A stretch of 64,000 nt of DNA, from contig JBFXJJ010000014.1 in the NCBI GenBank assembly GCA_050175015.1, positions 1 through 64,000 on the forward strand, given 5' to 3'. A model generated the notes under the pieces. It was not told the DNA's origin and searched no databases. It was given only the letters and a program-made list of their open reading frames with translations. This document shows, one piece after another, positions 1 through 64,000 of this stretch; within the stretch, counting starts at the first letter, position 1, and the number at the start of each line of letters is the position of its first letter. Source of the DNA: Alphaproteobacteria bacterium. Its GTDB lineage: Bacteria; Pseudomonadota; Alphaproteobacteria; JBFXJJ01. The translations under genes were made by a program, and so were the position numbers.

Positions 1-456
1 TAAATTAAATGCGGCAAGAATTAAATTAATAATAAAAGCGTTTCTAATATTTATTAATACCCAGCCAATTAATTCATTGTCAGGGAGAGAAAAGTTTGAT
101 GCCAGTTTCAAAAGTACGACAGCACTAAAGGCAAGGAAAATATTAACCAAAGGTCCTGCGGCAGCAACGATTGCCATTGATGTTTTCGGTTTTTTTAAAC
201 GCAGCAGCGAAACAGGCACGGGTTTTGCCCAGCCATAGATAAACGGAGAATTAACAATTACAAGAAATAAAGGCAGAATAATTGTACCTAAAGGGTCGAT
301 ATGCTTTAAGGGGTTAAATGAAAGCCTGCCTTGTTTGAGAGCGGTATCATCTCCTAAGCGCAATGCGGCATAACCGTGAGCTAATTCATGCAGAATAACA
401 GCTGTTATAACAGGCAGAATCCAAGTTGAGGCAGTGATAAGTTTATAAATATTCAT
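1..456 (-). CDS. Site-2 protease (peptidase M50) family membrane metalloprotease; 3' end runs off the window
   Basis: Not in the ORF track. Manual translation from ATG at 456 gives MNIYKLITASTWILPVITAVILHELAHGYAALRLGDDTA...GRLSFNPLKHIDPLG...GWAKPVPV...AAAGPLVN, which has HExxH and the M50 NPLxHID and AGPxxN motifs. Confidence 0.9.
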   Translation of the reverse strand, partial: MNIYKLITASTWILPVITAVILHELAHGYAALRLGDDTALKQGRLSFNPLKHIDPLGTIILPLFLVIVNSPFIYGWAKPVPVSLLRLKKPKTSMAIVAAAGPLVNIFLAFSAVVLLKLASNFSLPDNELIGWVLINIRNAFIINLILAAFNL

Positions 457-473
457 AGTACCAAATAAAGTAA

Positions 474-1502
474 TTATGCTATCAAGGCATTAAGTTGGCT
501 TAAGGCTTCGTCCTTAGATAGCGTTGTTTTTCTTAAATCAGCCATAATTTGAGCAGATTTATCAAGGCGTTCTAATGATTTTGGTGTTAATTTCGGCAAA
601 ACTGAAGCTACGGCTTTCATTTCTTCCATTTTGCCATTGCAGTGTAAAACTGCATCACACCCTGCATTTAAGCTTTTTATCGTACGGTCTTCATAACTTC
701 CGCCCAAAGCCTTCATAGATAAATCATCACTGAGTAAAAAACCATCAAACCCAATATATTCACGAATTATATTCTTGATTATATAGGAAGAGGTTGTTAC
801 AGGATTATTGGCATCAAGCTTAGAAAAAACAATATGAGCGGTCATTGCCCAAGGCGTGGAATTTAGCTCTTTAAAAGGGATAAAATCCGTTTTTTCTAAA
901 GTCTCAATATCGGTATCGACGAGGGGAAGATTTTCGTGAGAATCTACTGCCGCTCTGCCGTGTCCAGGGATATGTTTCATTATAGGAAAAACGCCATTTT
1001 CTAGTAAAGCTTCAATGACGGCTTTGCCTAAAACGGTATTGACTTGCGGGTCTTTAGAAAAAGCTCTGTTGCCGATAACATCGTGAGCATTTTCTACAGG
1101 AACATCTAAAACAGGAAGGCAATCAACATTAATTCCAAGTTCTTGCAGTTCTAATGCAATTAGCATTGTATTAAGCTTTACCGCTTTGATTGCCGTTGCG
1201 GTATCTTTTTTGATAAGAAGTTCACCAAAAATTTGAGCCGCTGGAGCTTCTCTCCATATAGGAGAGCGTAAACGCTGCACTCTGCCGCCTTCTTGGTCGA
1301 TTAGTACAGGGGCATCATTTCTGCCAACGGTTTGACGCAAATCTGCAACCAGTTTTTTTACTTGTTCTTTATTTTCAATGTTGCGAGCAAAAAGAATAAA
1401 TCCTAAAGGGTTAAGTTCTTTGAAAAAGACGTCTTCTTCTTTAGTTAATTCTTTGCCCGAAACACCAAAAATTCCTGCTTTTATATTATTATTTAACAAC
1501 AA
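474..1502 (-). CDS. nagZ: Beta-N-acetylhexosaminidase (GH3)
   Basis: Motifs IDQEGGRVQR, KHIPGHG..DSH and SDDLSMKAL; conserved position downstream of the SPOR gene. Confidence 0.95.
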   Translation of the reverse strand: MLLNNNIKAGIFGVSGKELTKEEDVFFKELNPLGFILFARNIENKEQVKKLVADLRQTVGRNDAPVLIDQEGGRVQRLRSPIWREAPAAQIFGELLIKKDTATAIKAVKLNTMLIALELQELGINVDCLPVLDVPVENAHDVIGNRAFSKDPQVNTVLGKAVIEALLENGVFPIMKHIPGHGRAAVDSHENLPLVDTDIETLEKTDFIPFKELNSTPWAMTAHIVFSKLDANNPVTTSSYIIKNIIREYIGFDGFLLSDDLSMKALGGSYEDRTIKSLNAGCDAVLHCNGKMEEMKAVASVLPKLTPKSLERLDKSAQIMADLRKTTLSKDEALSQLNALIA

Positions 1503-2526
1503 AACACCCTTGCTTTTTCTCTTTTAATTGTGAACAAAGATTTTCAGCTGCTGTTCTGTCTTTATAGCCGCCGATTTTTAAACGATAAAAAATACCCTTA
1601 GCGCCCAAGTCAGCTTCTTCAACATTAAAAGCAATTCCGCTTAGAATTTCAGGATATTTTTTTGATATGTTTTCCCATTCTTTAAGAGCGGCATTTTTGT
1701 CTTTAACCGATAAAAGTTGAACTTTCCAAGCGCCTGTCTCTAAAGATGCAACGTTTTTAACGGTTTCAGTTTTAGCTGCAACATTTTCTGTTTTGGGTGT
1801 TACTGCGGTTACTTCAGCAGGTTGGGTGACGTTGGCAACAATGGTTTCTGTTGTTTTAACTGCAGCTAGTTCTTTTTCTGGAGGAAGAGCGGGATTCTTA
1901 ATGTTTTCCGTTACAGTTTTTACACCTTCAGGAACTTCAATAGGCTTAATTTCTGTTGTGGGCATAGTTTCTGCTATAGCGGAGCTTTCTGATTTTGCTT
2001 CTTCCGAATCAGTTTTAACTTCTTCAATAAGTTTGCCTACCGCATCATCTTCTATTTTTTCGGTTTCAAAGCTGGTTTCTTTGTCATCAAAAATATATTC
2101 TTTTTCATCATTATTAACGACGTTGATTTCTGGGTTCATTGGTTCTTCTGGAGGAGGCAGAATATTTTCAACAACAGGCTCATCTTCGCCCGCTTCAATG
2201 CGTCCATAAATTTGGCGGTCAACATTTTGAATTTCCATACCACCTGGTTCAGATGGGCGTACTTTTATGGGGGCAGTACTGCTTTTTATTAATGGAATTT
2301 CCGTTTTTTCAGACTTGTTAAGTTTTGGTGCAATAATATTCCAAGCAACAAAGACAGAAGCGGCAACGCCAAAAACAATTCCAAACCATACAGCTAGTGA
2401 TACTGATTGATTTTTAGGGTTTTTAGGAAGCTCTTTTTCTAAAATTTTAGGAATAAGATCTTCTTTTTCTTCATTTGGATTGCTTCCAAATTCATCATGG
2501 TTATCTAAATTATTATAATCTGACAT
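1489..2526 (-). CDS. SPOR-domain cell division protein (FtsN-like)
   Basis: Single N-terminal TM, acidic/Pro-rich linker, C-terminal SPOR domain (WKVQL...GIFYRLKIG...LCSQLK...CFV); lies between argS and nagZ. Confidence 0.85.
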   Translation of the reverse strand: MSDYNNLDNHDEFGSNPNEEKEDLIPKILEKELPKNPKNQSVSLAVWFGIVFGVAASVFVAWNIIAPKLNKSEKTEIPLIKSSTAPIKVRPSEPGGMEIQNVDRQIYGRIEAGEDEPVVENILPPPEEPMNPEINVVNNDEKEYIFDDKETSFETEKIEDDAVGKLIEEVKTDSEEAKSESSAIAETMPTTEIKPIEVPEGVKTVTENIKNPALPPEKELAAVKTTETIVANVTQPAEVTAVTPKTENVAAKTETVKNVASLETGAWKVQLLSVKDKNAALKEWENISKKYPEILSGIAFNVEEADLGAKGIFYRLKIGGYKDRTAAENLCSQLKEKKQGCFVVK

Positions 2527-2530
2527 ATTA

Positions 2531-4267
2531 TTACATCTCCTCTACTGGGGTTACCCCGAAAATTTCTAAACCAGATGCTATCACGGTTGCTATAGCATTA
2601 ACAAGGACAAGTCTTGCTTTTGATGTTTCTACATCATCAGGATAAAGAAAACGTAAATGAGTTTCATCTCTTCCTTTATTCCATAAACTATGAAAAGCAC
2701 CAGCCAAATCGCCAAGATAGTAAGCAATGCGGTGTGGTTCCGCTGCTTCGGCTGCGCTTTCAACAATCTTTGGCCACGTTGCCATAAGTTTTATTAATGA
2801 TAATTCAGACTCATCTTTTAAAATAGATAAATCAGCATCTTCTAAATTAATGTTGCCAAACATTTCTTTGGCGTGGCGGATAACTGACTGGCACCTAGCA
2901 TGGGCATACTGAACATAAAACACAGGGTTGTCTTTTGATTGTTCTTTAACTTTTTCTAAATCAAAATCAAGTCCGACATCATTTTTACGAGTAAGCATAA
3001 TAAATCTGATAACGTCTTTTCCTACGGCATCGATAATATCACGCAGGGTTACAAAAGTTCCTGCTCTTTTCGACATTTTTATCGGTTCGCCATTTTCCAT
3101 TAAATTAACCATACTTACAAGCTTAACATCGAGTTTAGCTTTGCCGCCTGTTACTGCTTTAATAGCCGACTGCATACGTTTAACATAGCCGCCGTGATCC
3201 GCTCCCCAAACATTAATCATATAATTAAAACCACGGTTAAACTTATCAAGATGATAAGCTATATCTGAGGCAAAATAAGTAAAGCTGCCATCAGCTTTCT
3301 GTAAGGGACGGTCAACATCATCACCAAAATCCTTAGCTCTGAAAAGGAGCTGTTCTCTGGGTTCCCAGTCGTCAGGAAGTTTGCCTTTAGGTGGTTCCAG
3401 AACTCCACGATAAATAAGGTCTTTGCTTTGAAGATATTCAATAACCTTTTTTACGCCGCCGCTGTCAACCATCTCTTTTTCTGAGAAAAAGACATCGTGC
3501 TTAATTCCTAGAGCTTTGAGGTCATCTTTAATAAGGTCAAGCATTTCAGAAACAGCAAATTTCCTAAATTCTGAAAGCCAGTCTGTTTCGGGAAGATTTT
3601 CCCATTTTTTGCCGTCTCTCTCTGCTATTTTTTGACCTGCTGGGACAAGATAGTCTCCAGGATAAAGTCCTTCAGGAATTTCTCCAATATCATAACCAAG
3701 AGCTTCTTTATAGCGCAGGAAAAGCGAGCGGGCTAAAACATCGACCTGACCACCTGCATCATTAACGTAATATTCTCTTGTTACATAATAACCAGCTTTT
3801 TCCATAAGAGATGCTAAGACATCACCATAAACAGCGCCTCTAGCGTGTCCGCCGTGCATAGGCCCCGTTGGGTTGACCGAAACATATTCAACGTTGATTT
3901 TTTGACCATTGCCAATATCGACTTTGCCAAATTTGGTTCCTTGCTTTAAGATATATTTTAAACGGTTATACCAAAAACTGTCAGAAAGTCTGATGTTTAT
4001 AAAGCCTGCACCTGCAATTTCAATTTCGGTAAAATTAGGATTACTTTTGAGCTTTTCAATAATAAGTTCGGCAAGATCTCGAGGCTTCATTCCTGCTGAT
4101 TTTGCTAAAACCATTGCCGCATTAGTGGCAACATCTCCGTGTTTAATATCACGAGGAGGCTCGGCGGCAATATTGCCTAAGTCTAAATCGGAAGGAATTT
4201 TTCCTTCTTTTTGAATTTCGTTAATAATAGTTATTAAATTGTTTTTAATATCATTAAAAAAGTTCAT
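2531..4267 (-). CDS. argS: Arginine--tRNA ligase
   Basis: [16 protein letters not shown] (HIGH-like), [16 protein letters not shown]-terminal PVEEM. Confidence 0.98.
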
Positions 4268-4280
4268 ATCATACGCCCTT

Positions 4281-5459
4281 TTAAATTAGAGTCTTTAAAT
4301 CAAATAATTTGCTGTATTCTTCAATAGCAAAAGCATCAGTCATTCTTGCTAAATAATCACAGACAACTTCAGCATTAACATTGTTTTCATTTTTACGGGT
4401 TCTTTTCTGCCATTCCTGAGGGAGAAGTCTTGGTTCACTTAGGAATAAATTAAAAAGATCTTTTAAAGCTTTTTTTGCTTTGTTTGTCATACGCATTACT
4501 TTGTAATGGCGATACATATGAGGAAATAAGAAGTTTTTCAGCTCTTTATCATTTTTTTGCATATTTTCAGAAAAAGATACTACGGGAGATTTTAAGTTTC
4601 TTACTTCTTCAGAAGATTTGGGACTTCCTAAATCTTTATAGCGGGCAAAGGTCTCAGATATTAAGTCCTTAATCATAACTTTGATTAGATTGCGAGAGGT
4701 TTCGTGAATCAATACTTTGTCTTCAATATCGGTATATTGTTTTTGCAGAGAATTAATAACTTCGCCAACAAGAGGGACTTCTTTAAGTTCTTTTATTGTA
4801 AAAAGACCTGCCATAAAACCATCATCAATATCGTGATTGTTGTAGGCAATATCGTCTGCAACCGCAGCTAGTTGAGCTTCCGCTGAAGGAAGAGTATCAA
4901 GTTTTAGATTATGTTTTTGGTTATATTCTTTTATAAACCAAAAAAGATTGCTGTCATCACCGTCTATAACCAAGGGTCCATTATGCTTAACCAGCCCTTC
5001 TAAGGTTTCCCAAGTAAGATTAAGACCATCAAAGGTCGCATATCTTTTTTCAAGCTTGGTTACAATTTTCAAAGCGTGGGCATTGTGGTCAAATCCGCCG
5101 TATGGCTTCATACAATCTTTGAGAACAACTTCTCCAGCATGACCAAAAGGCGGGTGTCCTAAATCGTGAGCAAGGGCAAGAGCCTCGGCTAAATCCTCAT
5201 TAAGTCCGAAGTTTCGGCTTACTGAGCGGGCGATTTGCGCAACTTCAAGACTGTGAGTAAGCCTAGTCCTAAAGCTTTCGCCTTCGTGGTTTACAAAGAC
5301 TTGAGTTTTAGACTTCATAAGGCGGAAAGCCGAAGAATGAATAATCCTGTCTCTATCACGTTGGAACACAGTTCTATCTTTAGACTCTTCTTCTTCAAAA
5401 AGTCTTCCTAAAGATGCTTCTGGTAAGCTCGCACAATTTGATAAATTTTCTTTTTTCAT
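4281..5459 (-). CDS. dgt: dGTP triphosphohydrolase-like HD protein
   Basis: [44 protein letters not shown]. Confidence 0.93.
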
Positions 5460-5552
5460 AAGAAATATTTAACTGTTATCATCTAGTTGTAAAAGATATT
5501 TTTTTATTGTTATATCATATAATTTAAGTAAACCTAGAAATTAGAGTATTTT

Positions 5553-6338
5553 ATGAAAAAAATTGCAAGTTTTAATGTTAATTCAATTAACGCCAGAATG
5601 CCTGTTTTACAAAAATGGCTGCCAAGCTTTCAACCTGACATTGTTTTGCTTCAAGAAATAAAAACAGAGGAAGATAAATTTCCTTTGCTTGATATTGAAG
5701 CCTTGGGTTACAAATCGTATGCTTTTGGACAGAAAGCTTATAACGGCGTTGCAATCTTATCTAAAGAACCTCTTTTGGAAATTAAGCAGGGATTATCGGG
5801 AGCAGAAGATGAAGAGGCAAGATATATTGAAGCTAAACTTGATAGTGGTTTAACTGTTGCTTCAGTATATGTTCCAAATGGCAACGGCGAATCGGAAGAA
5901 AAATTCAATATAAAGTTAAAATCAAAACTCGAGTTTTTATCGTTATTAAAGGATAGGGCAAAACAACTGTTAGAAAACAATGAAACAGGTTTTGTGATTG
6001 GGGGCGATTTTAATGTTATCCCATCAGATATTGATGTTTATAATCCTAAACTTTTTGAAGGTGATGCTTTAACTAATCTTGATGTTAGAAAAAAATATCA
6101 AGAAATTATTTATCTTGGTCTAACCGATGCCATCGGGGAGACCCTTTCTCTGCCTGCATATAGTTTTTGGGATTATCAAGGAGGAGCTTGGCAAAAAGAC
6201 TTTGGGCTTAGAATTGACCATTTGCTGCTATCGCCTCAAGCTGCCGATAAATTGGTTAAGACAGGTATTGATAAAAATCCAAGAGCTATGGAAAAACCAT
6301 CAGATCATACTCCAGTTTGGTGTGAACTAGATTTTTAA
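5553..6338 (+). CDS. xth: Exodeoxyribonuclease III
   Basis: FNVNSI, LQEIK, YNGVAILS, YVPNG, GDFN, GLRIDH, SDHTPV. Confidence 0.96.
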   Translation: MKKIASFNVNSINARMPVLQKWLPSFQPDIVLLQEIKTEEDKFPLLDIEALGYKSYAFGQKAYNGVAILSKEPLLEIKQGLSGAEDEEARYIEAKLDSGLTVASVYVPNGNGESEEKFNIKLKSKLEFLSLLKDRAKQLLENNETGFVIGGDFNVIPSDIDVYNPKLFEGDALTNLDVRKKYQEIIYLGLTDAIGETLSLPAYSFWDYQGGAWQKDFGLRIDHLLLSPQAADKLVKTGIDKNPRAMEKPSDHTPVWCELDF

Positions 6339-6425
6339 ATAAAAGTTATAAAAAACAATATGTTTGTATTTTGTTTAAGCTTAATGTAAATTCAGTGACC
6401 AAAAAGAAACATTTTAGGTAAGTAT

Positions 6426-7931
6426 ATGGTTAAGCGCAGATCGTTAAAAACATTTGAAATCGGTAAAAAATTTAATAATGCAGATGCCGCAGTCGAAGAG
6501 GTTGCGAGAATATATGATTATGCAACATCTAATCTCCGCAGCGCTTTTGAAGATTTTGTAGCAGGAAAAGAGCTCCACCGTAATAGTTTTTATTACCCAT
6601 TTGCCAGAATAAGGGTTGATAAGGTAGCTAGGATAGATAAACGCTTATCTTATGGCTTTGTTTCTGAAAACGGTGTTTTTGAAACCACGCTTACAAGGCC
6701 AGATATTTTTTCTAATTATTACAAAGAGCAGTTTAAGCTTTTAATCGAAAATCATAATATTCCGATTGAAATAGGTGTTAGTTCAAGTCCTATACCTGTT
6801 CATTTTGCTTTTCCTGGCGGTATTAGAGTTGACGGCAATCAGTCCTCTGAGCGGATGGCTCAGTTGCCTTATTTTTTTGATATTCCAGACTTGGCGTATT
6901 TAGATGACAGTATTGCTAATGGCTTTTTTGAGGTAGATGATTCCAACGTCATTCCTTTGGCGCTTTTTACAGCTCCACGGGTTGATTTTTCTCTGCATCG
7001 TCTGCTCCATTATACGGCAACATCACCAAAACATTTTCAAAGTTTTGTGCTTTTTACCAATTACCAGTTTTATATCGATGAATTTATAAAATTCGGTTAT
7101 GAAATGATGCAGAAAACAGACGATTTGCACGAAGCTGAAAGACGTTCCCGTTTCGAATCTTTTGTCGAACCTGGCGATTATATTACCTATAATCAGAACA
7201 TTTCATCAAAACAACCAGAAGGGACAAAAAAAAGCCGTGCTCCTCAAATGCCGGCGTACCATCTTAAACGTTCTGACGGCACAGGAATTACGATGGTTAA
7301 TATTGGCGTTGGTCCTTCTAATGCAAAGAACATTACGGATCATATTGCCGTTTTGAGACCCTATGCTTGGCTTATGTTGGGGCATTGTGCAGGGCTTCGT
7401 AATTCTCAGAAATTGGGTGATTATGTTTTGGCTCATGCTTATATCAGAGAAGACCACGTGCTTGATGATGACTTGCCAATGTGGATTCCTATTCCTGCCT
7501 TAGCGGAAATACAGCAATCACTTCAAACTTCAGCATCTAGGATAACAGGTCTTACAGGCTATGATTTAAAAAATATTATTAGAACAGGAACGGTTGCAAC
7601 CGTTGATAACCGAAACTGGGAACTTAAAAATTATACAGAGTTTTTCCGCCGTTTCAGTCAAAGCCGTGCTATCGCTCTTGATATGGAGAGTGCAACGATT
7701 GCGGCAAATGGTTTTAGATTCAGAGTGCCTTATGGAACGCTGCTTTGTGTTTCTGATAAGCCGCTTCATGGAGAATTAAAGCTTCCTGGAATGGCAGACC
7801 ATTTTTATAATCATCAGGTAGAGCAACACCTAAAAATAGGTGTGTGTGCTATGGAAATTTTGAGAGAAGAGGGCGGCGGTAGGCTTCATAGCCGAAAATT
7901 ACGCAGTTTTGCCGAAGTTGGATTCAGATAA
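6426..7931 (+). CDS. amn: AMP nucleosidase
   Basis: LFTNYQFY, PQMPAYHL, NIGVGPSNAKNITDH, DMESATIA, SDKPLHGE. Confidence 0.96.
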   Translation: MVKRRSLKTFEIGKKFNNADAAVEEVARIYDYATSNLRSAFEDFVAGKELHRNSFYYPFARIRVDKVARIDKRLSYGFVSENGVFETTLTRPDIFSNYYKEQFKLLIENHNIPIEIGVSSSPIPVHFAFPGGIRVDGNQSSERMAQLPYFFDIPDLAYLDDSIANGFFEVDDSNVIPLALFTAPRVDFSLHRLLHYTATSPKHFQSFVLFTNYQFYIDEFIKFGYEMMQKTDDLHEAERRSRFESFVEPGDYITYNQNISSKQPEGTKKSRAPQMPAYHLKRSDGTGITMVNIGVGPSNAKNITDHIAVLRPYAWLMLGHCAGLRNSQKLGDYVLAHAYIREDHVLDDDLPMWIPIPALAEIQQSLQTSASRITGLTGYDLKNIIRTGTVATVDNRNWELKNYTEFFRRFSQSRAIALDMESATIAANGFRFRVPYGTLLCVSDKPLHGELKLPGMADHFYNHQVEQHLKIGVCAMEILREEGGGRLHSRKLRSFAEVGFR

Positions 7932-8006
7932 TATTTTAGGTTTTTGTTGCCTATCAAGTGGAATACTAGGGAGCTGTGTTTTAGCTTTATCTAAACTGCT
8001 GTTTTT

Positions 8007-9305
8007 TTATAGTTTTTCCATAACGGCACCAAAAAAACCATCAGTTTTATTTTTAAATGGTGTCATATTTAAAAAATAATTTTCTTTGTTAAAAAGATTA
8101 TTTTGAGTTGCTTGATATAATATCTGGTTAGCGTTAACAAGTTTTAGATTTTTATGACGGCGTAAAAACTCATTTATAATATTTTCATTTTCATCAGCAA
8201 GCATAGAACACGTAGCATAAACAAGTCTTCCGCCCGTTTTTAACATCGGAAGCACTTCTTCTAAAATTTCCATTTGCAGGTTGTTCAAAGTCTCTATCCT
8301 TTTTTCTTCAATGCGCCATTTTGCATCAGGTGTTCTTCTAAAAGTACCAGTTCCTGAGCATGGAGAGTCTACAAGGACAACATCAAAATAATTTTTAAAC
8401 CAATCGGGTAAGTCTTCATATTTTTCAAAACTTATCGGGTTAATAATTTTTGCCCCAGCTCTTTTCTGCCTTAAATAAATGTTATTAAGCTTACTCCTAG
8501 ATATATCGGTGGCTTCTATTTCCCCGTCATTCTTCATAATGGCGGCTAAGGCTAGAGACTTGCCTCCAGCGCCAGCACAAAAATCTAAAACTTTAGCTTG
8601 TTTTTGAGGTTGGCATAATAAAGCAATAAGTTGCGAAGCTTCATCTTGAAACTCTGCTAAACCATCGTTGAATCCTGGAATTTCTCCAGTATTTATTCTT
8701 TTATCAAGAATTATCCCGAGCGGTGCATTTTGTGATTTCTGATAAGATATTTCGGCTTTATCGAGTTGCGCAATATAATCATCAACACTGGTTTTAATAG
8801 TATTTATTCTTAAAACAGGATTAGCTTCATCAAGCAGCGCTTTCATCTCGTCATAATAGGAAGAGCCAAAAACCTTTTGCAATTTTTCATAAAGCCATAA
8901 AGGCATCTCTAAAGCTATGTTCTCAGGAAAATTATCGAAATTCAAAGGCTTTTCTAAAAATTGCAATTCTTCATTTTTTAAAGCTTCAGGCGCATATTTA
9001 AGCCCAGAAAAAACCGCTGTAATATCTTCAATGCTGTAATTCTCTAAAGCCTTAAGAGCTGTTATCACAATCAATCTGGCATCAGATTTGAAAGTTTTTT
9101 CTGGATTAAGATCTGAAGCAAAACAAATTTTTGCTAAGTTACGTATGATTTTCCAAAAAAAATCGTTAATAAAACGTCTGTCTTTAGAACCAATATAACG
9201 TCTTGTTTTCAAATAATTATTTAAAATGCCATCAGCTGGTTGCTTGGTATCTAAGAAACTTTCTAAGATTTCAATAACACTTAATATTCTTGCTTGTGGT
9301 GTCAT
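8007..9305 (-). CDS. RsmB/NOP-family RNA m5C methyltransferase
   Basis: QDEASQ, DFCAGAGGK, DSPCSGTG, YATCS, TDGFF; N-terminal MTPQAR...GSKDRR typical of the alphaproteobacterial paralog. Confidence 0.92.
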   Translation of the reverse strand: MTPQARILSVIEILESFLDTKQPADGILNNYLKTRRYIGSKDRRFINDFFWKIIRNLAKICFASDLNPEKTFKSDARLIVITALKALENYSIEDITAVFSGLKYAPEALKNEELQFLEKPLNFDNFPENIALEMPLWLYEKLQKVFGSSYYDEMKALLDEANPVLRINTIKTSVDDYIAQLDKAEISYQKSQNAPLGIILDKRINTGEIPGFNDGLAEFQDEASQLIALLCQPQKQAKVLDFCAGAGGKSLALAAIMKNDGEIEATDISRSKLNNIYLRQKRAGAKIINPISFEKYEDLPDWFKNYFDVVLVDSPCSGTGTFRRTPDAKWRIEEKRIETLNNLQMEILEEVLPMLKTGGRLVYATCSMLADENENIINEFLRRHKNLKLVNANQILYQATQNNLFNKENYFLNMTPFKNKTDGFFGAVMEKL

Positions 9306-9976
9306 TTTTTAAATCCTTGAGCGACAATATAAGTTTCTGGAGATTCTTTTCGGCTGGCATTAGGTTTAGAATGTTTGACTGATTTAAAATTCTGCTTAAT
9401 TTCATTTAATAGACTGCTTTCTGCTCCGCCTTGAAAAACCTTAGCAACAAAAACGCCGTCTTCATTCAAAATTTGTTTAGCAAAGTCAAAAGCCATTTCC
9501 AAAATAGCGATTATTCTTAGATGGTCTGTGCTTTTGTGCCCGATTGTATTAGCAGCCATATCACTCAAAACGACATCAGCTTTCCTGCCCCCAAGCATTT
9601 CTATAAGCTTTTCGGGCGCTTTATTATCAGTGAAATCCATTTGAACAAAATCAACGTCAGCCAGAGAATCCATTGGTAGAATATCTATCGCTACGATTTT
9701 ACCGTGAGGCATAACAATATGAGATGCAACTTGTGACCAACCGCCAGGTGCAGAGCCTAAATCAACAACAACCTTTCCTTTATCCAAAAAATTGAATTTT
9801 TCATTCAACTCAAGCAGCTTGAATGCGGCTCTTGACCTGAAGCCCATTTTATGAGCTTTTTCTACATAAGGATCATTAAGCTGTCTTTGGAGCCATCTTG
9901 TAGATTTGGGATCTCTTCCTTTCGCGGTTTTTACTTTTTGATGTTGTAATCTTACGTTAGTAGTTTTTGCTTTCAT
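9302..9976 (-). CDS. rlmE: 23S rRNA Um2552 methyltransferase RlmE (FtsJ)
   Basis: WLQRQLNDPY, RSRAAFKL, DLGSAPGGWSQ, SDMA. Start moved to ATG at 9976, which overlaps the upstream stop (ATGA). Confidence 0.95.
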   Translation of the reverse strand: MKAKTTNVRLQHQKVKTAKGRDPKSTRWLQRQLNDPYVEKAHKMGFRSRAAFKLLELNEKFNFLDKGKVVVDLGSAPGGWSQVASHIVMPHGKIVAIDILPMDSLADVDFVQMDFTDNKAPEKLIEMLGGRKADVVLSDMAANTIGHKSTDHLRIIAILEMAFDFAKQILNEDGVFVAKVFQGGAESSLLNEIKQNFKSVKHSKPNASRKESPETYIVAQGFKK

Positions 9977-11124
9977 CTTACCGCCCTCGCACAAGTTTCT
10001 TTACTGCTCACTCTGTCAGAATTGCGCTGCATCAAATCAAGCAAAACGCCCTCTCTAAGACCTCTGTCAGCAACTGTAATTTCTTCAATCGGCCAGAATT
10101 TGCAAATTGCTTCAAAAATAGCACAGCCGGCAAGGGTTAAATCGGCACGAAGCGGTCCAATGCAGGGGTGTGCTATGCGGTCAATCTTAGTCATTTTCTT
10201 TATCATTTCTTGAACTTTATGAATCTCTTGAATTCTCAAATTCATACCATCTACAGCTTGTCTGTTATATCTTGGCAATTCAAGATGAATAGCGCCTATT
10301 GTTGTGATTGTGCCTGATGTTCCAATAATTTGCACCTTACTGCTTTCAATAAGCTTAGTTATCTGATGTTTTTTTTCAAATTCGGTTAGAATTGATTTTG
10401 TTTTATTCCAAACCGCTTGATAGGCATTTTTATCTAAATCAACCCCTGTAAAGGCTTCAGAAACAGTTACAACGCCAAAAGGAAGAGATACCGCTCCCTC
10501 TATTTCAGTTTTTCCCTTAGGGTTAACTTTTGCCCAAGATATTTCTGTTGAGCCTCCGCCAATGTCAAAAACTAAGGTATGGAAAATATTGCGGTTAAGC
10601 AGAGGAACACAGCCCGTAACGGCTAGACGAGATTCTTCTTCGGCTGAGATAACTTCGAAAGTGAGTCCAGTTTCTTTATAAACTAAATTTAAAAAATCGT
10701 TAGTGTTTTTTGCTCTGCGGCAAGCCTCGGTTGCAACATATCTTGCTTGTGAAATAGGTCTTTTAGACATTTTATTAGCACATATTTTCAAAGCTTTAAT
10801 TGTTCTAGCCATAGCATCATCAGAGAGCTTTTCTGTCTCGATAATGCTTTCTCCAAGCCTTGTAACTCTAGCAAAAGATTCAACAACCTGAAAACTGTGA
10901 GGCGTTGGTTGAGCTATCAACATTCTGCAATTGTTGGTTCCCAAGTCAATTGTGGCAAAAGTTCCCCTTTTTCTTGCCATAGTTCTTTTGGAGATATAAT
11001 TTTTTTTGTTTTCATCAACTTCCAAAGGATCAGGCACAAGTTTTTTCTCTGGCGCTTCGTTATAAATCTTTGACCAATTTATAGCCTTTGCTGTGTTTTT
11101 ATTGATGTAATTTTTACTTGGCAT
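9973..11124 (-). CDS. ppx: Ppx/GppA family phosphatase (short form)
   Basis: IDLGTNN, ATEACR, DIGGGSTE, GTSGT, GLREG; ppx-rlmE pairing is typical of alphaproteobacteria. Confidence 0.9.
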   Translation of the reverse strand: MPSKNYINKNTAKAINWSKIYNEAPEKKLVPDPLEVDENKKNYISKRTMARKRGTFATIDLGTNNCRMLIAQPTPHSFQVVESFARVTRLGESIIETEKLSDDAMARTIKALKICANKMSKRPISQARYVATEACRRAKNTNDFLNLVYKETGLTFEVISAEEESRLAVTGCVPLLNRNIFHTLVFDIGGGSTEISWAKVNPKGKTEIEGAVSLPFGVVTVSEAFTGVDLDKNAYQAVWNKTKSILTEFEKKHQITKLIESSKVQIIGTSGTITTIGAIHLELPRYNRQAVDGMNLRIQEIHKVQEMIKKMTKIDRIAHPCIGPLRADLTLAGCAIFEAICKFWPIEEITVADRGLREGVLLDLMQRNSDRVSSKETCARAVR

Positions 11125-11132
11125 TTTTGTTT

Positions 11133-11831
11133 TTACTTACAATTATAAAGTTGATTAAATTTATCAATAAAGGCTTTTTCTGAAACTTTGGGAGACCAAG
11201 GAACTAATGTGGCATTTTCTTTAAGCGGAGTTGCAATTCCAAAAAGAGGGTCAGCTTCTTTTTTTGAAAATCCTGCAATTAAAACCGCTTCAGCATAGGC
11301 GCTGGCTCTATCCGCATCTTTTATGGCGTGATGAAGCTCAAGCGGCAGAATTGCTGGAAGCCCGAAACGAATATGAATTGCAGCTTCTAATCTTTTTTCC
11401 ATATTACGATAATCATCATTAACCATAGCAGCTTTTGCTGGACCGCATAAATCACCACCAAGATAACCTTCGGGAGCATCGTGGCACAAACTTGCAAGAA
11501 GCCATTCTCTGGCAGATAGATTAGATTTCTCAATGTCGTCCTGATATGCTCCAGCTTCATTAATCTTCCATTCAAGAATATCAGTAACCAGAACAGAATG
11601 CTGTGCCACAGAAAAACCATAGTCGGTTGCAGTCATTCCTGCCCAACGGCTAATTCGGCTCAACGATAATGCTATATCTGAAATTTCGACATCTACAGGA
11701 GACGGATCTAATAAGTCTAGCCTGCGCCCTGATGGACATCTAATCCAAGCCCGAGACAAACCTTGATTCTTTTTAGTTTCATAAGGTTTTTTATTTTTAG
11801 GGACCGATTCAAAAATGTCAACAAGACGCAT
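11133..11831 (-). CDS. HD-superfamily hydrolase (YfbR-like 5'-deoxynucleotidase)
   Basis: SGRRLDLLDP, R-W-A-G, SVAQHS, HDAPE, AD. Confidence 0.85.
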   Translation of the reverse strand: MRLVDIFESVPKNKKPYETKKNQGLSRAWIRCPSGRRLDLLDPSPVDVEISDIALSLSRISRWAGMTATDYGFSVAQHSVLVTDILEWKINEAGAYQDDIEKSNLSAREWLLASLCHDAPEGYLGGDLCGPAKAAMVNDDYRNMEKRLEAAIHIRFGLPAILPLELHHAIKDADRASAYAEAVLIAGFSKKEADPLFGIATPLKENATLVPWSPKVSEKAFIDKFNQLYNCK

Positions 11832-11930
11832 ATTCTTTTAATCCTTTATTTGATTGATTCATTTATAGCAATGTTGCTTAAAGGATTCAAATAAAAGACT
11901 TCAAAAAAGATAACTATTTGATAAGAATGT

Positions 11931-13031
<1,101 letters not shown>

Positions 13032-13043
13032 TTATTAATTTCC

Positions 13044-13128
13044 GAGTCGACATTGAAAAACCTAGTTTTTTTGATTTTTCTATGTCCTGAACGTCATTAT
13101 CCACATGATTTAGTCAAGAAATTATTAA
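13044..13128 (-). promoter_or_regulatory. ccrM control region: GANTC site (13044-13048), perfect DnaA box TTATCCACA (13097-13105), CtrA-like box TTAA-N7-TTGAC on the minus strand (13113-13128)
   Basis: Motifs read directly; the CtrA box has 1 mismatch to TTAA-N7-TTAAC; located in the rnhB-ccrM spacer. Confidence 0.6.
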
Positions 13129-13143
13129 CAACAATAATTTTTT

Positions 13144-13752
13144 TTAAAAAACCATATTTTTTATTGGGGCAAAAGTCTTTCTGTGATGAGGGGTTATTCC
13201 ATATTTTACAATTGCGTCAATATGGCTTTTGGTTCCATATCCTGCGTGTTTTTCAAAGCCATACTGAGGGTACTCCAGAGCAATCTCACTCATTATCTTG
13301 TCTCTTCTGACCTTGGCAACGATTGATGCTGCTGCGATAGAAACCGACTTTGCATCGCCTTTTACAACGGTGGTAACGGGGCATATAAGTTTAGGGGGCT
13401 TATTACCATCAACGATAGCAAAATCGGGTTTTATAGATAAATTTTCAAAAGCTCTTTTCATCGCAAGCAGGCTAGCTTGCAGAATGTTAATTTCATCAAT
13501 TTCGGCTACACTGGCAAGGGCAAAGCCTATGGTGACGGCTTCTGAGTTTTCAAGTTCTAAGAGAAGAGTTTCTCTTTTTTTGGCCGTTAGTTTTTTAGAA
13601 TCATTTAGAGCTGCGGCTAAACTTGGTGCAATTTTATTGCGGTCGATAATGACAGCCGATGCGGCAACAGGTCCTGCCAAAGGTCCTCTGCCAGCTTCAT
13701 CAAGACCAGCAACCGTTCCTAAAAAAGTTTCTTCTATACTAAAATCAGGCAT
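13144..13752 (-). CDS. rnhB: Ribonuclease HII
   Basis: GLDEAGRGPLAGPV, DSKKL, DGN, SIAAASIVAKV, GYGT; start taken at MPDFS (13752). Confidence 0.96.
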   Translation of the reverse strand: MPDFSIEETFLGTVAGLDEAGRGPLAGPVAASAVIIDRNKIAPSLAAALNDSKKLTAKKRETLLLELENSEAVTIGFALASVAEIDEINILQASLLAMKRAFENLSIKPDFAIVDGNKPPKLICPVTTVVKGDAKSVSIAAASIVAKVRRDKIMSEIALEYPQYGFEKHAGYGTKSHIDAIVKYGITPHHRKTFAPIKNMVF

Positions 13753-13894
13753 CTTTTTAAACCTTCTCTCAAAATGAAAATGTAGCAACCTAAATATTAT
13801 GATTTTTATTCATGGTTATAAAATAAATTTTTAACTTGAAGTTTATTTCATTTAATAATCATATATACCTTAAAATATTTTAAAGGGGTATTTT

Positions 13895-14812
13895 ATGTCA
13901 AATATAGATAAGATTGAAAGATTAAGAAAACTAGGTGCGGTAGCTAGTATCTCGGTTGCAGTTACACTCGCTGTAACCAAAATTGCGGCAACGGTTTTAA
14001 CCGACTCTCTTGCTGTTATGTCATCTATGGTTGACAGTTTGGCAGATATTGTAGCTTCAAGCATTACGTTTTTTTCGGTAAAGATGGCGCTAAAACCACC
14101 ATCAAAAAAACACCGTTATGGCTTAGGTAAAGTTGAGGCCTTAAGCGCTCTTGCCCAATCAGCTTTTATTGGCGTTTCAGGGTTTTTTATTGCTTTTGAT
14201 GTTTTCCGCAATGCTTTTAACCCCGCGCCGGTGGTTTCGGGAAAACTTGGCATTTATGTTATGGTTTTCAGTATAATTATGACAATCATTTTAGTGTTTT
14301 TTCAAAGGTACATAGCAAAAAAAACAAGCTCGCTTGCCTTAGAAGCTGATGCCGCAAATTATAAAGGTGATATTGCCACTAATTTTTCAATTATATTCGC
14401 TCTAGTTATGGTCGAATATTTTAATTTGAAGTGGTTTGACCCCCTAGTTGCTATGATTGTTGCATCATATCTCATTAGAAATGCTTACAACATTGCCCGC
14501 AAAGCAATTAAAATGCTTCTAGATCACGAACTTCCTGAAGATATTAGATTGCAATTAAACGATATAATTAAAAATAATGCGTTTGTTTTTGGTCTTCACG
14601 ATTTGCGTACCAGAGATACGGGGACAGAGGAAATATTCGAATTTCATTTAGAACTAGATGGCTCTCTAACTCTTGATAAAGCCCATGAGCTGACACATAA
14701 GGTGGAAGATCAAATTAAAGAGGCTTTTCCAAAATCTCAAGTTATTATTCATCAAGAACCTCACGGCTTAAATGATGAAAGACTTGATTATAAAATATCA
14801 GGAAACGATTAG
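13895..14812 (+). CDS. fieF: Cation diffusion facilitator transporter (FieF/YiiP-like)
   Basis: DSLAD, HRYGLGKVE, 6 TMs, HDLRTR, HLELD, IIHQEP. Confidence 0.88.
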   Translation: MSNIDKIERLRKLGAVASISVAVTLAVTKIAATVLTDSLAVMSSMVDSLADIVASSITFFSVKMALKPPSKKHRYGLGKVEALSALAQSAFIGVSGFFIAFDVFRNAFNPAPVVSGKLGIYVMVFSIIMTIILVFFQRYIAKKTSSLALEADAANYKGDIATNFSIIFALVMVEYFNLKWFDPLVAMIVASYLIRNAYNIARKAIKMLLDHELPEDIRLQLNDIIKNNAFVFGLHDLRTRDTGTEEIFEFHLELDGSLTLDKAHELTHKVEDQIKEAFPKSQVIIHQEPHGLNDERLDYKISGND

Positions 14813-14863
14813 CTTTTTTGATTTTGCTAAGCAATTAAAAAAAGATTGGAGAAAAACAGCTTG

Positions 14864-16573
14864 CTATTTTCGAACAACAAAGCATCTTGAGTTGATGTTT
14901 TGACCATAATAATTTTCAAAAGAAAAAGCTTTTTCAAATAAAATATCTAGCTCAAAGTCAGACAACAATTTTTTGAGATGGGTAAGCGAATGGCAGAATA
15001 GTCCATCTTTATCTAATTTGTAAACTTCTTTAGGATTATTGCCTACTTTTACCGTGAAAATAAAATAGCCATTGGGAACCAGCGCTCGGTTTATTGATTG
15101 CAGATATGGTATCAGATCACCTTTGGTTTGAAAAATGCCATCGGCAATAATTAAGTCGAAATAATCATACGTATCTTCTAAGAACTTCGTTACTTCTATA
15201 TTGTGAAGATTATCATAGATTTCTTGATTGCGGCAAAGCTCAACCATATGAGATGATATGTCAATGCCGTACAAATTGCCAAAGGGAGCAAGAGGTCTTA
15301 ACGTCTTGCTTAAACTGCCGCTGCCGCAACCAATATCTAAAACCATATTGCCAAGTTTTTTAGCAAAAACGGTTTGAGATAACAGTCCTATAACAGCATT
15401 ATAACTAGCTGCGGTTTCTTGGCTCATTTCGTGCTTGTTTGTATATAGAGCTCTTTGGTTATAAATACGTTTTAAATATTCAAATTCGCATTCTGATACT
15501 TTTCTATTATCAATAATATTTTTTAAATGCAGAACAATGCTGTCAAAAGGTTTAGCCTCAATCCAAAAATCAATAATATCTTTAACGGCTTCAAGGTTTT
15601 TATCAATAAGGCTTAAAAGGGTGTTATGAATAAAAACAATGTCGCTTTCATTTAAGTCATTATTGGCGATAGCTGTTTTGAAATATTTACAGTTATCTGC
15701 AATATTATCAGAAACATTTATTAATATGCTTCCAATAGCAATATTTAGTTTAGAGTTTAATGGATCTTTATAAAAAGCTTTCTCAAGCATATCAACAGCC
15801 TCATTTATATAGCCGTTATTATAAATTAAGAGTGCAATTTGAGCAGTTGTTTCAACATTATAATCAGATGATTCCAACGCATTTTTTAAGATTACTAAAG
15901 CTTCTGAATCTTTATTTAAAGACATTAATAATTGCGATTGTTCAATAAGATTTTGAACATTATCAGGTTCAATATTTTGAACCATGCGGTAGCATTCAAG
16001 AGCGTCATCAAAATGTTCAAGTTCTTGAAAAATTCTAGCTTTTATTAAGTATGCGAGACTGTTTTTATTGTTATTTGCAATAAGTTTATCGCACATTTTT
16101 AAAGCTTTTTTATATTTTCCTGTTGCTGCCGTAATTTGAGCAATGTACGTTTGGGCATCTTGGTTGTCTTTAGAAAAAGTTTTTAGAATATCATAAGCTT
16201 TGTTATTAAGGCTTAAACCGATTAATGCCCTAGCTTGATTTAACAATAAATCATTGCTTGATTGATTTTTTTTAGGTTTAAATTTTAGGCAGATATTTAA
16301 GGCTTCGTCATACTTTTGAAAATCACATAAAATTTTAGATGTTCCGATATATCCAAAAGCTTCCTTAGGGACAAGTTCGAGGCATTTTTGATAAAGCGTT
16401 AGAGCTTCGTCTTTATTTCCTGTCTGATAAAAAATATCAGCCAGCATATTATAAGCTGGAGCAAAAAAAGGTTTTTCGGCGATAATATCATTAAGAAGAG
16501 CTGAGGCTGTGCTTAAATCATTGTTGTTATAAGCCGTTGAGGCATCATTAAATATTTTTTCAAAGTTGGCCAT
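14864..16573 (-). CDS. TPR-repeat protein with C-terminal class I SAM methyltransferase domain (divergent paralog)
   Basis: Helical TPR-like repeats, then LDIGCGSG and GIDISSHM; same layout as the neighbouring gene. Confidence 0.8.
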   Translation of the reverse strand: MANFEKIFNDASTAYNNNDLSTASALLNDIIAEKPFFAPAYNMLADIFYQTGNKDEALTLYQKCLELVPKEAFGYIGTSKILCDFQKYDEALNICLKFKPKKNQSSNDLLLNQARALIGLSLNNKAYDILKTFSKDNQDAQTYIAQITAATGKYKKALKMCDKLIANNNKNSLAYLIKARIFQELEHFDDALECYRMVQNIEPDNVQNLIEQSQLLMSLNKDSEALVILKNALESSDYNVETTAQIALLIYNNGYINEAVDMLEKAFYKDPLNSKLNIAIGSILINVSDNIADNCKYFKTAIANNDLNESDIVFIHNTLLSLIDKNLEAVKDIIDFWIEAKPFDSIVLHLKNIIDNRKVSECEFEYLKRIYNQRALYTNKHEMSQETAASYNAVIGLLSQTVFAKKLGNMVLDIGCGSGSLSKTLRPLAPFGNLYGIDISSHMVELCRNQEIYDNLHNIEVTKFLEDTYDYFDLIIADGIFQTKGDLIPYLQSINRALVPNGYFIFTVKVGNNPKEVYKLDKDGLFCHSLTHLKKLLSDFELDILFEKAFSFENYYGQNINSRCFVVRK

Positions 16574-16575
16574 AT

Positions 16576-18090
16576 TTAACTCTTTTCGGCGCTAACAATA
16601 TATCCCATAACAGCTTCACCCGCTTCTTTCCTAAGTTCTTTTTCTTCAAAATCAACTGTAATAAAGCCACAGTCTTCTAAGGTTTTGATGACATAATCAA
16701 TATTATGTGAAAACCTGCCAGAAGCATTTAGGATATAACCAAGAGGCGATTTTTTCAATCTTCTTGTTACCGTAAAAAAGATAGTTCCATTTGTTTTTAA
16801 TGCTGAGAACAAACCTTCAAAAAGGTTTTTTAAGTCTCCAAAGTAAGTAAAGACATCAGCCGATACAATTAAATCATATTCATCTTTGTGCTGAGTTAGA
16901 AAAGAGACAATCTCGCTTTGATAAAGCGTATCATACATATTTTTTTCTTTGGCTTTATCAAGCATACCTTGAGATAAATCTATCCCTATAAGTACTCCGT
17001 TTTTGGTGTAGTCTTTTAAGTATTGGCTGCATAATCCAGTCCCGCAGCCTGCATCTAGAATGGTATAGCTACTGTTTTTAATCGGTATCTTTTTATTTAA
17101 AGCTTTTGCAATCAAACTTGGAGCTTGATATTCAATGGCTTTTAAACTGCGGTCAAAATCAGGAGCAAAAGCGTCAAACAGTTTTTTGATATAATCATCA
17201 TCAGCTCTTTTGGGAATTTGACCAACAGCTATTGCCGCAGACATATGAAGCGCAACCGAATTATTCGGAAAGGCTGTTATCCATTTTTTTGCAAGTTCTT
17301 GAGCTTCATTTATTTGCTTTTTGGTGACCATACTATAAAGAAGGTAGCCTAGAGCAAGGTGATTATCATTGTCACTGGGATTGTTTGTTATAACCTTAAA
17401 GTAGCATTCTCCAGCTTTTGCAAAGTCTTCCGTTTTTTCGTAAACCCCTGCAAGGTTATTAAACACGATGAAATTATCTTTATCAAGTTCTAGCGCTGTA
17501 TTAAAAGCTGTTATTGCTTCATACGGTTTTCCTAGAGCATCGAGCGCATTTCCTGCATTAATATAACCATTAACGTCTTTAGGATTAACCTCTATAGCTT
17601 TTTGAGCATAATCAAGGCTTTCATCAAAACGTTCGAGACTGAATAAAACACTTGCCGCATTGGAGTAAGCATCAGAGTAAGAACTGTTTATTTCGATAGC
17701 TTTTTGATAATATTTAAGGGCTTCTTCATAATTTTTTTGTAAATCAAGAATGTTCCCCATATTAACAAGAGCGGTAATGCAGTTTTCATCAAGGCTCAAA
17801 GCTGCTTTAGAATGTTCTTCTGCTTTGTCTATAATCCCTTTTTCATAATAAGCACAAGCTAAAGCCGAGTGGGAATTGGGATTGTTGGGTGCTATTTCTA
17901 CAGCTTTAAGATAGCTTAAAAAAGCATTATCTTTTCGCTCTAAAGCATCATAACAATAGCCCGAGCAAATTAAAGCATCGGCTAGATTTTCATCATTTTT
18001 GGCAACTAAACTATGATAACCTTCTAAGGCTTTTTGATATTCACCTGAAACATATAACTGCCAAAGATAATCTAGTTGTTCATTTGCCAT
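16576..18090 (-). CDS. TPR-repeat protein with C-terminal class I SAM methyltransferase domain (COG4976-like)
   Basis: Multiple canonical TPRs; YIKKLFDAFAPDFD, LDAGCGTG, GIDLSQGML, ADVFTYFGDL, GRFSH. Confidence 0.88.
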   Translation of the reverse strand: MANEQLDYLWQLYVSGEYQKALEGYHSLVAKNDENLADALICSGYCYDALERKDNAFLSYLKAVEIAPNNPNSHSALACAYYEKGIIDKAEEHSKAALSLDENCITALVNMGNILDLQKNYEEALKYYQKAIEINSSYSDAYSNAASVLFSLERFDESLDYAQKAIEVNPKDVNGYINAGNALDALGKPYEAITAFNTALELDKDNFIVFNNLAGVYEKTEDFAKAGECYFKVITNNPSDNDNHLALGYLLYSMVTKKQINEAQELAKKWITAFPNNSVALHMSAAIAVGQIPKRADDDYIKKLFDAFAPDFDRSLKAIEYQAPSLIAKALNKKIPIKNSSYTILDAGCGTGLCSQYLKDYTKNGVLIGIDLSQGMLDKAKEKNMYDTLYQSEIVSFLTQHKDEYDLIVSADVFTYFGDLKNLFEGLFSALKTNGTIFFTVTRRLKKSPLGYILNASGRFSHNIDYVIKTLEDCGFITVDFEEKELRKEAGEAVMGYIVSAEKS

Positions 18091-18096
18091 ATTTTA

Positions 18097-19224
18097 TTAT
18101 TGCACAAAGTGAGACCATAAAACACCTGCCGCTACAGCAGAACCTAAAACTCCAGCAACATTTGGAGCCATCGCGTGCATTAAAAGATGATTGCTGGGAT
18201 CTTCGTTCTGCCCTACGATTTGAGCAACTCTAGCAGAATCAGGAACGGCAGAAACACCCGCAGCTCCAATTAACGGATTTATTTTTTCTTTTAAAAAGAT
18301 ATTCATAATTTTTGCAAAAATAATGCCTCCAGCAGTTGCTATCGCAAATGAGGTTGCACCAAGAACAAAAATAAGAATGGACTGGCTGGTTAAAAATGTT
18401 TGAGCCTGAGTACTTGCTCCAACAGAAAAACCTAAAAGAATTGTAACAATATCGATTAAAGAATTTCTGGCTGTGTTTGCTAGCCTTTCAGCAACGCCGC
18501 TTTCTTTCAATAAGTTGCCTAAAAACAGCATACCGATAAGTGATATAGCGCCAGGTGCAATAACGGCTGCGATAATAAAGCCGCCTATAGGGAAAATGAT
18601 TTTTTCACGTTTGCTTACAACTCTAGGGTCTTTCATTTTAATTAGGCGTTCTTTCTTAGTTGTTAGAAGTTTCATAATAGGAGGCTGAATAACAGGAACC
18701 AAAGCCATATAAGAGTATGCGGCAATCGCAATAGCGCCCATAAGGTGAGGGGCGAGTTTTGCCGAAATAAATATTGCGGTAGGACCATCTGCACCGCCGA
18801 TAATGCCGATAGATGCAGCTTCCTGTCCTGTAAAGCCCAAAGCTAAGGCTCCAATTAAGGTTACAAAAATACCAAGCTGAGCAGCTGCTCCCAATAGAAT
18901 TAATTTCGGGTTTGAAAGCATATAGGAGAAGTCGGTCATTGCTCCTATTCCTAAGAAGATTAAAGGCGGGAAGATACCAGCTTTAACACCGAAGTAGATA
19001 TAGCTGGCAACACTGCCTTGGTCATATACTCCGATAGCCATACCAGGGATTCCTGGAATATTCCCAACAATGGCTCCAAAGCCGATAGGCAGAAGCAATA
19101 AAGGCTCATAATGTTTAACTATTGCCAGATATATGAATCCCATACCAATAAGAATCATTATAATATTGCCTAAGGTAATATTAGCAATTGCGGTTGTATT
19201 AAAAAAATCTGCTAAGATTTCCAT
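18097..19224 (-). CDS. oadB: Na+-translocating decarboxylase beta subunit
   Basis: EPLLLLPIGFG, IFLGIGAMTDF, GIIGGADGPT, AYSYMALVP, GAAGVSAVP, HAMAPNVAG. Confidence 0.95.
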   Translation of the reverse strand: MEILADFFNTTAIANITLGNIIMILIGMGFIYLAIVKHYEPLLLLPIGFGAIVGNIPGIPGMAIGVYDQGSVASYIYFGVKAGIFPPLIFLGIGAMTDFSYMLSNPKLILLGAAAQLGIFVTLIGALALGFTGQEAASIGIIGGADGPTAIFISAKLAPHLMGAIAIAAYSYMALVPVIQPPIMKLLTTKKERLIKMKDPRVVSKREKIIFPIGGFIIAAVIAPGAISLIGMLFLGNLLKESGVAERLANTARNSLIDIVTILLGFSVGASTQAQTFLTSQSILIFVLGATSFAIATAGGIIFAKIMNIFLKEKINPLIGAAGVSAVPDSARVAQIVGQNEDPSNHLLMHAMAPNVAGVLGSAVAAGVLWSHFVQ

Positions 19225-19279
19225 GAGTGGTTTCCCTTAAAATTAACCTTATGGTTATTAAAATTTTTTAGCTTTTAAT

Positions 19280-19531
19280 CTATTTGTTTTTATGATTTAA
19301 AGCGGCACTTATAGCTAAAGCTATCTCGTCATTAGACGATTGCTTTAGCGTGTTATGTGTAGGAGTTGTGTTTTTGCTTAATTTATCAATTATGGTTAAA
19401 AAGTGAGGCATTAAACCGACAAATACGCTGATTATTGTTAATGTAAAAAACACAATCAAAATGCCGACAGCTGATAAAGTGTAGCCATTGCCTTCAGCTA
19501 TTCTTGCGACATCAAAAAAGTTTTGTTCCAT
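19280..19531 (-). CDS. oadG: Na+-translocating decarboxylase gamma/delta subunit
   Basis: 83 aa with one TM (GILIVFFTL) and the C-terminal EIALAISAALNH motif; between oadA and oadB. Confidence 0.82.
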   Translation of the reverse strand: MEQNFFDVARIAEGNGYTLSAVGILIVFFTLTIISVFVGLMPHFLTIIDKLSKNTTPTHNTLKQSSNDEIALAISAALNHKNK

Positions 19532-19557
19532 ATCTTGCCACCTTTGTTCTATAAAAA

Positions 19558-21351
19558 TTATCCTATTTTTGCGAGCTCTTGACCTGTTGTGATATGCTGG
19601 CTTTCTGAGACCATAATTTTGCTAATTGTACCATCAACCGTTGCTTTTATCTCAATTTCCATTTTCATTGATTCTAAAATCATTATGACGTCACCAGCTT
19701 TAACAGCATCTCCAGCTTTTAAGAGAATTTTCCACATTGTTCCAGGCATAGGAGAAACAATAGAAGCCCCTCCTGCTGAGGCAGTTGGTTTCGAAGATGA
19801 GACCGTCTCTTTTTTGCCATCTTGAATGTCAAAATTGTAAGTTTTGCCGTTAACTTCGGCAACACCATCTTGCACAAATTTGACACAGTAATTTTGGTTG
19901 TTTATTGAAATTGTTTTAATGTCAGAAGAACAAGCCGCGCTTTCTTTTTCTTTATATCTAACCATAACCTTGGCTTCACCTTTGAGATAGGTAATACCTT
20001 TGTCTTTACAGGTTGCAACAATAAAAAGATTTTCATCAGTTATAGGAAGGCTTGCTTCTTCTAACAGTTTTCTTGCCGCATCTAAGCCTTTAGTTTCATC
20101 AGCATCATTTATTTCTAATGGTGTTTTGGTTGTTGGTTCCAATTTTAACTGCTCGGCTGCTATTTTCACGATTTCTGCATCTGGCTCAACCGGAGTTTTA
20201 CCGAAATAACCAAGAACCATTTTCCCAAAACCGTCCGCTATTTTTTGCCATTCTCCAAAAATAACGTTGTTGAAAGCTTGTTGAAAATAAAATTGGGAAA
20301 CAGGTGTAACAGATGTTCCAAAGCCGCCTTTTTTGACGACATCGCCCATAGCAACAGAAATGTCATGGAATTTGTCCATCATGCCATTGTCTCTAAGCAT
20401 TTGAGTGTTTGCAGTAAGAGCGCCGCCAGGAAGGGGACTCCAAGGCATATTCGGTTCAACTCTCATAGCTTCAGGAGGGAAGAAATATTTTGCCATACAG
20501 TCGTTAAGAACTTCTTCTGCTTTTAAAACCTTTTGAATATCAATATCAAGTGAGAAGTCCGTTCCTCTCAAAGCGTTCCACAAAGTTGCAATATCAGGTT
20601 GGCAGGAACCTCCAGATAACGGCGATAATGATAAATCAACAGCATTAGCACCAGCTTCAATAGCTGCCATATAAGCAAGCATAGCCATACCTGAACTTTC
20701 GTGGGTATGGTAATGAATCATAACATCATTGCCAAGTAAGTTGCGGGCACGTTTTACGGTTTCAAATATTGTTTTGGGAAGAGCTGTGCCTGAGGCATCT
20801 TTGAAGCATACTGAGTCAAAAGGAATTTCTGCATCTAAGATGTTTTTTAGGGTTTTTTCATAAAAGTCAGGATCATGAGCTCCTGAACAGCTAGGAGGAA
20901 GTCCCATCATTGATATTGAAACTTGATGTTTTAAACCAGCATCTTTTATACACTGAGCGCTGTATCTGATATTATTAATATCATTTAAAGCGTCAAAATT
21001 GCGCATTGCAGATATTCCGTGCTTGTGAAATAAATCCGCATGCATTTTTATAACGTCAGAAGATTGGGATTCTAGTCCGACAACATTAATTCCACGAGAA
21101 AGAGTTTGAAGTTCAGCATCTTTTCCAGCGGCATTGCGGAAAGCGTCCATCATAGCGAAAGCATCTTCATTACAATAGAAATACAGTGCTTGAAATCTTG
21201 CGCCGCCACCAGCTTCAAACCAGTTTATACCAGCATCTCTTGCGGCCTCAACCGCAGGTAAAAAATCTTTGGTTAAAACTCTTGCTCCGTAAACAGACTG
21301 AAAACCATCACGGAAAGCGGTACACATAAATTTAATATTTTTCTTAGACAC
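19558..21351 (-). CDS. oadA: Oxaloacetate decarboxylase alpha subunit / PycB-like carboxyltransferase with biotin carrier domain
   Basis: RDGFQS, FKDASG, HYHTH, PGGA, VTPVSQ, biotin site ESMKME; start taken at GTG 21351 after an AGGA RBS. Confidence 0.88.
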   Translation of the reverse strand: MSKKNIKFMCTAFRDGFQSVYGARVLTKDFLPAVEAARDAGINWFEAGGGARFQALYFYCNEDAFAMMDAFRNAAGKDAELQTLSRGINVVGLESQSSDVIKMHADLFHKHGISAMRNFDALNDINNIRYSAQCIKDAGLKHQVSISMMGLPPSCSGAHDPDFYEKTLKNILDAEIPFDSVCFKDASGTALPKTIFETVKRARNLLGNDVMIHYHTHESSGMAMLAYMAAIEAGANAVDLSLSPLSGGSCQPDIATLWNALRGTDFSLDIDIQKVLKAEEVLNDCMAKYFFPPEAMRVEPNMPWSPLPGGALTANTQMLRDNGMMDKFHDISVAMGDVVKKGGFGTSVTPVSQFYFQQAFNNVIFGEWQKIADGFGKMVLGYFGKTPVEPDAEIVKIAAEQLKLEPTTKTPLEINDADETKGLDAARKLLEEASLPITDENLFIVATCKDKGITYLKGEAKVMVRYKEKESAACSSDIKTISINNQNYCVKFVQDGVAEVNGKTYNFDIQDGKKETVSSSKPTASAGGASIVSPMPGTMWKILLKAGDAVKAGDVIMILESMKMEIEIKATVDGTISKIMVSESQHITTGQELAKIG

Positions 21352-21654
21352 TGCATTTATCCTAGCTAAAATTATCAAAATTGTTTGCTCTGCAAACGTT
21401 CGCTGTTTACTTTATATATTATCATTGTTGCAACTTTCCAAGTAAAATCGGTCTCAAAAGTACAAATAAATTGTTTTTAGATGCGATTTTTTTGAATTGT
21501 TTGCTAAAGAATGCGCAAAATTAAAATATGAAATAGTAATGTTTATCAATAAAATAAGAAATGTATGAAAAACTTTTAAACTATTAAAGAATTGTGTTAA
21601 AATTTATAGCATCTAAAAGTTTATAAGACGGTATAAATTTATATAAAAGGTTTG

Positions 21655-22425
21655 ATGATGAAGTTTGTTGTTGCAATGTTTATACTTATCTCTTCCCTAA
21701 TGCTTTCTTCTAAGGCTTGGGCAGAGGGAGAAGGATTTGTTACGATAAAAAACCCCGAAAAAACTCGCATAGATCAAAAGCTTATTTTGCAAGCAGATAA
21801 AGAAATGAAAGGGTATTATAATAAAAACACCTTTATACCTTATAGTTTTTTAGATGTAAGCGGCCCCATAAAAGTTCAGTTGCCGCCGCTTTGGGTTTCT
21901 ACGGTTTTGGCAAACGCTGCAGGCAATAGCGATCTTTTAGACGATATTGTTAACCAAATAGTTGATAATGGAAAAGTTTTGAATGAAGAGGGAGCAGAGG
22001 TTGCGCTGCTTACTAATGACGAAGGGCTTATCGTAACTACAAGTCAAATGGTTATTGGCGGTTTTTTAGAGCCAGTTTATGCTTTTAACCGTAAGATGCT
22101 TGCGCCTGGCGAGAAATATCTTGGCTATGTTAACAAAAATTGTTTTTTGGTTATCAGACAAGGCGATAATGAGCGAACCTTGATTCCTAATTTTTCGGGT
22201 GAATATTCTGAGCAAGCAGAATATGCTGATTTTGATTATGGCCCGACAAGCAAAGAGCTTAATGTTTTAAGACCTCTGATTACTAAGGACGGTTCTATTC
22301 TAGGGTGGGCTAGAAATAATGGCTATGTCTATGATAGGGCGGGAAACATTTTGGCGATTGCTCCTAGATGTGAAACTATTACCGTTTCTTTTCCAGAACC
22401 TCCGCCGCAGCCAGACGTTCAATAA
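21655..22425 (+). CDS. Hypothetical exported protein
   Basis: Signal peptide (MMKFVVAMFILISSLMLSSKAWA|E), Pro-rich C-terminus; no family recognised. Confidence 0.75.
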   Translation: MMKFVVAMFILISSLMLSSKAWAEGEGFVTIKNPEKTRIDQKLILQADKEMKGYYNKNTFIPYSFLDVSGPIKVQLPPLWVSTVLANAAGNSDLLDDIVNQIVDNGKVLNEEGAEVALLTNDEGLIVTTSQMVIGGFLEPVYAFNRKMLAPGEKYLGYVNKNCFLVIRQGDNERTLIPNFSGEYSEQAEYADFDYGPTSKELNVLRPLITKDGSILGWARNNGYVYDRAGNILAIAPRCETITVSFPEPPPQPDVQ

Positions 22426-22626
22426 TATTTTTTATTGTGTTGGTAAGATTTTTCTAAAATACATCTTCTATATAAAATAAGTTATATAAAATAAGACCGT
22501 CAGGTAAGGATTAATATTGTTCTTTTTATATGCTCTAAAGAATAAATAAGTGAAACAGAGAGTAGTTGTTTGTGAAGGTGCTAATAAATTTAAAGGTTGA
22601 AAATATATTTGTGTTTTATTTTAAAA

Positions 22627-22663
22627 TTAGAGCCCTTTTAGGTTGGGGCTAAAAAGGCTCTAA
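22627..22663. terminator. Hairpin between convergent genes (likely bidirectional terminator)
   Basis: TTAGAGCCcTTTTAG-gttgggg-CTAAAAaGGCTCTAA. Confidence 0.6.
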
Positions 22664-22793
22664 CATATGCGTGGCAACAACGTAAAATGTTCCTTAAAAC
22701 AATTTTTGTTGTACCACAGGCATCAAATTCAAGACAGGCTTATATTGCATTATCGATAAACAATCTGCCTTAATTATTTCAATGTGACAGTTT

Positions 22794-25700
22794 TTATGAA
22801 CAGCCTGTTGTTGTTCCGCAAGTATCACATTTTAAGCATGTACCATTTCTTACAAGAGTAAAGTTGCCGCATTCAGGACAAGAATCTCCAACATATCCTT
22901 TCATTCTTGCGGTTCTAATTTTGGTTGCCCTATCGCCAGCAAAATTTTCGATATGGGCTGAACTGCTTTCTGTTACGGTGGTGTTGTTAGTGCCATATCC
23001 TGCCAGTGATGATGAACTTACGCTGGTTTCACTGCTTATTGTCATATGCTCTAATTCTTCGGTTTCTTCATCACCAACGACATAAAATTTAGAACGCACG
23101 AACCCTTTTGAGGTCATTTTCTTGAATATCTTTTCTGCATTTTCGTGGCGAACTTTGTGTCCTTCTCCAGTAGTTAAGCCATCATCGTAAAAGTCGGCTG
23201 GTTCAACATGGGCTAAATCCATACGTCCCAAATATGAAATTGCTAATTCGCGGAAAACATAATCCAAAATAGATGTCGACATTTTTATCGTGTCATTGCC
23301 CTCAACAATTCCTGATGGTTTAAATCTTGTGAAAGTGAAAGCCTCAACGTATTCTTCTAAAGGTACGCCATATTGCAATCCGATTGAAATAGCGATAGCA
23401 AAGTTGTTCATCATACTTCTAAATGCGGCGCCTTCTTTGTGCATATCAATAAAGACTTCACCGAGCTTGCCGTCTTCATACTCACCAGTTCTTAAGTATA
23501 CCTTATGACCGCCGATGCGAGCCTTTTGGGTATAACCTTTGCGGCGGTTAGGGAGATGGCGCCTTTGAACAGGCATAATCTTTTCAACAATTCGTTCCGC
23601 AAGCATAGAAGCTTTGCTGGTATTTGAAGCATCAAGAAATTCTTCTTCATCAATGTCTTCAAAAATAGAAGCAACCAATGGCTGGCTTAATTTTGAACTA
23701 TCACGATAAAGAGCAATCGCTTTAAGACCGAGTTTGTGAGCAAATTCATAAGCAGAACCACAGTCTTTAATTGCGGCATTGGAGTTCATATTAATTGTTT
23801 TAGAAATCGCTCCCGAAATGAAAGGCTGAGCAACAGCCATCATCTTTATATGGGATTCTGTTGCAAGATATCTTTTGCCAATTCTACCGCATGGGGTTGC
23901 ACAGTCAAAAATTGGAAGATGCTCATCTTTCAGGTGCGGCGCTCCTTCTAAGGTCATTGTACCGCAGCAGAAATTGTTTGCGGCTTCAATTTCTTTTTTG
24001 CTGAAACCAATGGCTGAAAGTAAGTCAAATCTGGGGTTATTTAAATCTTCTGTTTTGATTCTAAGAACTTCAGTGCAGAAACTATCTCCTAAAATCCAGC
24101 GGTTAAAGACAAACCTGATATCAAACGCATTATCCAGTGCGGCCTCGATTTTTTGTAAAGCATCATCATCAAAGCCTTTTGTTATTAGGCTGTTATGATT
24201 AATATAAGGTGCATTTTTGATTGAACCGTGTCCCAAAGCATAGCGGGTTATATTGTTGATTTCATTTTCGGTATAGCCAAGTTTGTTTAAAGCTTTAGGA
24301 ACTATCTGATTAATAATCTTAAAATATCCGCCGCCCGCAAGTTTTTTAAACTTAACCATAGCAAAATCAGGTTCAATGCCTGTGGTATCACAGTCCATTA
24401 AAAGTCCGATAGTGCCAGTTGGTGCGATAACCGAAACTTGAGCGTTGCGGAAGCCGCTTTTTAAGCCTTTTTTAAGAGCTTTATCCCACATGGTTTTTGC
24501 GGCATCTGCTACTTGAGGCTGCGGGCAGTTGACTACATCTAAAGGCAGAGGCGATACCGATAAGTCTTCATATCCCGTAGGCAGCCCATAAGCCGCACGG
24601 TGATGATTGCGAATGACTTTGAGCATATCATCTTTGTTCTTTTCATAGGCATTGAAAGGATTAAGTTCTTCTGCCATATCGGCTGATGTTGCATAAGCCG
24701 TTCCTGTCATCAGAGCAGAAATAGCGGCACATAAAGAACGTCCTCTTGTGCTGTCATATGGTAAAGCGCAAGCCATTAATAAGCCGCCAAGGTTAGCATA
24801 ACCTAACCCTAAGGTTCTAAAGTCATAAGAATTTTTAGCAATGCTTTTTGATGGGAACTGTGCCATTAAAACAGATATTTCAAGCACGACAGTCCATAAC
24901 CTAACTGTATGAACAAAACTATCAACGTCAAAAATGCCGTCATCTTTTAGAAAATGCATAAGATTAAGAGACGCAAGGTTGCAAGCCGTATCATCTAGGA
25001 ACATATATTCTGAGCAGGGATTAGATGCATTAATTCTGCCTGATTTAGGACACGTATGCCATTCATTTATAGTGGTATCAAATTGAATTCCAGGGTCGGC
25101 GCAAAGCCAAGCTGCTCTTGAAACTTTTTCCCAAAGCTCTCGGGCAGGCATAGTTTTTATTGTTGATTTATCGGTTCTTGCAATAAGATTCCAAGGTAAG
25201 TCATTTTTTATAGCGTCCATAAACTGATTGCTTACGCGAACGGTGTTGTTGGAATTCTGTCCTGATACGGTGTTGTATGCTTCAGACTGCCAATCCGTAT
25301 CATATACAGGAAAGTCAATATCAGTTACGCCCTGCTTAATCATTTGCAGCGTTCTTTGAATTAATAATTCAGGAACGAAGTCTTTTTTAGCTTCATATAG
25401 GGCTTTTTTTAATTCTTGATTTTTCTTAGGGTCTATTTTTGCCATATCATCTTTAGCATCACAGGACAAGCAAGCCTTAGTAATGTTTTTAAGATGATGT
25501 TGAACTTTCATAGAACCAGCAACTAGAGCGGCAACTTTTTGTTCTTCAATGACTTTCCAATCAATAAAATCTTCAATATCGGGGTGATCAATATCTACAA
25601 TAACCATCTTGGCAGCTCTTCGGGTTGTGCCTCCAGATTTAATTGCTCCAGCGGCTCTATCGCCAATTTTTAAGAAATTAACCAAACCAGAAGATTTGCC

Positions 25701-26444
25701 GCCGCCAGAAAGATTTTCGTTCTTTCCTCTAAGATTTGAGAAGTTAGTTCCAGAACCAGAGCCATATTTAAAAAGTCTCGCTTCTCTATTAAGTAAATCC
25801 ATAATGCCGTTTTCATTAATCAAATCATCATCAATGGATTGAATAAAGCAGGCGTGAGGTTGAGGGCGTTCATAAGCAGTTGAAGACTTAATAACTTTTT
25901 CAGTTTTTGGGTCAACATAGTAGTGACCGTTTGATTTTTTATCAATGCCATAAGCCCAAAAAAGGCCTGTGTTAAACCACTGCGGGGAGTTAGGTGCCGC
26001 TACCTGCATTGCCAGCATAAAGCGCAGTTCATCAAAAAAGGTTCGAGCATCTTTTTCCGAATCGAAATATCCTGCTTTATATCCCCAGTATGTCCAAGTT
26101 CCAGCTAAACGGTTAAAAACTTGCGTTGCACTTCTTTCACCGATATATCTGCTTTCTTCAGGAAGTTTTTCTAAAGCTTCCATATCAGCTTCACAGCGGT
26201 AAAGCCATTCCGGAACGCCTTCTTCTGGAACTGCTTTTAAGATTGCAGGAACTCCTGCTTTTCTAAAATATTTTTGCGCCAAAATATCGCAGGCAACTTG
26301 TGACCAAAAAGATGGAACCTCAACACCATTGTGGCTGAAAACAACCGAACCATCAGTGTTTCTAATTTCACTTTTCATTTCTCTGAAAGTCATTTTTTCA
26401 TAAGGAGAAGCATTTTCTTTGGTGAAGAGTCTCTCTATACGCAT
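22794..26444 (-). CDS. nrdJ: Vitamin B12-dependent (class II) ribonucleotide reductase
   Basis: [34 protein letters not shown]; C-terminal TSCPD domain and CPECG...CLKCDTCG Zn ribbon; no intein-sized insertion. Confidence 0.97.
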
Positions 26445-26628
26445 AGTTTTTTACCTCAATAATTTGGTTTAAAAAATAAACAGCAAAAGCTTTTATATAA
26501 AAAATATTTTATATTATCAGTTAGTGCAAGCGTTTTTTATAATAATTCTAAATTGTTAAAAAAGTATAAAAACAAATAATTTTATCTTGCGGCAGAGAAT
26601 AACACTTTTTGCATTAATAAGCCATATC

Positions 26629-26644
26629 TATCAAAATATAGTTT
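26629..26644 (-). promoter_or_regulatory. Putative NrdR box upstream of nrdJ
   Basis: Minus strand aaaCTATATTTTGata fits the core CwAtATaTwG with 1 mismatch; about 185 bp upstream of the nrdJ start; nrdR is nearby. The AT-rich background lowers confidence. Confidence 0.45.
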
Positions 26645-27076
26645 TTTTATATTTGTCTTGAAAATAGTGTTTTTAAGAGTTTTCTTAATGTTTCAGCCCT
26701 TTTTTAGAATAGCCAAGTTATGCACGTTATAAACAATATTTATTAGTTTTACTAAAATGTTTTTTTATAGCAGAAGAGGTTGGATTTTATTGCTGGGAAG
26801 TTACGTCCGTGGGTTATAACTCTTCTTTTAATGCCTTTTGGCGCAGAAATAGTTTGATATGGTATGACGTTATTCTTGGGTATTTAATTACGAAAAATTT
26901 GCAGGAAAAAAAGAAATATAATTAAGCTTTAAGTATGCAAAAGACGGTTTTTTAGATAAAGAAATTAGAGTGTTTTTTTAGGGTTTATAAAAAATATAGA
27001 ATGATTACTTGCGTTTTTTATCAAAAATAAGTTAGATTTAGTTACCGTTGTAGGTGTTTTTTAGGTGTTAATGACT

Positions 27077-27532
27077 ATGAAATTATCTTGTTTAAAAAAA
27101 GTAGTAAAAACAGTTGCTCTTGTTGGTTTTTTGTTATCAGCAGCAGCTTGTGTTCCTATGATGGACAATCGTGGCAGTTTTCCAGATGATAATAAGATTA
27201 CTAACATCGTTCCTGGAAAAACATCATCTTTTGAAGTTGAACGCTATTTAGGATCTCCCTCAAGTCGTTCCATTTTTGGAGATACCGTTTGGTATTATAT
27301 TTCAAGTAAGCAAAAGCGTTTTGCTTTTTATAAATTAGAGGAATTAGAACGTAAAGTTCTTGCGATAACCTTTGACAATGATAATGTTGTATCCAAAATG
27401 GATTTTTATGATAAAAACGATTCTGTAAACGTTGACATCGCAGGCAAAGAAACCCAAACTTATGGTCATTCTATCGGCTTTATGGAGCAGCTTTTAGGAA
27501 ACTTAGGTCGTTTTGAACAATCTAAAGACTAA
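27077..27532 (+). CDS. bamE: Outer membrane protein assembly lipoprotein BamE
   Basis: Lipobox AAAC; LGSPS, WYYIS and the C-terminal QLLGNLGRF typical of alphaproteobacterial BamE/OmlA; start codon uncertain (27065-27077). Confidence 0.9.
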   Translation: MKLSCLKKVVKTVALVGFLLSAAACVPMMDNRGSFPDDNKITNIVPGKTSSFEVERYLGSPSSRSIFGDTVWYYISSKQKRFAFYKLEELERKVLAITFDNDNVVSKMDFYDKNDSVNVDIAGKETQTYGHSIGFMEQLLGNLGRFEQSKD

Positions 27533-27560
27533 CATATTTAAAGTTCTTTTATTTTTAGAG

Positions 27561-27587
27561 CTATTTTTTTTAGAAATAAAAAAGTAG
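27561..27587. terminator. AT-rich hairpin between convergent bamE and nusB
   Basis: CTATTTTTTT-tagaaat-AAAAAAGTAG. Confidence 0.35.
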
Positions 27588-27637
27588 GTTCATAAAATTA
27601 TCAAAGGTTTCCAGTTTTAGATTTTCTCTTAATATTT

Positions 27638-28108
27638 TTAAAAATCTCTAGCTGTTTTTGCTATTTTATCAAGAACCGCATTGACTAGTCCGACTTCGGC
27701 ATTGTTATAAAATGAAGATGTTATGCCAACATATTCATCAATAATTATCTGCACAGGAGTTTCTGTTTCATAAGATAATTCATAGGCGCCGCAAAGTAAT
27801 ATAGCCTTGACGGTTTTTTCGATTCTTTCTTTGGTCCAGCTGCGAGACAGATTGCTGAAAACAATGTTTGATAACTCTTCAAAACGAAAAGCTGTCCCTC
27901 TTGCTATTCTTTCAAAAAGCTTATTATCCATTTTAACTAAAGGAACAACTTCTTCAAAGCCACAGTCTTCATCTTCAATTAAAGCTTCTCCTCCTAGGGA
28001 GCCGTTTTCAAAGAGATTAACAATCTCATCAACGGGCATACCATATTCCATCATATAGGTAGCTTGAACTGCGGCTAAACGTGAAGACGTATATTTTTTA
28101 TAATCCAT
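27638..28108 (-). CDS. nusB: Transcription antitermination factor NusB
   Basis: RLAAVQATY, W..ERI, AILLCGAYEL, IIDEYV, VNAVLDKI. Confidence 0.92.
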   Translation of the reverse strand: MDYKKYTSSRLAAVQATYMMEYGMPVDEIVNLFENGSLGGEALIEDEDCGFEEVVPLVKMDNKLFERIARGTAFRFEELSNIVFSNLSRSWTKERIEKTVKAILLCGAYELSYETETPVQIIIDEYVGITSSFYNNAEVGLVNAVLDKIAKTARDF

Positions 28109-28127
28109 GTTTCTTATTCTTTATTTT

Positions 28128-28601
28128 TTAGGAATCAATATTGTTGTCGCTGTCATCATCAAGTTTACCTATAAAAGCTTCAAAATCTTTTGCTTCTCTG
28201 AAGTTTTTATAAACCGAGGCAAATCTTACATAGGCTACTGAATCTAAATCAGCGAGGGCTTCCATAACCAATTCGCCGATGGTTTCTGAAGCTATTTCAG
28301 ATTCTCCTGAACTTTCTAAGCGGCGTTGAATAGAGTTTACAACTTTTTCAACTCTTTCGATATCGACAGGGCGTTTGCGAACTGCAATCTGGATAGATCT
28401 AGCTAGCTTGTCACGATCAAACATTGTTTTTTGACCATTACGTTTTACAATCGTGAGTTCACGAATTTGAACTCTTTCAAATGTTGTAAATCTTGAAGTG
28501 CAAGATGGACAATAACGTCTGCGTCTAATCGAAGCATTATCTTCGGTTGGACGAGAATCTTTAACTTGAGTATCGCTATAACCACAAAAAGGACAACGCA
28601 T
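28128..28601 (-). CDS. nrdR: Transcriptional repressor NrdR
   Basis: MRCPFC, VKDSR, RRRRYC..C..RFTTFE, ATP cone, [10 protein letters not shown]. Confidence 0.98.
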
Positions 28602-28634
28602 TTTCTTTCCTTTATATTACATAATAATTATGAG

Positions 28635-29936
28635 TTAACAACAGCAACAGCAGCTTGCACCGCCGTATACAGGAAACTTATCACATAAATCTGTAACTTT
28701 TTCCTTAACAATATCTTTAATAACATCAAATTTTTCTGGATTTTCTGATATAAAGTCAAAAACATCACCAATCATATCGCCAATTTGAGCAAATTCTTTT
28801 TCTCCGAAACCCCTTGTGGTTCCTGCTGGGGTTCCTAATCTGATACCTGACGTAATTGTCGGTTTTTGAGGATCAAAAGGAATGCCATTTTTATTGCAGG
28901 TAATATAAGCTTGTTCTAGTGCGTGCTCAGCATCTTTTCCTGTTAAATTTTTAGGTCTTAAATCAACCAACATCAAATGAGTATCAGTTCCACCTGAAAC
29001 GATGTCTAGCCCTCTTTGTGATAAGGTCTCTGCTAGTACTTTAGCATTGTTGATAACATTTTGAGCATAAACTTTAAACGAAGGATCTAAAGCTTCACCT
29101 AACGCAACAGCTTTTGCTGCAATTACGTGCATCAAAGGTCCGCCTTGCAATCCTGGGAATACGGCTGAATTAATTTTTTTGGCGAGTTCTTCGTTATTGG
29201 TAAGAATCATACCGCCTCTAGGTCCTCTAAGAGTTTTATGCGTAGTTGTTGTTACAATATCGGCATATTCCATAGGTGAGGGGTGGACACCGCCAGCAAC
29301 TAGACCGGCAAAGTGAGCCATATCAACCATAAGATAAGCGCCAACTTCATCGGCAATTTCTCTAAAGCGTTTAAAGTCGATATGACGAGGGTATGCTGAA
29401 CCACCAGCAATAATTAATTTCGGCTTATTTTCTTTAGCAAGTTTTTCAATCTCATCAAAATCAATTAAGCTGTCTTCTTTTCTAACGCCGTATTGAACCG
29501 AGTTGAACCATTTACCAGATAGGGCAGGTTTGGCACCGTGAGTTAAATGTCCGCCAGCGGCAAGTGACATTCCCATAATGGTATCATTAGGAGATAACAA
29601 AGCGAGAAGGACTGCGCCATTAGCTTGAGCTCCAGAGTGAGGCTGAACATTAATAAATTCGCAGTTAAAAAGTTTTTTAGCTCTCTCTATAGCAAGAGCT
29701 TCTGCAATATCAACAAATTCGCATCCGCCATAATAACGTTTTGAAGGATAGCCTTCGGCATATTTGTTTGTTAAAACCGAACCTTGAGCTTCTAAAACGG
29801 CTTGAGATACGATGTTTTCGGAAGCGATTAATTCAATTTGATTATGCTGGCGATTTTTTTCCTGTTTAATTGCAAGAAAAAGTTCTTTGTCGACATCGGC
29901 AAGTTTGCCTTCCCAAAATTTATTATTAATAGTCAT
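28635..29936 (-). CDS. glyA: Serine hydroxymethyltransferase, with an unusual C-terminal CCCCC
   Basis: [34 protein letters not shown]; true start is ATG 29936 after a GAGG RBS. Confidence 0.98.
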
Positions 29937-29940
29937 AAAG

Positions 29941-30402
29941 TTATTCCTCATCATTAAGAGAGCAGCCGCAATTAGACATCTTATCGATTCTTTTCTGGTG
30001 TCTTCCGCCTTCAAACTCTGTATTTAAAAATATATTCAAGCAATCTTTTGCTGTTTCAATTCCTATGGTTCTTCCGCCGAAAACAATAACATTCGCATTG
30101 TTATGCAAGCGGCTCATTTTGGCTCCATATCCATCATAAATTAATGCGGCTCTAAGATAGGGATAGCGGTTAGCTGAAATGCTGATGCCAATTCCCGATC
30201 CGCAGATTAAAACGCCAGTATCTGCAAGCTTGTTTTTGATTGCCCCAGCCATTTTGGCTGCATAATCTGGATAGTCAACCGAATCAGAAGAATTAGTCCC
30301 TAAGTCTAAGGTTTGATATCCTTTATCTTGAAGTTCTTTTAATAAGAGATTTTTTAATTCGAAACCGCCGTGATCCGCAGCGAAAGCAATAGTTTTATGC
30401 AT
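29941..30402 (-). CDS. rpiB: Ribose-5-phosphate isomerase B
   Basis: DHGG, SVDYPD, CGSGIG, HNNAN, FEGGRH. Confidence 0.96.
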
Positions 30403-30528
30403 ATTTAGATAACACCCGATTTAAAAATAATTCACATTTAAATATTGTAAAAAATTTGTACCATAGCTTGATTTTTTTTGCGAGTTAAACTTTAAAAAAT
30501 AAAAATTAAATATTTTAATAAATATCGC

Positions 30529-30556
30529 TTGCGTAAAATTTTTTTTTAGTTATTAT
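30529..30556 (+). promoter_or_regulatory. Probable sigma70 promoter of the tRNA pair
   Basis: TTGCGT-N16-TATTAT preceded by an AT-rich UP-like tract, 26 bp before tRNA-Cys. Confidence 0.5.
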
Positions 30557-30582
30557 GTTGGAAATAATTTGGTGGTCAATAT

Positions 30583-30656
30583 GGCCGGATGGCAGAATGG
30601 CTATGCAGAGGACTGCAAATCCTTGTATGTCGGTTCGATTCCGGCTCCGGCCTCCA
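30583..30656 (+). tRNA. tRNA-Cys(GCA)
   Basis: GGCCGGA...TCCGGCC acceptor stem, anticodon arm GAGGA-CTGCAAA-TCCTT, GGTTCGATTCC T arm, encoded CCA; 74 nt. Confidence 0.97.
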
Positions 30657-30662
30657 ACATAT

Positions 30663-30737
30663 TCCGGCATAGCTCAATGGTAGAGCAATCGGCTGTTAAC
30701 CGATAGGTTGTAGGTTCGAATCCTACTGCCGGAGCCA
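30663..30737 (+). tRNA. tRNA-Asn(GTT)
   Basis: TCCGGCA...TGCCGGA acceptor stem, ATCGG-CTGTTAA-CCGAT anticodon arm, GGTTCGAATCC T arm, encoded CCA; 75 nt. Confidence 0.97.
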
Positions 30738-30742
30738 ATTAG

Positions 30743-30788
30743 AACCCTTTGATGTATTTATAAACGCATCAAAGGGTTTTTTATTTTT
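30743..30788 (+). terminator. Rho-independent terminator after the tRNA pair (probably bidirectional)
   Basis: 12-bp stem AACCCTTTGATG/CATCAAAGGGTT followed by a T-rich tract. Confidence 0.85.
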
Positions 30789-30811
30789 GCACTGCTTTAA
30801 AGCATATTGCT

Positions 30812-32788
30812 TTAAATGTTTTCAGTCTTATCTCTTAAATAAGTAATAAAACGATTAACGTCATTTTCTAAATTTTTAAAAGATGAGGTTAAGTTGTCTG
30901 ATGCTTTTAATAAATCATTAGAAAGATTTTCGGTTCTTCTGGTTTCACCACTGATGTTTGTAATATTTTGGGATACCTTGCTTGTTCCAATAGCCGCATT
31001 TTGAATATTTTTAGAAATCTCTTGAGTAGCAGTTCCTTGTTCTTCGACAGCAGCAGATATGGCTGATGTAATTTCGTTGATATTATCAATAATTTTTGCA
31101 ATCACTTTAATAGATTCAACAGATTCATTTGTTGATTGCTGAACATCTGTGATTTGAAGAACGATTTCATCGGTTGCTTTTGCTGTCTGATTGGCTAAAT
31201 TTTTAACTTCTCCAGCAACAACGGCAAAACCTTTGCCGGCATCTCCAGCTCTAGCCGCTTCGATTGTCGCATTAAGTGCAAGAAGGTTAGTTTGACTGGC
31301 AATGTCAGTAATCAAACCAACAATATCGCCAATTTTGTTAACAGCTAGGCTTAATCCTTGGATTTTCTTATTGGCATTGTTGGTTTCTGTAACTGCTTTA
31401 GATGATATTTCGGAGGCACTGCTGAGCTGAGAACTTATTTCATTAATTGAAGATGATAGTTCTTCCGTTGCAGCTGCAACCATTGCAACATTAGATGAAG
31501 CATTCTCTGTAATATCGGTAGTTTCAGTCATATTTGAAACAACATTATTGGAAATCTTGTTAATTTTTATAATAAGATTTTTTATTTCAATAACAGCTTC
31601 AGAAACAGAGGTCACAAGCTTTTTGATTGATGCTTCAAAGTTGTCAGAAACCTCTCTTAAAGCAAGTTTCTGTTTTTCGGAGGCTTCCTTTTCTATAAGG
31701 CGCTGCTTTTTTTCTAATTCGTGGTTTCTAATAGTGTTTTCTTTAAATATCTCTATAGCTTTGGACATATCGCCAATTTCATCTTTACGATTAATATTAG
31801 GAATTTCGACCGACAGATTGTTTTGTGATAATTCGTTCATAATATTAGTGGTATCAACTATAGGCTGGCTGATAGCTTTGGCTAAAAGCATGCTGATAAC
31901 AGTTCCAAGGAATAGTATAAAAGCAGCTGTTAACAGAAATATTTTTTGGATATTTGATAGCTGGTTCTCATAATCACTGGTATCCATAGTTATTTCTAAG
32001 ACCCCAACTATTTTTCCTGAAAAATCAAAAATTGGGGCAAAAAGCGTAGCTATCGGATTGTTATTAGTTTTGCCATATAAAATTTCTTGTTTGTTGCCAA
32101 AAACTTCATTTTTTACTGATGAGCTTGAAAGAGGAGAAGAAAAAGTTTCTGCAAAAGTTTCGTATTTGTCACCTCTTTTTAAGTAGATGCCAATATCAAC
32201 TCCAAAAAGATTTTTAAATTCTTCAACAAATTTTTGCCCAAAACTAATACCAAATTCAACCGAACCTGTATGCTCATTATGATAAAACATAGGAACAACA
32301 GCTCTAATTCCTAATCCAGCAACACCTTCTTCTAAGCCAAGCATAACTTTTTTTTGCTGGTTGGCTTCAACTACAGTAAATCTAAAAGATGACAAGTCAT
32401 CTCCAAATTTTGATGGCTTATGAACTCTTAAAAAAGATGTTGCAGGTGGTGTGTGGAACTGGAACTGCGAAAGCCCAATTTCTTCGCTGGAGGCTTTGTA
32501 TGCAGATAAAAACATATCAGACAATGCATCTCGATTGTGTTCAGCAAAGAGTTTTTGAGTTGTTTCCATATTTGAAATAAACAAGCTCAAGGCTTTTCCA
32601 ACTTCTACCCTCTGATTAATGAAAGACTTAAAAGTTTTGTAATAGCTGTTAAGTTCTCGCTCCCCTGCTTTTTTAATAGTATTATTCATACCATATAGAA
32701 ATATGTAACCAGAGATAATGCTTGTTATAAATAATAAAGCGAAAAATGATAAAATAATTTTATTTTTAATACATATATTTTTAAGCAA
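30812..32788 (-). CDS. Methyl-accepting chemotaxis protein (Cache sensor + HAMP)
   Basis: 2 TMs, periplasmic [14 protein letters not shown] (dCache_3-like), [30 protein letters not shown] signalling domain. Confidence 0.95.
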
Positions 32789-32980
32789 TACAAGTCTCCA
32801 TAATATTAAATTAGTTTAAATAGTTTATATTAAAAGAGATATAGTTCAATTTTTATTTATATAAAGTTTGCGTGTTGTTCAATACTTATGGATATAATCT
32901 AAAGTTTGGGTTTGCATAAGTTGTTTGTTTAAAGTTATTGTATTTTAATTAACATCATAAACTAAAATTGGTCGTAATTT

Positions 32981-33721
32981 ATGAAACTATCAGAGCAGTA
33001 TTCAAAACAATATAATTGGCGCAGCTGGGATAAAATATATTGTAAACTTCCTACGCTTGCGGGGAAAAAAGTGCTTGATGTCGGCTGCGCTATTGGCGAT
33101 CAATCGCAGGATTTTTCAGATATGGGGGCGTTGGTTACAGGAATTGACGGCAATCAAGAGTTGTTAGCTGTTGCCAAATCAAGAAATATTGCCAACAGTC
33201 AATTTATCAAAGCTGATTTTGGCAATATGGATATGCTGCAAGAGGAAAAATATGACTTAATATGGTCAAGTTTTTCAATAGCGTATTTTATGGATCAATC
33301 AAAAATTATTAATTATTGGAAAAGTTTTTTAAAAGACGGCGGTTTTTTGTGTTTGATTGAGATGTCAGATTTATTGGGACACGAACCGCTTGCCAATAAA
33401 TATAAAAAGCAGGTAGAAAAATTTTATAAAGATGCGTTTGCAGAGCAGAGATATGATTTTTTAGCAGGAGAAAAACTTGAAAAATCTATGATTAGTGGAG
33501 GTTTTGAAATTATTGCTGCCGAAAACATTGCAGATAAAGAACTCTCTTTTTCTGGAGAAGCTCCAGAAGAAATAAGGAAAGCGTGGTTTCAACGTTTTGA
33601 AAGACCAAAAATGAAAGAAGATTTACCTCTTGGATTAGCCGAGGCGTTTCTTGAAACAATTAATAGAAAAGACCATAAGTCTAATTGTGTTGTAAAATTT
33701 GTATTGGGTAAAAAGCTATAA
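32981..33721 (+). CDS. Class I SAM-dependent methyltransferase, substrate unknown
   Basis: VLDVGCAIG, TGID, YDLIW, LKDGG motifs. Confidence 0.85.
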   Translation: MKLSEQYSKQYNWRSWDKIYCKLPTLAGKKVLDVGCAIGDQSQDFSDMGALVTGIDGNQELLAVAKSRNIANSQFIKADFGNMDMLQEEKYDLIWSSFSIAYFMDQSKIINYWKSFLKDGGFLCLIEMSDLLGHEPLANKYKKQVEKFYKDAFAEQRYDFLAGEKLEKSMISGGFEIIAAENIADKELSFSGEAPEEIRKAWFQRFERPKMKEDLPLGLAEAFLETINRKDHKSNCVVKFVLGKKL

Positions 33722-33895
33722 TCAAAAGAAAATAATTGGTTTATGCCTTTTATAAAAATGGGCGATGAGAGGTATATCCTTCTTTAAGGCATTGTTTATA
33801 AAAGTTAAAGAAACTTGTAAGTTAAATTGGGGAATGATACCTTGGCATAATAAGATGTTTTCTTCCTAAAGATTTTACAAAAAGGTTTAAAAAAT

Positions 33896-35167
33896 ATGAG
33901 CAATACCAAGCTGTTTGAAGAAGCTCTTGCCTTTCATACCAAAGGGCGTAAGGGTAAAATAGAAGTTACACCAACCAAAAATCTTAAAACGCAGAAAGAT
34001 TTGTCCTTAGCGTATTCCCCAGGGGTTGCGGCACCTTGTCTTGAGATAAAACAAACTCCAGAACTAGCGTATGAATATACAGCTAAGGGCAATTTGGTTG
34101 GTGTGGTTTCCAATGGTACTGCTGTCCTCGGTTTAGGTAATATTGGTGCTTTGGCAGGCAAGCCTGTTATGGAAGGAAAATCGGTTTTATTTAAACGTTT
34201 TGCCGATGTTGATGCGATTGATATTGAGGTTGACAGCCTGAACGTTGATGAGGTTGTTAATTGTGTCAAGTTAATAGCTCCAACTTTTGGCGGGATAAAT
34301 CTTGAAGATATTAAAGCTCCTGAATGTTTTGCTATTGAGCGCAGGCTTAAAGAGATTTTAAATATTCCTGTTTTCCACGATGATCAGCACGGAACCGCTA
34401 TTGTGGCGGCTGCTGGTTTGATTAATGCTGTTGAGATAACGGGCAGAAAAATGAGTGATGTTAAAATGGTGGTTAATGGGGCAGGAGCCGCAGGAATTGC
34501 TTGTGTTGAATTGTTTAAGTTTTTAGGTGTTAAAAACCTGATTCTTTGTGATACTAAAGGTGTAATCAGTAAAAAACGCACAGAGAATATGAATTCTTTT
34601 AAAGAGGCACACGCCTTTGATACCGATAAAACCAGTTTGGAAGAAGTGATTGCAGGAGCCGATGTTTTTGTTGGATTATCAGCAAAAGGGGCGCTTTCTG
34701 CTGATATGGTTAAGAGTATGGCTTCCAATCCTATTATTTTTGCGATGGCAAATCCTGATCCTGAAGTAACGCCAGAAGAAGTGTCCGCAATTAGAGATGA
34801 TGCTATCGTGGCAACGGGACGTTCAGATTATCCTAATCAGATTAATAATGTTCTTGGCTTCCCTTATATTTTTAGAGGAGCTTTGGACGTTAGGGCTAAA
34901 GCTATTAATGAGGAAATGAAGCTTGCCGCAGCTTATGCTTTGGCAAAACTGGCAAAAGAAGAAGTGCCGCAAGAAGTAAAGGAAATATATGCGGGCAAAA
35001 ATTTAAGTTTTGGCAGGGAATATATTATTCCAACTCCGTTTGACCCTAGATTGATTGTTGAAGTTCCTTTGGCGGTTGCAAAGGCGGCTATCTCTTCAGG
35101 GGTTGCTCTAGCACCATTTAAAGACGAGGTCGAGTATATATCAAAGCTTTCACAAAGATTATCTTAA
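33896..35167 (+). CDS. NAD(P)-dependent malic enzyme (MaeB N-terminal type, no PTA domain)
   Basis: LSLAYSPGVA, PVMEGK, NLEDI, HDDQHGT, GAGAAG, ATGRSD.PNQ; 423 aa. Confidence 0.93.
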   Translation: MSNTKLFEEALAFHTKGRKGKIEVTPTKNLKTQKDLSLAYSPGVAAPCLEIKQTPELAYEYTAKGNLVGVVSNGTAVLGLGNIGALAGKPVMEGKSVLFKRFADVDAIDIEVDSLNVDEVVNCVKLIAPTFGGINLEDIKAPECFAIERRLKEILNIPVFHDDQHGTAIVAAAGLINAVEITGRKMSDVKMVVNGAGAAGIACVELFKFLGVKNLILCDTKGVISKKRTENMNSFKEAHAFDTDKTSLEEVIAGADVFVGLSAKGALSADMVKSMASNPIIFAMANPDPEVTPEEVSAIRDDAIVATGRSDYPNQINNVLGFPYIFRGALDVRAKAINEEMKLAAAYALAKLAKEEVPQEVKEIYAGKNLSFGREYIIPTPFDPRLIVEVPLAVAKAAISSGVALAPFKDEVEYISKLSQRLS

Positions 35168-35176
35168 GGACGAGTT

Positions 35177-36787
35177 ATGGGCAGGACTATTTCTGGCATT
35201 TTTGAGTTGGGTCAAGATGCAACAAAGTATGAAAAATTAGAGATAAAAGGAATAGAAACTCAAAATATTAACGGTCATCAGTTAATTACAATTAAGCCAA
35301 ATGTTTTGGAGAAACTAACGTATAAAGCTTTTGCCCAAATTTCGCACTATTTAAGAAGCGATCATCTCAAAGCTTTAGCGGAGATAAGCAAAGATAATAA
35401 GGCATCTTTAAATGATAGGTATGTTGCAGGGGAGCTTTTAGAAAACAGTGTCATTGCAGCTAAAGGAATTCTGCCTCTGTGTCAAGATACTGGAACTGCT
35501 ATTGTTTACGGCTTAAAAGGACAGAATGTTTTTAGCGGCGAAGATGATGCCAAATTTATCGAAAAGGGCATTTGTGAAGCTTATAAAAAGCTTAATTTAA
35601 GATATTCGATGAATGCTCCGCTTTCAATGTATGATGAAATTAATACCAAAAACAATCTTCCTGCTGAAATTGATTTGAAAATTATTAAAGGTGATGAATA
35701 TAAGTTTTTGTTTATGGCTAAGGGCGGCGGCTCTGCTAACAAAACTTTTTTGTTTCAAGAGACTAGAGCGCTTCTTAGTAAAGAAAAGTTGTTAGATTTT
35801 TTATATCAAAAGATTTTAACAATAGGGACTTCGGCTTGTCCGCCATATCATATCGGAATAGCAATCGGAGGAATGACGCCAGAGTTATGCCTGAAAACGG
35901 CTAAAATGGCATCTGCTCGTTATTATGACCGCTTACCAAAGACTGGTAACGCTAAAGGCATAGCTTTTCGTGATTTGGAAACCGAAAAAAGTATTGTCGA
36001 ACTGGCTAATAAGACAGGGTATGGAGCTCAATTCGGAGGTCATAAGTTTTGCTTAGATGCAAGGGTTATAAGAATGCCGAGACACGGCGCATCTCTTCCT
36101 ATTGCGATTGCGGTTTCTTGCTCCGCAGATAGGCAGATAAAAGCTAAAATTAATCAAGATGGCGTTTTTATTGAAAAACTTGAAACTAATCCTAAAAAGT
36201 TTTTCACCATAAAAAACAAACCAGAAATAACCGAAGATAAGAAAATCAATTTAGACAAGCCTATGACTGAAGTCTTAAACCAGATTTCTAAACATAATAT
36301 AGGTGATTTACTTTATCTTTCAGGAACCATAATTGTGGCTCGAGATATTGCTCACGCAAGGTTTAAAGCTGAATTAGATAAAACTGGAGATATGCCTGAT
36401 TATTTAAGGAAGCACCCTGTTTTTTATGCTGGTCCTGCTAAAACTCCAGAAGGCTGCTTATGTGGAGCAATCGGCCCGACAACGGCAGGCAGAATGGACG
36501 TTTATATTGATGAGTTTCAGAAAAATGGCGCCTCAATGATAAGTATTGCAAAAGGTTTAAGAAGTGAACAAGTCGCCAAAGCTTGCAATAAATACGGCGG
36601 CTTTTACCTAGGGGCAATCGGCGGGGCGGCAGCAAGTCTTGCCACTAAAATTAAAGAAATAAAAACTATAGCTTATGAAGAACTGGGAATGGAAGCGGTC
36701 TTTGAAGTAAAAGTTGTTGATTTTCCTGTGTTTATATTGGTCAATAACAAAGGCGAAGACTTTTATCAAAACATTATAAAAAAATAA
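35177..36787 (+). CDS. Class I (Fe-S) fumarate hydratase
   Basis: CQDTG, KGGGSANK, ACPPY, PRHGAS, CSADR, ARDIAH, GPTTAGRM. Confidence 0.94.
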   Translation: MGRTISGIFELGQDATKYEKLEIKGIETQNINGHQLITIKPNVLEKLTYKAFAQISHYLRSDHLKALAEISKDNKASLNDRYVAGELLENSVIAAKGILPLCQDTGTAIVYGLKGQNVFSGEDDAKFIEKGICEAYKKLNLRYSMNAPLSMYDEINTKNNLPAEIDLKIIKGDEYKFLFMAKGGGSANKTFLFQETRALLSKEKLLDFLYQKILTIGTSACPPYHIGIAIGGMTPELCLKTAKMASARYYDRLPKTGNAKGIAFRDLETEKSIVELANKTGYGAQFGGHKFCLDARVIRMPRHGASLPIAIAVSCSADRQIKAKINQDGVFIEKLETNPKKFFTIKNKPEITEDKKINLDKPMTEVLNQISKHNIGDLLYLSGTIIVARDIAHARFKAELDKTGDMPDYLRKHPVFYAGPAKTPEGCLCGAIGPTTAGRMDVYIDEFQKNGASMISIAKGLRSEQVAKACNKYGGFYLGAIGGAAASLATKIKEIKTIAYEELGMEAVFEVKVVDFPVFILVNNKGEDFYQNIIKK

Positions 36788-37047
36788 AAGATACAATAAA
36801 AAAATAACGATTATTTGTTTTTTTGCAGATTTTTTTTAAAGTTTTTGTTAAAATTCATTTTAAAGTATTAACTGTGCAACCATAACTTTATGGTAATAAA
36901 ACAAACAATAGCATTGTTATCTATTCGATTGATATTAAGTATACAATATAATTTTTAGTTGTATAATTGTTATAAAAAATAAATTATAATAAAAAAAATT
37001 TGAAAAGAGTCTAAATACATTTTTAATGTAAAAGGGAGGACTTAAAT

Positions 37048-37929
37048 ATGAACAAACCTGACATCAAAAAGGTAAATATGTTATGGAACATATTTTTGAC
37101 ATTTATTGCTGTGATATTGTTTTATTTGACAGTTCAAAAAGATATAAAAATAACAGATAGTTCTTTTAGTACCGTTTCTGTTTTTCTTGCTATAGCTTTT
37201 ATATCATTTTTATCAGAATATACTGATTCTGCTTTAGGTATGGGGTTTGGAACAATATTAACTCCAGTTTTATTAATACTAGGATTTTCTCCTTTGCAGG
37301 TTGTTCCCTGTCTTTTAATATCAGAAACCTTATCAGGACTGTTTGCAGGAGCGTTCCATCACGCCTTAGGAAATGTTAATTTAAAAAAGGGCAGTGAGGA
37401 TAATGTCGCAATGAAAATTCTGGCATCTTGTTCTATTTTAGGAACTCTTTTTGCGGTTTATTGTGCTGTAAGTTTGCCCAAAGAAATGGTGAAAACTTAT
37501 ATTGCTGTTATGATTATAGCTATAGCAATATTTTTGATGCTTGGAAATAGGCTGTCATTGAAATATTCTAGAAAGAAAATGGTGTTTTTAGGTTTGGTTG
37601 CGGCTTTTAACAAGGGCATATCTGGCGGCGGTTATGGTCCTTTGGTTACTGGGGGACAAGTAATTATTGGGGTTGAAGAAAAAAAGGCAATAGGCATTAC
37701 CTCTTTTGCCGAAGGGCTGGTTTGTTTGGTTGGTGTCTTGTCATATTTGTATTTTAAAACAACCGACATTGATTTGTTCTTGGCTGTGCCTTTATGTACA
37801 GGTGCTTTACTATCCGTACCTTTAGCTGCATTTACGGTGAAGGTTGTGCCTCCTGAGATTGTGAGAGCCAAAATTGGATATGCAACTTTGTATCTTGGCA
37901 TTTTATGTTTTGTAAAATTGTTTATCTAA
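37048..37929 (+). CDS. Sulfite exporter TauE/SafE family membrane protein
   Basis: DSALGMGFGTILTP and NKGISGGGYGP repeated halves; about 9 TMs. Confidence 0.85.
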   Translation: MNKPDIKKVNMLWNIFLTFIAVILFYLTVQKDIKITDSSFSTVSVFLAIAFISFLSEYTDSALGMGFGTILTPVLLILGFSPLQVVPCLLISETLSGLFAGAFHHALGNVNLKKGSEDNVAMKILASCSILGTLFAVYCAVSLPKEMVKTYIAVMIIAIAIFLMLGNRLSLKYSRKKMVFLGLVAAFNKGISGGGYGPLVTGGQVIIGVEEKKAIGITSFAEGLVCLVGVLSYLYFKTTDIDLFLAVPLCTGALLSVPLAAFTVKVVPPEIVRAKIGYATLYLGILCFVKLFI

Positions 37930-38028
37930 AGCCTTTTTTATAAAAAGTTTTGATTTTATATTTACAAAAGCAAGAGCTGGAGTTTAACGCTTACCGCTAG
38001 GCAAAGGCTCTAAAACTATAAAAAAAAC

Positions 38029-38811
38029 TTAGAGAGCAAGCTGTTGTAAATCTTGCCACGTTTCCTTGTTTGTTGCACAGATTAAGCAACCCTTACTGTC
38101 TGCAACCGTATATTCGTTGCCATTAGCCAGTTTGGCTTCGGCTCCGATGGTATGGCAAGCCAAAATACCAGCAATATGATCCCAAGAATGAAGCGTTTGG
38201 GGCTTGAAAATTAAAAAGTCGGTCTTTTGCTTCAAAAAATCAAGATAGGCACCAGCAGCACTTCCAAACCAGTTAACATCAGGAACTGTTGCGGCTATTT
38301 TTTCTGTAATTGTTCCAACTATGCCGTTTAAGGTTGGCGTAGCTCCTTTGGGGGTTGGTAATGATATGGCTTCTTGCTTTTCATCAATACAGCCAGAGCC
38401 TTTTTCTGCAATGATATATTCGCCTGTTGTTGGTTTGAAAATATATCCCAAAACAGCTTCTTGCTTGATTACGAGTGATAATATAATCCCAAAATTAGGG
38501 TTTTGATTAACAAAGTTTCTTGTGCCATCAACTGGATCTATAATCCATATCGGATTATCAGATTTAAACACTTCTTTGCTTGTTTGTTCTTGAAATGCGG
38601 ACTCTTCACCAAAAACTAGAGAATTTGGTATTATTTTCAGTAACTCGGAACTTAGAAATTTTTCAGACAATAAATCTGCGGTTGTTACAAAATCATTGGG
38701 GTTGGTTTTAGTTTTAATATCATCATTTTGAAGCTTGCCAAACAGCGGCATAATAATTTTTTGAGAAGCTTCTTGTAAGATGTTGATGATGTCATCATTT
38801 TTTATATTCAA
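38029..38811 (-). CDS. Inositol monophosphatase family protein
   Basis: DFVTTAD, GEE, WIIDPVDGT, WD..AG. Confidence 0.9.
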   Translation of the reverse strand: MNIKNDDIINILQEASQKIIMPLFGKLQNDDIKTKTNPNDFVTTADLLSEKFLSSELLKIIPNSLVFGEESAFQEQTSKEVFKSDNPIWIIDPVDGTRNFVNQNPNFGIILSLVIKQEAVLGYIFKPTTGEYIIAEKGSGCIDEKQEAISLPTPKGATPTLNGIVGTITEKIAATVPDVNWFGSAAGAYLDFLKQKTDFLIFKPQTLHSWDHIAGILACHTIGAEAKLANGNEYTVADSKGCLICATNKETWQDLQQLAL

Positions 38812-38827
38812 GTTATTAAGTTCCTTA

Positions 38828-41800
38828 TCAATTATTAATGTTTGGTTTGGAAAGCCATTCTGATACTTTTTCTAAGTAGAGATATATTACAGGTGTTATG
38901 AAAAGAGTTAAAGCTTGTGATGTTAAAAGTCCGCCAACAACAGCAAGTCCAAGAGGTTGTCTTAGTTCCGAGCCCGCTCCTATTCCAAGAGCAATGGGAA
39001 GTGTTCCAAAAAGAGCAGCCATAGATGTCATCATAATTGGTCTAAAGCGCATTAAACAGGCTTGATAAATAGCTTGTTCTGCTGGAGTTCCATTGTTTTT
39101 TTCAATTATAGCAAAGTCTATCATTAAAATGGCATTTTTCTTAACAATACCAATGAGCATAATAATACCAATCATTGCGATGACACTAAGTTCGACTTTA
39201 AACAGCATAAGGGTTAAAATTGCTCCTAAACCTGCGGAAGGCAGTCCTGATAAAATTGTGATAGGGTGAATAAAGCTTTCATAAAGCATACCTAAGATTA
39301 TGTATATTACGAGTACAGATAGTAGAAGTAAAAACACCTGACCTGATGCAGAATCCTGAAAAGCTTGAGCCGTCCCTTGGAAACTTGTAGATATTGTTGA
39401 CGGAAGTCCGGTTTCTCTTTCTATTTGTTCGATGCGAGATACCGCATCGCCTAAGGCAAATCCTTGTGTTAGGTTAAATGATATTGTAACAGACGGAAGT
39501 TGTCCTTGATGGTTAACAGACAAAGGGCTAGTTGATTGTGTCAATGTTACAATTGTATCGAGAGGGATAAGGTCTCCTTGGTTACCTCTAACATAAAGTT
39601 TTTTTATGTCGGACGGCGATTTTTGGCTATCGGCGCTGCTTTCTAGAATTACCTTATAATCGTCATCGGGTTTATATATGGTTGCAACTTCAGCATTGCC
39701 AAAGGCGGCGTATAATGTTTGCCTAATGTCATAATCACTGACCCCTAAGCTCGCAGCTTTATCTCTGTTTATATTAACCAAAGTGGCTAAACTCTTTAGT
39801 TGGAGATCTGTATTAACATCTTGAAAGATTGGTTCCGATTTTAGTGTCTGCTCAACTTTCTCAGACCAATTATAAAGCTCATCTAAATCACTTCCCTGCA
39901 GGGTATATTGGTAAAGGCTTTTAGCGGGGCGCCCTCCAATTTGAATGTTTTGGATTGGCTGCATAAAAATGTTAAAGCCCTCAATAGCACTTAAATCCTT
40001 TTTTAGTTTTTTCATAACTTCATTAGCGTGAGGTCTTGTATTGTAAGGAGTTAATCCAATAAGAATTCGTCCTGAATTCATAGATCCTCGGCTTCCGCCT
40101 AAAAAGTAAAATACTTTTTCAACATTTGGCTCTTTTGCAATAATTTCGGCGGCCTGCCTTTGTTTATCAAGCATAGAGGTATAAGAAATATCTTGGGCAC
40201 CTTCTGTTGAAGCAATAATCATTCCTGTATCTTCAATGGGGAAAAAACCTTTAGGTACGATAGCAAAAACATAGATTGTGCCAAACAATGTTAAGAAGGT
40301 CATAAATAAAGTGGTTTTCTTATATTTTAAAACTATAAGCAGAGATTTGTTATAGGCGTTTAATAGAAGTTCAAAACCATATTCCAGTAATTGTCCCAAA
40401 AAGTTTTCTTTTTCATTTTCTTTGTGAGGTTTAAGCCACAGACTACACAGCATAGGTGTGAGAGTTAAAGATATGAAGCCTGAAACTAAGATAGCAAAAC
40501 TTATAGTTATCGCAAACTCTAAAAAGAGCCTTCCCACAATTCCTCCCATAAAAATGACAGGAATAAAAACGGCAACCAAAGAAAGAGTTATTGAGATAAT
40601 AGTGAACCCAATTTCTTTAGCGCCCTTTAGTGCAGCTTCAAATGGTTTATCTCCTTGCTCAATGTATCTTACAATGTTTTCTAGCATAACAATAGCATCA
40701 TCAACGACAAAGCCAACACATAAGGTTAAAGCTAGAAGTGATATGTTGTTAATACTGAAACCAAAAGCCGCCATACCTCCATAGGTTGCCACGATTGATA
40801 ATGGAACAACAATAGCAGGGATAATTGTTGCTGAAAATTTTCTTAAAAAAAGAAAGATTACAGCTATAACTAAGACTATTGTTAATTTTAAAGTGAATTG
40901 AACATCGTGAACCGCTTCCTTAACTGCTATTGAGCGGTCAAAAATAGGGGTTAACTCTACTGACGGAGGAAGTTGGGCTTTAAGCCTAGGAAGCATAGCT
41001 CTTACGCTTTCTACAACTTCAATAGTATTAGCATCAGGCTGGCGCTGAATTGCAATGTTTACAGCTTTTTTGCCATTGGTTACGGCTGTTGTGTGGAGGT
41101 CTTCTACAGAATCATAGACATTAGCAACATCTTGCAGTCTTATGGGTGCTCCATTACGCCAAGCTATAATTAGTGATTTAAAATCGTCTGCTTTTTCGGC
41201 TGTATTTGAAATATTTATATTAAATAATTGTTTATCGCCGTTAATAAAACCTGTAGGCGAGTTCGATGAATTTTCACTTATGGCTTCTTTTAATTCGGAA
41301 AAACTTAAGTTATGAGCAGCTAAAGCTTGTGGATTTGCCTGAATTCTTACCGCATATTTTTGAGAACCATATATTATTACCTGAGCAACCCCTGAAAGCG
41401 TTGATATTCTGTTGCTGATTAAAGTATTGGCATATTCATTAACTTTAGATATGGGGACAGTTTCAGATGACACTGATATTATAATAATTGCTTGGTCTGC
41501 GGGATTTACCTTTGAAAAAGATGGAGGGTTGGTCATTTCTGGCGGTAAATTTTTCAGTGTTGCTGAAATAGCAGTTTGAACATCGAGAGCAGCGCCATCA
41601 ATATCTCGGCTGAGGTCAAACTGTAAAGTGATTTGCGTTGATCCCAAGAAACTGCTTGATGTCATAGACGTTATGCCTGCAATTCTGGAAAATTGGCGCT
41701 CTAAAGGCTGGGCTACAGAAGAAGCCATTGTTTCAGGGCTTGCTCCTGCTAACGTTGCTGATACTTGAATTGTTGGGAAGTCAACTTGAGGCAGGGCGCT

Positions 41801-41902
41801 TATGGCAAGATTTCGATAGCCCGCAATACCTCCGACAATAATAGCTATAGTTAAAAGAGTTGTAAAAACAGGTCTTCTAATGCAGAATTCTGATATATTC
41901 AT
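38828..41902 (-). CDS. RND efflux permease (MdtB/MdtC-like)
   Basis: RRPVFT, LPQVDFPTI, GFVVDDAIV, GIVKKNAI, RFRPIMMT; 1024 aa. Confidence 0.95.
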   Translation of the reverse strand: MNISEFCIRRPVFTTLLTIAIIVGGIAGYRNLAISALPQVDFPTIQVSATLAGASPETMASSVAQPLERQFSRIAGITSMTSSSFLGSTQITLQFDLSRDIDGAALDVQTAISATLKNLPPEMTNPPSFSKVNPADQAIIIISVSSETVPISKVNEYANTLISNRISTLSGVAQVIIYGSQKYAVRIQANPQALAAHNLSFSELKEAISENSSNSPTGFINGDKQLFNINISNTAEKADDFKSLIIAWRNGAPIRLQDVANVYDSVEDLHTTAVTNGKKAVNIAIQRQPDANTIEVVESVRAMLPRLKAQLPPSVELTPIFDRSIAVKEAVHDVQFTLKLTIVLVIAVIFLFLRKFSATIIPAIVVPLSIVATYGGMAAFGFSINNISLLALTLCVGFVVDDAIVMLENIVRYIEQGDKPFEAALKGAKEIGFTIISITLSLVAVFIPVIFMGGIVGRLFLEFAITISFAILVSGFISLTLTPMLCSLWLKPHKENEKENFLGQLLEYGFELLLNAYNKSLLIVLKYKKTTLFMTFLTLFGTIYVFAIVPKGFFPIEDTGMIIASTEGAQDISYTSMLDKQRQAAEIIAKEPNVEKVFYFLGGSRGSMNSGRILIGLTPYNTRPHANEVMKKLKKDLSAIEGFNIFMQPIQNIQIGGRPAKSLYQYTLQGSDLDELYNWSEKVEQTLKSEPIFQDVNTDLQLKSLATLVNINRDKAASLGVSDYDIRQTLYAAFGNAEVATIYKPDDDYKVILESSADSQKSPSDIKKLYVRGNQGDLIPLDTIVTLTQSTSPLSVNHQGQLPSVTISFNLTQGFALGDAVSRIEQIERETGLPSTISTSFQGTAQAFQDSASGQVFLLLLSVLVIYIILGMLYESFIHPITILSGLPSAGLGAILTLMLFKVELSVIAMIGIIMLIGIVKKNAILMIDFAIIEKNNGTPAEQAIYQACLMRFRPIMMTSMAALFGTLPIALGIGAGSELRQPLGLAVVGGLLTSQALTLFITPVIYLYLEKVSEWLSKPNINN

Positions 41903-41904
41903 TC

Positions 41905-43038
41905 TTATTTCTTTGCTTCAATTTGGGTACCATCTAAGACTTTTAATAAACCGTCCATAATTACGAAATCAAGTTCAGAAAGACCATCTTTAATGATGGC
42001 ATTTTCATTAATAATTTGATCCAAAGTTACGTTTTTCTTAACTGCTTTGTTGTTGGCGAGGTCGGCAACAAAAACAAAACGATTTTGCTCATCGCCTTGC
42101 AGTGCAGAGGCCGGTATGACGATAGCTGATTTAACACGTCCTAATTGAATAGTTGTATTAACAAACATTCCTGGCCATAGTTTTTCTTCGGCATTATTGA
42201 ATTTTGCTCGAGCAACAAAAGTTCCATTGCTGGTGTCAATATTATTATCAATATAGTCAAGTGTACCAATCATTGCATGAGAGCATTCTGGCAGATTTAC
42301 TGATATTTGAACATCATTGTCGTTGATAGAGTTTTTAACTAAATGATAGTAGCGCTGAGGTACAGAAAATTGAACTAGAATGGGATCAACTTGGTTTATT
42401 GTTACTAAAGGAGTGTCCGCATTTGCTTTAACATTATTTCCTGTCGTTTGATTAATGGTTCCTGCGCGTCCTGTTATTGGGGAACGGATTTCCATATAAT
42501 CAAGCGTAACATTGCTGTTTTCAATAGCAGCTTTGTCCCCAGCGATTAATGCTGTTTGAGCATCTAATGATGCTTTGTCTTGTTCCAGTTTTGCAACAGT
42601 TGTATAGCCCTTGTTGGTTAATTCTAAAGACCTTTCATATTGGGACTTTATGCTTATAAGCTGAGCTTCATCTTTTTGGAGGTTAGCCTTTTGTTGTTCA
42701 AGTGTGGCTTTTAATGCTCTGTTATCAAGGGTGAAAAGTTTTGCCCCAGCTTTTACTAAATCACCGTCATGAAAGTGTACAGCAGCTATTTGAGAATCTA
42801 AACGTGATTTAATAGCAATCGTTTTATATGCAAAAACTGTTCCTGCCAACTGGATTTCAATGGGAATGTCTTTGCGTTCAACTGGTGCGATGCTTACTAT
42901 TACAGACGGTTTTGATGAAGCATCTTTTAAGCCTGAGGAAATTTCATTTGACTGGGCTGATGGCTGGTTAAAAAACCATAAATAACTTATTGTAATAGTT
43001 ATGAGCAGAATAAAAAAAGCCCATTTTTTCATAGACAT
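41905..43038 (-). CDS. RND membrane fusion protein (MdtA-like)
   Basis: N-terminal TM, lipoyl/hairpin region, IRSPITG, LWPGMFV. Confidence 0.93.
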   Translation of the reverse strand: MSMKKWAFFILLITITISYLWFFNQPSAQSNEISSGLKDASSKPSVIVSIAPVERKDIPIEIQLAGTVFAYKTIAIKSRLDSQIAAVHFHDGDLVKAGAKLFTLDNRALKATLEQQKANLQKDEAQLISIKSQYERSLELTNKGYTTVAKLEQDKASLDAQTALIAGDKAAIENSNVTLDYMEIRSPITGRAGTINQTTGNNVKANADTPLVTINQVDPILVQFSVPQRYYHLVKNSINDNDVQISVNLPECSHAMIGTLDYIDNNIDTSNGTFVARAKFNNAEEKLWPGMFVNTTIQLGRVKSAIVIPASALQGDEQNRFVFVADLANNKAVKKNVTLDQIINENAIIKDGLSELDFVIMDGLLKVLDGTQIEAKK

Positions 43039-43238
43039 TACCCCCAGCTATGTAGTTTTTATACTTTTTCGTTATTATGTAACGCTAAAATTGCTAGCTG
43101 TACAAGCTAAAAGTTAGAGTTTTCTTCATAAATATTCTTAAATAATTTATGTATTTAATTTTTTTATCTGATATCATACAACTAAAGGATATTTTTTGGT
43201 GTATGTTGTGAATATTAATTTTAAAAAGTATTGAAAAT

Positions 43239-43550
43239 ATGGATAATAGACCTAAGTATTTTAATACAAAAAATATATTATTGCTTTTGGTAGCAGCTAT
43301 GTTAGCGGGCTTTTTAGTTCCTGAGGATTTAGTTTTTAAGTTTTATGTTCCATCTCTTGTTTTTATAGGCTTAGGACTGGTGCTTGATATAGGAACTGGT
43401 CATTTTTGGGATAAAGAGCTTTCTGAAAACAAAAAAGATAAGGATAATGAAAAAAAAGGTGAAGATGCTAAGCTTCCATCACTAAAAAGAGCGCTTACGC
43501 TGCTTTTGATTGCTTTGTTATGTTTTGGCGGCTGTTTTTCGTTTTTATGA
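43239..43550 (+). CDS. Small membrane peptide 1 with C-terminal KLPS-x17-C motif (candidate precursor)
   Basis: 103 aa; hydrophobic N-part, charged linker, then KLPSLKRALTLLLIALLCFGGCFSFL; motif shared with the next two ORFs. Confidence 0.75.
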   Translation: MDNRPKYFNTKNILLLLVAAMLAGFLVPEDLVFKFYVPSLVFIGLGLVLDIGTGHFWDKELSENKKDKDNEKKGEDAKLPSLKRALTLLLIALLCFGGCFSFL

Positions 43551-43580
43551 TTTATAATATTAGATGTTTTTTGGTGTTTT

Positions 43581-43790
43581 ATGTATACGTATACTAAATC
43601 TTTAATTTTTAGCCTTATCGTTCCTTCTTATTGTATCTTGTTTGCGATTATCGGCTTTATATATGTCGAGATTGCTCGTCTGATAGCTAAAAAAGATGCT
43701 GATCCAAAGAAGCTTCCAAGCTTTCGCTCTCCATTAATTCTTATCTTGATTGCGTTTTTTAGTTTTTTTGGCTGTTTGTATTTGGGTTAA
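43581..43790 (+). CDS. Small membrane peptide 2 with C-terminal KLPS-x17-C motif (candidate precursor)
   Basis: 69 aa; AKKDADPKKLPSFRSPLILILIAFFSFFGCLYLG. Confidence 0.75.
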   Translation: MYTYTKSLIFSLIVPSYCILFAIIGFIYVEIARLIAKKDADPKKLPSFRSPLILILIAFFSFFGCLYLG

Positions 43791-43810
43791 TTTTTTTATA
43801 TGGTGATTTT

Positions 43811-44032
43811 ATGACTAGTTTTTTAATATTTTGTCTTGCGGTTTCTGTTGTTTTTTCAGTTTTAGCTGTTTTAAGTTTTTCGTATGTTGTAATTGTCCGC
43901 ACCATTCGAGCTGAGGCTAAAAAAGATGGTGATTGTAAAAAACTGCCCAGTTTTCGTTTTGCTCTGGTTGCATTTTTGATCGCTCTTTTTTGTTCTGGTG
44001 GGTGCTTTAGTGTGCTTTGGTTGAGCAAATAA
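43811..44032 (+). CDS. Small membrane peptide 3 with C-terminal KLPS-x17-C motif (candidate precursor)
   Basis: 73 aa; AKKDGDCKKLPSFRFALVAFLIALFCSGGCFSVLWLSK; the Cys is residue 65, as in peptide 2. Confidence 0.75.
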   Translation: MTSFLIFCLAVSVVFSVLAVLSFSYVVIVRTIRAEAKKDGDCKKLPSFRFALVAFLIALFCSGGCFSVLWLSK

Positions 44033-44045
44033 GGTTAAACCGTTG

Positions 44046-44228
44046 ATGGAAAATATGGCATATATTTTGGGTGGAAATTTTATTGTATTCCTTCTTTAGG
44101 GGTGAGTTGAGTTTTACTTTGTCTTAATTAATCGAATAACAAAAACTAAAAGATGGGTAAGAGTATTTCATATTTTATTCTTGTCGATGTTTTTTATAAT
44201 AACAACGTGGTTTTTTAAGGGTTTCTAG
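44046..44228 (+). pseudogene. Possible decayed fourth small membrane peptide
   Basis: One frame reads MENMAYILGGNFIVFLL*G*VEFYFVLINRITKTKRWVRVFHILFLSMFFIITTWFFKGF*: a hydrophobic-basic-hydrophobic layout with two internal stops; lacks KLPS and GC. Confidence 0.3.
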
Positions 44229-44314
44229 TAATTATTACTTTGAAGCATATTGATTTTTTTGCAGATACTTTCTTAGTATAATCTGTAATGTTTTTTTAAG
44301 AGGTTTGATAAATT

Positions 44315-45640
44315 TTGGTGTATAACACAACTAGTTGTTGTCCGGTTTGTTTAGAAATTTTGCCTGCGGTAAAAAAAGTTGAGGGCAATTTAGTATATTT
44401 AGAAAGGAATTGTCCTAAACACGGTTTTTTCAAGACATTAGTCAGTAAAGATGCCGAGCGCTTTTTTGATAAGAGATTTATTTCTGCGGGAAAAGAGCGT
44501 TATGAAAATCAAACCGAAGTTGCCAAAGGTTGCCCGTATGATTGCGGACTTTGTCCTGAACATAAACAGCATTTATGTTCGGCATTGATTGAGATTACTG
44601 ACAAGTGCAATCTTTCTTGTCCCGTTTGCTATTTTGGAGAATGCGGTGGTTCGGATATTTCTCTTGCAGAGTTTAAAAAAAGGCTGGCAACAGTTATGCG
44701 AACAGAAAATGGCAAGCTTGATGTTTTACAGGTATCTGGTGGTGAACCAACGCTGCACCCGCTTTTTGAAGAAATTATAAGTGAGGCTTGCCTTGAGAAC
44801 ATTGGGCGTGTTGTTATTAACACCAATGGCATTAAACTGCTTGAAGATGACAAATTGTTTGAAGTAATAAAAAAGAATAAAGAGCGGCTGGAAATTTATT
44901 TGCAGTTTGATGGTTTTAACGAAACCGCCAACCTAAAACTTAGAGGTTTAGATTTATCTGAGGTGAAAACAAAAGTGATTGCAAAGCTTGATAGTGAAGA
45001 TATTAGAATGAGTTTTGCGGTAACTGTTATTGAAGACAACCTTTCGGAGCTAAAAAAAATTCTAGATTTGGCTTGTAAAACTAAAAATGTAACGGGCATA
45101 ACTTTTCAAAGATTAACCAAATCAGGCAAGGGGACATCTTTGTCAGAAGAAAAGGCGCTGGTTCAAGAGGATTTGCTTGTTGCCATAAGTGATAGCGGCT
45201 ATTTAAAATATCAAGATATTGTTCCGCTTCCTTGTTCTCACGAAAACTGTACCTCAATTAGTTTTTTGTTTGTAACTAAAGACAAAATTTATTCATTAGC
45301 AGATTTCATTAATTATGAAAAACATCAAAATATAATTAAAGATAAAATAGGTTTTGAAGCTTCAATTTTGGATTATATTAAAGAAGAATTTGGCTGTGCC
45401 TGCTGCTCTAGTTTTATGACCAAAGCTTTGCCCGTTGTTCAAAAATTTAGAGAATTTGCCGCAGGTAGAAAAGCTGTTAATCATAATATGAAAATTCTTA
45501 GGATACTGGTTAAAAATTTTATGGACTCTTCTACCTTTGATACCGAGAGAGCTAAAAAATGCTGCATTGGTGTTGCTACTGGAGATAATAAAATTATTCC
45601 TTTTTGCGTTAATAATATTTTTAAAAACAAGAGTTGCTAA
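44315..45640 (+). CDS. Radical SAM enzyme of the Tes/GDGT-MAS (MJ0619) family
   Basis: N-terminal CPVC...CPKHG, GCPYDCGLCPEH, radical SAM CNLSCPVC, SGGEPT, NTNG, YLQFDG, PLPC, and C-terminal FMD...KCCI...PFC. Confidence 0.85.
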   Translation: MVYNTTSCCPVCLEILPAVKKVEGNLVYLERNCPKHGFFKTLVSKDAERFFDKRFISAGKERYENQTEVAKGCPYDCGLCPEHKQHLCSALIEITDKCNLSCPVCYFGECGGSDISLAEFKKRLATVMRTENGKLDVLQVSGGEPTLHPLFEEIISEACLENIGRVVINTNGIKLLEDDKLFEVIKKNKERLEIYLQFDGFNETANLKLRGLDLSEVKTKVIAKLDSEDIRMSFAVTVIEDNLSELKKILDLACKTKNVTGITFQRLTKSGKGTSLSEEKALVQEDLLVAISDSGYLKYQDIVPLPCSHENCTSISFLFVTKDKIYSLADFINYEKHQNIIKDKIGFEASILDYIKEEFGCACCSSFMTKALPVVQKFREFAAGRKAVNHNMKILRILVKNFMDSSTFDTERAKKCCIGVATGDNKIIPFCVNNIFKNKSC

Positions 45641-46336
45641 ATGATTGATGAACATTATCCTTTAAATTCGGGGATTTACAGTCTGGCTGTTTTAACGAGC
45701 TTTTTGGTTGGATTGTTTATATTAAAACAAAGCAAAGAAGAAGCTTTAAGCATTGTTAAAGTTAAATATGTTTTGCCTGTATTTTTGGTTGGAGCAATTA
45801 TTGGGGCAAAAATTCCTGTAATTCTTAGCTATGGTTGGCATAAGGAATTTTTTTTAACAGGGAAAAGTTATTATGGAGCTTTGATTGGCGCATTTATCGC
45901 AATTAATATTTATAAATATGTATATAAAATTAAAGAGCATTTCGGCGGAAGACTAGTTGTTCCGCTGGCGGTTGGTGCTGGAATTGGTAAAATAGGCTGC
46001 TTTTTTTATGGCTGTTGCAGTGGCACTGAAACGGATTTCTTTATAAAGATACAAAACGTCCATGGGCAGTATGTCCACCCTGTGCAGTTGTATGAAAGTT
46101 TTTTTGAGTTTCTTATGGCGGCGGTCTTTTATTGTTACTATAGAAAAAAGGCAAAAATGCCTCCAGAAGCGTTTTTAATGTATCTGCTTTCTTATATGAT
46201 TTTTAGGTTTTTAATAGAATTTATTAGAATTGAACCCAAAGTCTATTTAGGATTAAGTGTTTACCAGTTAATGTCGATTGTATTCGTCCCTGTTTTTATG
46301 TTTGAACTTTTTAGGAGATTGCGAAATGCCAAGTGA
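45641..46336 (+). CDS. Divergent prolipoprotein diacylglyceryl transferase (Lgt) family protein
   Basis: GKSYYGALIG, IGKIGCFFYGCCSG (cf. LGRxGNFxNGE), HPVQLYE, RFLIEFIR; about 7 TMs; starts immediately after the radical SAM stop (TAAATG). Confidence 0.85.
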   Translation: MIDEHYPLNSGIYSLAVLTSFLVGLFILKQSKEEALSIVKVKYVLPVFLVGAIIGAKIPVILSYGWHKEFFLTGKSYYGALIGAFIAINIYKYVYKIKEHFGGRLVVPLAVGAGIGKIGCFFYGCCSGTETDFFIKIQNVHGQYVHPVQLYESFFEFLMAAVFYCYYRKKAKMPPEAFLMYLLSYMIFRFLIEFIRIEPKVYLGLSVYQLMSIVFVPVFMFELFRRLRNAK

Positions 46337-47321
46337 TTTTATCAGTGAGTTGTATTCCAGAATAGAGATGAAAACTGAATTCCCGCTTTTGTTTTTATCC
46401 GCTTGGGGAATTATGGCGTTAACCGCTGCCGCTATAGCTTTTAGTGTTGCATATAAATTTATGGAATATGGTTCAAAATCAAAAGAAGTTGTTAAACATA
46501 AAAAACATATTGTCGAAACGTTTTCGATGACGGTTTTAGTTGTGGTTATTTTTAATGTTTTGGTCGCTAATTTTGGTTCATTCAAACTAGATTATATTAC
46601 CGCTTTAATGGCATTAATATGGGGCGCACTTTGGGTTTTTATTGCAACGTGGCTTCATATCTGGTCAAAAAAAGAAATTGGTTTGTTCTGGTCTAATCAA
46701 ATAGAAATTACAAAGGGGCATAAAATTGTTACAAGAGGTCCTTATGCCTTAGTTCGGCACCCAATGTATTCATCTATGATAATATGGCTTTTGGCGGTTT
46801 CTTTGATGTTTGCTAATTATATCGGGTTAGCTTTAAGCCTGATTATTTTTACACCAATAATGATATGGAGAGCAAAATCAGAAGATAAACTTTTGCAAGA
46901 TTTAGATAAAACAAGTTTTGTTACATTTTCTGAAAAAACCAATATCCTTGTTCCTCATCTCGGACGAAAACTATCTCTTATTATTAGAATTATCGGAATT
47001 GGCTTGCTAGGGTATTCGGTGGTTTTAAATCAGATGACTTTTGAACGTTTGGTCTTCTTATTTATAATGTTTATAACAATAAGCCTTACGTCTAACTTAG
47101 CTAAAGTTAGATTTTCATATTTTAATAAGTCTTTGTTTTTATTTGTTATTTATGCAGCAGCTTTGGCTGTTCCTAAATTTTATTTCTTGTATTATGTAAT
47201 TCTGGCTTTCAATATCTGGGGCTTAAAATTTAATTGCCCCTGTATGGCAGTTTATGAAAAATATAATGGCTGCCCTTGTTTTAGATGGTTAAAAACAACG
47301 TGCCGCTTAAAGAATAAATAA
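46326..47321 (+). CDS. Isoprenylcysteine carboxyl methyltransferase (ICMT)/PEMT family membrane protein with an extra C-terminal TM and Cys-rich extension
   Basis: IGLFWS, HKIVTRGPYALVRHPMYS, RAKSED.LL; start taken at ATG 46326, overlapping the Lgt-like stop; tail CPC-x9-CPC-x7-C. Confidence 0.82.
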   Translation: MPSDFISELYSRIEMKTEFPLLFLSAWGIMALTAAAIAFSVAYKFMEYGSKSKEVVKHKKHIVETFSMTVLVVVIFNVLVANFGSFKLDYITALMALIWGALWVFIATWLHIWSKKEIGLFWSNQIEITKGHKIVTRGPYALVRHPMYSSMIIWLLAVSLMFANYIGLALSLIIFTPIMIWRAKSEDKLLQDLDKTSFVTFSEKTNILVPHLGRKLSLIIRIIGIGLLGYSVVLNQMTFERLVFLFIMFITISLTSNLAKVRFSYFNKSLFLFVIYAAALAVPKFYFLYYVILAFNIWGLKFNCPCMAVYEKYNGCPCFRWLKTTCRLKNK

Positions 47322-47376
47322 AAAATATTAATCTGTAAATTTATGATTTCTCTGTGATAATAAAATAGGAATTAAG

Positions 47377-49119
47377 GTGCGTAAGTTTTTATTAAAATGG
47401 TTTTCGAAAGATAAAAAAGGGTTTGATTTAATATCATTAAATCTTAAAAATATTTTTTTGCTTATTAGTTTTTCCATTTATATCGTATTGATTTTTTTGG
47501 GTATTGTAAAATTTACCAAGTACACGTTTTTGTTAAACATACCTATTTTTATTATAGGCTATAATTTTATCTCTTTTTTGGCGTTTATTGCGAGTTTGTT
47601 TCAAAGAAATTTGTTAGAAACAGTTATGAAAGGAACTCCCAAGCAAGTAGAAAAAGCAGCAGCTAAGCTTAAGGATATTAATTTCAGGTTCGATGAAACC
47701 TGTAACTTTGCTTTTGATATGGAATGGAAAACGGTTATAGGAAATACTCCTTTAATAATTGCGACAGCTGTTAATGATAACCTAGAAGTTATAAAAACGC
47801 TGATTAGACTTGGAGCGGATATAAATGCTAAAAATAACTGTAACGAAAATCTTTTACACCCTGCCGCAGCAAATAAAAACCCCGAAGTATTAAAAATGGT
47901 CCTAACTATGGGGTTTGATGTTAACGAGACTAATTCATATGGTTGTCCGCCATTATTTCTTGCGTCAGGCAATGTTGCTAATTTGAAAATATTGCTAGAT
48001 AAAGGCGCTAATATTAATGTCAAAGACAAAAATGGGCTTGGCGTATTACATTTCGCCGCAGATAGAATAAATCCTGACGTAAGTACATTTAATTTGTTAT
48101 TTAATAAGGGCAGTTTGCGAGGTTGTTTAGAAAGTGTAAAACTGCTTATAGCTAAAGGGGCATATGTTAATGTCAAAGACAAAGATGGATTAACACCTTT
48201 AATGATTGCGGCAAGTAATAACAATAAAGAAATTGTTAAGGCTCTTATCGATGCTGGGGCTGATATTTCTGCAACAGATAATAAAGGGCGTAATGCTCTT
48301 TTTATTGCTCAGCAAGATAACAGTCGCAATGTTATAAAAATTTTAGTTAAAGCAGGTCTTAAATCTGATGCTAAAGATATAGAAGGCAAAACCGTAGAAG
48401 AATATGTTTATCCAAAAGAAGAAACAGGCAAGATTTATCGCAGTTTTGTAATATTGGGCGTTGGTTATATAACCTTGCTCCAATTAATTCTTTTTTGGCA
48501 AAAAAATCCCAATGCAATAGCGACAATTCCAATGACTCTTGCATTGATTGTGATAGGTAAAACGTTTTTTAAGGACAGACCTGCCAAGAGAGAGAAGAAG
48601 TTTTGGTCAACAGAACACCATTTAATAAGAAATAATATCCATCTTTATTGTATATTAGTTGCTATTATTGCATACGGTATTCTTAATTTTTATTATGTTG
48701 GTTCCTATAGCTGTATTAATATAACAGAAATTTTTCAAAAAATATGGCTTTTCAGCTATGATAAACAGCATATTTTTATAAAGCATTTTTCTTTGGATAT
48801 TAACGTTTATTTTAATTTGTTATATGCTGTAATAGCCGCAGGAATACTATCTCTAAATCTGGTTAATCCGATATATGAAAAAAGTGTTTTTAATGAGGAA
48901 AGTCTTTTGCGAAAAGTTTATCTTTTAGGCTCTTCAGTTCTTGTGTTTTTTATGGGTTGGATTTTTATTTCTGTTTCAGCGCCTAAAAAAGAGGTGTTTA
49001 CATTCTCTGGTTCTTTTTTCCTTATTTTTGTTGCTTTTGTGAGCTTTTTTTCTACTCTTTTAAATATATTTGTTGCCATAAAAGATAAAGGCAAGAGAGT
49101 AGAATCTCTTGAAAGATAA
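47377..49119 (+). CDS. Ankyrin-repeat integral membrane protein
   Basis: 2 N-terminal TMs, about 6-7 ankyrin repeats (GNTPLIIA, GADINAKN, GLTPLMIAA, GRNALFIA), about 6 C-terminal TMs. Confidence 0.85.
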   Translation: MRKFLLKWFSKDKKGFDLISLNLKNIFLLISFSIYIVLIFLGIVKFTKYTFLLNIPIFIIGYNFISFLAFIASLFQRNLLETVMKGTPKQVEKAAAKLKDINFRFDETCNFAFDMEWKTVIGNTPLIIATAVNDNLEVIKTLIRLGADINAKNNCNENLLHPAAANKNPEVLKMVLTMGFDVNETNSYGCPPLFLASGNVANLKILLDKGANINVKDKNGLGVLHFAADRINPDVSTFNLLFNKGSLRGCLESVKLLIAKGAYVNVKDKDGLTPLMIAASNNNKEIVKALIDAGADISATDNKGRNALFIAQQDNSRNVIKILVKAGLKSDAKDIEGKTVEEYVYPKEETGKIYRSFVILGVGYITLLQLILFWQKNPNAIATIPMTLALIVIGKTFFKDRPAKREKKFWSTEHHLIRNNIHLYCILVAIIAYGILNFYYVGSYSCINITEIFQKIWLFSYDKQHIFIKHFSLDINVYFNLLYAVIAAGILSLNLVNPIYEKSVFNEESLLRKVYLLGSSVLVFFMGWIFISVSAPKKEVFTFSGSFFLIFVAFVSFFSTLLNIFVAIKDKGKRVESLER

Positions 49120-49204
49120 AAACTCGTGGTATTTTTATAAAAAAAGCTTTTCATAAAAAGTAAAAAAATATAAGGTCTATTTTTTATTTATGGGAGCAAT
49201 AAAA

Positions 49205-50077
49205 ATGAAGAAAATATCCCTTGCTCGTGAAAATATTTCGCCACGCAGGCTCGTTTTGACTGTGCTGGGAACGGTTGCTTGCCTTGCTTTTTTCTGGTGG
49301 TTTTTCTTTATGCGTGGTTTAGAGAAAACTGACAATGCATATCTTAAGACTAATATTACCGTGCTAAGCCCTAAGATAACGGGATATGTTGCCAAAGTTC
49401 TAGTAGAAGATAATCAAAAGGTTGCAGAAGGCGATGTCGTTGTTATTATCGACAGCCGTGATTTTGAAGCTAAAGTCTCTCAAGCCGATGCTAGTTTGCT
49501 GGTTGCAGATGCAGAATTAGAGCGAATAGAAAAAGATTTAAAAAGAACAGAGAATTTAGTTGCTAAAGGCAATGCATCAGAACAATCTCTTGATAGTATT
49601 AGAGCAGAATATAAGATTGCTTTAGGGCAAGTTCAAACGGCTAAGGCAGATTTAGAGCTAGCTAAGATTGATTTGGAAAACACAATAATAAAAGCTCCAA
49701 GGTCGGGATATATTGGTAATAAAGGCGTTAGAGAAGGGCAGCTTGTTAAGGCTGGAACCGCTCTTGCTAGTCTGGTTCCCGATAATGAAATTTGGGTAGA
49801 AGCTAATTTTAAAGAAACTCAAATTGAAGATATTAAAGAAGGGCAGAAGGTCAAAATTGAAGTTGATGCTTATCCTAGTGATGATTTTGAAGGCATAGTT
49901 GAAAGCCTTGCACCTGCTAGCGGCTCAGAGTTTAGTATTCTTCCTCCAGAAAATGCTACGGGCAATTTTACAAAAATAGTTAGAAGAATACCTGTTAGAA
50001 TTAAATTTAAGCAAGGTGAAGATGTCTCTAAATTAAAAGCTGGTATGTCTGTCTTTACAACGGTTTTTGTTAAATGA
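49205..50077 (+). CDS. emrA: EmrA/HlyD-family membrane fusion protein
   Basis: TDNAY, IKAP..G, WVEANFKETQ, ILPPENATGNFTKIVRRIPV; start taken at MKKIS (49205). Confidence 0.88.
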   Translation: MKKISLARENISPRRLVLTVLGTVACLAFFWWFFFMRGLEKTDNAYLKTNITVLSPKITGYVAKVLVEDNQKVAEGDVVVIIDSRDFEAKVSQADASLLVADAELERIEKDLKRTENLVAKGNASEQSLDSIRAEYKIALGQVQTAKADLELAKIDLENTIIKAPRSGYIGNKGVREGQLVKAGTALASLVPDNEIWVEANFKETQIEDIKEGQKVKIEVDAYPSDDFEGIVESLAPASGSEFSILPPENATGNFTKIVRRIPVRIKFKQGEDVSKLKAGMSVFTTVFVK

Positions 50078-51645
50078 GTCATCACAAGGTTTTTTCTACG
50101 GATAACTATATTCCAACTACAGCCGATTGGATTGGTTTTGTGGGAATGGTTGTTGGTATGTTTATGGCTATTCTTGATATTCAAATTGTTGCAAGTTCTA
50201 TTAATGAGATTCAAGCAGGACTTTCTGCAACTCCAGATGAGGCGACTTGGATACAAACATCATATTTAATTGCTGAAGTTATAATGATTCCATTGTCCGG
50301 CTGGCTGGCGAGAGCTTTTTCAACAAGATATCTGTTTTTGTTATCGTGCGGCGGTTTTACTATTATGAGCATAGCCTGTGCTTTTGCCTGGAATTTAGAT
50401 TCTATGATTTTGTTTAGAGCTTTGCAGGGCTTTTTTGGCGGAGCTATGATCCCGACCGTTTTTTCTGTTATTTATGGCTTTTTCCCAAGGAGACTAAAGC
50501 CTGCTCTTTCGGCAATAGTAGGTTTGGTTGTTACGTTGGCGCCCTCAACAGGGCCTGTAATAGGTGGTTGGATTACAGACAATATTTCATGGCACGCTTT
50601 GTTTACAATTAATATTATTCCTGGAATTTTGGTTTGCTTTACAACGTTGTTCTATGCCAAGTTTGATGAACCAGATTGGTCTTTAATCAAGAAAATTGAT
50701 ATTTGGGGTATAATATATGTCGGAGTTTTTCTTGGCTGTCTTCAATATGTTTTGGAAGAGGGGACAAGAAATGACTGGTTTAACAGCCGTAAAATTATAA
50801 TGTTTTCTTCAGTTTCTGCTCTAGGCGCTTTTTTGTTTCTTGTTCACGAACTTAGTTGTAAGCATCCGATTATCGACTTGTTTGCGTTTAAGGATAGAAA
50901 TTTTGCAGCAGGCTGCTTGTTTAGTTTTATTCTTGGCTGGGGGCTTTATAATGTGGTGTTTTTAACTCCAGTTTATTTATCTCAGGTCAAAGGTTTAAAC
51001 AGCCAGCAGATAGGATTTTATGTTGCTGTTATGGGTATGTTTCAGTTTTTGATGGCTCCTGTTTCTGCTGGGCTTTCAAAAAAAGCTGATTTAAGAAAAA
51101 TGTCGGCGTTTGGTATGGCTGTATTCGGCATAGGCTGCATTATGAATTCAAGGCTGTCTTATGATTCTGGTTACTGGGAATTTTTCTTTCCTCAGATGGT
51201 GAGGGGGGTAGGCGTAATGTTTGCGATAATTCCAGTTAATCTTATTGCTATGGGAACTCTTCCACCTCAAGAAGTTAAAAATGCTAGTGGTCTTTATAAT
51301 CTGACACGCAATTTAGGTGGAGCTATTGGATTGGCAGTGACAGGAACGTTTCTACAGGATTGGCCTAAGTCGCATTATGCTGTTTTAAGGGAGCATATTA
51401 CCGATACATCAGTAAAAGCTTTGTCTCTTATTGAAAATTTTTCTGACTATCTCTCGAGTTTAAATGTTGTTAAGCCTGATGATGCTATAATTAAGATACT
51501 TTATGGCATAGCACAAAGAGAGGCATCAATTATGACTTTTAATGATATTTTCTATGTTATGGGCTTAATGTTTATTCTATCTCTTATTGCTCTTCCTCTT
51601 ATAACAGTTATTAATCCAACCAAAGAAGCGGCTGAGGTTCATTAG
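50074..51645 (+). CDS. emrB: DHA2-family MFS efflux permease (EmrB-like)
   Basis: MAILDIQIV, WIQTSYL, RALQG, GP..GGW, ASGLYNLTRNLGG; ATGA overlap with emrA. Confidence 0.9.
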   Translation: MSHHKVFSTDNYIPTTADWIGFVGMVVGMFMAILDIQIVASSINEIQAGLSATPDEATWIQTSYLIAEVIMIPLSGWLARAFSTRYLFLLSCGGFTIMSIACAFAWNLDSMILFRALQGFFGGAMIPTVFSVIYGFFPRRLKPALSAIVGLVVTLAPSTGPVIGGWITDNISWHALFTINIIPGILVCFTTLFYAKFDEPDWSLIKKIDIWGIIYVGVFLGCLQYVLEEGTRNDWFNSRKIIMFSSVSALGAFLFLVHELSCKHPIIDLFAFKDRNFAAGCLFSFILGWGLYNVVFLTPVYLSQVKGLNSQQIGFYVAVMGMFQFLMAPVSAGLSKKADLRKMSAFGMAVFGIGCIMNSRLSYDSGYWEFFFPQMVRGVGVMFAIIPVNLIAMGTLPPQEVKNASGLYNLTRNLGGAIGLAVTGTFLQDWPKSHYAVLREHITDTSVKALSLIENFSDYLSSLNVVKPDDAIIKILYGIAQREASIMTFNDIFYVMGLMFILSLIALPLITVINPTKEAAEVH

Positions 51646-51708
51646 AGCATTCAGTTTTAATAAAAACCAGATATCCATTATTACAAAAAATGATGCTATA
51701 AAACTTTT

Positions 51709-53451
51709 TTAATTATGATAGGTTTTAAATAAAGATTCAAAAAAGCTTTTAGCATTTTTGCCAATGGTTGTAGTTAGATATCCCCCTTCTTGTATAATTA
51801 ACGTTGGAAGTTTAAGCGTTGCAATTTGAGAGGCAATCTGCCTAAATTCGTCTTCTCCATTTTTCCACGCTCCTGTTGGGTCATTAGCTGCGGTGTCAAA
51901 TCCCAATGCAATAACCAGAAAAGCAGGTGAGAATTTTTTAATTTTATCTAAGGCTTTTTTTAAAGTTTGAAGATACTTTTCAGGTGTCGTATTTTCAGGC
52001 AGAGCATAATTAATATTATAACCAAAGCCTTCAGCTTCTCCCCGCTCGTCTTCAAATCCTGTAAAATAAGGATATTCAGTTGCAGGGTGTCCGTGAATGG
52101 ATATTGTTAAAACATCATTCCTTTTATAAAAAATGTCTTGAATTCCATTACCGTGATGAAAGTCTATATCAAGAACGGCTACTTTTCCATACTTTGATAG
52201 AGCATCAGCGGCTATCGCAGCATTATTGAAGTAACAAAATCCTCCAAAAAATTTGCGTTCGGCGTGATGACCAGGGGGGCGTATTAAAGCATAAGCAATA
52301 GATGATTCATTCAAAATGGCATCAGCTGCGGTAAGGGCGCAGTCAACAGCACGTTTCGCTGCTTTGAAAACATTGCTGGTAAGAGGGGTAAAGGTATCAA
52401 TGCAGAAATAGCCAGCTTTGATTGGCATATATCTAGGAATTTTTGCGGTGTTTCTAATTGGAAAAATGTAAGGATAAATTGATTTGTTTTCTTCAATTTG
52501 AGAACAGACGCTTTTTATAAAACTAAAAAAAGACTTGTCGTGAACAGCTTTGATATATTTCTCAGAAAAAGACTGCGGGGCAACCTCTTTAAAACAGTTT
52601 AGCTTTTTTATCTCTTTTAAGATAATCTCTACCCTGACAGGCGCCTCAACATAACCAACCTCATTAATATGATGTATTTCGTGTTGGTCATTTACGACCA
52701 AAATTATAGGATCTTCAACTGTGGAAGAGTTTAGTCCTTTAGTTTCAGTATTAGCTGGTATCTTTTTTATGTATTGAAAAGGGCGCATTTTTACAGGGTC
52801 ATCTTTGAAAGAGGCGACAACCATTTCTGTATATTCTTGAGGGCAATAATTGCCATATTTGTTTTCTAATATGGTTCTAACGACTTGACGGGCATATTTT
52901 TTTGACAAAGCCTCTGTTTGTATTAAATCAACCATTAAATAAGGAGGATCCGTGTCATCTTGTTTAACTGGTGTTTCATACTTTGTATTGATAATAGGTG
53001 TTATCCCTAATCTTTCATAAAATTTTAATCGGGCAATGTTTTGAAGTCTGGTTTTATCATCTGGTGAGAGCAGGGCTGTATCTGGAAGGCATTCGAAGGC
53101 AATGAGATTGCATTTTTCTTTAATGGCATTTTCCTTTACCTTCTCATAAAGAAGAGAACCTAATCCATTAGAATGTTTGCCTTTCGCTGTTGCGATATAA
53201 TCCAGATACGCAAATTTGCGTTTAGGGTCATATAATACCAAAGCAAAAGCGACAACTTTATCATTTTTTTCAGCAACAATGATGTTTGTTTTAAACTGAT
53301 ATTTAAAAGGATTAAGGAGCTTTTCTTCCAAATTTTCAATATCGGTTATTGGTATTTTAGAAAATTGGCTTTTTAAAATTATTTTTACTTGGTTTATCGT
53401 ACTGATATTGGCGCTGGTAGTTGCATCTAAAATTTTTCTAATTCGGAACAT
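51709..53451 (-). CDS. Fusion of an N-terminal GNAT-like acetyltransferase and a C-terminal HDAC/acetylpolyamine amidohydrolase domain
   Basis: YLDYIAT...SNGLGSLLY (GNAT motif A), RLKFYERLG; RPPGHHA, GGFCYFNNAA, DIDFHHGNG, GFD, EGGY. Confidence 0.88.
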   Translation of the reverse strand: MFRIRKILDATTSANISTINQVKIILKSQFSKIPITDIENLEEKLLNPFKYQFKTNIIVAEKNDKVVAFALVLYDPKRKFAYLDYIATAKGKHSNGLGSLLYEKVKENAIKEKCNLIAFECLPDTALLSPDDKTRLQNIARLKFYERLGITPIINTKYETPVKQDDTDPPYLMVDLIQTEALSKKYARQVVRTILENKYGNYCPQEYTEMVVASFKDDPVKMRPFQYIKKIPANTETKGLNSSTVEDPIILVVNDQHEIHHINEVGYVEAPVRVEIILKEIKKLNCFKEVAPQSFSEKYIKAVHDKSFFSFIKSVCSQIEENKSIYPYIFPIRNTAKIPRYMPIKAGYFCIDTFTPLTSNVFKAAKRAVDCALTAADAILNESSIAYALIRPPGHHAERKFFGGFCYFNNAAIAADALSKYGKVAVLDIDFHHGNGIQDIFYKRNDVLTISIHGHPATEYPYFTGFEDERGEAEGFGYNINYALPENTTPEKYLQTLKKALDKIKKFSPAFLVIALGFDTAANDPTGAWKNGEDEFRQIASQIATLKLPTLIIQEGGYLTTTIGKNAKSFFESLFKTYHN

Positions 53452-53548
53452 TTTTTTATTAAAACTCAGGAAGTTTCCTTTAATTTTTAATAAACACTAT
53501 ATCTCATTGTTTTCTTTTCGGCAATATAAGTTAAAAAATTTAAATCAT

Positions 53549-53577
53549 AAAAAAAGGGCTAGTTTTCACTAACCCTT
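53549..53577 (-). terminator. Rho-independent terminator of amtB
   Basis: Minus strand AAGGGTTAG-tgaaaa-CTAGCCCTT followed by a T run, about 25 nt after the stop. Confidence 0.8.
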
Positions 53578-53601
53578 CTTTTTTGTTTTCTTATTTATCA
53601 A

Positions 53602-54807
53602 TTATAAATAAGCTGTTTCACCGTGAAGTGCAGCATCAACGTCTTTTTCTGCATTTTCATCAACTTTAACAGGAGTAATCTTGTTAATTATGCATAAAGC
53701 AAGGTATGAAAATACAAAAGCATAAGCGCTCATAGCGATAACTGCTACAGTTTCTTTGATGAAAAATTCGGTATTGCCTAATAGCAAGCCGTCAGCTCCT
53801 GCTGAGTTAACAGCAGTGGTGGCAAAAACACCAAGGAATATAACACCAATAGTTCCGCCTACACCGTGAACGCCCCAAACATCAAGAGCATCGTCCCATT
53901 TAAGTCTATTTTTAAGACTTACAGCGCAGTAACAAATTGTGCCAGCTAAAATACCGATGATAGCTGCGTGGCCAATAGTAACATAACCAGCCGCGGGTGT
54001 AATCGTTGCAAGTCCAGCAACAGCACCAGTTAAAAGACCGACAAAAGTTGGCTTTTTAGTTTGGAACCAAGAAATAGCGAGCCAAGTGATAGCAGCAAAA
54101 GATGCAGCAACGTCAGTGTTAATGAAAGCCTGTGCGGTAACACTATCAACAGCGAGTTCAGAACCAGCATTGAAGCCGTACCAGCCAAACCACAATAAGC
54201 CAGTTCCTAAAGCAACCAAAGGAATACTATGAGCTGTATCTGCAATTTTACGTTTGCCGACAAATAATACAGATGCTAAAGCTGCCATACCTGCAATAGC
54301 GTGGACAACAATGCCACCAGCAAAGTCAAGAACGCCCCATTTAGCAAGCAAGCCGCCGCCCCAAACCATATGAACAGCTGGGAAATATACGAAAACTAAC
54401 CAGACAACTAAAAAGATTAAATAAGCACCGAAACGAACACGGTTGGTGAATGCGCCGGTGATAAGAGCTGGGGTTATAATAGCAAACATCATTTGATATG
54501 AGATGAAAACAAAGAGCGGAATATTAGCATCGTTATTGAATTTATCGTTTAATGAAATGCCATTTAAAAAGGCCTTATCGAGGTTACCGATTAGGCCGTA
54601 AAAAGTATCACCGCTAAAGCATAGAGAGTATCCAAATAGATACCAAACAATTGTAGTCACACCCATTGAGACAAAGCTTTGCATCATAATTGCTAGAACG
54701 TTATGACGACCAACAAGACCACCATAGAAAAATGCCAAGCCCGGAGTCATTAGCATAACTAAGCTGGTTGAGAGAAGCATAAAGCCTGTATTACCAGTAT
54801 CAAACAT
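53602..54807 (-). CDS. amtB: Ammonium transporter
   Basis: MTPGLAFFYGG, FAIIT, DFAGGIVVH, WFGWYGFN, AITP, DDALDVWGVHG, HGETAY. Confidence 0.96.
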   Translation of the reverse strand: MFDTGNTGFMLLSTSLVMLMTPGLAFFYGGLVGRHNVLAIMMQSFVSMGVTTIVWYLFGYSLCFSGDTFYGLIGNLDKAFLNGISLNDKFNNDANIPLFVFISYQMMFAIITPALITGAFTNRVRFGAYLIFLVVWLVFVYFPAVHMVWGGGLLAKWGVLDFAGGIVVHAIAGMAALASVLFVGKRKIADTAHSIPLVALGTGLLWFGWYGFNAGSELAVDSVTAQAFINTDVAASFAAITWLAISWFQTKKPTFVGLLTGAVAGLATITPAAGYVTIGHAAIIGILAGTICYCAVSLKNRLKWDDALDVWGVHGVGGTIGVIFLGVFATTAVNSAGADGLLLGNTEFFIKETVAVIAMSAYAFVFSYLALCIINKITPVKVDENAEKDVDAALHGETAYL

Positions 54808-55097
54808 TTATTATTCCTTATCTTTAAAAAATATTGTTTTAAGTTGTTTAAAATTAAAAAAAATAATTACAAACATGCATAAAAGATGCATATTGCGTAA
54901 TATGTTTTTGCAATAGTCAGGATATTCTAATATTTTGAACTAAGCAATAGGGAAATTTTGCAGTTTCAGAGGTAATCTTTGTAATGGTTTTTATAAAAAG
55001 AAATAAAACTTGAAATTGTTTAGAATTTATCTAAAATATCTTATAACTAACTTCAATAAAAATAATTTTTAATAAAAAAATAACAAGAGGTTTTAAA

Positions 55098-57062
55098 ATG
55101 TTTTCGAATTTTTCTATAAAGAAAAAGCTGCCTTTAATCTTCTCTTCTTTATTATTTGTCGCCTGCGTTGGACTTTCCGCTGTTTCTTATTACAGCGCTA
55201 AGAAAGAAATGATATTAGATACTGAAAAAGTGCTTCCTCAAAAAGCAGATGATTTAGCCAAACTTTTCAGAGCTAGAATTGATACTAAAATTTCTGAAAT
55301 TGAGGCTATCGCATCAACCGACGCCGCTAAAAATCAGAACGATAAAGATATTCTTTTGTTTTTACAGGAAGAAACGGAGAGAACAGGTTTTATGGCTATG
55401 GCAGTTGTTGGGCTAGATGGAATTGCTCATTACAACGATGGTTCAACACTTAATCTCGGCGATAGGGAATATATTAAAAAAGCCTTTGCTGGTGAAAGCA
55501 ACTTTTCTGATATGATAATATCTAGGGCTAATCATCAACTAGTTATAATGTTGGCGGTACCAATTAAAGACAATGGTTCTATAAAATCTGTTTTAATTGC
55601 TAGAATGACAGGTGAAAGCATTATTAGTTTTATTAGAGATATTGTTTCAGGAAAAGAAGGATACGCATATATCTTTAATAATAAGGGCACTATCGTAAGC
55701 CACAAGAATGTAGATATGGTTCTTAATCAATTTAACGTTTTTGATGAAGCAAAGAAAGACAGCAAATATATGGAATTATCTGAATCTTTTTATGGAGTAA
55801 TAAATAGAAATCAGAAATTTTCAAAATATCTTTTTGTTGACAAGGTTATGTATGCAGGCTTTTCTTCAATTGATAAGAGTAACTGGATTATTGCAGTAAC
55901 AATGCCTGAAAAGGAGATTTTAGAAGGGGTTGTTAGAGTAAGGAATAATGTTCTATTAGTAACGGTTTTGGTTCTGCTTATCGGTATAATCATAGCTAGT
56001 TCTGTTGGTGTTTCTATTGCTAAGCCGATTGTTGCCACTACCGATTTAATGAAATCTTTGGCGGCAGGTGATCTTAATGTTAACGTTTTGGTGACAGACA
56101 GCAAAGACGAGATTGGTGAAATGACAAGAGCTCTTGAGATTTTTAAGCAGAACGCCATAAAAAATAAGGAGCTTGAGAAGCAACAACACGAGGAACAGAT
56201 TCAAAAAGAGCTTAAGTTAAAAAAACTAGAAAATATTATTTCTGATTTTCAAAAATCAGTTCTCGATATAGTTAATACTTTATCAAATTCAGCGAAAGAC
56301 CTTAATAAAACAGCTGATAATATGAATGTTATATCTAGAAAAACAGCAACGGAAGCAGAGGCAATGGCTCAAGCTTCAAACGAAGCTGCGGTTAATGTTC
56401 AGACTGTTGCTTCTGCGGCTGAGGAACTTTCTTATTCTATTAGTGAAATACTAAGACAAGTTTCAGAGGAAACTGAAATTGCCCAACAGGCAGTTAAAGA
56501 AGTTCACAGTACTAATGAGGTTATAGGCAGTCTAGCTGAATCTGCGCAGAAAATATATGAAGTTGTAGAACTTATTACTGACATAGCCAGCCAGACAAAC
56601 CTTCTTGCTCTTAATGCGACAATCGAAGCTGCGAGGGCTGGAGATGCTGGGAAAGGTTTTGCTGTTGTTGCTAGTGAAGTTAAGAATTTGGCTAACCAAA
56701 CAGCTACCGCAACAGATGAAATTTCAAGTCAGATATCTGATGTTCAAGGAAAAACCGATAAATCCGTATCTGCTATTACCAAAATCGGAGATGTAATTAA
56801 TAAAATCGATCAAATTTCAGCTGTAATTGCGGCTGCGGTGGAAGAACAAGGAGCTGCAACACAAGAAATTTCTAAGAATATAGATCAAGCATCGCAAGGA
56901 ACCAAGAGTGTTTCTGATAATATTGTAATCATTACTAAGGTTGCATCAGATTCAGGAATGGCGGCTAATGATGTTTTGGTTGCTTCTAAAGATTTAGCAG
57001 ATAAAACAGATGTTCTTAAGTCAGAAATACTTAGTTTTATAGAAAAGATAAAAATAGCTTAA
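55098..57062 (+). CDS. Methyl-accepting chemotaxis protein (dCache_1-like sensor + HAMP)
   Basis: DREY, GYAYI...[30 protein letters not shown]. Confidence 0.95.
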
Positions 57063-57102
57063 AAACAAAGCATTTTTTATAACATTATTGCGAGGAATAG
57101 GT

Positions 57103-58281
57103 ATGAAAGCATATGAAATTAAACAAGGAATTTATTGGGTAGGCGCCAAAGATTGGAACTTAAGAGACTTCCATGGATATAAAACTTCAAGAGGTTCAAC
57201 ATATAATGCATATCTTATAATTGATGATAAGATTACTTTGGTTGATGCTGTTAAGGGCTATCTTAATGATGAACTTTTTTCCCGTATAGCATCAATTATT
57301 GATCCTGCAAAAATTGATTATATTGTTTGTAATCATGTTGAGATGGATCATTCTGGTTCTTTGCCTGAATTAATGAAGATAGCTAAAAATGCTGAAATTA
57401 TTACTAATAACTCTGGAAAGAAAGGGTTGGAAGAACATTATGATGCCTCTGATTGGAAATTTAAAGTAGTAAAAACGGGAGATGAGATTTCTTTGGGCAA
57501 AAGAACGCTGTCTTTTGTTACTATTCCAATGCTCCATTGGCCAGATTCTATGATGACATATCTTAAAGAAGATAAAATTCTTATGCCTAATGATGCTTTT
57601 GGACAACATTATGCAAGTGAATTCTTATTTGCTGATGAAGCTCCTTATGAAATAGTAATTGAGGAGGCAAAAAAATATTTTGCCAATATTCTTTATCCAT
57701 ATTCTAAAAAACTTGCCAAACTAGTAGAAGGTTTTGATTTAGATGTTGATATTATTGCTCCAAGTCACGGTTTGATGTGGCGAGGTGATGATATTTCCGC
57801 AATTCTAAACGAGTACAAGAACTGGGCTGGCGGAAAGAATAAAGGTAAGGCCGTTGTGGTTTATGATACGATGTGGGGAGCCACAGAAAAAATGGCTGAT
57901 TGCGTTAAAGCTACATTTGAAAATGAGGGCGTTGAGGTTATTAAAAGAAGTCTGAAGCTTAATGACATTTCAGATGTTATTACTGATATCGTTGATGCAA
58001 AATATGTGGTATTTGGTTCGCCGTGTCTTAATAGCGGAATTTTACCGACAATGGGTTGGATGCTAACCTATTTAAAAGGGCTTGCTCCAACTGATAAAAT
58101 TGGTTTTTGTTTCGGATCTTATGGCTGGAAAAATGGCTTTTCCAAGGAAATCCAAAATGCTATGAGTGATTTGGAATGGAAGCTTCCAAAAGAGCCGTTT
58201 GAGGCTAAATACCGTACATGCAATTTTGCAGATCTTGAAGCTGTGGTTAAAGACGTTATCGCTTTTGGTAAAAACGTATAG
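57103..58281 (+). CDS. fprA: Flavodiiron protein (FprA/A-type flavoprotein, O2/NO reductase)
   Basis: GSTYNAYLI, NHVEMDHSG, HWPD, DAFGQH, APSHG, flavodoxin YDTMWGAT, FGSYGW; start ATG 57103. Confidence 0.93.
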   Translation: MKAYEIKQGIYWVGAKDWNLRDFHGYKTSRGSTYNAYLIIDDKITLVDAVKGYLNDELFSRIASIIDPAKIDYIVCNHVEMDHSGSLPELMKIAKNAEIITNNSGKKGLEEHYDASDWKFKVVKTGDEISLGKRTLSFVTIPMLHWPDSMMTYLKEDKILMPNDAFGQHYASEFLFADEAPYEIVIEEAKKYFANILYPYSKKLAKLVEGFDLDVDIIAPSHGLMWRGDDISAILNEYKNWAGGKNKGKAVVVYDTMWGATEKMADCVKATFENEGVEVIKRSLKLNDISDVITDIVDAKYVVFGSPCLNSGILPTMGWMLTYLKGLAPTDKIGFCFGSYGWKNGFSKEIQNAMSDLEWKLPKEPFEAKYRTCNFADLEAVVKDVIAFGKNV

Positions 58282-58298
58282 AAATAAAAAATTTAAAA

Positions 58299-58350
58299 AA
58301 TTAGAGCTTTTTTTGGTGTTATCATTTATAAACTGGAAAAAGCTTTAATT
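58299..58350. terminator. Hairpin after fprA
   Basis: AATTAGAGCTTTTT...AAAAAGCTTTAATT (14-bp stem, one G-T pair, 24-nt loop). Confidence 0.45.
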
Positions 58351-58377
58351 TTATTCTTTTAGAAAGCAATCTTAAAA

Positions 58378-59562
58378 ATGATGAATCTTCCGACAATTAA
58401 TTTAAAAAAAGGCAGTGGAAAACGGTTTATTAATGGCTGCCCGTGGGTTTTTTCCAATGAAATTGAAATGAGCGCCGAAGCTAAAGAAATCCCTGATGGT
58501 TCGGTTGTTATTCTTACAAGAGATGATAAGAAAATAGCCGTTGGAACCTTTAACTGTCATTCTCTAATTGCGTTTAGAGCATTTTCCCGCAATGGTGATG
58601 ATGTTATCAATAAAAACTTTATAGAGAAGAAAGTTTCAAAAGCTCTGGCATATAGAGAAGCTTTTTTTGATAAACCTTATTATAGATTAGTCTTTTCAGA
58701 GGCGGACAATTTACCTGGTTTTGTTGTCGATAGATTAGGAGATATTTTTAGTATCCAAGCAAATACTGCTGGAGCCGAAATGCTTTCTGATATGATGGCT
58801 GAAGTTTTGCTTAAACTTTTTCCAGATGCATCAATCGTTTTTAAAAATGATACAGCTTCTCGAAAACTTGAAGGCTTGGAGTTGTATATCAAAAATTATA
58901 ACAAAGATGTTTCAGGTGAAGTTGAACTTATAGAAAATGACGCGGTTTTCTTTGCCGATATTGTTGACGGACAGAAAACGGGCTGGTTTTATGACCAGAG
59001 AGATAACAGAGCGTTAGTTGCTAAATTGGCTAAAGACAAAACTGTCGCTGATTTTTATTCTTATGCTGGTGGTTTTTCCGTGCTTTCTGCTTTAAATGGA
59101 GCGATTAGCGTTACCGCTGTTGACAGGTCGGAAAGAGCCGTTGAGCTTGCTCAAAAAGCCGCTTTAAGAAATGGGGTTGAAGATAAGTGCCAATTTGTTC
59201 AAGCTGAAGCGTTCAGTAAGATGGAAGAAATGGCTGAATTAAAGCAGAAATTTGGGGTTGTTGTGGTTGATCCTCCTGCCTTTATTAAATCTAAGAAAGA
59301 CTTTAATCAAGGGGCTAAAGGCTATCAGAAAATGGCAAGATTAGCATCAAAACTTGTTGAAAAGGGTGGCTTTTTAGTAGCAGCTTCTTGCTCTCACCAT
59401 ATTAACTCCAGTGAATTTTTAGAACAAATTACACAAGGGATAAAACAAACAGGACGCACTGGAAAATTGATTAAAATAACAGGAGCGGGAGCAGATCACC
59501 CTGTTCATATCAGCTTACCTGAAATGTCTTATTTGAAGGCTTTGTTTTTTCAATTAGATTAA
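58378..59562 (+). CDS. rlmI: RlmI-family rRNA m5C methyltransferase
   Basis: PUA domain PWVFSNE, SEADNLPG, GQKTGWFYDQR, DPPAF, SCS, DHP, YLK. Confidence 0.88.
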   Translation: MMNLPTINLKKGSGKRFINGCPWVFSNEIEMSAEAKEIPDGSVVILTRDDKKIAVGTFNCHSLIAFRAFSRNGDDVINKNFIEKKVSKALAYREAFFDKPYYRLVFSEADNLPGFVVDRLGDIFSIQANTAGAEMLSDMMAEVLLKLFPDASIVFKNDTASRKLEGLELYIKNYNKDVSGEVELIENDAVFFADIVDGQKTGWFYDQRDNRALVAKLAKDKTVADFYSYAGGFSVLSALNGAISVTAVDRSERAVELAQKAALRNGVEDKCQFVQAEAFSKMEEMAELKQKFGVVVVDPPAFIKSKKDFNQGAKGYQKMARLASKLVEKGGFLVAASCSHHINSSEFLEQITQGIKQTGRTGKLIKITGAGADHPVHISLPEMSYLKALFFQLD

Positions 59563-59594
59563 ACGTTTTTTGATTCCGTCTCTTAAGGGGTGCC

Positions 59595-59700
59595 ATTTAG
59601 GGTGTGTCGTAGCTCTGTCTATTTGCAAATCTCTCCTTGCTGATTGCCTCGCCGAATAGGCAATAGAACAGGACACATTTAAACGCCAGATGCTCTAAAT
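59595..59700. repeat. Structured ~105-bp intergenic element (MITE/REP-like or sRNA)
   Basis: Ends ATTTAGGGTGT...ATGCTCTAAAT pair fully when G-T is allowed; internal TGTGTC/GACACA and ATTGCCT/AGGCAAT stems; GC-richer than neighbouring spacers. Confidence 0.45.
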
Positions 59701-59749
59701 ATGCAACAAAGGCAGGAAAAATTAATGTCCTGCCTTTGTTTGTATTTAG
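59695..59749. terminator. Long hairpin between convergent rlmI and gapN
   Basis: Perfect 13-bp AACAAAGGCAGGA/TCCTGCCTTTGTT, extending to about 22 bp out to CTAAATA/TATTTAG. Confidence 0.8.
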
Positions 59750-59776
59750 TAATGAGCCAAATTAAATCGAAATAAC

Positions 59777-61387
59777 TTAGAAAATAAAATCGGTTGATAG
59801 AAATGCAGATTTATTTTCTTTTAATATTTGTGTTAATAGTTCTTGGTTTATACTTTCGTTTCTTGCTGCAACGAGTGTTCTGATAGAAAATACTCGTAAG
59901 GCATCAGTTACAGACAGCGTTCCTTCCGCAGAATCTTTTCTTCCTGTAAACGGAAAAGTATCAGGACCTCTTTGACATTGGCTGTTAATATTAACTCGGC
60001 AAACTTGATTGACTAAGTTATCAATTAGTTTAGCAATTTTATCGGGATTGGTTCCAAAAAGGCTAACCTGTTGACCAAATTTAGATTCAATTACAGCATT
60101 TACGGGTTCTTTTATATCATCGAATACCGCAATCGGAACGATTGGACCAAATTGTTCTTCGTGGAAAATACGCATATCTTTTGTTACAGGGTAAAGAACC
60201 GCTGGGTGAAAATAAGAGCCATCTATTTTGCCGCCATTTTCATTAATAATTTTTGCCCCCTTTTGCAGAGCATCATTTAAGAGTTCTTTTAAAAACTCAA
60301 GGCTCTGCTCATTAGGAAGAGGGGTTAAAGATACTCCTTTTTCCCAAGGCATACCGCTTTTTAAATTTTTAAATTGCTCAAGATATTCTGCTATAAATTC
60401 ATCTGCCACAGAACGTGCCACAAAAGTTATTTTAATAGCCGTGCATCGTTGACCATTATAAGAAAGATTTCCGCTTAAGCATTCCTTAGCTGCAAGCTTT
60501 ATATCGGCGTGGTCAAGAACGATACCCGCATTTTTGGCTTCCAGCCCCAAAACGCATTTAAGTCTAGATGGTTTCGGGTGTTGCTGTTTGAGAATATTCG
60601 CAACACGGCTGGAGCCGATAAATGCTAGAACGTCTATTTTGCCAGATGCCATAAGGGGCGATGCCACTTCTTTGCCCTCGCCATAAACGGTATTGATGAC
60701 GCCCTTAGGAAAAGCGTCTTTAAAGGCTTCAAGCAAAGGATAATGAAGCAAAACACCGTGCTTAGGCGGTTTAAATACAACGGTATTTCCCATCAAAAGA
60801 GCAGGGATTAAGGTTGTGAATGTTTCATTGAGCGGATAGTTATATGGTCCCATACAAAGAACAACTCCAAGGGGTGCCCGTCTTATTTGACCTATAATTC
60901 CTTTTTCAATCGTAAACCTTGATGATACTCTATCTAAGTCTTTTAATGCGGCTATAGTATCTGCAATATATTCTATTGTTCGATCAAATTCTTTGGCAGA
61001 ATCTGCGGCATTTTTTCCAATTTCAAGCATTAAGAGATTAACAACTTCATCTCTTTTTTCTTTCATTGCAAAGGTAAATTTTTCAAGGCATTTAATCCTT
61101 TGTTTCACGCTCATTGTTGGCCATTCGCCACAGCCATTGTCATAGGCTTTGCAGGCAGCATCGGCGGCTTTTAAAGCTTCTTCCGTATCCATCAAAGGAT
61201 AGGAACCTAAAACTAAACGGTGGCATTCATTATCGTTTTTTAATGAAATAGCACCTTCAACCTCCTGCATTGCGCCGTTCCAAGTTTTTATTTCGCCATC
61301 AATAAGATATTCCTTTTGTTCGACAGTTTTAAAATTTGGAAACTCTTTTTGAAACTCAGATTTTGTTGGAATTTTTATAAAAGTCAT
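59777..61387 (-). CDS. gapN: Non-phosphorylating NADP-dependent glyceraldehyde-3-phosphate dehydrogenase (ALDH family)
   Basis: GPYNYPLNET, FIGSS, LGLEAKN, YNGQRCTA, EEQFGP, QRGPDTFPFTGRKDS. Confidence 0.9.
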   Translation of the reverse strand: MTFIKIPTKSEFQKEFPNFKTVEQKEYLIDGEIKTWNGAMQEVEGAISLKNDNECHRLVLGSYPLMDTEEALKAADAACKAYDNGCGEWPTMSVKQRIKCLEKFTFAMKEKRDEVVNLLMLEIGKNAADSAKEFDRTIEYIADTIAALKDLDRVSSRFTIEKGIIGQIRRAPLGVVLCMGPYNYPLNETFTTLIPALLMGNTVVFKPPKHGVLLHYPLLEAFKDAFPKGVINTVYGEGKEVASPLMASGKIDVLAFIGSSRVANILKQQHPKPSRLKCVLGLEAKNAGIVLDHADIKLAAKECLSGNLSYNGQRCTAIKITFVARSVADEFIAEYLEQFKNLKSGMPWEKGVSLTPLPNEQSLEFLKELLNDALQKGAKIINENGGKIDGSYFHPAVLYPVTKDMRIFHEEQFGPIVPIAVFDDIKEPVNAVIESKFGQQVSLFGTNPDKIAKLIDNLVNQVCRVNINSQCQRGPDTFPFTGRKDSAEGTLSVTDALRVFSIRTLVAARNESINQELLTQILKENKSAFLSTDFIF

Positions 61388-61451
61388 TACTCCCCCTCTT
61401 ATGTAAAAGTTTTTTTAACACAAAATTACCAAGTATAAATTAACTAAAAAG

Positions 61452-63254
61452 TTATTTGTCTTCAAGTTCTTCTCGTAAAAGCTCAAGTTCCAGCCATGAT
61501 TCTTCGGCTTTTTCTAAGTCGGATTTTTGTAGTTCTAGTGTTTTTACACATTCATTAAACTGAGCTGGATTTTTTTCATAAAAACTTGCATCAGCAAGCT
61601 TGTTTTCTAAAAGATTAATCTCAGAATTTAACTTAGCAATCTTATTTGGCAGTTCTTGCAGAAGTCTTTGTTCATTATAACTTAGTTTAGTTTTGATTTT
61701 TATTGTTTTTTGTGGTTGAACGGCCTTTTTGGCAGGTTTATTTGTTGCTATGCTTTGTTCTTTTTTTTGTTTTTGTTCTAAGTAATCACTATAGCCGCCA
61801 ACATATTCTGTAACTTTGCCGTTTTCTTCAAAAGCTAAAATTGATGTTACCGTTTTATCCAAGAAATCACGATCGTGGCTTACGATTAGTAATGTTCCAG
61901 GAAATTCATCAAGCATCTCTTGGAGCAAATCAAGCGTTTCAATATCAAGGTCATTGGTAGGTTCGTCCATTATCATTAAATTGCAAGGTTCTGATAATTT
62001 TAGAGCCAAAAGTAAGCGGTTTTTTTCCCCGCCAGATAAAACTTTTACGGGACTTAATAATTTTTCTGGGGCAAACAAAAAATCTTTTAGATAACTGGCG
62101 ATATGACGACTGCCGCTTGGAAGAATAACAAAATCGCCTCCAGCTGGGCATATGGTATCTTTTAAAGTCTTTTCTAAATTAAGTTCCGTGCGGTGTTGAT
62201 CAAAAAAAGCCGTTTTTAAATTTTCACCAAGCCTTATTGAACCGCTATCAGGGAGCATTTGTCCTGTGAGCATTTTTAGTAAGGTTGTTTTGCCCGCACC
62301 GTTAGCCCCGATAATTCCTATTCGCTCGCCTCTAGTTATTCTTATAGAGAAATCGCTAATTACATTTTTACAATCAAAACTTTTATTTATATTTTGAGCT
62401 TCAACAACCATAACACCAGAACGGTCGCTGTTTTCTAGATTTAACTTCATATCGCCTGTTTTCCTTTTGCGCTCAGCTGTTTCTTTGCGAAGAATATGAA
62501 GTTTTTTTAAGCGTCCTTGATTTCTTTTGCGCCTTGCTGTAACACCTCGCTGCAACCAATGAAGCTCTTGTTTAAGCTTGGTCTGCATTCTTTCAAGTTC
62601 ACGCTCTTCAGCATTCATAATGCTTTCGGACCATTCTTCAAAGGTAGCAAAACCCTGATTGTGCCACCATAAGGTTTGATTATGCAGCCAGCCGATGCGG
62701 TTAGTGAGATTAGATAAAAAGGCTCTGTCGTGGCTTACAACAATTATGGCGCCGCTAAAATTTTTTAAGTCTTTTTCTAAAATATCAATCGTGGGTAAAT
62801 CAAGATGGTTCGTTGGTTCATCTAAAAACAAAATGTCAGGAGAAGAAATTAACACTTTTGCTAAGTCTGTTCGTTTTTTTTCGCCTCCAGAAAGCGTTTG
62901 TAACTCAAGGCTGCCATCAAGCCCAAATCTTGAAAGAATATCTTCCACGAGATGAGGGGATTCTAAACGTTCAGTTTCGGAGAGACCTGAGGCAACATAA
63001 GAAAAAATGCTTTTATGTTCTCCAAAATCAGGAGCTTGCGGTAAAAATTGGATTTTAGCTCCAGCTGACAAGGCTTTTTCACCGCTGTCGGGTGAAACTA
63101 TTCCCGTCATTATTTTTAACAGGGTGGTTTTTCCTGAGCCGTTAGCCCCGATTAAACAAAGCCTTTCGCCTTTTTCTAAATTTAGGCTCACACCTGAAAA
63201 TAAAGGCTTTTCTCCAAATTTTATTGTAATATCTTTTAAACTTAATAAGGTCAT
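61452..63254 (-). CDS. uup: ABC-F family ATPase (Uup-like)
   Basis: Two ABC cassettes (GANGSGKT / GANGAGKT, LSGGE, DEPTN), linker GVTARRKRNQGR, C-terminal KLSY coiled coil. Confidence 0.92.
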   Translation of the reverse strand: MTLLSLKDITIKFGEKPLFSGVSLNLEKGERLCLIGANGSGKTTLLKIMTGIVSPDSGEKALSAGAKIQFLPQAPDFGEHKSIFSYVASGLSETERLESPHLVEDILSRFGLDGSLELQTLSGGEKKRTDLAKVLISSPDILFLDEPTNHLDLPTIDILEKDLKNFSGAIIVVSHDRAFLSNLTNRIGWLHNQTLWWHNQGFATFEEWSESIMNAEERELERMQTKLKQELHWLQRGVTARRKRNQGRLKKLHILRKETAERKRKTGDMKLNLENSDRSGVMVVEAQNINKSFDCKNVISDFSIRITRGERIGIIGANGAGKTTLLKMLTGQMLPDSGSIRLGENLKTAFFDQHRTELNLEKTLKDTICPAGGDFVILPSGSRHIASYLKDFLFAPEKLLSPVKVLSGGEKNRLLLALKLSEPCNLMIMDEPTNDLDIETLDLLQEMLDEFPGTLLIVSHDRDFLDKTVTSILAFEENGKVTEYVGGYSDYLEQKQKKEQSIATNKPAKKAVQPQKTIKIKTKLSYNEQRLLQELPNKIAKLNSEINLLENKLADASFYEKNPAQFNECVKTLELQKSDLEKAEESWLELELLREELEDK

Positions 63255-63489
63255 TTTATAAAAAACTCTTAAGAAAACATTTAATATCTATCATAATGCG
63301 GAAGCGCTCTCAAGGAGCAAGTAGATATAATCTAGCATTTTTTACAAAATTTAGGTGTCTTTATGAAAAAATCACTGGCAACCAAAGATAAAATCATTAA
63401 TATAGGAAATTAAATGACGGGTTATTAAGGTAATCTTTCTTATAACTTGCAAGGTGTTTTTTTTAGTTTTTATAAGGATTTTTTTAAGT

Positions 63490-64000
63490 ATGGCACAATA
63501 TAAAACTGAACAAGAAACTTTTTGGGCAACCGAATTTGGTGATGACTATATTGACAGGAATAGAAGTCCAAAGATTTTAGCTTCTAGTATTTCTTTTTTT
63601 ACGTCAATCTTACAAAGAGCATCTACGATAAGTTCAGTTATGGAGTTTGGTGCTAATGTTGGCTTAAATCTTGTCGCAATTAAAAATCTGCTTCCCGAAG
63701 CTAAAATTGCAGCCGTTGAGATTAATAAAAAAGCTTATGATGTTCTTGCTAAAATTGACGGCGTTGAAGCTCATAATGCATCGGTTTTGGAATTTGAAAC
63801 TAAGGAAAAATTCGATTTAGTTTTTACTAAGACCGTTTTGATTCATATTAATCCCGAGGAATTGGATAAAGTTTATGAAAAAATGTATAATGCATCTAAA
63901 AAATATATTTTAGTTGCCGAATATTATAACCCAGTTCCTACAAAAATTTCTTATAGAGGACACGAGAACAGGCTTTTTAAAAGAGATTTTGCAGGTGATT
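63490..64000 (+). CDS. Pseudaminic acid biosynthesis-associated methyltransferase-like protein; 3' end runs off the window
   Basis: Not in the ORF track. Manual translation from ATG 63490 gives MAQYKTEQETFWATEFGDDYIDRN...MEFGANVGLNL...VEIN...LIHINP...AEYYNP...YRGHENRLFKRDFAGD. Confidence 0.85.
   Translation, partial: MAQYKTEQETFWATEFGDDYIDRNRSPKILASSISFFTSILQRASTISSVMEFGANVGLNLVAIKNLLPEAKIAAVEINKKAYDVLAKIDGVEAHNASVLEFETKEKFDLVFTKTVLIHINPEELDKVYEKMYNASKKYILVAEYYNPVPTKISYRGHENRLFKRDFAGD

What the first reader, a model, noticed from the sequence alone, without database searches (positions are those of the whole stretch)
43239..47321. Candidate new lipo-RiPP / lipid-crosslinking system: three Cys-motif membrane peptides + Tes-like radical SAM + Lgt paralog + ICMT-like methyltransferase
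Seen: three tandem small ORFs with the same C-terminal Gly-Cys motif sit directly upstream of, and co-oriented with, three enzyme genes that are translationally coupled (TAA-ATG at 45638-45643; 11-nt overlap at 46326-46336). Established: Lgt transfers diacylglyceryl to a Cys thiol following a basic-hydrophobic signal. Tes/GDGT-MAS enzymes form C-C bonds between unactivated lipid tail termini. ICMT methylates the carboxyl of S-lipidated C-terminal cysteines, and its PEMT relatives methylate phospholipids. All three families therefore act on lipids or lipidated Cys. Inference: the peptides are dedicated substrates. The Lgt paralog lipidates the conserved Cys, the radical SAM crosslinks or macrocyclises the attached acyl chains (or joins two lipopeptides into a membrane-spanning product), and the methyltransferase caps the product. 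I know of no characterised pathway with this combination, but could not search.
Basis: partly seen in the sequence, partly recalled or inferred. Interest (0 to 1): 0.93.

Follow-up and report, generated by a model that had tools for sequence, protein, structure and literature searches.

The report
Conserved Cys-peptide, radical-SAM, Lgt, methyltransferase cassette
Three small membrane peptides that share one conserved cysteine sit next to three lipid-type enzymes, and the same four-part gene set recurs in several bacterial phyla, which points to an undescribed pathway that probably joins lipids to these peptides.

Summary
Window 43239-47321 (+) holds three paralogous small membrane-peptide genes and three enzyme genes. 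These are a Tes/TrsS-like radical SAM gene, a short Lgt paralog and an ICMT-like methyltransferase with a conserved C-terminal CPC...CPC extension.

Of 55 related loci, 46 carry radical SAM plus Lgt paralog. ICMT-like follows in 44 of these, and 45 of 46 carry at least one open frame with the motif "basic residue, about 20 hydrophobic residues, [T/G/A/S]-Cys". Labelled loci come from Elusimicrobia, Alphaproteobacteria, Kiritimatiellae/Verrucomicrobia, Planctomycetes, Cloacimonadota and Desulfocapsaceae. In 121 Elusimicrobiota genomes the radical SAM and the Lgt paralog occur in the same 3 genomes, adjacent.

No NCBIfam equivalog cut-off is reached by any part. Six literature searches found no description of the combination.

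The chemistry is inferred only. Most likely (0.45) the Lgt paralog lipidates the periplasm-side Cys, and the two cytoplasm-side enzymes remodel the lipid. The main rival (0.3) is a lipid-only pathway in which the peptides are membrane subunits.

The "TM-G-C at the C-terminus" rule is not general. Thr precedes the Cys in 35 of 56 contexts, and 30 of 56 peptides continue for 50 or more residues.

The parts
43239..43550 (+). Peptide A (103 aa). It ends in a basic KLPSLKR segment, a TM helix, then G-G-Cys99 (codon 43533-43535) and the tail FSFL.
   Evidence: ORF. Paralogy. No significant Pfam or NCBIfam family.
43581..43790 (+). Peptide B (69 aa). TM1, a basic loop AKKDADPKKLPSFR, TM2, then F-G-Cys65 (codon 43773-43775) and the tail LYLG.
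   Evidence: E = 2e-14 against peptide C.
43811..44032 (+). Peptide C (73 aa). Same layout as B, with G-G-Cys65 (codon 44003-44005) and the tail FSVLWLSK.
   Evidence: A GGTGA Shine-Dalgarno-like site lies upstream.
44315..45640 (+). Radical SAM enzyme of the Tes/TrsS superfamily (441 aa; start TTG 44315 or GTG 44318). It belongs to a separate clade that has no curated model.
   Evidence: Pfam Radical_SAM 60.9 bits and Zn_ribbon_HMPTM 53.9 bits. NCBIfam TrsS 269 bits (cut-off 490) and Tes 200 bits (cut-off 450). GDGT-MAS 7TOL 178.5 bits over both halves. 56 invariant columns in 19 sequences.
45641..46336 (+). Short Lgt paralog (231 aa) with the signature G-K-I-G-C-x3-G-C-C. A housekeeping lgt lies elsewhere in the genome (C1:310706-311515).
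   Evidence: Pfam LGT 109.5 bits. TIGR00544 67 bits (cut-off 118.9). Housekeeping copy scores 250.6 bits. Invariant residues. K at the R143 position in 44 of 45.
46326..47321 (+). ICMT/PEMT-like membrane methyltransferase (331 aa from the ATG at 46326). It has a C-terminal extension of about 120 aa that ends in CPC-x9-CPC.
   Evidence: Pfam ICMT 54.7 bits and PEMT 45 bits. NF040696 92 bits (cut-off 160). Ma-ICMT 4A2N by sequence (50 bits) and by fold (E = 4.1e-6, TM-target 0.73). Model pLDDT 92.4. CPC...CPC in 41 of 43.

Best explanation
This is a self-contained four-part cassette, spread patchily across phyla: 1-3 small membrane peptides, a Tes-type radical SAM enzyme, an Lgt paralog and an ICMT-like methyltransferase. 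The peptides are the dedicated covalent substrates.

Shown: the parts co-occur and are adjacent across phyla. The peptides keep only one feature in common: a basic residue, a helix of about 20 hydrophobic residues, then a small residue and a Cys.

Inferred from charge distribution: the peptide N-termini (or, in the window's peptides, the basic loops) are cytoplasmic. The Cys therefore sits at the periplasmic end of the helix, the position of the lipobox Cys that Lgt alkylates.

Inferred mechanism:
1. The Lgt paralog transfers a glyceryl lipid from a membrane phospholipid to the Cys thiol. There is no obligatory signal-peptide cleavage.
2. The cytoplasm-side Tes-like enzyme uses 5'-deoxyadenosyl radical chemistry on the acyl-chain termini, which reach the bilayer midplane. 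It joins them C-C to each other or to an inner-leaflet lipid.
3. The ICMT/PEMT-like enzyme methylates a carboxyl or head group on the cytoplasmic side.

The product would be a peptide held in the membrane by a remodelled, possibly membrane-spanning, lipid.
For: Cassette conservation:
- Of 55 loci fetched with the radical SAM alignment, 46 have the Lgt paralog downstream. 44 of those 46 also have the ICMT-like gene in the same order. L028 ends at the contig end. L008 lacks it.
- 45 of 46 have at least one motif-bearing open frame in the cassette (60 frames: 53 between radical SAM and Lgt, 5 upstream, 2 downstream). Controls gave 1 on the opposite strand of the same regions and 20 on both strands of 267,666 bp of flanks.
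- A stricter ORF-based count gave 45 of 491 in-cassette ORFs, against 0 of 1095 on the opposite strand and 7 of 2183 in the flanks.
- Counted without selecting for the motif, 49 of 58 hydrophobic gap-filling frames carry it. 42 of 43 loci with a gap of 150 bp or more have at least one.

Peptide features:
- In 56 non-redundant contexts, position -1 is T 35, G 12, A 8, S 1. The nearest upstream K/R lies 15-29 residues away (mode 20). Pro at -7 occurs in 31.
- There are 60 motif frames in 45 loci; counting only the radical SAM-Lgt gap, 7 loci hold two and 35 hold one. The window and L003 have three. Multiple copies are typical of substrates.
- In L009 the peptide is fused in frame to the C-terminus of the cytoplasmic radical SAM enzyme, which fits an N-in topology (a single MAG).

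Co-occurrence in genomes:
- In 121 Elusimicrobiota genomes the radical SAM family (754 bits or more) and the Lgt paralog (324 bits or more) are in the same 3 genomes and adjacent.
- No other gene family is shared by the flanks across phyla.
- The window's genome keeps a separate housekeeping lgt.

Enzyme features:
- The Lgt paralog keeps Y26, Y235, R239, E243 and R246 equivalents.
- The radical SAM keeps the Tes-type ligand sets: Cys3His, Cys3His, CX3CX2C, and CC...C plus FMD (review section read).
Against: - No mass, lipid or expression data exist for any member.
- Two of the three enzymes need cytoplasmic SAM, while the Cys is periplasmic. The methyltransferase therefore cannot cap that Cys directly unless the product flips (recalled knowledge of ICMT topology).
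- Thr at -1 (35 of 56) is outside the published lipobox [G/A/S] (abstract in the listing).
- The R143 equivalent is Lys in 44 of 45 paralogs, and R143K is inactive in E. coli Lgt (Mao 2016, passages).
- Some loci also hold Cys-less paralogous small proteins (L007, L014).
- Exceptions: L008 has no peptide and no ICMT. L005 and L043 have the radical SAM with 1.9 kb or more downstream but no Lgt or ICMT.
- Foldseek gave no PDB match for the Lgt paralog model.
Confidence: 0.45

Rival explanations
1. Lipid-only pathway. The three enzymes build or remodel a free membrane lipid, for example a tail-to-tail coupled, methylated glycerolipid. The small proteins are non-substrate subunits that anchor or organise the soluble radical SAM enzyme at the membrane. 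The Cys serves as a structural, metal-binding or redox residue.
For: - All three enzyme superfamilies have lipid substrates: Tes, Lgt's phosphatidylglycerol donor, and PEMT 45 bits.
- The L009 fusion of a peptide to the C-terminus of the radical SAM looks like a plain membrane anchor.
- Cys-less paralogs exist in L007 and L014.
- Bacterial Tes homologues have been proposed to make membrane-spanning lipids (Zeng 2022, passages).
- In 8 Elusimicrobiaceae loci an MFS-acyltransferase-AMP-binding gene lies directly upstream on the same strand.
Against: - A mere anchor would not need a conserved small-residue-Cys at the periplasmic helix end in 45 of 46 loci while all other positions drift.
- It would not need up to 3 divergent copies per locus (three each in the window and L003).
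- The Lgt family's only known acceptor is a peptide Cys.
Confidence: 0.3
2. Carrier or scaffold variant. The peptide Cys carries a lipid only transiently. The lipid is loaded by the Lgt paralog, modified by the radical SAM enzyme and the methyltransferase while tethered, and then released as a free specialised lipid.
For: The comparative evidence is the same as for the best explanation. It would explain why the sequence after the Cys is free to vary from 3 to about 70 residues.
Against: No hydrolase or release enzyme is conserved in the cassette. A thioether of the Lgt type is chemically stable (recalled).
Confidence: 0.12
3. Classical RiPP. The radical SAM enzyme modifies the peptide backbone or side chains, for example with a thioether or C-C crosslink. 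The two membrane enzymes tailor or export the product.
For: Short multi-copy ORFs lie next to a radical SAM gene. Weak NCBIfam matches to RiPP maturases such as AlbA (45.5 bits) and SkfB (28.5 bits) come from the shared radical SAM core.
Against: - There is no SPASM or RRE family hit.
- Full-length similarity is to the lipid enzyme GDGT-MAS, including its C-terminal domain.
- The only conserved peptide residue lies across the membrane from a cytoplasmic enzyme.
- No transporter or leader protease is conserved.
Confidence: 0.08
4. The small ORFs are chance open frames in AT-rich spacers.
For: They have no family match. Shine-Dalgarno sites are weak for peptides A and B.
Against: The three are paralogs at E = 2e-14 and 1e-10. 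Motif frames occur in 45 of 46 loci against 1 on the opposite strand.
Confidence: 0.01

Closest known systems
Bacterial lipoprotein maturation, first step (Lgt; E. coli structure 5AZB)
   Same: Pfam LGT domain at 109.5 bits. Equivalents of Y26, Y235, R239, E243 and R246 are kept. The acceptor-like motif is a basic residue, a hydrophobic helix, a small residue and a Cys, with the Cys on the periplasmic side.
   Different: - It is a second, shorter copy (206-234 aa) beside a housekeeping lgt and falls below the TIGR00544 cut-off.
- Lys replaces R143 in 44 of 45, and the periplasmic head region is shortened.
- The Cys motif is not at an N-terminal signal peptide, and -1 is mostly Thr.
- No LspA or Lnt partner is in the cassette.
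- Its Cys-rich signature is shared with a large branch of Lgt homologues, GRxGCxxxGCC, so the signature is not cassette-specific.
Tetraether synthase Tes / GDGT-MAS (PDB 7TOL)
   Same: 178.5 bits over the N-terminal zinc-ribbon, radical SAM and C-terminal domains. The ligand sets of the four Tes metal sites align.
   Different: It scores 200 bits against the Tes model cut-off of 450. It is about 440 aa against 526 aa for the 7TOL chain. The family has extra invariant H86, C88, C307 and C363. It is bacterial and is always found with an Lgt paralog and peptides, a context not reported for Tes.
Radical SAM (seleno)protein TrsS (NCBIfam NF045646)
   Same: It is the best-scoring curated model: 269 bits for the window protein and 244-283 bits for other members.
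   Different: The cut-off of 490 is not reached. One genome (G041) holds a true TrsS (611 bits) in another neighbourhood and, separately, this family (283 bits). There is no in-frame TGA in the window gene. The paper that describes TrsS is not held.
CaaX processing (S-alkylation of Cys, proteolysis, ICMT methylation); Ma-ICMT 4A2N
   Same: An ICMT-fold methyltransferase sits next to an enzyme that could S-alkylate a Cys. In 25 of 56 peptides the Cys lies 3-12 residues from the C-terminus.
   Different: - No prenyltransferase or CPBP/Rce1-type protease is present.
- 30 of 56 peptides have 50 or more residues after the Cys.
- The Cys is periplasmic, whereas ICMT works from the cytosolic side (recalled).
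- The cassette enzyme has an extra C-terminal CPC...CPC domain with no known relatives.
MYXO-CTERM / myxosortase sorting signals
   Same: An invariant Cys next to a TM helix is predicted to be lipidated by an Lgt-like enzyme (Guo et al. 2025, passages).
   Different: The order is reversed there: Cys, then the helix, then cytoplasmic Arg. The signal is a tag on large secreted proteins and is cleaved by a CPBP protease. No radical SAM enzyme or methyltransferase is involved.
Bacterial membrane-spanning lipid synthases (Mss) and proposed brGDGT enzymes
   Same: Radical SAM enzymes proposed to couple lipid tails in bacteria (review passage; Zeng 2022, passages).
   Different: No peptide, Lgt or ICMT partner is described in the passages read. 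Homology between this family and Mss was not tested here.

Membership tests
Tes (NF045702, tetraether lipid synthase) | Score at or above the curated equivalog cut-off (450 bits) | tested here: not met
   200.2 bits, covering model positions 2-282 of 486 only. Other members score 176-205 bits.
Tes (NF045702, tetraether lipid synthase) | Four metal sites: rubredoxin-like Cys3His, N-terminal Cys3His cluster, CX3CX2C radical SAM cluster, and C-terminal Cys3Met cluster | tested here: inconclusive
   Matching invariant residues are C9/C12/C33/H36, C73/C77/C80/H83, C98/C102/C105, and C416/C417/C431 with M403. The site descriptions come from the review section read. The assignment rests on alignment only. 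No structure of this protein was made.
Tes (NF045702, tetraether lipid synthase) | Couples terminal carbons of two lipid chains | not testable with these tools
   Needs an anaerobic enzyme assay or lipidomics.
TrsS (NF045646) | Score at or above the curated cut-off (490 bits) | tested here: not met
   269.3 bits. G041 holds a 611-bit TrsS and, separately, a 283-bit member of this family.
Lgt (prolipoprotein diacylglyceryl transferase) | Pfam LGT domain | tested here: met
   109.5 bits against a cut-off of 24.9, covering positions 13-235 of 240.
Lgt (prolipoprotein diacylglyceryl transferase) | NCBIfam equivalog TIGR00544 cut-off (118.9 bits) | tested here: not met
   67.2 bits. The housekeeping copy in the same genome scores 250.6 bits.
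Lgt (prolipoprotein diacylglyceryl transferase) | E. coli-type signature G142-RLGNFINGELW-G154 with essential R143 and E151, and H103 (Mao 2016, passages) | tested here: not met
   The signature here is G-K-I-G-C-F-F-Y-G-C-C-S-G, and H103 is replaced. Caveat: N146C, E151C and the loss of H103 also occur in the only Lgt homologue of 3 of 3 checked cassette-free Elusimicrobiota genomes. Among 125 of the 150 best representatives that carry GCxxxGCC, two tested ones pass TIGR00544. Only R143K is special to the cassette clade (44 of 45).
Lgt (prolipoprotein diacylglyceryl transferase) | Fold like 5AZB | tested here: inconclusive
   The model has pLDDT 90.4. Foldseek against the PDB gave no match with E below 0.001 and did not list 5AZB. 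The sequence match to 5AZB is weak (22.9 bits).
ICMT (isoprenylcysteine carboxyl methyltransferase) | Pfam ICMT domain and ICMT fold | tested here: met
   54.7 bits against a cut-off of 24. Foldseek match to 4A2N at E = 4.1e-6 with TM-target 0.73, and to 5V7P at E = 3.8e-3.
ICMT (isoprenylcysteine carboxyl methyltransferase) | NCBIfam equivalog NF040696 cut-off (160 bits) | tested here: not met
   92.1 bits.
ICMT (isoprenylcysteine carboxyl methyltransferase) | Substrate is a C-terminal S-prenylated cysteine | not testable with these tools
   No prenyltransferase or CaaX protease is conserved nearby. The Cys is not C-terminal in any peptide.
Bacterial lipoprotein signal (lipobox) | N-terminal signal peptide ending in [LVI][ASTVI][GAS]C (consensus as printed in the abstract listed) | tested here: not met
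   The motif is internal or C-terminal. Position -1 is Thr in 35 of 56 contexts, and -2 is Gly in 27 of 56. The basic-hydrophobic-Cys layout is alike.
RiPP biosynthetic cluster | Short precursor genes beside modifying enzymes | tested here: met
   45 of 46 loci.
RiPP biosynthetic cluster | Leader/core layout with a recognition element, leader protease or exporter | tested here: not met
   No such family appears in Pfam or NCBIfam hits of the enzymes or among conserved flanking genes.

The most novel reading that the evidence does not exclude
The cassette makes a ribosomal peptide that is covalently tied to a membrane-spanning lipid. The Lgt paralog puts a diacylglyceryl-type lipid on the periplasm-side Cys. 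The Tes-like enzyme then couples its chain end, carbon to carbon, to an inner-leaflet lipid. The ICMT/PEMT-like enzyme methylates that inner-leaflet lipid. This would be the first function assigned to a bacterial Tes homologue, the first protein-bound bola-type lipid, and a second lipoprotein pathway in bacteria with two membranes.
Probability: 0.15. Interest if true: 0.92.

Novelty: categorically new. Interest (0 to 1): 0.8.

Why it matters
Bacterial Tes homologues are known only from sequence. Their role is an open question tied to the origin of membrane-spanning lipids that are used as climate proxies (Zeng 2022, passages).

This clade comes with a fixed set of partners and a likely substrate, and that makes its function directly testable. 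One cultured carrier exists: Rhizomicrobium electricum DSM 21034 (L040).

If the peptides are lipidated, this would be a second, dedicated protein-lipidation route built on the Lgt fold. Radical chemistry would then act on the attached lipid, a combination not described in the papers found here.

The work also shows that the E. coli "essential" Lgt residues N146, E151 and H103 are not universal in the family.

Tried and rejected
**Steps that gave nothing**
- Complex prediction of the Lgt paralog alignment (A3) with the peptide alignment (A4): no verdict. The score was 0.00 in both runs and controls were not run. It is not used as evidence either way.
- Sequencing runs: no RNA holder is listed. 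The only holder of the DNA may be the source sample.
- Foldseek of the Lgt paralog model against the PDB: nothing with E below 0.001.
- Atlas search with the C-terminal extension of the methyltransferase: no usable hit by features, and structure rows all below TM 0.5.
- The search for homologous proteins with residues 205-331 of the methyltransferase: found only the protein itself. This is a limit of the word index, not a sign of uniqueness.
- Promoter and terminator scan: fewer promoter-like sites than in shuffles (12 against 19.0) and terminator-like sites at chance level (4 against 3.4). It says nothing on operon structure.

**Literature**
- The TrsS paper (Haft and Tolstoy 2025) is not held, so what its authors say of TrsS neighbourhoods is unknown to me.
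- Supplements are closed. The bacterial Tes lists in the supplements of Zeng 2022 may include this clade.
- Searches for a prior description found none:
  - TrsS, radical SAM
  - tetraether lipid synthase, Lgt, radical SAM, bacteria (0 papers)
  - the three enzyme names (1 unrelated paper)
  - Tes homolog, bacteria, tetraether, gene cluster
  - diacylglyceryl transferase, RiPP, radical SAM (1 paper; only its listing and abstract were seen; it concerns graspetides)
  - Lgt paralog, Lgt homolog, Lgt-like, second Lgt

**Ideas rejected**
- I first read the Cys-rich signature of the Lgt paralog (N146C, E151C, H103 lost) as a mark of new chemistry. Searches showed the same signature in the sole Lgt homologue of cassette-free Elusimicrobiota and in 125 of the 150 best representatives. 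I dropped that reading. Only R143K remains clade-specific.
- An apparent fusion of the peptide to the methyltransferase in L045 came from an error in my ORF extension. A stop codon separates the two.
- The first strict motif count (39 of 46) missed six loci. The causes were start-codon and overlap rules in my script. The stop-to-stop scan replaced it.

**Rows dropped**
- Nine of the 55 loci have no Lgt hit. L006, L016, L029, L031, L044 and L056 end within about 600 bp after, or inside, the radical SAM gene. L057 is a partial 38% match. L005 and L043 are true exceptions.
- One downstream motif frame in L045 (position 9460) was removed before the residue counts, because it lies in another, unrelated frame.

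Full report
**1. What is in the window**

Six co-oriented ORFs fill 43239-47321 on the + strand.

The first three encode small hydrophobic proteins of 103, 69 and 73 aa. They are paralogs: BLASTP gives E = 2e-14 for B against C and E = 1e-10 for A against C. They share 15 invariant columns. The shared block is K-L-P-S-[FL]-[KR], then about 14 hydrophobic residues, then G-C, then a tail of 4, 4 or 8 residues.

After a 282-bp spacer comes a 441-aa radical SAM gene. Its TAA stop (45638-45640) directly abuts the ATG of a 231-aa Lgt-family gene. The TGA stop of that gene overlaps, by 11 nt, the ATG (46326) of a 331-aa ICMT-like gene, and an AGGAG lies 8 nt upstream of that ATG.

**2. What the three enzymes are**

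Radical SAM enzyme:
- It has the Radical_SAM core and the zinc ribbon typical of the HMPTM/Tes group.
- Its best curated models are TrsS (269 bits, cut-off 490) and Tes (200 bits, cut-off 450).
- It aligns with the solved tetraether synthase GDGT-MAS (7TOL) over both its N-terminal and C-terminal parts, at 178.5 bits.
- A 19-sequence alignment of the family (A2) has 56 invariant columns. They include residues that line up with the four Tes metal sites: Cys3His, Cys3His, CX3CX2C, and CC...C with a Met. The site descriptions come from the review section read.
- The family has extra invariant residues: H86, C88, C307 and C363.
- It is not TrsS. One Desulfocapsaceae genome (G041) holds a true TrsS (611 bits) in a different neighbourhood and, 46 kb away, a member of this family (283 bits). 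Three further members tested (P0011, P0088, P0050) score 244-263 bits.

Lgt paralog:
- It matches Pfam LGT at 109.5 bits but scores only 67 bits against the lgt equivalog, whose cut-off is 118.9.
- The genome has a separate housekeeping lgt at C1:310706-311515, scoring 250.6 bits.

Methyltransferase:
- It matches Pfam ICMT and PEMT and Ma-ICMT 4A2N by sequence.
- It also matches by fold. The model has pLDDT 92.4, and Foldseek gives E = 4.1e-6 with TM-target 0.73.
- It carries a C-terminal extension of about 120 aa that ends in CPC-x(8-10)-CPC. The motif is present in 41 of 43 homologues, and the other two are cut by contig ends. No relative of this extension was found.

**3.

A scan of one genome per species with the radical SAM alignment returned 55 loci.

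tblastn with the window proteins found the Lgt paralog downstream of the radical SAM gene in 46 of them. The ICMT-like gene follows in 44 of those 46. L028 ends at the contig end, and L008 lacks the gene.

Of the nine loci without Lgt:
- Six end within about 600 bp after, or inside, the radical SAM gene.
- One is a partial 38% match.
- Two (L005 Thermoguttaceae, L043 Kiritimatiellaeota) have 1.9 kb or more downstream without Lgt or ICMT.

The record labels of the 46 loci are:

| Label | Loci |
|---|---|
| Elusimicrobia | 19 |
| Alphaproteobacteria, including the cultured Rhizomicrobium electricum DSM 21034 | 11 |
| Unnamed bacteria | 9 |
| Kiritimatiellae / Verrucomicrobia / Opitutales | 3 |
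| Pseudomonadota (no class given) | 1 |
| Planctomycetaceae | 1 |
| Cloacimonadota | 1 |
| Desulfocapsaceae | 1 |

tblastn with the peptides themselves found nothing, because they are short and diverged. In most loci, however, a gap of 200-1100 bp separates the radical SAM gene from the Lgt gene, and this gap holds small ORFs of the same kind.

I scanned stop-to-stop frames for "14 mostly hydrophobic residues, then [GAST], then Cys":
- At least one frame was found in 45 of 46 loci.
- There were 60 frames in all: 53 between radical SAM and Lgt, 5 upstream and 2 downstream.
- Controls gave 1 on the opposite strand of the same regions and 20 on both strands of 267,666 bp of flanking DNA.

A stricter ORF-based count gave 45 of 491 in-cassette ORFs, against 0 of 1095 on the opposite strand and 7 of 2183 in the flanks.

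I also counted without selecting for the motif. Of 63 frames that fill the gaps of 43 loci, 58 have a hydrophobic helix and 49 of those carry the motif. 42 of 43 loci have at least one.

The only locus without a peptide is L008, which also lacks the methyltransferase.

The two closest relatives of the window's cassette are L003 (Cloacimonadota, 60% identity) and L004 (Desulfocapsaceae, 58% identity). Like the window, they have their peptides upstream of the radical SAM gene, and the peptides end in G-G-C. L003 also has three.

**4. What the peptides have in common**

In 56 non-redundant contexts:
- Position -1 is T 35, G 12, A 8, S 1.
- Position -2 is G in 27.
- Pro stands at -7 in 31.
- The nearest upstream Lys or Arg is 15-29 residues away, with a mode of 20.
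- 25 peptides end 3-12 residues after the Cys.
- 30 go on for 50 or more residues with two further hydrophobic helices.

By construction, the Cys is invariant among motif-positive frames. In an alignment of 16 short-tail peptides it is one of only three invariant columns.

Charge distribution places the N-terminal hydrophilic parts, and the basic loop of the window's peptides, in the cytoplasm. The Cys therefore lies at the periplasmic end of the helix. This is inference.

One MAG (L009) has the peptide fused in frame to the C-terminus of the radical SAM enzyme. This fits an N-in topology, but it is a single case.

Some alphaproteobacterial loci also have a Cys-less paralog (L007, L014). Their peptides carry a weak SHOCT-like N-terminus, at 24.8 bits against a cut-off of 27.

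**5. The cassette as a unit**

- In 121 Elusimicrobiota genomes, the radical SAM family (754 bits or more) is in 3. The Lgt paralog (324 bits or more) is in the same 3, on the same contig a few hundred bases away. All other Lgt matches score 102 bits or less.
- In the 40 nearest genomes held (all "same class" only), just one has a distant 32% relative of the radical SAM gene. The distribution is therefore patchy.
- No other gene family is shared by the flanks across phyla.
- Within Elusimicrobiaceae, an MFS-acyltransferase-AMP-binding gene lies directly upstream on the same strand in 8 loci.
- In the window's own genome, only the three cassette peptides match the peptide pattern and HMM, among 17,399 small ORFs.

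**6. A correction to my own reading of the Lgt paralog**

Against E. coli Lgt and the genome's housekeeping copy, the paralog shows these changes:
- It has G-K-I-G-C-x3-G-C-C where E. coli has G142-R-L-G-N-F-I-N-G-E-L-W-G154.
- It lacks H103.
- It lacks most of the periplasmic head.

In E. coli, the mutants R143A/E/K, E151A/Q and H103A/N/Q/R/Y are all inactive (Mao 2016, passages). I first took the changes as a sign of altered chemistry.

A profile search of 1.84 billion representatives then showed that 125 of the best 150 carry GCxxxGCC, nearly all as G-R-x-G-C. Two of these that I tested (P0210, P0253) pass the lgt equivalog cut-off. The only Lgt homologue of three cassette-free Elusimicrobiota genomes has G-R-I-G-C-F-x-A-G-C-C-Y-G.

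The Cys-rich signature is therefore a normal variant of the Lgt family. The paralog descends from that branch.

What is special to the cassette clade:
- Lys at the R143 position, in 44 of 45.
- A conserved G-K-S motif.
- The short length.
- A small family size: 6 representatives at 209 bits or more.

**7. Most likely function**

The parts fit a pathway in which the peptides are covalent substrates. The steps below are all inferred.
1. The Lgt paralog works at the periplasmic leaflet, on a Cys that follows a membrane-spanning segment. This is what the peptides offer.
2. The attached acyl chains would point to the bilayer midplane. A Tes-type enzyme acts on chain termini there.
3. The methyltransferase, which needs cytoplasmic SAM, would act on the cytoplasmic side.

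I give this 0.45.

The main rival (0.3) is a lipid-only pathway in which the small proteins are anchors or organisers. It is favoured by the L009 fusion and the Cys-less paralogs. It is disfavoured by the conserved Cys at the far side of the membrane and by multi-copy, divergent peptides.

A carrier variant (0.12) and a classical RiPP reading (0.08) are less likely. Chance ORFs are excluded for practical purposes.

The idea that the ICMT-like enzyme caps the lipidated Cys, as in CaaX processing, is attractive for the 25 short-tail peptides. It meets three obstacles: the topology problem, the 30 long-tail peptides, and the absence of a conserved protease.

**8. Comparison with what is known, and novelty**

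The nearest known systems each share one part:
- Lgt-dependent lipoprotein maturation.
- Tes / GDGT-MAS.
- TrsS.
- CaaX processing with ICMT.
- MYXO-CTERM sorting, where an invariant Cys beside a helix is thought to be lipidated by an Lgt-like enzyme (passages).

None combines them.

No part reaches an NCBIfam equivalog cut-off. RefSeq names the Rhizomicrobium protein only "radical SAM protein". Six full-text searches found no description of the combination.

Bacterial Tes homologues are mentioned in print only as candidates for membrane-spanning lipid synthesis (passages).

Two sources that might bear on priority could not be read: Haft and Tolstoy 2025, and the supplements of Zeng 2022.

**9. 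Verdict**

The peptide-enzyme association is strongly supported by comparative genomics. The system appears undescribed. The chemistry is open but directly testable, including in a cultured carrier.

Noticed in passing
window 47377-49119 (+): A 580-aa protein with N-terminal and C-terminal hydrophobic regions around ankyrin repeats (Ank_2 130.5 bits) starts 55 bp after the methyltransferase stop, on the same strand. Its matches to Dot/Icm Ank effector models are far below their cut-offs (74 bits against 600). It is not conserved next to the cassette in other loci.
   Followed up: partly
window 38828-43038 (-) and 49190-50077 (+): The cassette is flanked by efflux genes. Upstream on the opposite strand are an AcrB-type RND pump (1041 bits) and its HlyD-type adaptor. 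Downstream is another HlyD-type adaptor.
   Followed up: partly
L009:4612-6107: In this Elusimicrobiaceae MAG the radical SAM frame runs on without a stop into the Cys peptide, so the two appear fused. It could be a real fusion or a sequencing error.
   Followed up: partly
L063-L067; P0129-P0270: A large branch of the Lgt family has the signature G-R-x-G-C-x3-G-C-C in place of the E. coli G-R-L-G-N-F-I-N-G-E. It lacks H103 but is the only Lgt homologue in 3 of 3 checked Elusimicrobiota genomes. The residues held to be essential in E. coli Lgt are therefore not universal.
   Followed up: partly
L024:2542-5997 and 7 other Elusimicrobiaceae loci: A 1151-aa fusion of MFS transporter, acyltransferase and AMP-binding domains lies directly upstream of the radical SAM gene on the same strand. 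From recall, it resembles the LplT/Aas lysophospholipid recycling pair.
   Followed up: no
L059:5509-8388 (-), genome G041: The true TrsS of this Desulfocapsaceae genome lies in a 959-codon open frame when TGA is read as Sec. The radical SAM part is followed by about 500 further residues that I did not analyse.
   Followed up: no
L007:7516-7878, L014:7696-8058 and relatives: The alphaproteobacterial cassette peptides begin with a SHOCT-like segment (24.8 bits, cut-off 27). They are accompanied by a similar small protein that has no Cys.
   Followed up: no
L045:8930-9418: In this Elusimicrobia MAG the Cys-motif protein is 162 aa with an extra N-terminal soluble part. It lies just after the methyltransferase gene rather than before the Lgt gene.
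   Followed up: partly

Follow-up and report, generated by a model that had tools for sequence, protein, structure and literature searches.

The window analyzed here is a 64,000-nucleotide stretch of DNA from an alphaproteobacterial genome. Between positions 43239 and 44032 of its forward strand lie three small open reading frames, which we refer to as mini-proteins 1 to 3. Downstream, on the same strand, are genes for a Tes/GDGT-MAS-like radical SAM enzyme, an Lgt paralog, and an ICMT/PEMT-family methyltransferase. The genes form a single row with gaps of 0–282 bp, or overlaps, and efflux genes lie on the flanks of the cluster. The features are as follows, with the mini-proteins described from the ORF listing, MAFFT alignment, pN/pS analysis, and hydropathy.

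43239..43550, + strand: mini-protein 1, 103 aa
43581..43790, + strand: mini-protein 2, 69 aa
43811..44032, + strand: mini-protein 3, 73 aa
44315..45640, + strand: radical SAM enzyme, 441 aa from a TTG start, with an N-terminal Zn ribbon (Pfam PF04055 and PF23545)
45641..46336, + strand: Lgt paralog, 231 aa, lacking the head domain (PF01790, 109.5 bits against a threshold of 24.9)
46278..47321, + strand: ICMT/PEMT-family methyltransferase, 347 aa from TTG, with an alternative ATG start at 46326

In mini-protein 1, two hydrophobic segments in the N-terminal part are followed by an acidic/basic loop and a last transmembrane (TM) segment ending in LLCFGGC-FSFL. Mini-proteins 2 and 3 are two-TM hairpins, the former with the loop KKDADPKKLPSFR and the end FFSFFGC-LYLG, and the latter with the loop KKDGDCKKLPSFR and the end LFCSGGC-FSVLWLSK. 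The N-terminal halves of the three diverge, and the C-terminal halves align without gaps in MAFFT, sharing the pattern K-L-P-S...L-I-A...G-C. The invariant residues, in the numbering of mini-protein 1, are K78, L79, P80, S81, L86, L90, I91, A92, G98, and C99. A script confirmed that the K-to-C spacing is exactly 21 residues in all three (K78/C99, K44/C65, and K44/C65), and the tails after the Cys have 4, 4, and 8 residues (FSFL, LYLG, and FSVLWLSK). The first-pass annotation had described three tandem paralogs with this motif, this spacing, and variable tails, and the ORF list, alignment, and script all agree with it. The fixed spacing is accounted for by common descent via tandem duplication, as opposed to three independent events.

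Nucleotide identity between the mini-protein genes is 53–67% over 30 shared codons. For mini-proteins 2 and 3, pN is 0.20 against a pS of 0.81; dN/dS is 0.27 for mini-proteins 1 and 3 and 0.76 for 1 and 2. Non-synonymous change is well below synonymous change in two of the three pairs, and this purifying pattern is evidence that the + strand is the coding one. By hydropathy and charge, each protein has a K/R-rich loop (4–7 K+R) before its last hydrophobic stretch. Therefore, the loop is predicted to lie inside and the C-terminus outside, which would put the Cys at the outer side. The last K/R stands 15–16 residues before the Cys in all three (script), a distance like that in ordinary signal peptides of lipoproteins. 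The three ORFs most likely encode real small inner-membrane proteins.

We then searched for relatives. A word-indexed search for outside homologues of the three peptides gave two matches among 240 candidates, and an exhaustive HMM search of 1.84 billion representatives, from which homologues of the motif had been hoped for, also gave two; in both cases only the window's own proteins were recovered. Mini-protein 2 is absent from the protein collections searched, probably because its gene was never called there. The genome carries no further copy of the mini-proteins, and its own family and order are represented in the collection by this genome alone. Pfam and NCBIfam returned nothing above cut-off for the three peptides or for eight mini-proteins from other loci. 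Cross-phylum homology was not detected with hhalign against eight Bacteroidota hairpin mini-proteins, where one comparison reached a probability of 16% (E = 0.0016); the window peptides resemble other mini-proteins in architecture only. In the ESM Atlas, mini-protein 3 matched only generic helical hairpins, with scores of at most 0.88. A predicted complex of the Lgt paralog with mini-protein 3, run without controls, scored 0.00, below our mark, and weighs neither for nor against their pairing. Among sequencing data sets, none of RNA was listed for the locus, and the single DNA set listed may be the source sample. Shine-Dalgarno-like sequences of the three ORFs are weak, promoter and terminator consensus sites at the locus are no commoner than in shuffles, Rfam has no match within 42800–47500, and the 282-nt spacer at 44030–44320 has a folding z of -1.29.

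Enzymes of the Tes/GDGT-MAS type (PDB 7TOL/7TOM) join the tail ends of lipids by radical chemistry. Judged by its sequence, the radical SAM enzyme of the window is homologous to tetraether synthase/GDGT-MAS, with TrsS as its sister. It aligns with 7TOL over residues 4–436 (E = 1.7e-51), and the full-length homology includes the Zn ribbon, the CX3CX2C motif, and further Cys motifs. Unlike Tes, it is bacterial, shorter (441 versus 526 aa), and below the equivalog cut-off (NF045702, 200.2 bits against 450). The best-scoring curated model is NF045646, that of TrsS, the radical SAM (seleno)protein of Haft and Tolstoy 2025. This holds for the window enzyme (269.3 bits against a cut-off of 490) and for all 10 of the further cassette enzymes tested (241–345 bits), although none of the 11 reaches the 490-bit cut-off. 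TrsS may overlap the cassette described here. A further difference from Tes is that the enzyme has an Lgt paralog and Cys mini-proteins as partners, a pairing unmentioned for Tes in the passages of PMC8941075 consulted.

The Lgt paralog scores 67.2 bits against TIGR00544, below the cut-off of 118.9, and has the signature motif G-K-I-G-C-F-F-Y-G-C-C-S-G. Residues given as essential in Escherichia coli Lgt are H103, R143, N146, E151, G154, Y235, R239, and E243 (PMC4728403). At these positions the window protein has the substitutions H103Y, R143K, N146C, and E151C, and it keeps G154, Y235, R239, and E243. Mao et al. 2016 report that H103A, N, Q, R, and Y variants fail to complement (PMC4728403). 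All 62 cassette Lgt paralogs, the window's included, carry Cys in place of N146, and all 62 retain Y235 and R239. At R143, 52 have R and 10 have K; at H103, none has H. The invariant Cys and the kept residues point to a distinct, conserved Lgt subfamily that retains its lipid-phosphate-binding residues. Equally, the missing essential residues mean that the paralog may not catalyze diacylglyceryl transfer at all. A canonical Lgt is encoded elsewhere in the genome (248 bits), which makes the cassette Lgt a spare copy. The genome's one LspA is on another contig.

The methyltransferase passes the Pfam thresholds of both PF04140 (54.7 bits) and PF04191 (PEMT; 45 bits against 25). It scores 92.1 bits against NF040696, below the cut-off of 160, and matches 4A2N, the Ma-ICMT structure, at E = 2.7e-12. 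It is the sole ICMT-family gene of the genome. Its C-terminal membrane extension of ~120 aa carries an N-C-P-C-M..Y-E-K-Y.G-C-P-C motif and is conserved in the close clade. We considered a fused DUF4395 as the identity of this extension and rejected it (BLASTP E = 2, no Pfam match, and an hhalign probability of 0.5%). By Pfam and NCBIfam families, the row contains no peptidase gene.

We compared 160 related loci, 80 from genomes and 80 from metagenomes as an independent set. An Lgt match sharing the strand of the radical SAM homologue was found in 61/80 genome loci, with a median gap of 264 bp, and in 57/80 metagenome loci. An ICMT-family match was found in only 12/80 and 14/80, respectively. 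We screened the small ORFs with a filter, designed after examples had been seen, that requires K/R, a 17-residue uncharged hydrophobic stretch, Cys, a 3–14-residue tail, and a stop. In its strict form it picked out 26 of the 1979 ORFs that lie no more than 2.5 kb from the cassette on its strand, and 0 of 5392 controls. The relaxed form selected 57 of 1979 against 22 of 5392 controls (Fisher p = 4e-17), spread over 43/80 loci. The metagenome set replicated the enrichment with 31 of 1484 against 2 of 2567 controls (p = 5.5e-12; 24/80 loci), at least two of the 31 being evident false positives. The window's three peptides fail the strict filter because they have K/R within 17 residues of the Cys. 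Among 56 filter-selected mini-proteins, tails range from 3 to 13 residues and G/A/S occupies the -1 position in only 23. The proteins vary freely outside the Cys and its helix. The Cys, whose conservation had been proposed earlier as a test, is the only feature that stays constant among the analogous mini-proteins.

By eye, one or more TM-Cys small ORFs stand beside the radical SAM gene in 15 of 15 close-clade loci (L004–L013, L085, and L096–L099). At least seven of these have 40–80 residues after the Cys, with further hydrophobic segments. The closest relative, L096, whose radical SAM enzyme is 60% identical, has a small ORF upstream as in the window. Radical SAM enzymes naturally fused at the C-terminus to a K-rich/TM/Cys module include P0038 (495 aa, from a 25-member cluster), P0050 (504 aa), and L004 at 4612–6114, and some Elusimicrobia have a mini-protein fused to the radical SAM C-terminus. 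Such fusions link the mini-protein with the enzyme and set its N-terminal end on the cytoplasmic side. The combination, a cassette of four to six genes, turns up in many bacterial phyla and in some archaeal ones, and its carriers include culturable Chryseobacterium (L045, L067, L079, and L083). The window has its Tes-like radical SAM gene and its same-strand Lgt paralog with Cys at N146, together with three adjacent mini-protein copies whose conserved Cys is near the end of the last TM helix. In the literature searched, we found no published description of a radical SAM/Lgt-paralog/Cys mini-protein cassette, nor any paper that joined Lgt with Tes/GDGT-MAS or with ICMT.

The enrichment beside the radical SAM/Lgt pair and the fusions indicate that the mini-proteins are most likely dedicated partners or acceptors. 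Our leading reading, in which we place about even confidence, is that they are dedicated partners, most likely acceptor substrates, of a conserved, horizontally mobile cassette, with the Cys most likely the target of the Lgt paralog. The cassette would comprise the Tes-like radical SAM enzyme, the Lgt paralog with its altered active site, and, within this clade, the ICMT/PEMT-family methyltransferase. The recurrence of the cassette points to an undescribed route of lipid attachment or remodelling on protein. From the charges and the natural fusions, the last helix would insert N-in/C-out and hold the Cys in the outward-facing half of the membrane, 15–16 residues past the last basic residue. 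The Lgt paralog would recognize the loop-helix-G-C element and join a glycerolipid moiety to the Cys thiol. The radical SAM enzyme, working from the cytoplasmic side, would then remodel the hydrocarbon tails of the tethered lipid, possibly by C-C coupling of the tail ends as in Tes/GDGT-MAS. The methyltransferase would methylate a lipid or carboxyl group at the cytoplasmic face. Release of a lipopeptide by proteolysis would be unnecessary, and the short, variable, hydrophobic tail would simply complete the helix.

In a bolder form of this proposal, which we regard as doubtful, the Lgt paralog lipidates the Cys and the Tes-like enzyme welds the tail ends together into a macrocyclic anchor, or to an opposite-leaflet lipid, so that the protein is stitched covalently to a membrane-spanning lipid. 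Several points weigh against the acceptor reading. Lipidation, expression, and processing of the mini-proteins are predictions from sequence. The order and geometry of the steps are awkward, as two of the three enzymes depend on SAM from the cytoplasm and the predicted place of the Cys is on the outer side. Furthermore, an acceptor fused to its enzyme is stoichiometric with it, and an anchor or subunit fits such fusions at least as well as a substrate.

Among known systems, bacterial lipoprotein maturation (prolipoprotein lipobox, Lgt, LspA, and Lnt) is one of those most like the cassette. Common to both are an Lgt-family membrane enzyme, a candidate substrate laid out as basic region, hydrophobic helix, small residue, and Cys, and a signal-peptide-like basic-to-Cys distance. 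The Cys is also predicted to lie on the outer side, toward which the active site of Lgt is oriented (PMC4728403). The suggestion that the lipoprotein-signal-like C-terminal element serves as a recognition element for the Lgt paralog gained support from the Lgt gene in the row and from the recurrence of the TM-Cys/Lgt association across phyla. However, a prolipoprotein has an N-terminal signal followed by a mature domain, and the window element occupies the last 26–30 residues, with 4–8 after the Cys. The lipobox is given as [L/V/I]-3 [A/S/T/V/I]-2 [G/A/S]-1 C in PMC12462473, and the window peptides read FGG-C, FFG-C, and SGG-C, where the -1 Gly fits in 3/3, and -2 (G, F, and G) and -3 (F, F, and S) fit in 0/3. 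The cassette Lgt departs from the canonical enzyme in being an additional copy, in the replacement of H103, N146, and E151, in an invariant Cys within its signature motif, and in constant coupling to a radical SAM enzyme; the cassette has no dedicated LspA or Lnt.

It is also possible, though in our estimate unlikely, that the cassette makes or tailors free membrane lipids (e.g., membrane-spanning or macrocyclic ones). The mini-proteins would then be non-substrate anchors or chaperones of a soluble radical SAM enzyme, with a Cys that is structural, catalytic, or a transient carrier. Zeng et al. 2022 propose bacterial Tes homologues as builders of brGDGTs (PMC8941075), and the window enzyme aligns with GDGT-MAS over its whole length. 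The PEMT match is to a phospholipid methyltransferase family, and the genes upstream of the cassette in L004 and L005 resemble lipid-metabolism genes (by eye only). The loss of H103, N146, and E151 from the Lgt paralog and the fusion of mini-protein to enzyme both suit this view. However, an anchor needs neither an invariant Cys at fixed depth nor two to three tandem paralogs per locus, and mini-proteins that are variable except for the Cys and its helix argue the same way. To our knowledge, transfer of lipid to a protein Cys is the sole role of Lgt-family enzymes.

The first-pass annotation favored a released product. On that account, which we consider quite improbable, the mini-proteins are RiPP-like precursors that are S-lipidated and then either cut before the Cys by LspA, releasing lipopeptides of 5–9 residues (CFSFL, CLYLG, and CFSVLWLSK), or cut after it in CaaX style, so that the ICMT-family enzyme could methylate the new Cys carboxyl. 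The LspA-compatible Gly at -1 in all three peptides, the variable tails beside a conserved upstream element, and the flanking efflux genes would agree with such a product. As in CaaX processing (S-prenylation, Rce1/Ste24, and ICMT), only a few residues separate the Cys from the C-terminus, and the operon includes an ICMT-family gene, the genome's only one. The related loci speak against both cuts: the -1 position is G/A/S in fewer than half of the filter-selected mini-proteins, long extensions with extra TM segments follow the Cys in many close-clade loci, most loci have no ICMT match, and a released product is hard to square with the enzyme fusions. The cassette also has no peptidase gene of its own, and a search with PF02517 found no Rce1-like protease in the 99.4%-complete genome. 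Unlike a CaaX tail of 3 residues, the window tails have 4–8; lipid transfer would fall to an Lgt-like enzyme; and the predicted place of the Cys is within a TM helix on the membrane side opposite the SAM-dependent site, which must be cytoplasmic. At the window locus itself, the -1 Gly and the ICMT-family gene leave room for both processing ideas, which are otherwise not supported.

That the three ORFs are unrelated neighbors or non-genes, adjacent by chance, would suit the lack of sequence homologues outside the genome and the weak translation and transcription signals, and is extremely improbable in view of the purifying selection between paralogs, the enrichment of this architecture next to the cassette in each of two independent locus sets (with 0 and 2 matches among controls), and the same arrangement in the closest relative.

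The reading of the mini-proteins as acceptors is directly testable, as the cassette is compact and has culturable Chryseobacterium carriers. Lgt is treated as a single-purpose essential enzyme whose substrates are N-terminal lipoboxes. If the acceptor reading is true, the rules of bacterial and archaeal protein lipidation would broaden to take in a second conserved kind of Lgt, one that has tiny clients of its own, tagged at the C-terminus, and cannot do without its radical SAM partner. If the bolder form also holds, a protein welded to a membrane-spanning lipid would represent a post-translational modification of a new class, and lipoproteins would be the substrates of many "bacterial Tes homologues" that are at present interpreted as brGDGT synthases. 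The published candidates for brGDGT synthesis, a matter of interest in geochemistry, are bacterial Tes homologues (PMC8941075); if most of these work with an Lgt paralog and Cys mini-proteins, that assignment would need re-examination.

Three tandem small open reading frames (mini-proteins 1–3), each with a cysteine near its C-terminus, lie upstream of three enzyme genes on the same strand:

43239-43550, + strand, mini-protein 1 (103 aa, ORF listing)
43581-43790, + strand, mini-protein 2 (69 aa, ORF listing)
43811-44032, + strand, mini-protein 3 (73 aa, ORF listing)
44315-45640, + strand, radical SAM enzyme with a Zn ribbon (PF04055, PF23545)
45641-46336, + strand, Lgt-family protein (PF01790, 109.5 bits)
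46278-47321, + strand, ICMT/PEMT-family methyltransferase (PF04140, PF04191; 4A2N, E = 2.7e-12)

The first-pass annotation had placed the mini-protein frames in exactly this stretch (43239-44032). Sequence alignment bore out its gapless match of all three C-terminal halves, and a script count gave the same 21 residues from K to C in each; the tails after the Cys also read as it described (FSFL, LYLG and FSVLWLSK, respectively). Invariant residues, in mini-protein 1 numbering, are K78, L79, P80, S81, L86, L90, I91, A92, G98 and C99. The three are tandem paralogs, so that their constant spacing goes back to shared ancestry and not to three separate coincidences. Nucleotide identity is 53–67% over 30 shared codons, across which amino-acid change is lower than silent change in two of the three pairs. 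Mini-proteins 2 and 3 have pN 0.20 and pS 0.81, while dN/dS is 0.27 for 1 and 3 and 0.76 for 1 and 2. This balance of non-synonymous and synonymous change supports translation in the listed frame. An antisense ORF overlapping mini-protein 3 (43759-44028) is probably spurious.

Both a word-indexed search of 5.8 billion proteins and an exhaustive HMM search of 1.84 billion representatives returned, as homologues, only the window's own mini-proteins 1 and 3, and no curated Pfam or NCBIfam family covers the mini-proteins. Mini-protein 2 is absent from both collections although its paralogs are present, which illustrates the under-calling of ORFs this size. Gene calling often misses such ORFs, which makes protein databases an unreliable guide to them.

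Inspection by eye of related loci found a small ORF adjoining the radical SAM gene, running from a basic stretch through a hydrophobic helix to a Cys, in 15/15 close-clade loci (L004-L013, L085, L096-L099). Mini-proteins of L005, L007 and L011 read ...I-P-F-L-L-F-x-T-C plus 7-8 residues. That of L096, the closest relative (60%), is encoded upstream of the radical SAM gene and reads ...L-M-S-G-C plus 11. Distant-clade examples come from Pirellulales (...F-V-G-T-C plus 7), Nostocaceae (...N-G-A-C plus 7), a Methanosarcinales archaeon (...T-G-T-C plus 7), Lentimicrobium (...V-G-G-C plus 6) and Chryseobacterium, whose 77-aa hairpins end ...G-F-I-C plus 4.

A strict filter, designed after examples had been viewed, required K/R, 17 uncharged residues with mean hydropathy ≥1.6, Cys and a tail of 3–14 residues. 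At the genome loci, many of the loci screened being short contigs, it selected 26/1979 ORFs lying on the same strand and no more than 2.5 kb from the cassette, versus 0/5392 of the remaining ORFs at those loci (23/80 loci); a relaxed filter selected 57/1979 versus 22/5392 (p = 4e-17; 43/80 loci). In an independent metagenome set, the strict filter gave 31/1484 versus 2/2567 (p = 5.5e-12; 24/80 loci), at least two of the 31 matches being false, one of them the Lgt paralog itself. Mini-proteins 1–3 do not pass the strict filter because their K/R sits 15–16 residues before the Cys. Among 56 filter-selected ORFs, position -1 is A16 V12 T9 G5 F4 I4 S2 and position -3 is F20 G11 L6 V6 I3, with tails of 3 to 13 residues (mean hydropathy +1.1). 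Judged by sequence, the motif is lipobox-like, yet it is no lipobox.

The radical SAM enzyme is matched over its whole length by the tetraether lipid synthase GDGT-MAS (PDB 7TOL, E = 1.7e-51). It scores 269 bits against NCBIfam TrsS (cut-off 490) and 200 bits against NCBIfam Tes (cut-off 450), and these cut-offs were reached by 0/11 cassette radical SAM enzymes. The Lgt-family protein scores 67.2 bits against TIGR00544, below the 118.9 cut-off. A canonical Lgt (248 bits) is encoded on a different contig of the host genome (2.5 Mb, 49 contigs, 99.4% complete), so the window's Lgt is a spare copy.

We aligned 62 cassette Lgt paralogs with this canonical Lgt, using E. coli numbering and the Lgt signature motif as quoted in PMC4728403. 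The N146 position is Cys in 62/62. At the E151 position 45 paralogs have Cys and the others a hydrophobic residue; the residue after it is either Cys (45) or Thr (17). The R143 position is occupied by R (52) or by K (10, the window's paralog among them). Y235 and R239 are retained in 62/62, and E243 is E or D. The H103 position is never His and is Y in the window's paralog; in the excerpted text of Mao et al., H103A/N/Q/R/Y variants do not complement (PMC4728403). The pattern thus indicates a paralog in which the residues that bind phosphate and glycerol are still in place, the His proposed to act in catalysis on the peptide side is gone, and active-site cysteines have been gained. Such paralogs form a distinct subfamily; they belong to the Pfam family without being Lgt equivalogs.

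The methyltransferase is the only ICMT-family gene in the host genome. Its C-terminal ~120 aa (window 46959-47318) form a Cys-rich extra membrane domain whose motif, N-C-P-C-M..Y-E-K-Y.G-C-P-C, is kept in all close-clade methyltransferases examined. No Pfam family matched this domain, and comparisons gave no support for a relationship to DUF4395. In distant-clade loci with a complete short (191–214 aa) ICMT-family gene, a ~140–190-aa membrane protein ending ...G-[FY]-C-P-A.K.Y.C....C-C comes next in 11/12 (L029 9009-9455, L080 9003-9563 and nine further loci). The two scanned both match DUF4395 (PF14340), and this protein appears to be an optional fifth component of the cassette.

The radical SAM enzyme belongs to a tight clade of ~439-aa relatives (43–62% identity) in Elusimicrobia, Goldbacteria, Kiritimatiellae and Alphaproteobacteria, beneath which lies a broad family at about 30–36%. 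A same-strand Lgt paralog occurs in 61/80 genome loci (median gap 264 bp) and 57/80 metagenome loci, and an ICMT match in 12/80 and 14/80. Ten close-clade genome loci include nine with Lgt and eight with ICMT, the exceptions being short contigs. Of 300 other genomes sampled from the same class, 8 have a homologue, a close one in 1; such a scattered distribution is what a mobile cassette would be expected to show. The collection contains no other genome of the host's order.

The cluster is flanked by an RND pump with adaptor (38828-43038, -) upstream and an EmrA/EmrB-type pump (49190-51645, +) downstream. An ankyrin-repeat protein (47377-49119) lies directly downstream of the cassette, and ankyrin-repeat genes occur within a few kb in two Elusimicrobiaceae loci (L007 12005-14932, L011 825-2291); where ankyrin repeats are abundant in a genome, such proximity could be fortuitous. 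In a 580-aa protein (51709-53451, -), a GNAT acetyltransferase domain is combined with one of the histone-deacetylase family. Cumulative GC skew reaches a minimum near 28–30 kb and rises steadily after (window about 28000-34000), which could reflect an origin or terminus of replication or a switch in the direction of the genes.

Topology is informed by natural fusions, all from Elusimicrobiaceae, in which the radical SAM enzyme carries the TM-Cys mini-protein module. In P0038 (495 aa; from a cluster with 25 members), in P0050 (504 aa) and in an L004 ORF (4612-6114), the enzyme is followed by a K-rich linker, then by a helix and finally by ...F-L-L-F-x-x-C plus 6-7 residues. Since a radical SAM enzyme has to reside in the cytoplasm, the fused helix would run in-to-out, with the Cys in the outer half of the membrane. 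This agrees with mini-proteins 1–3, where, by hydropathy and charge, a K/R-rich loop precedes the final helix, predicting loop-in, C-terminus-out. An outer-half Cys would also fit the E. coli Lgt active site, described in excerpts of PMC4728403 as facing the periplasm.

We consider it very probable that mini-proteins 1–3 are client or partner proteins of the cassette. To a specific mechanism of Cys S-lipidation, tail remodelling and methylation we give an even chance: the Lgt paralog would S-link a glycerolipid to the mini-protein Cys, the Tes-like enzyme would remodel the lipid tails from the cytoplasmic side, methylation would take place on the cytoplasmic face, and no peptide would be released. 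The main rival, in which free lipids are what the cassette tailors and the mini-proteins serve as anchors or subunits, is unlikely but serious. The first-pass annotation had proposed release of 5-9-residue lipopeptides by signal peptidase II, or CaaX-style trimming with Cys carboxyl methylation; the host has one LspA, and the two schemes together seem distinctly improbable. Chance neighbourhood of mini-proteins and enzymes, recurrent as their association is, hardly merits consideration.

A full-text literature search, whose coverage did not extend to the TrsS paper or to supplements, found no paper joining an Lgt-type with a Tes-type enzyme, and an earlier description of the cassette in print could exist. 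In the excerpted Tes paper, brGDGT synthesis is the only role proposed for bacterial homologues (PMC8941075). What is notable in the window is its version of the mini-proteins, present in three copies, placed upstream and built as two-TM hairpins with a K-L-P-S loop motif, together with the K variant of the Lgt motif and a methyltransferase bearing a conserved Cys-rich C-terminal membrane extension.
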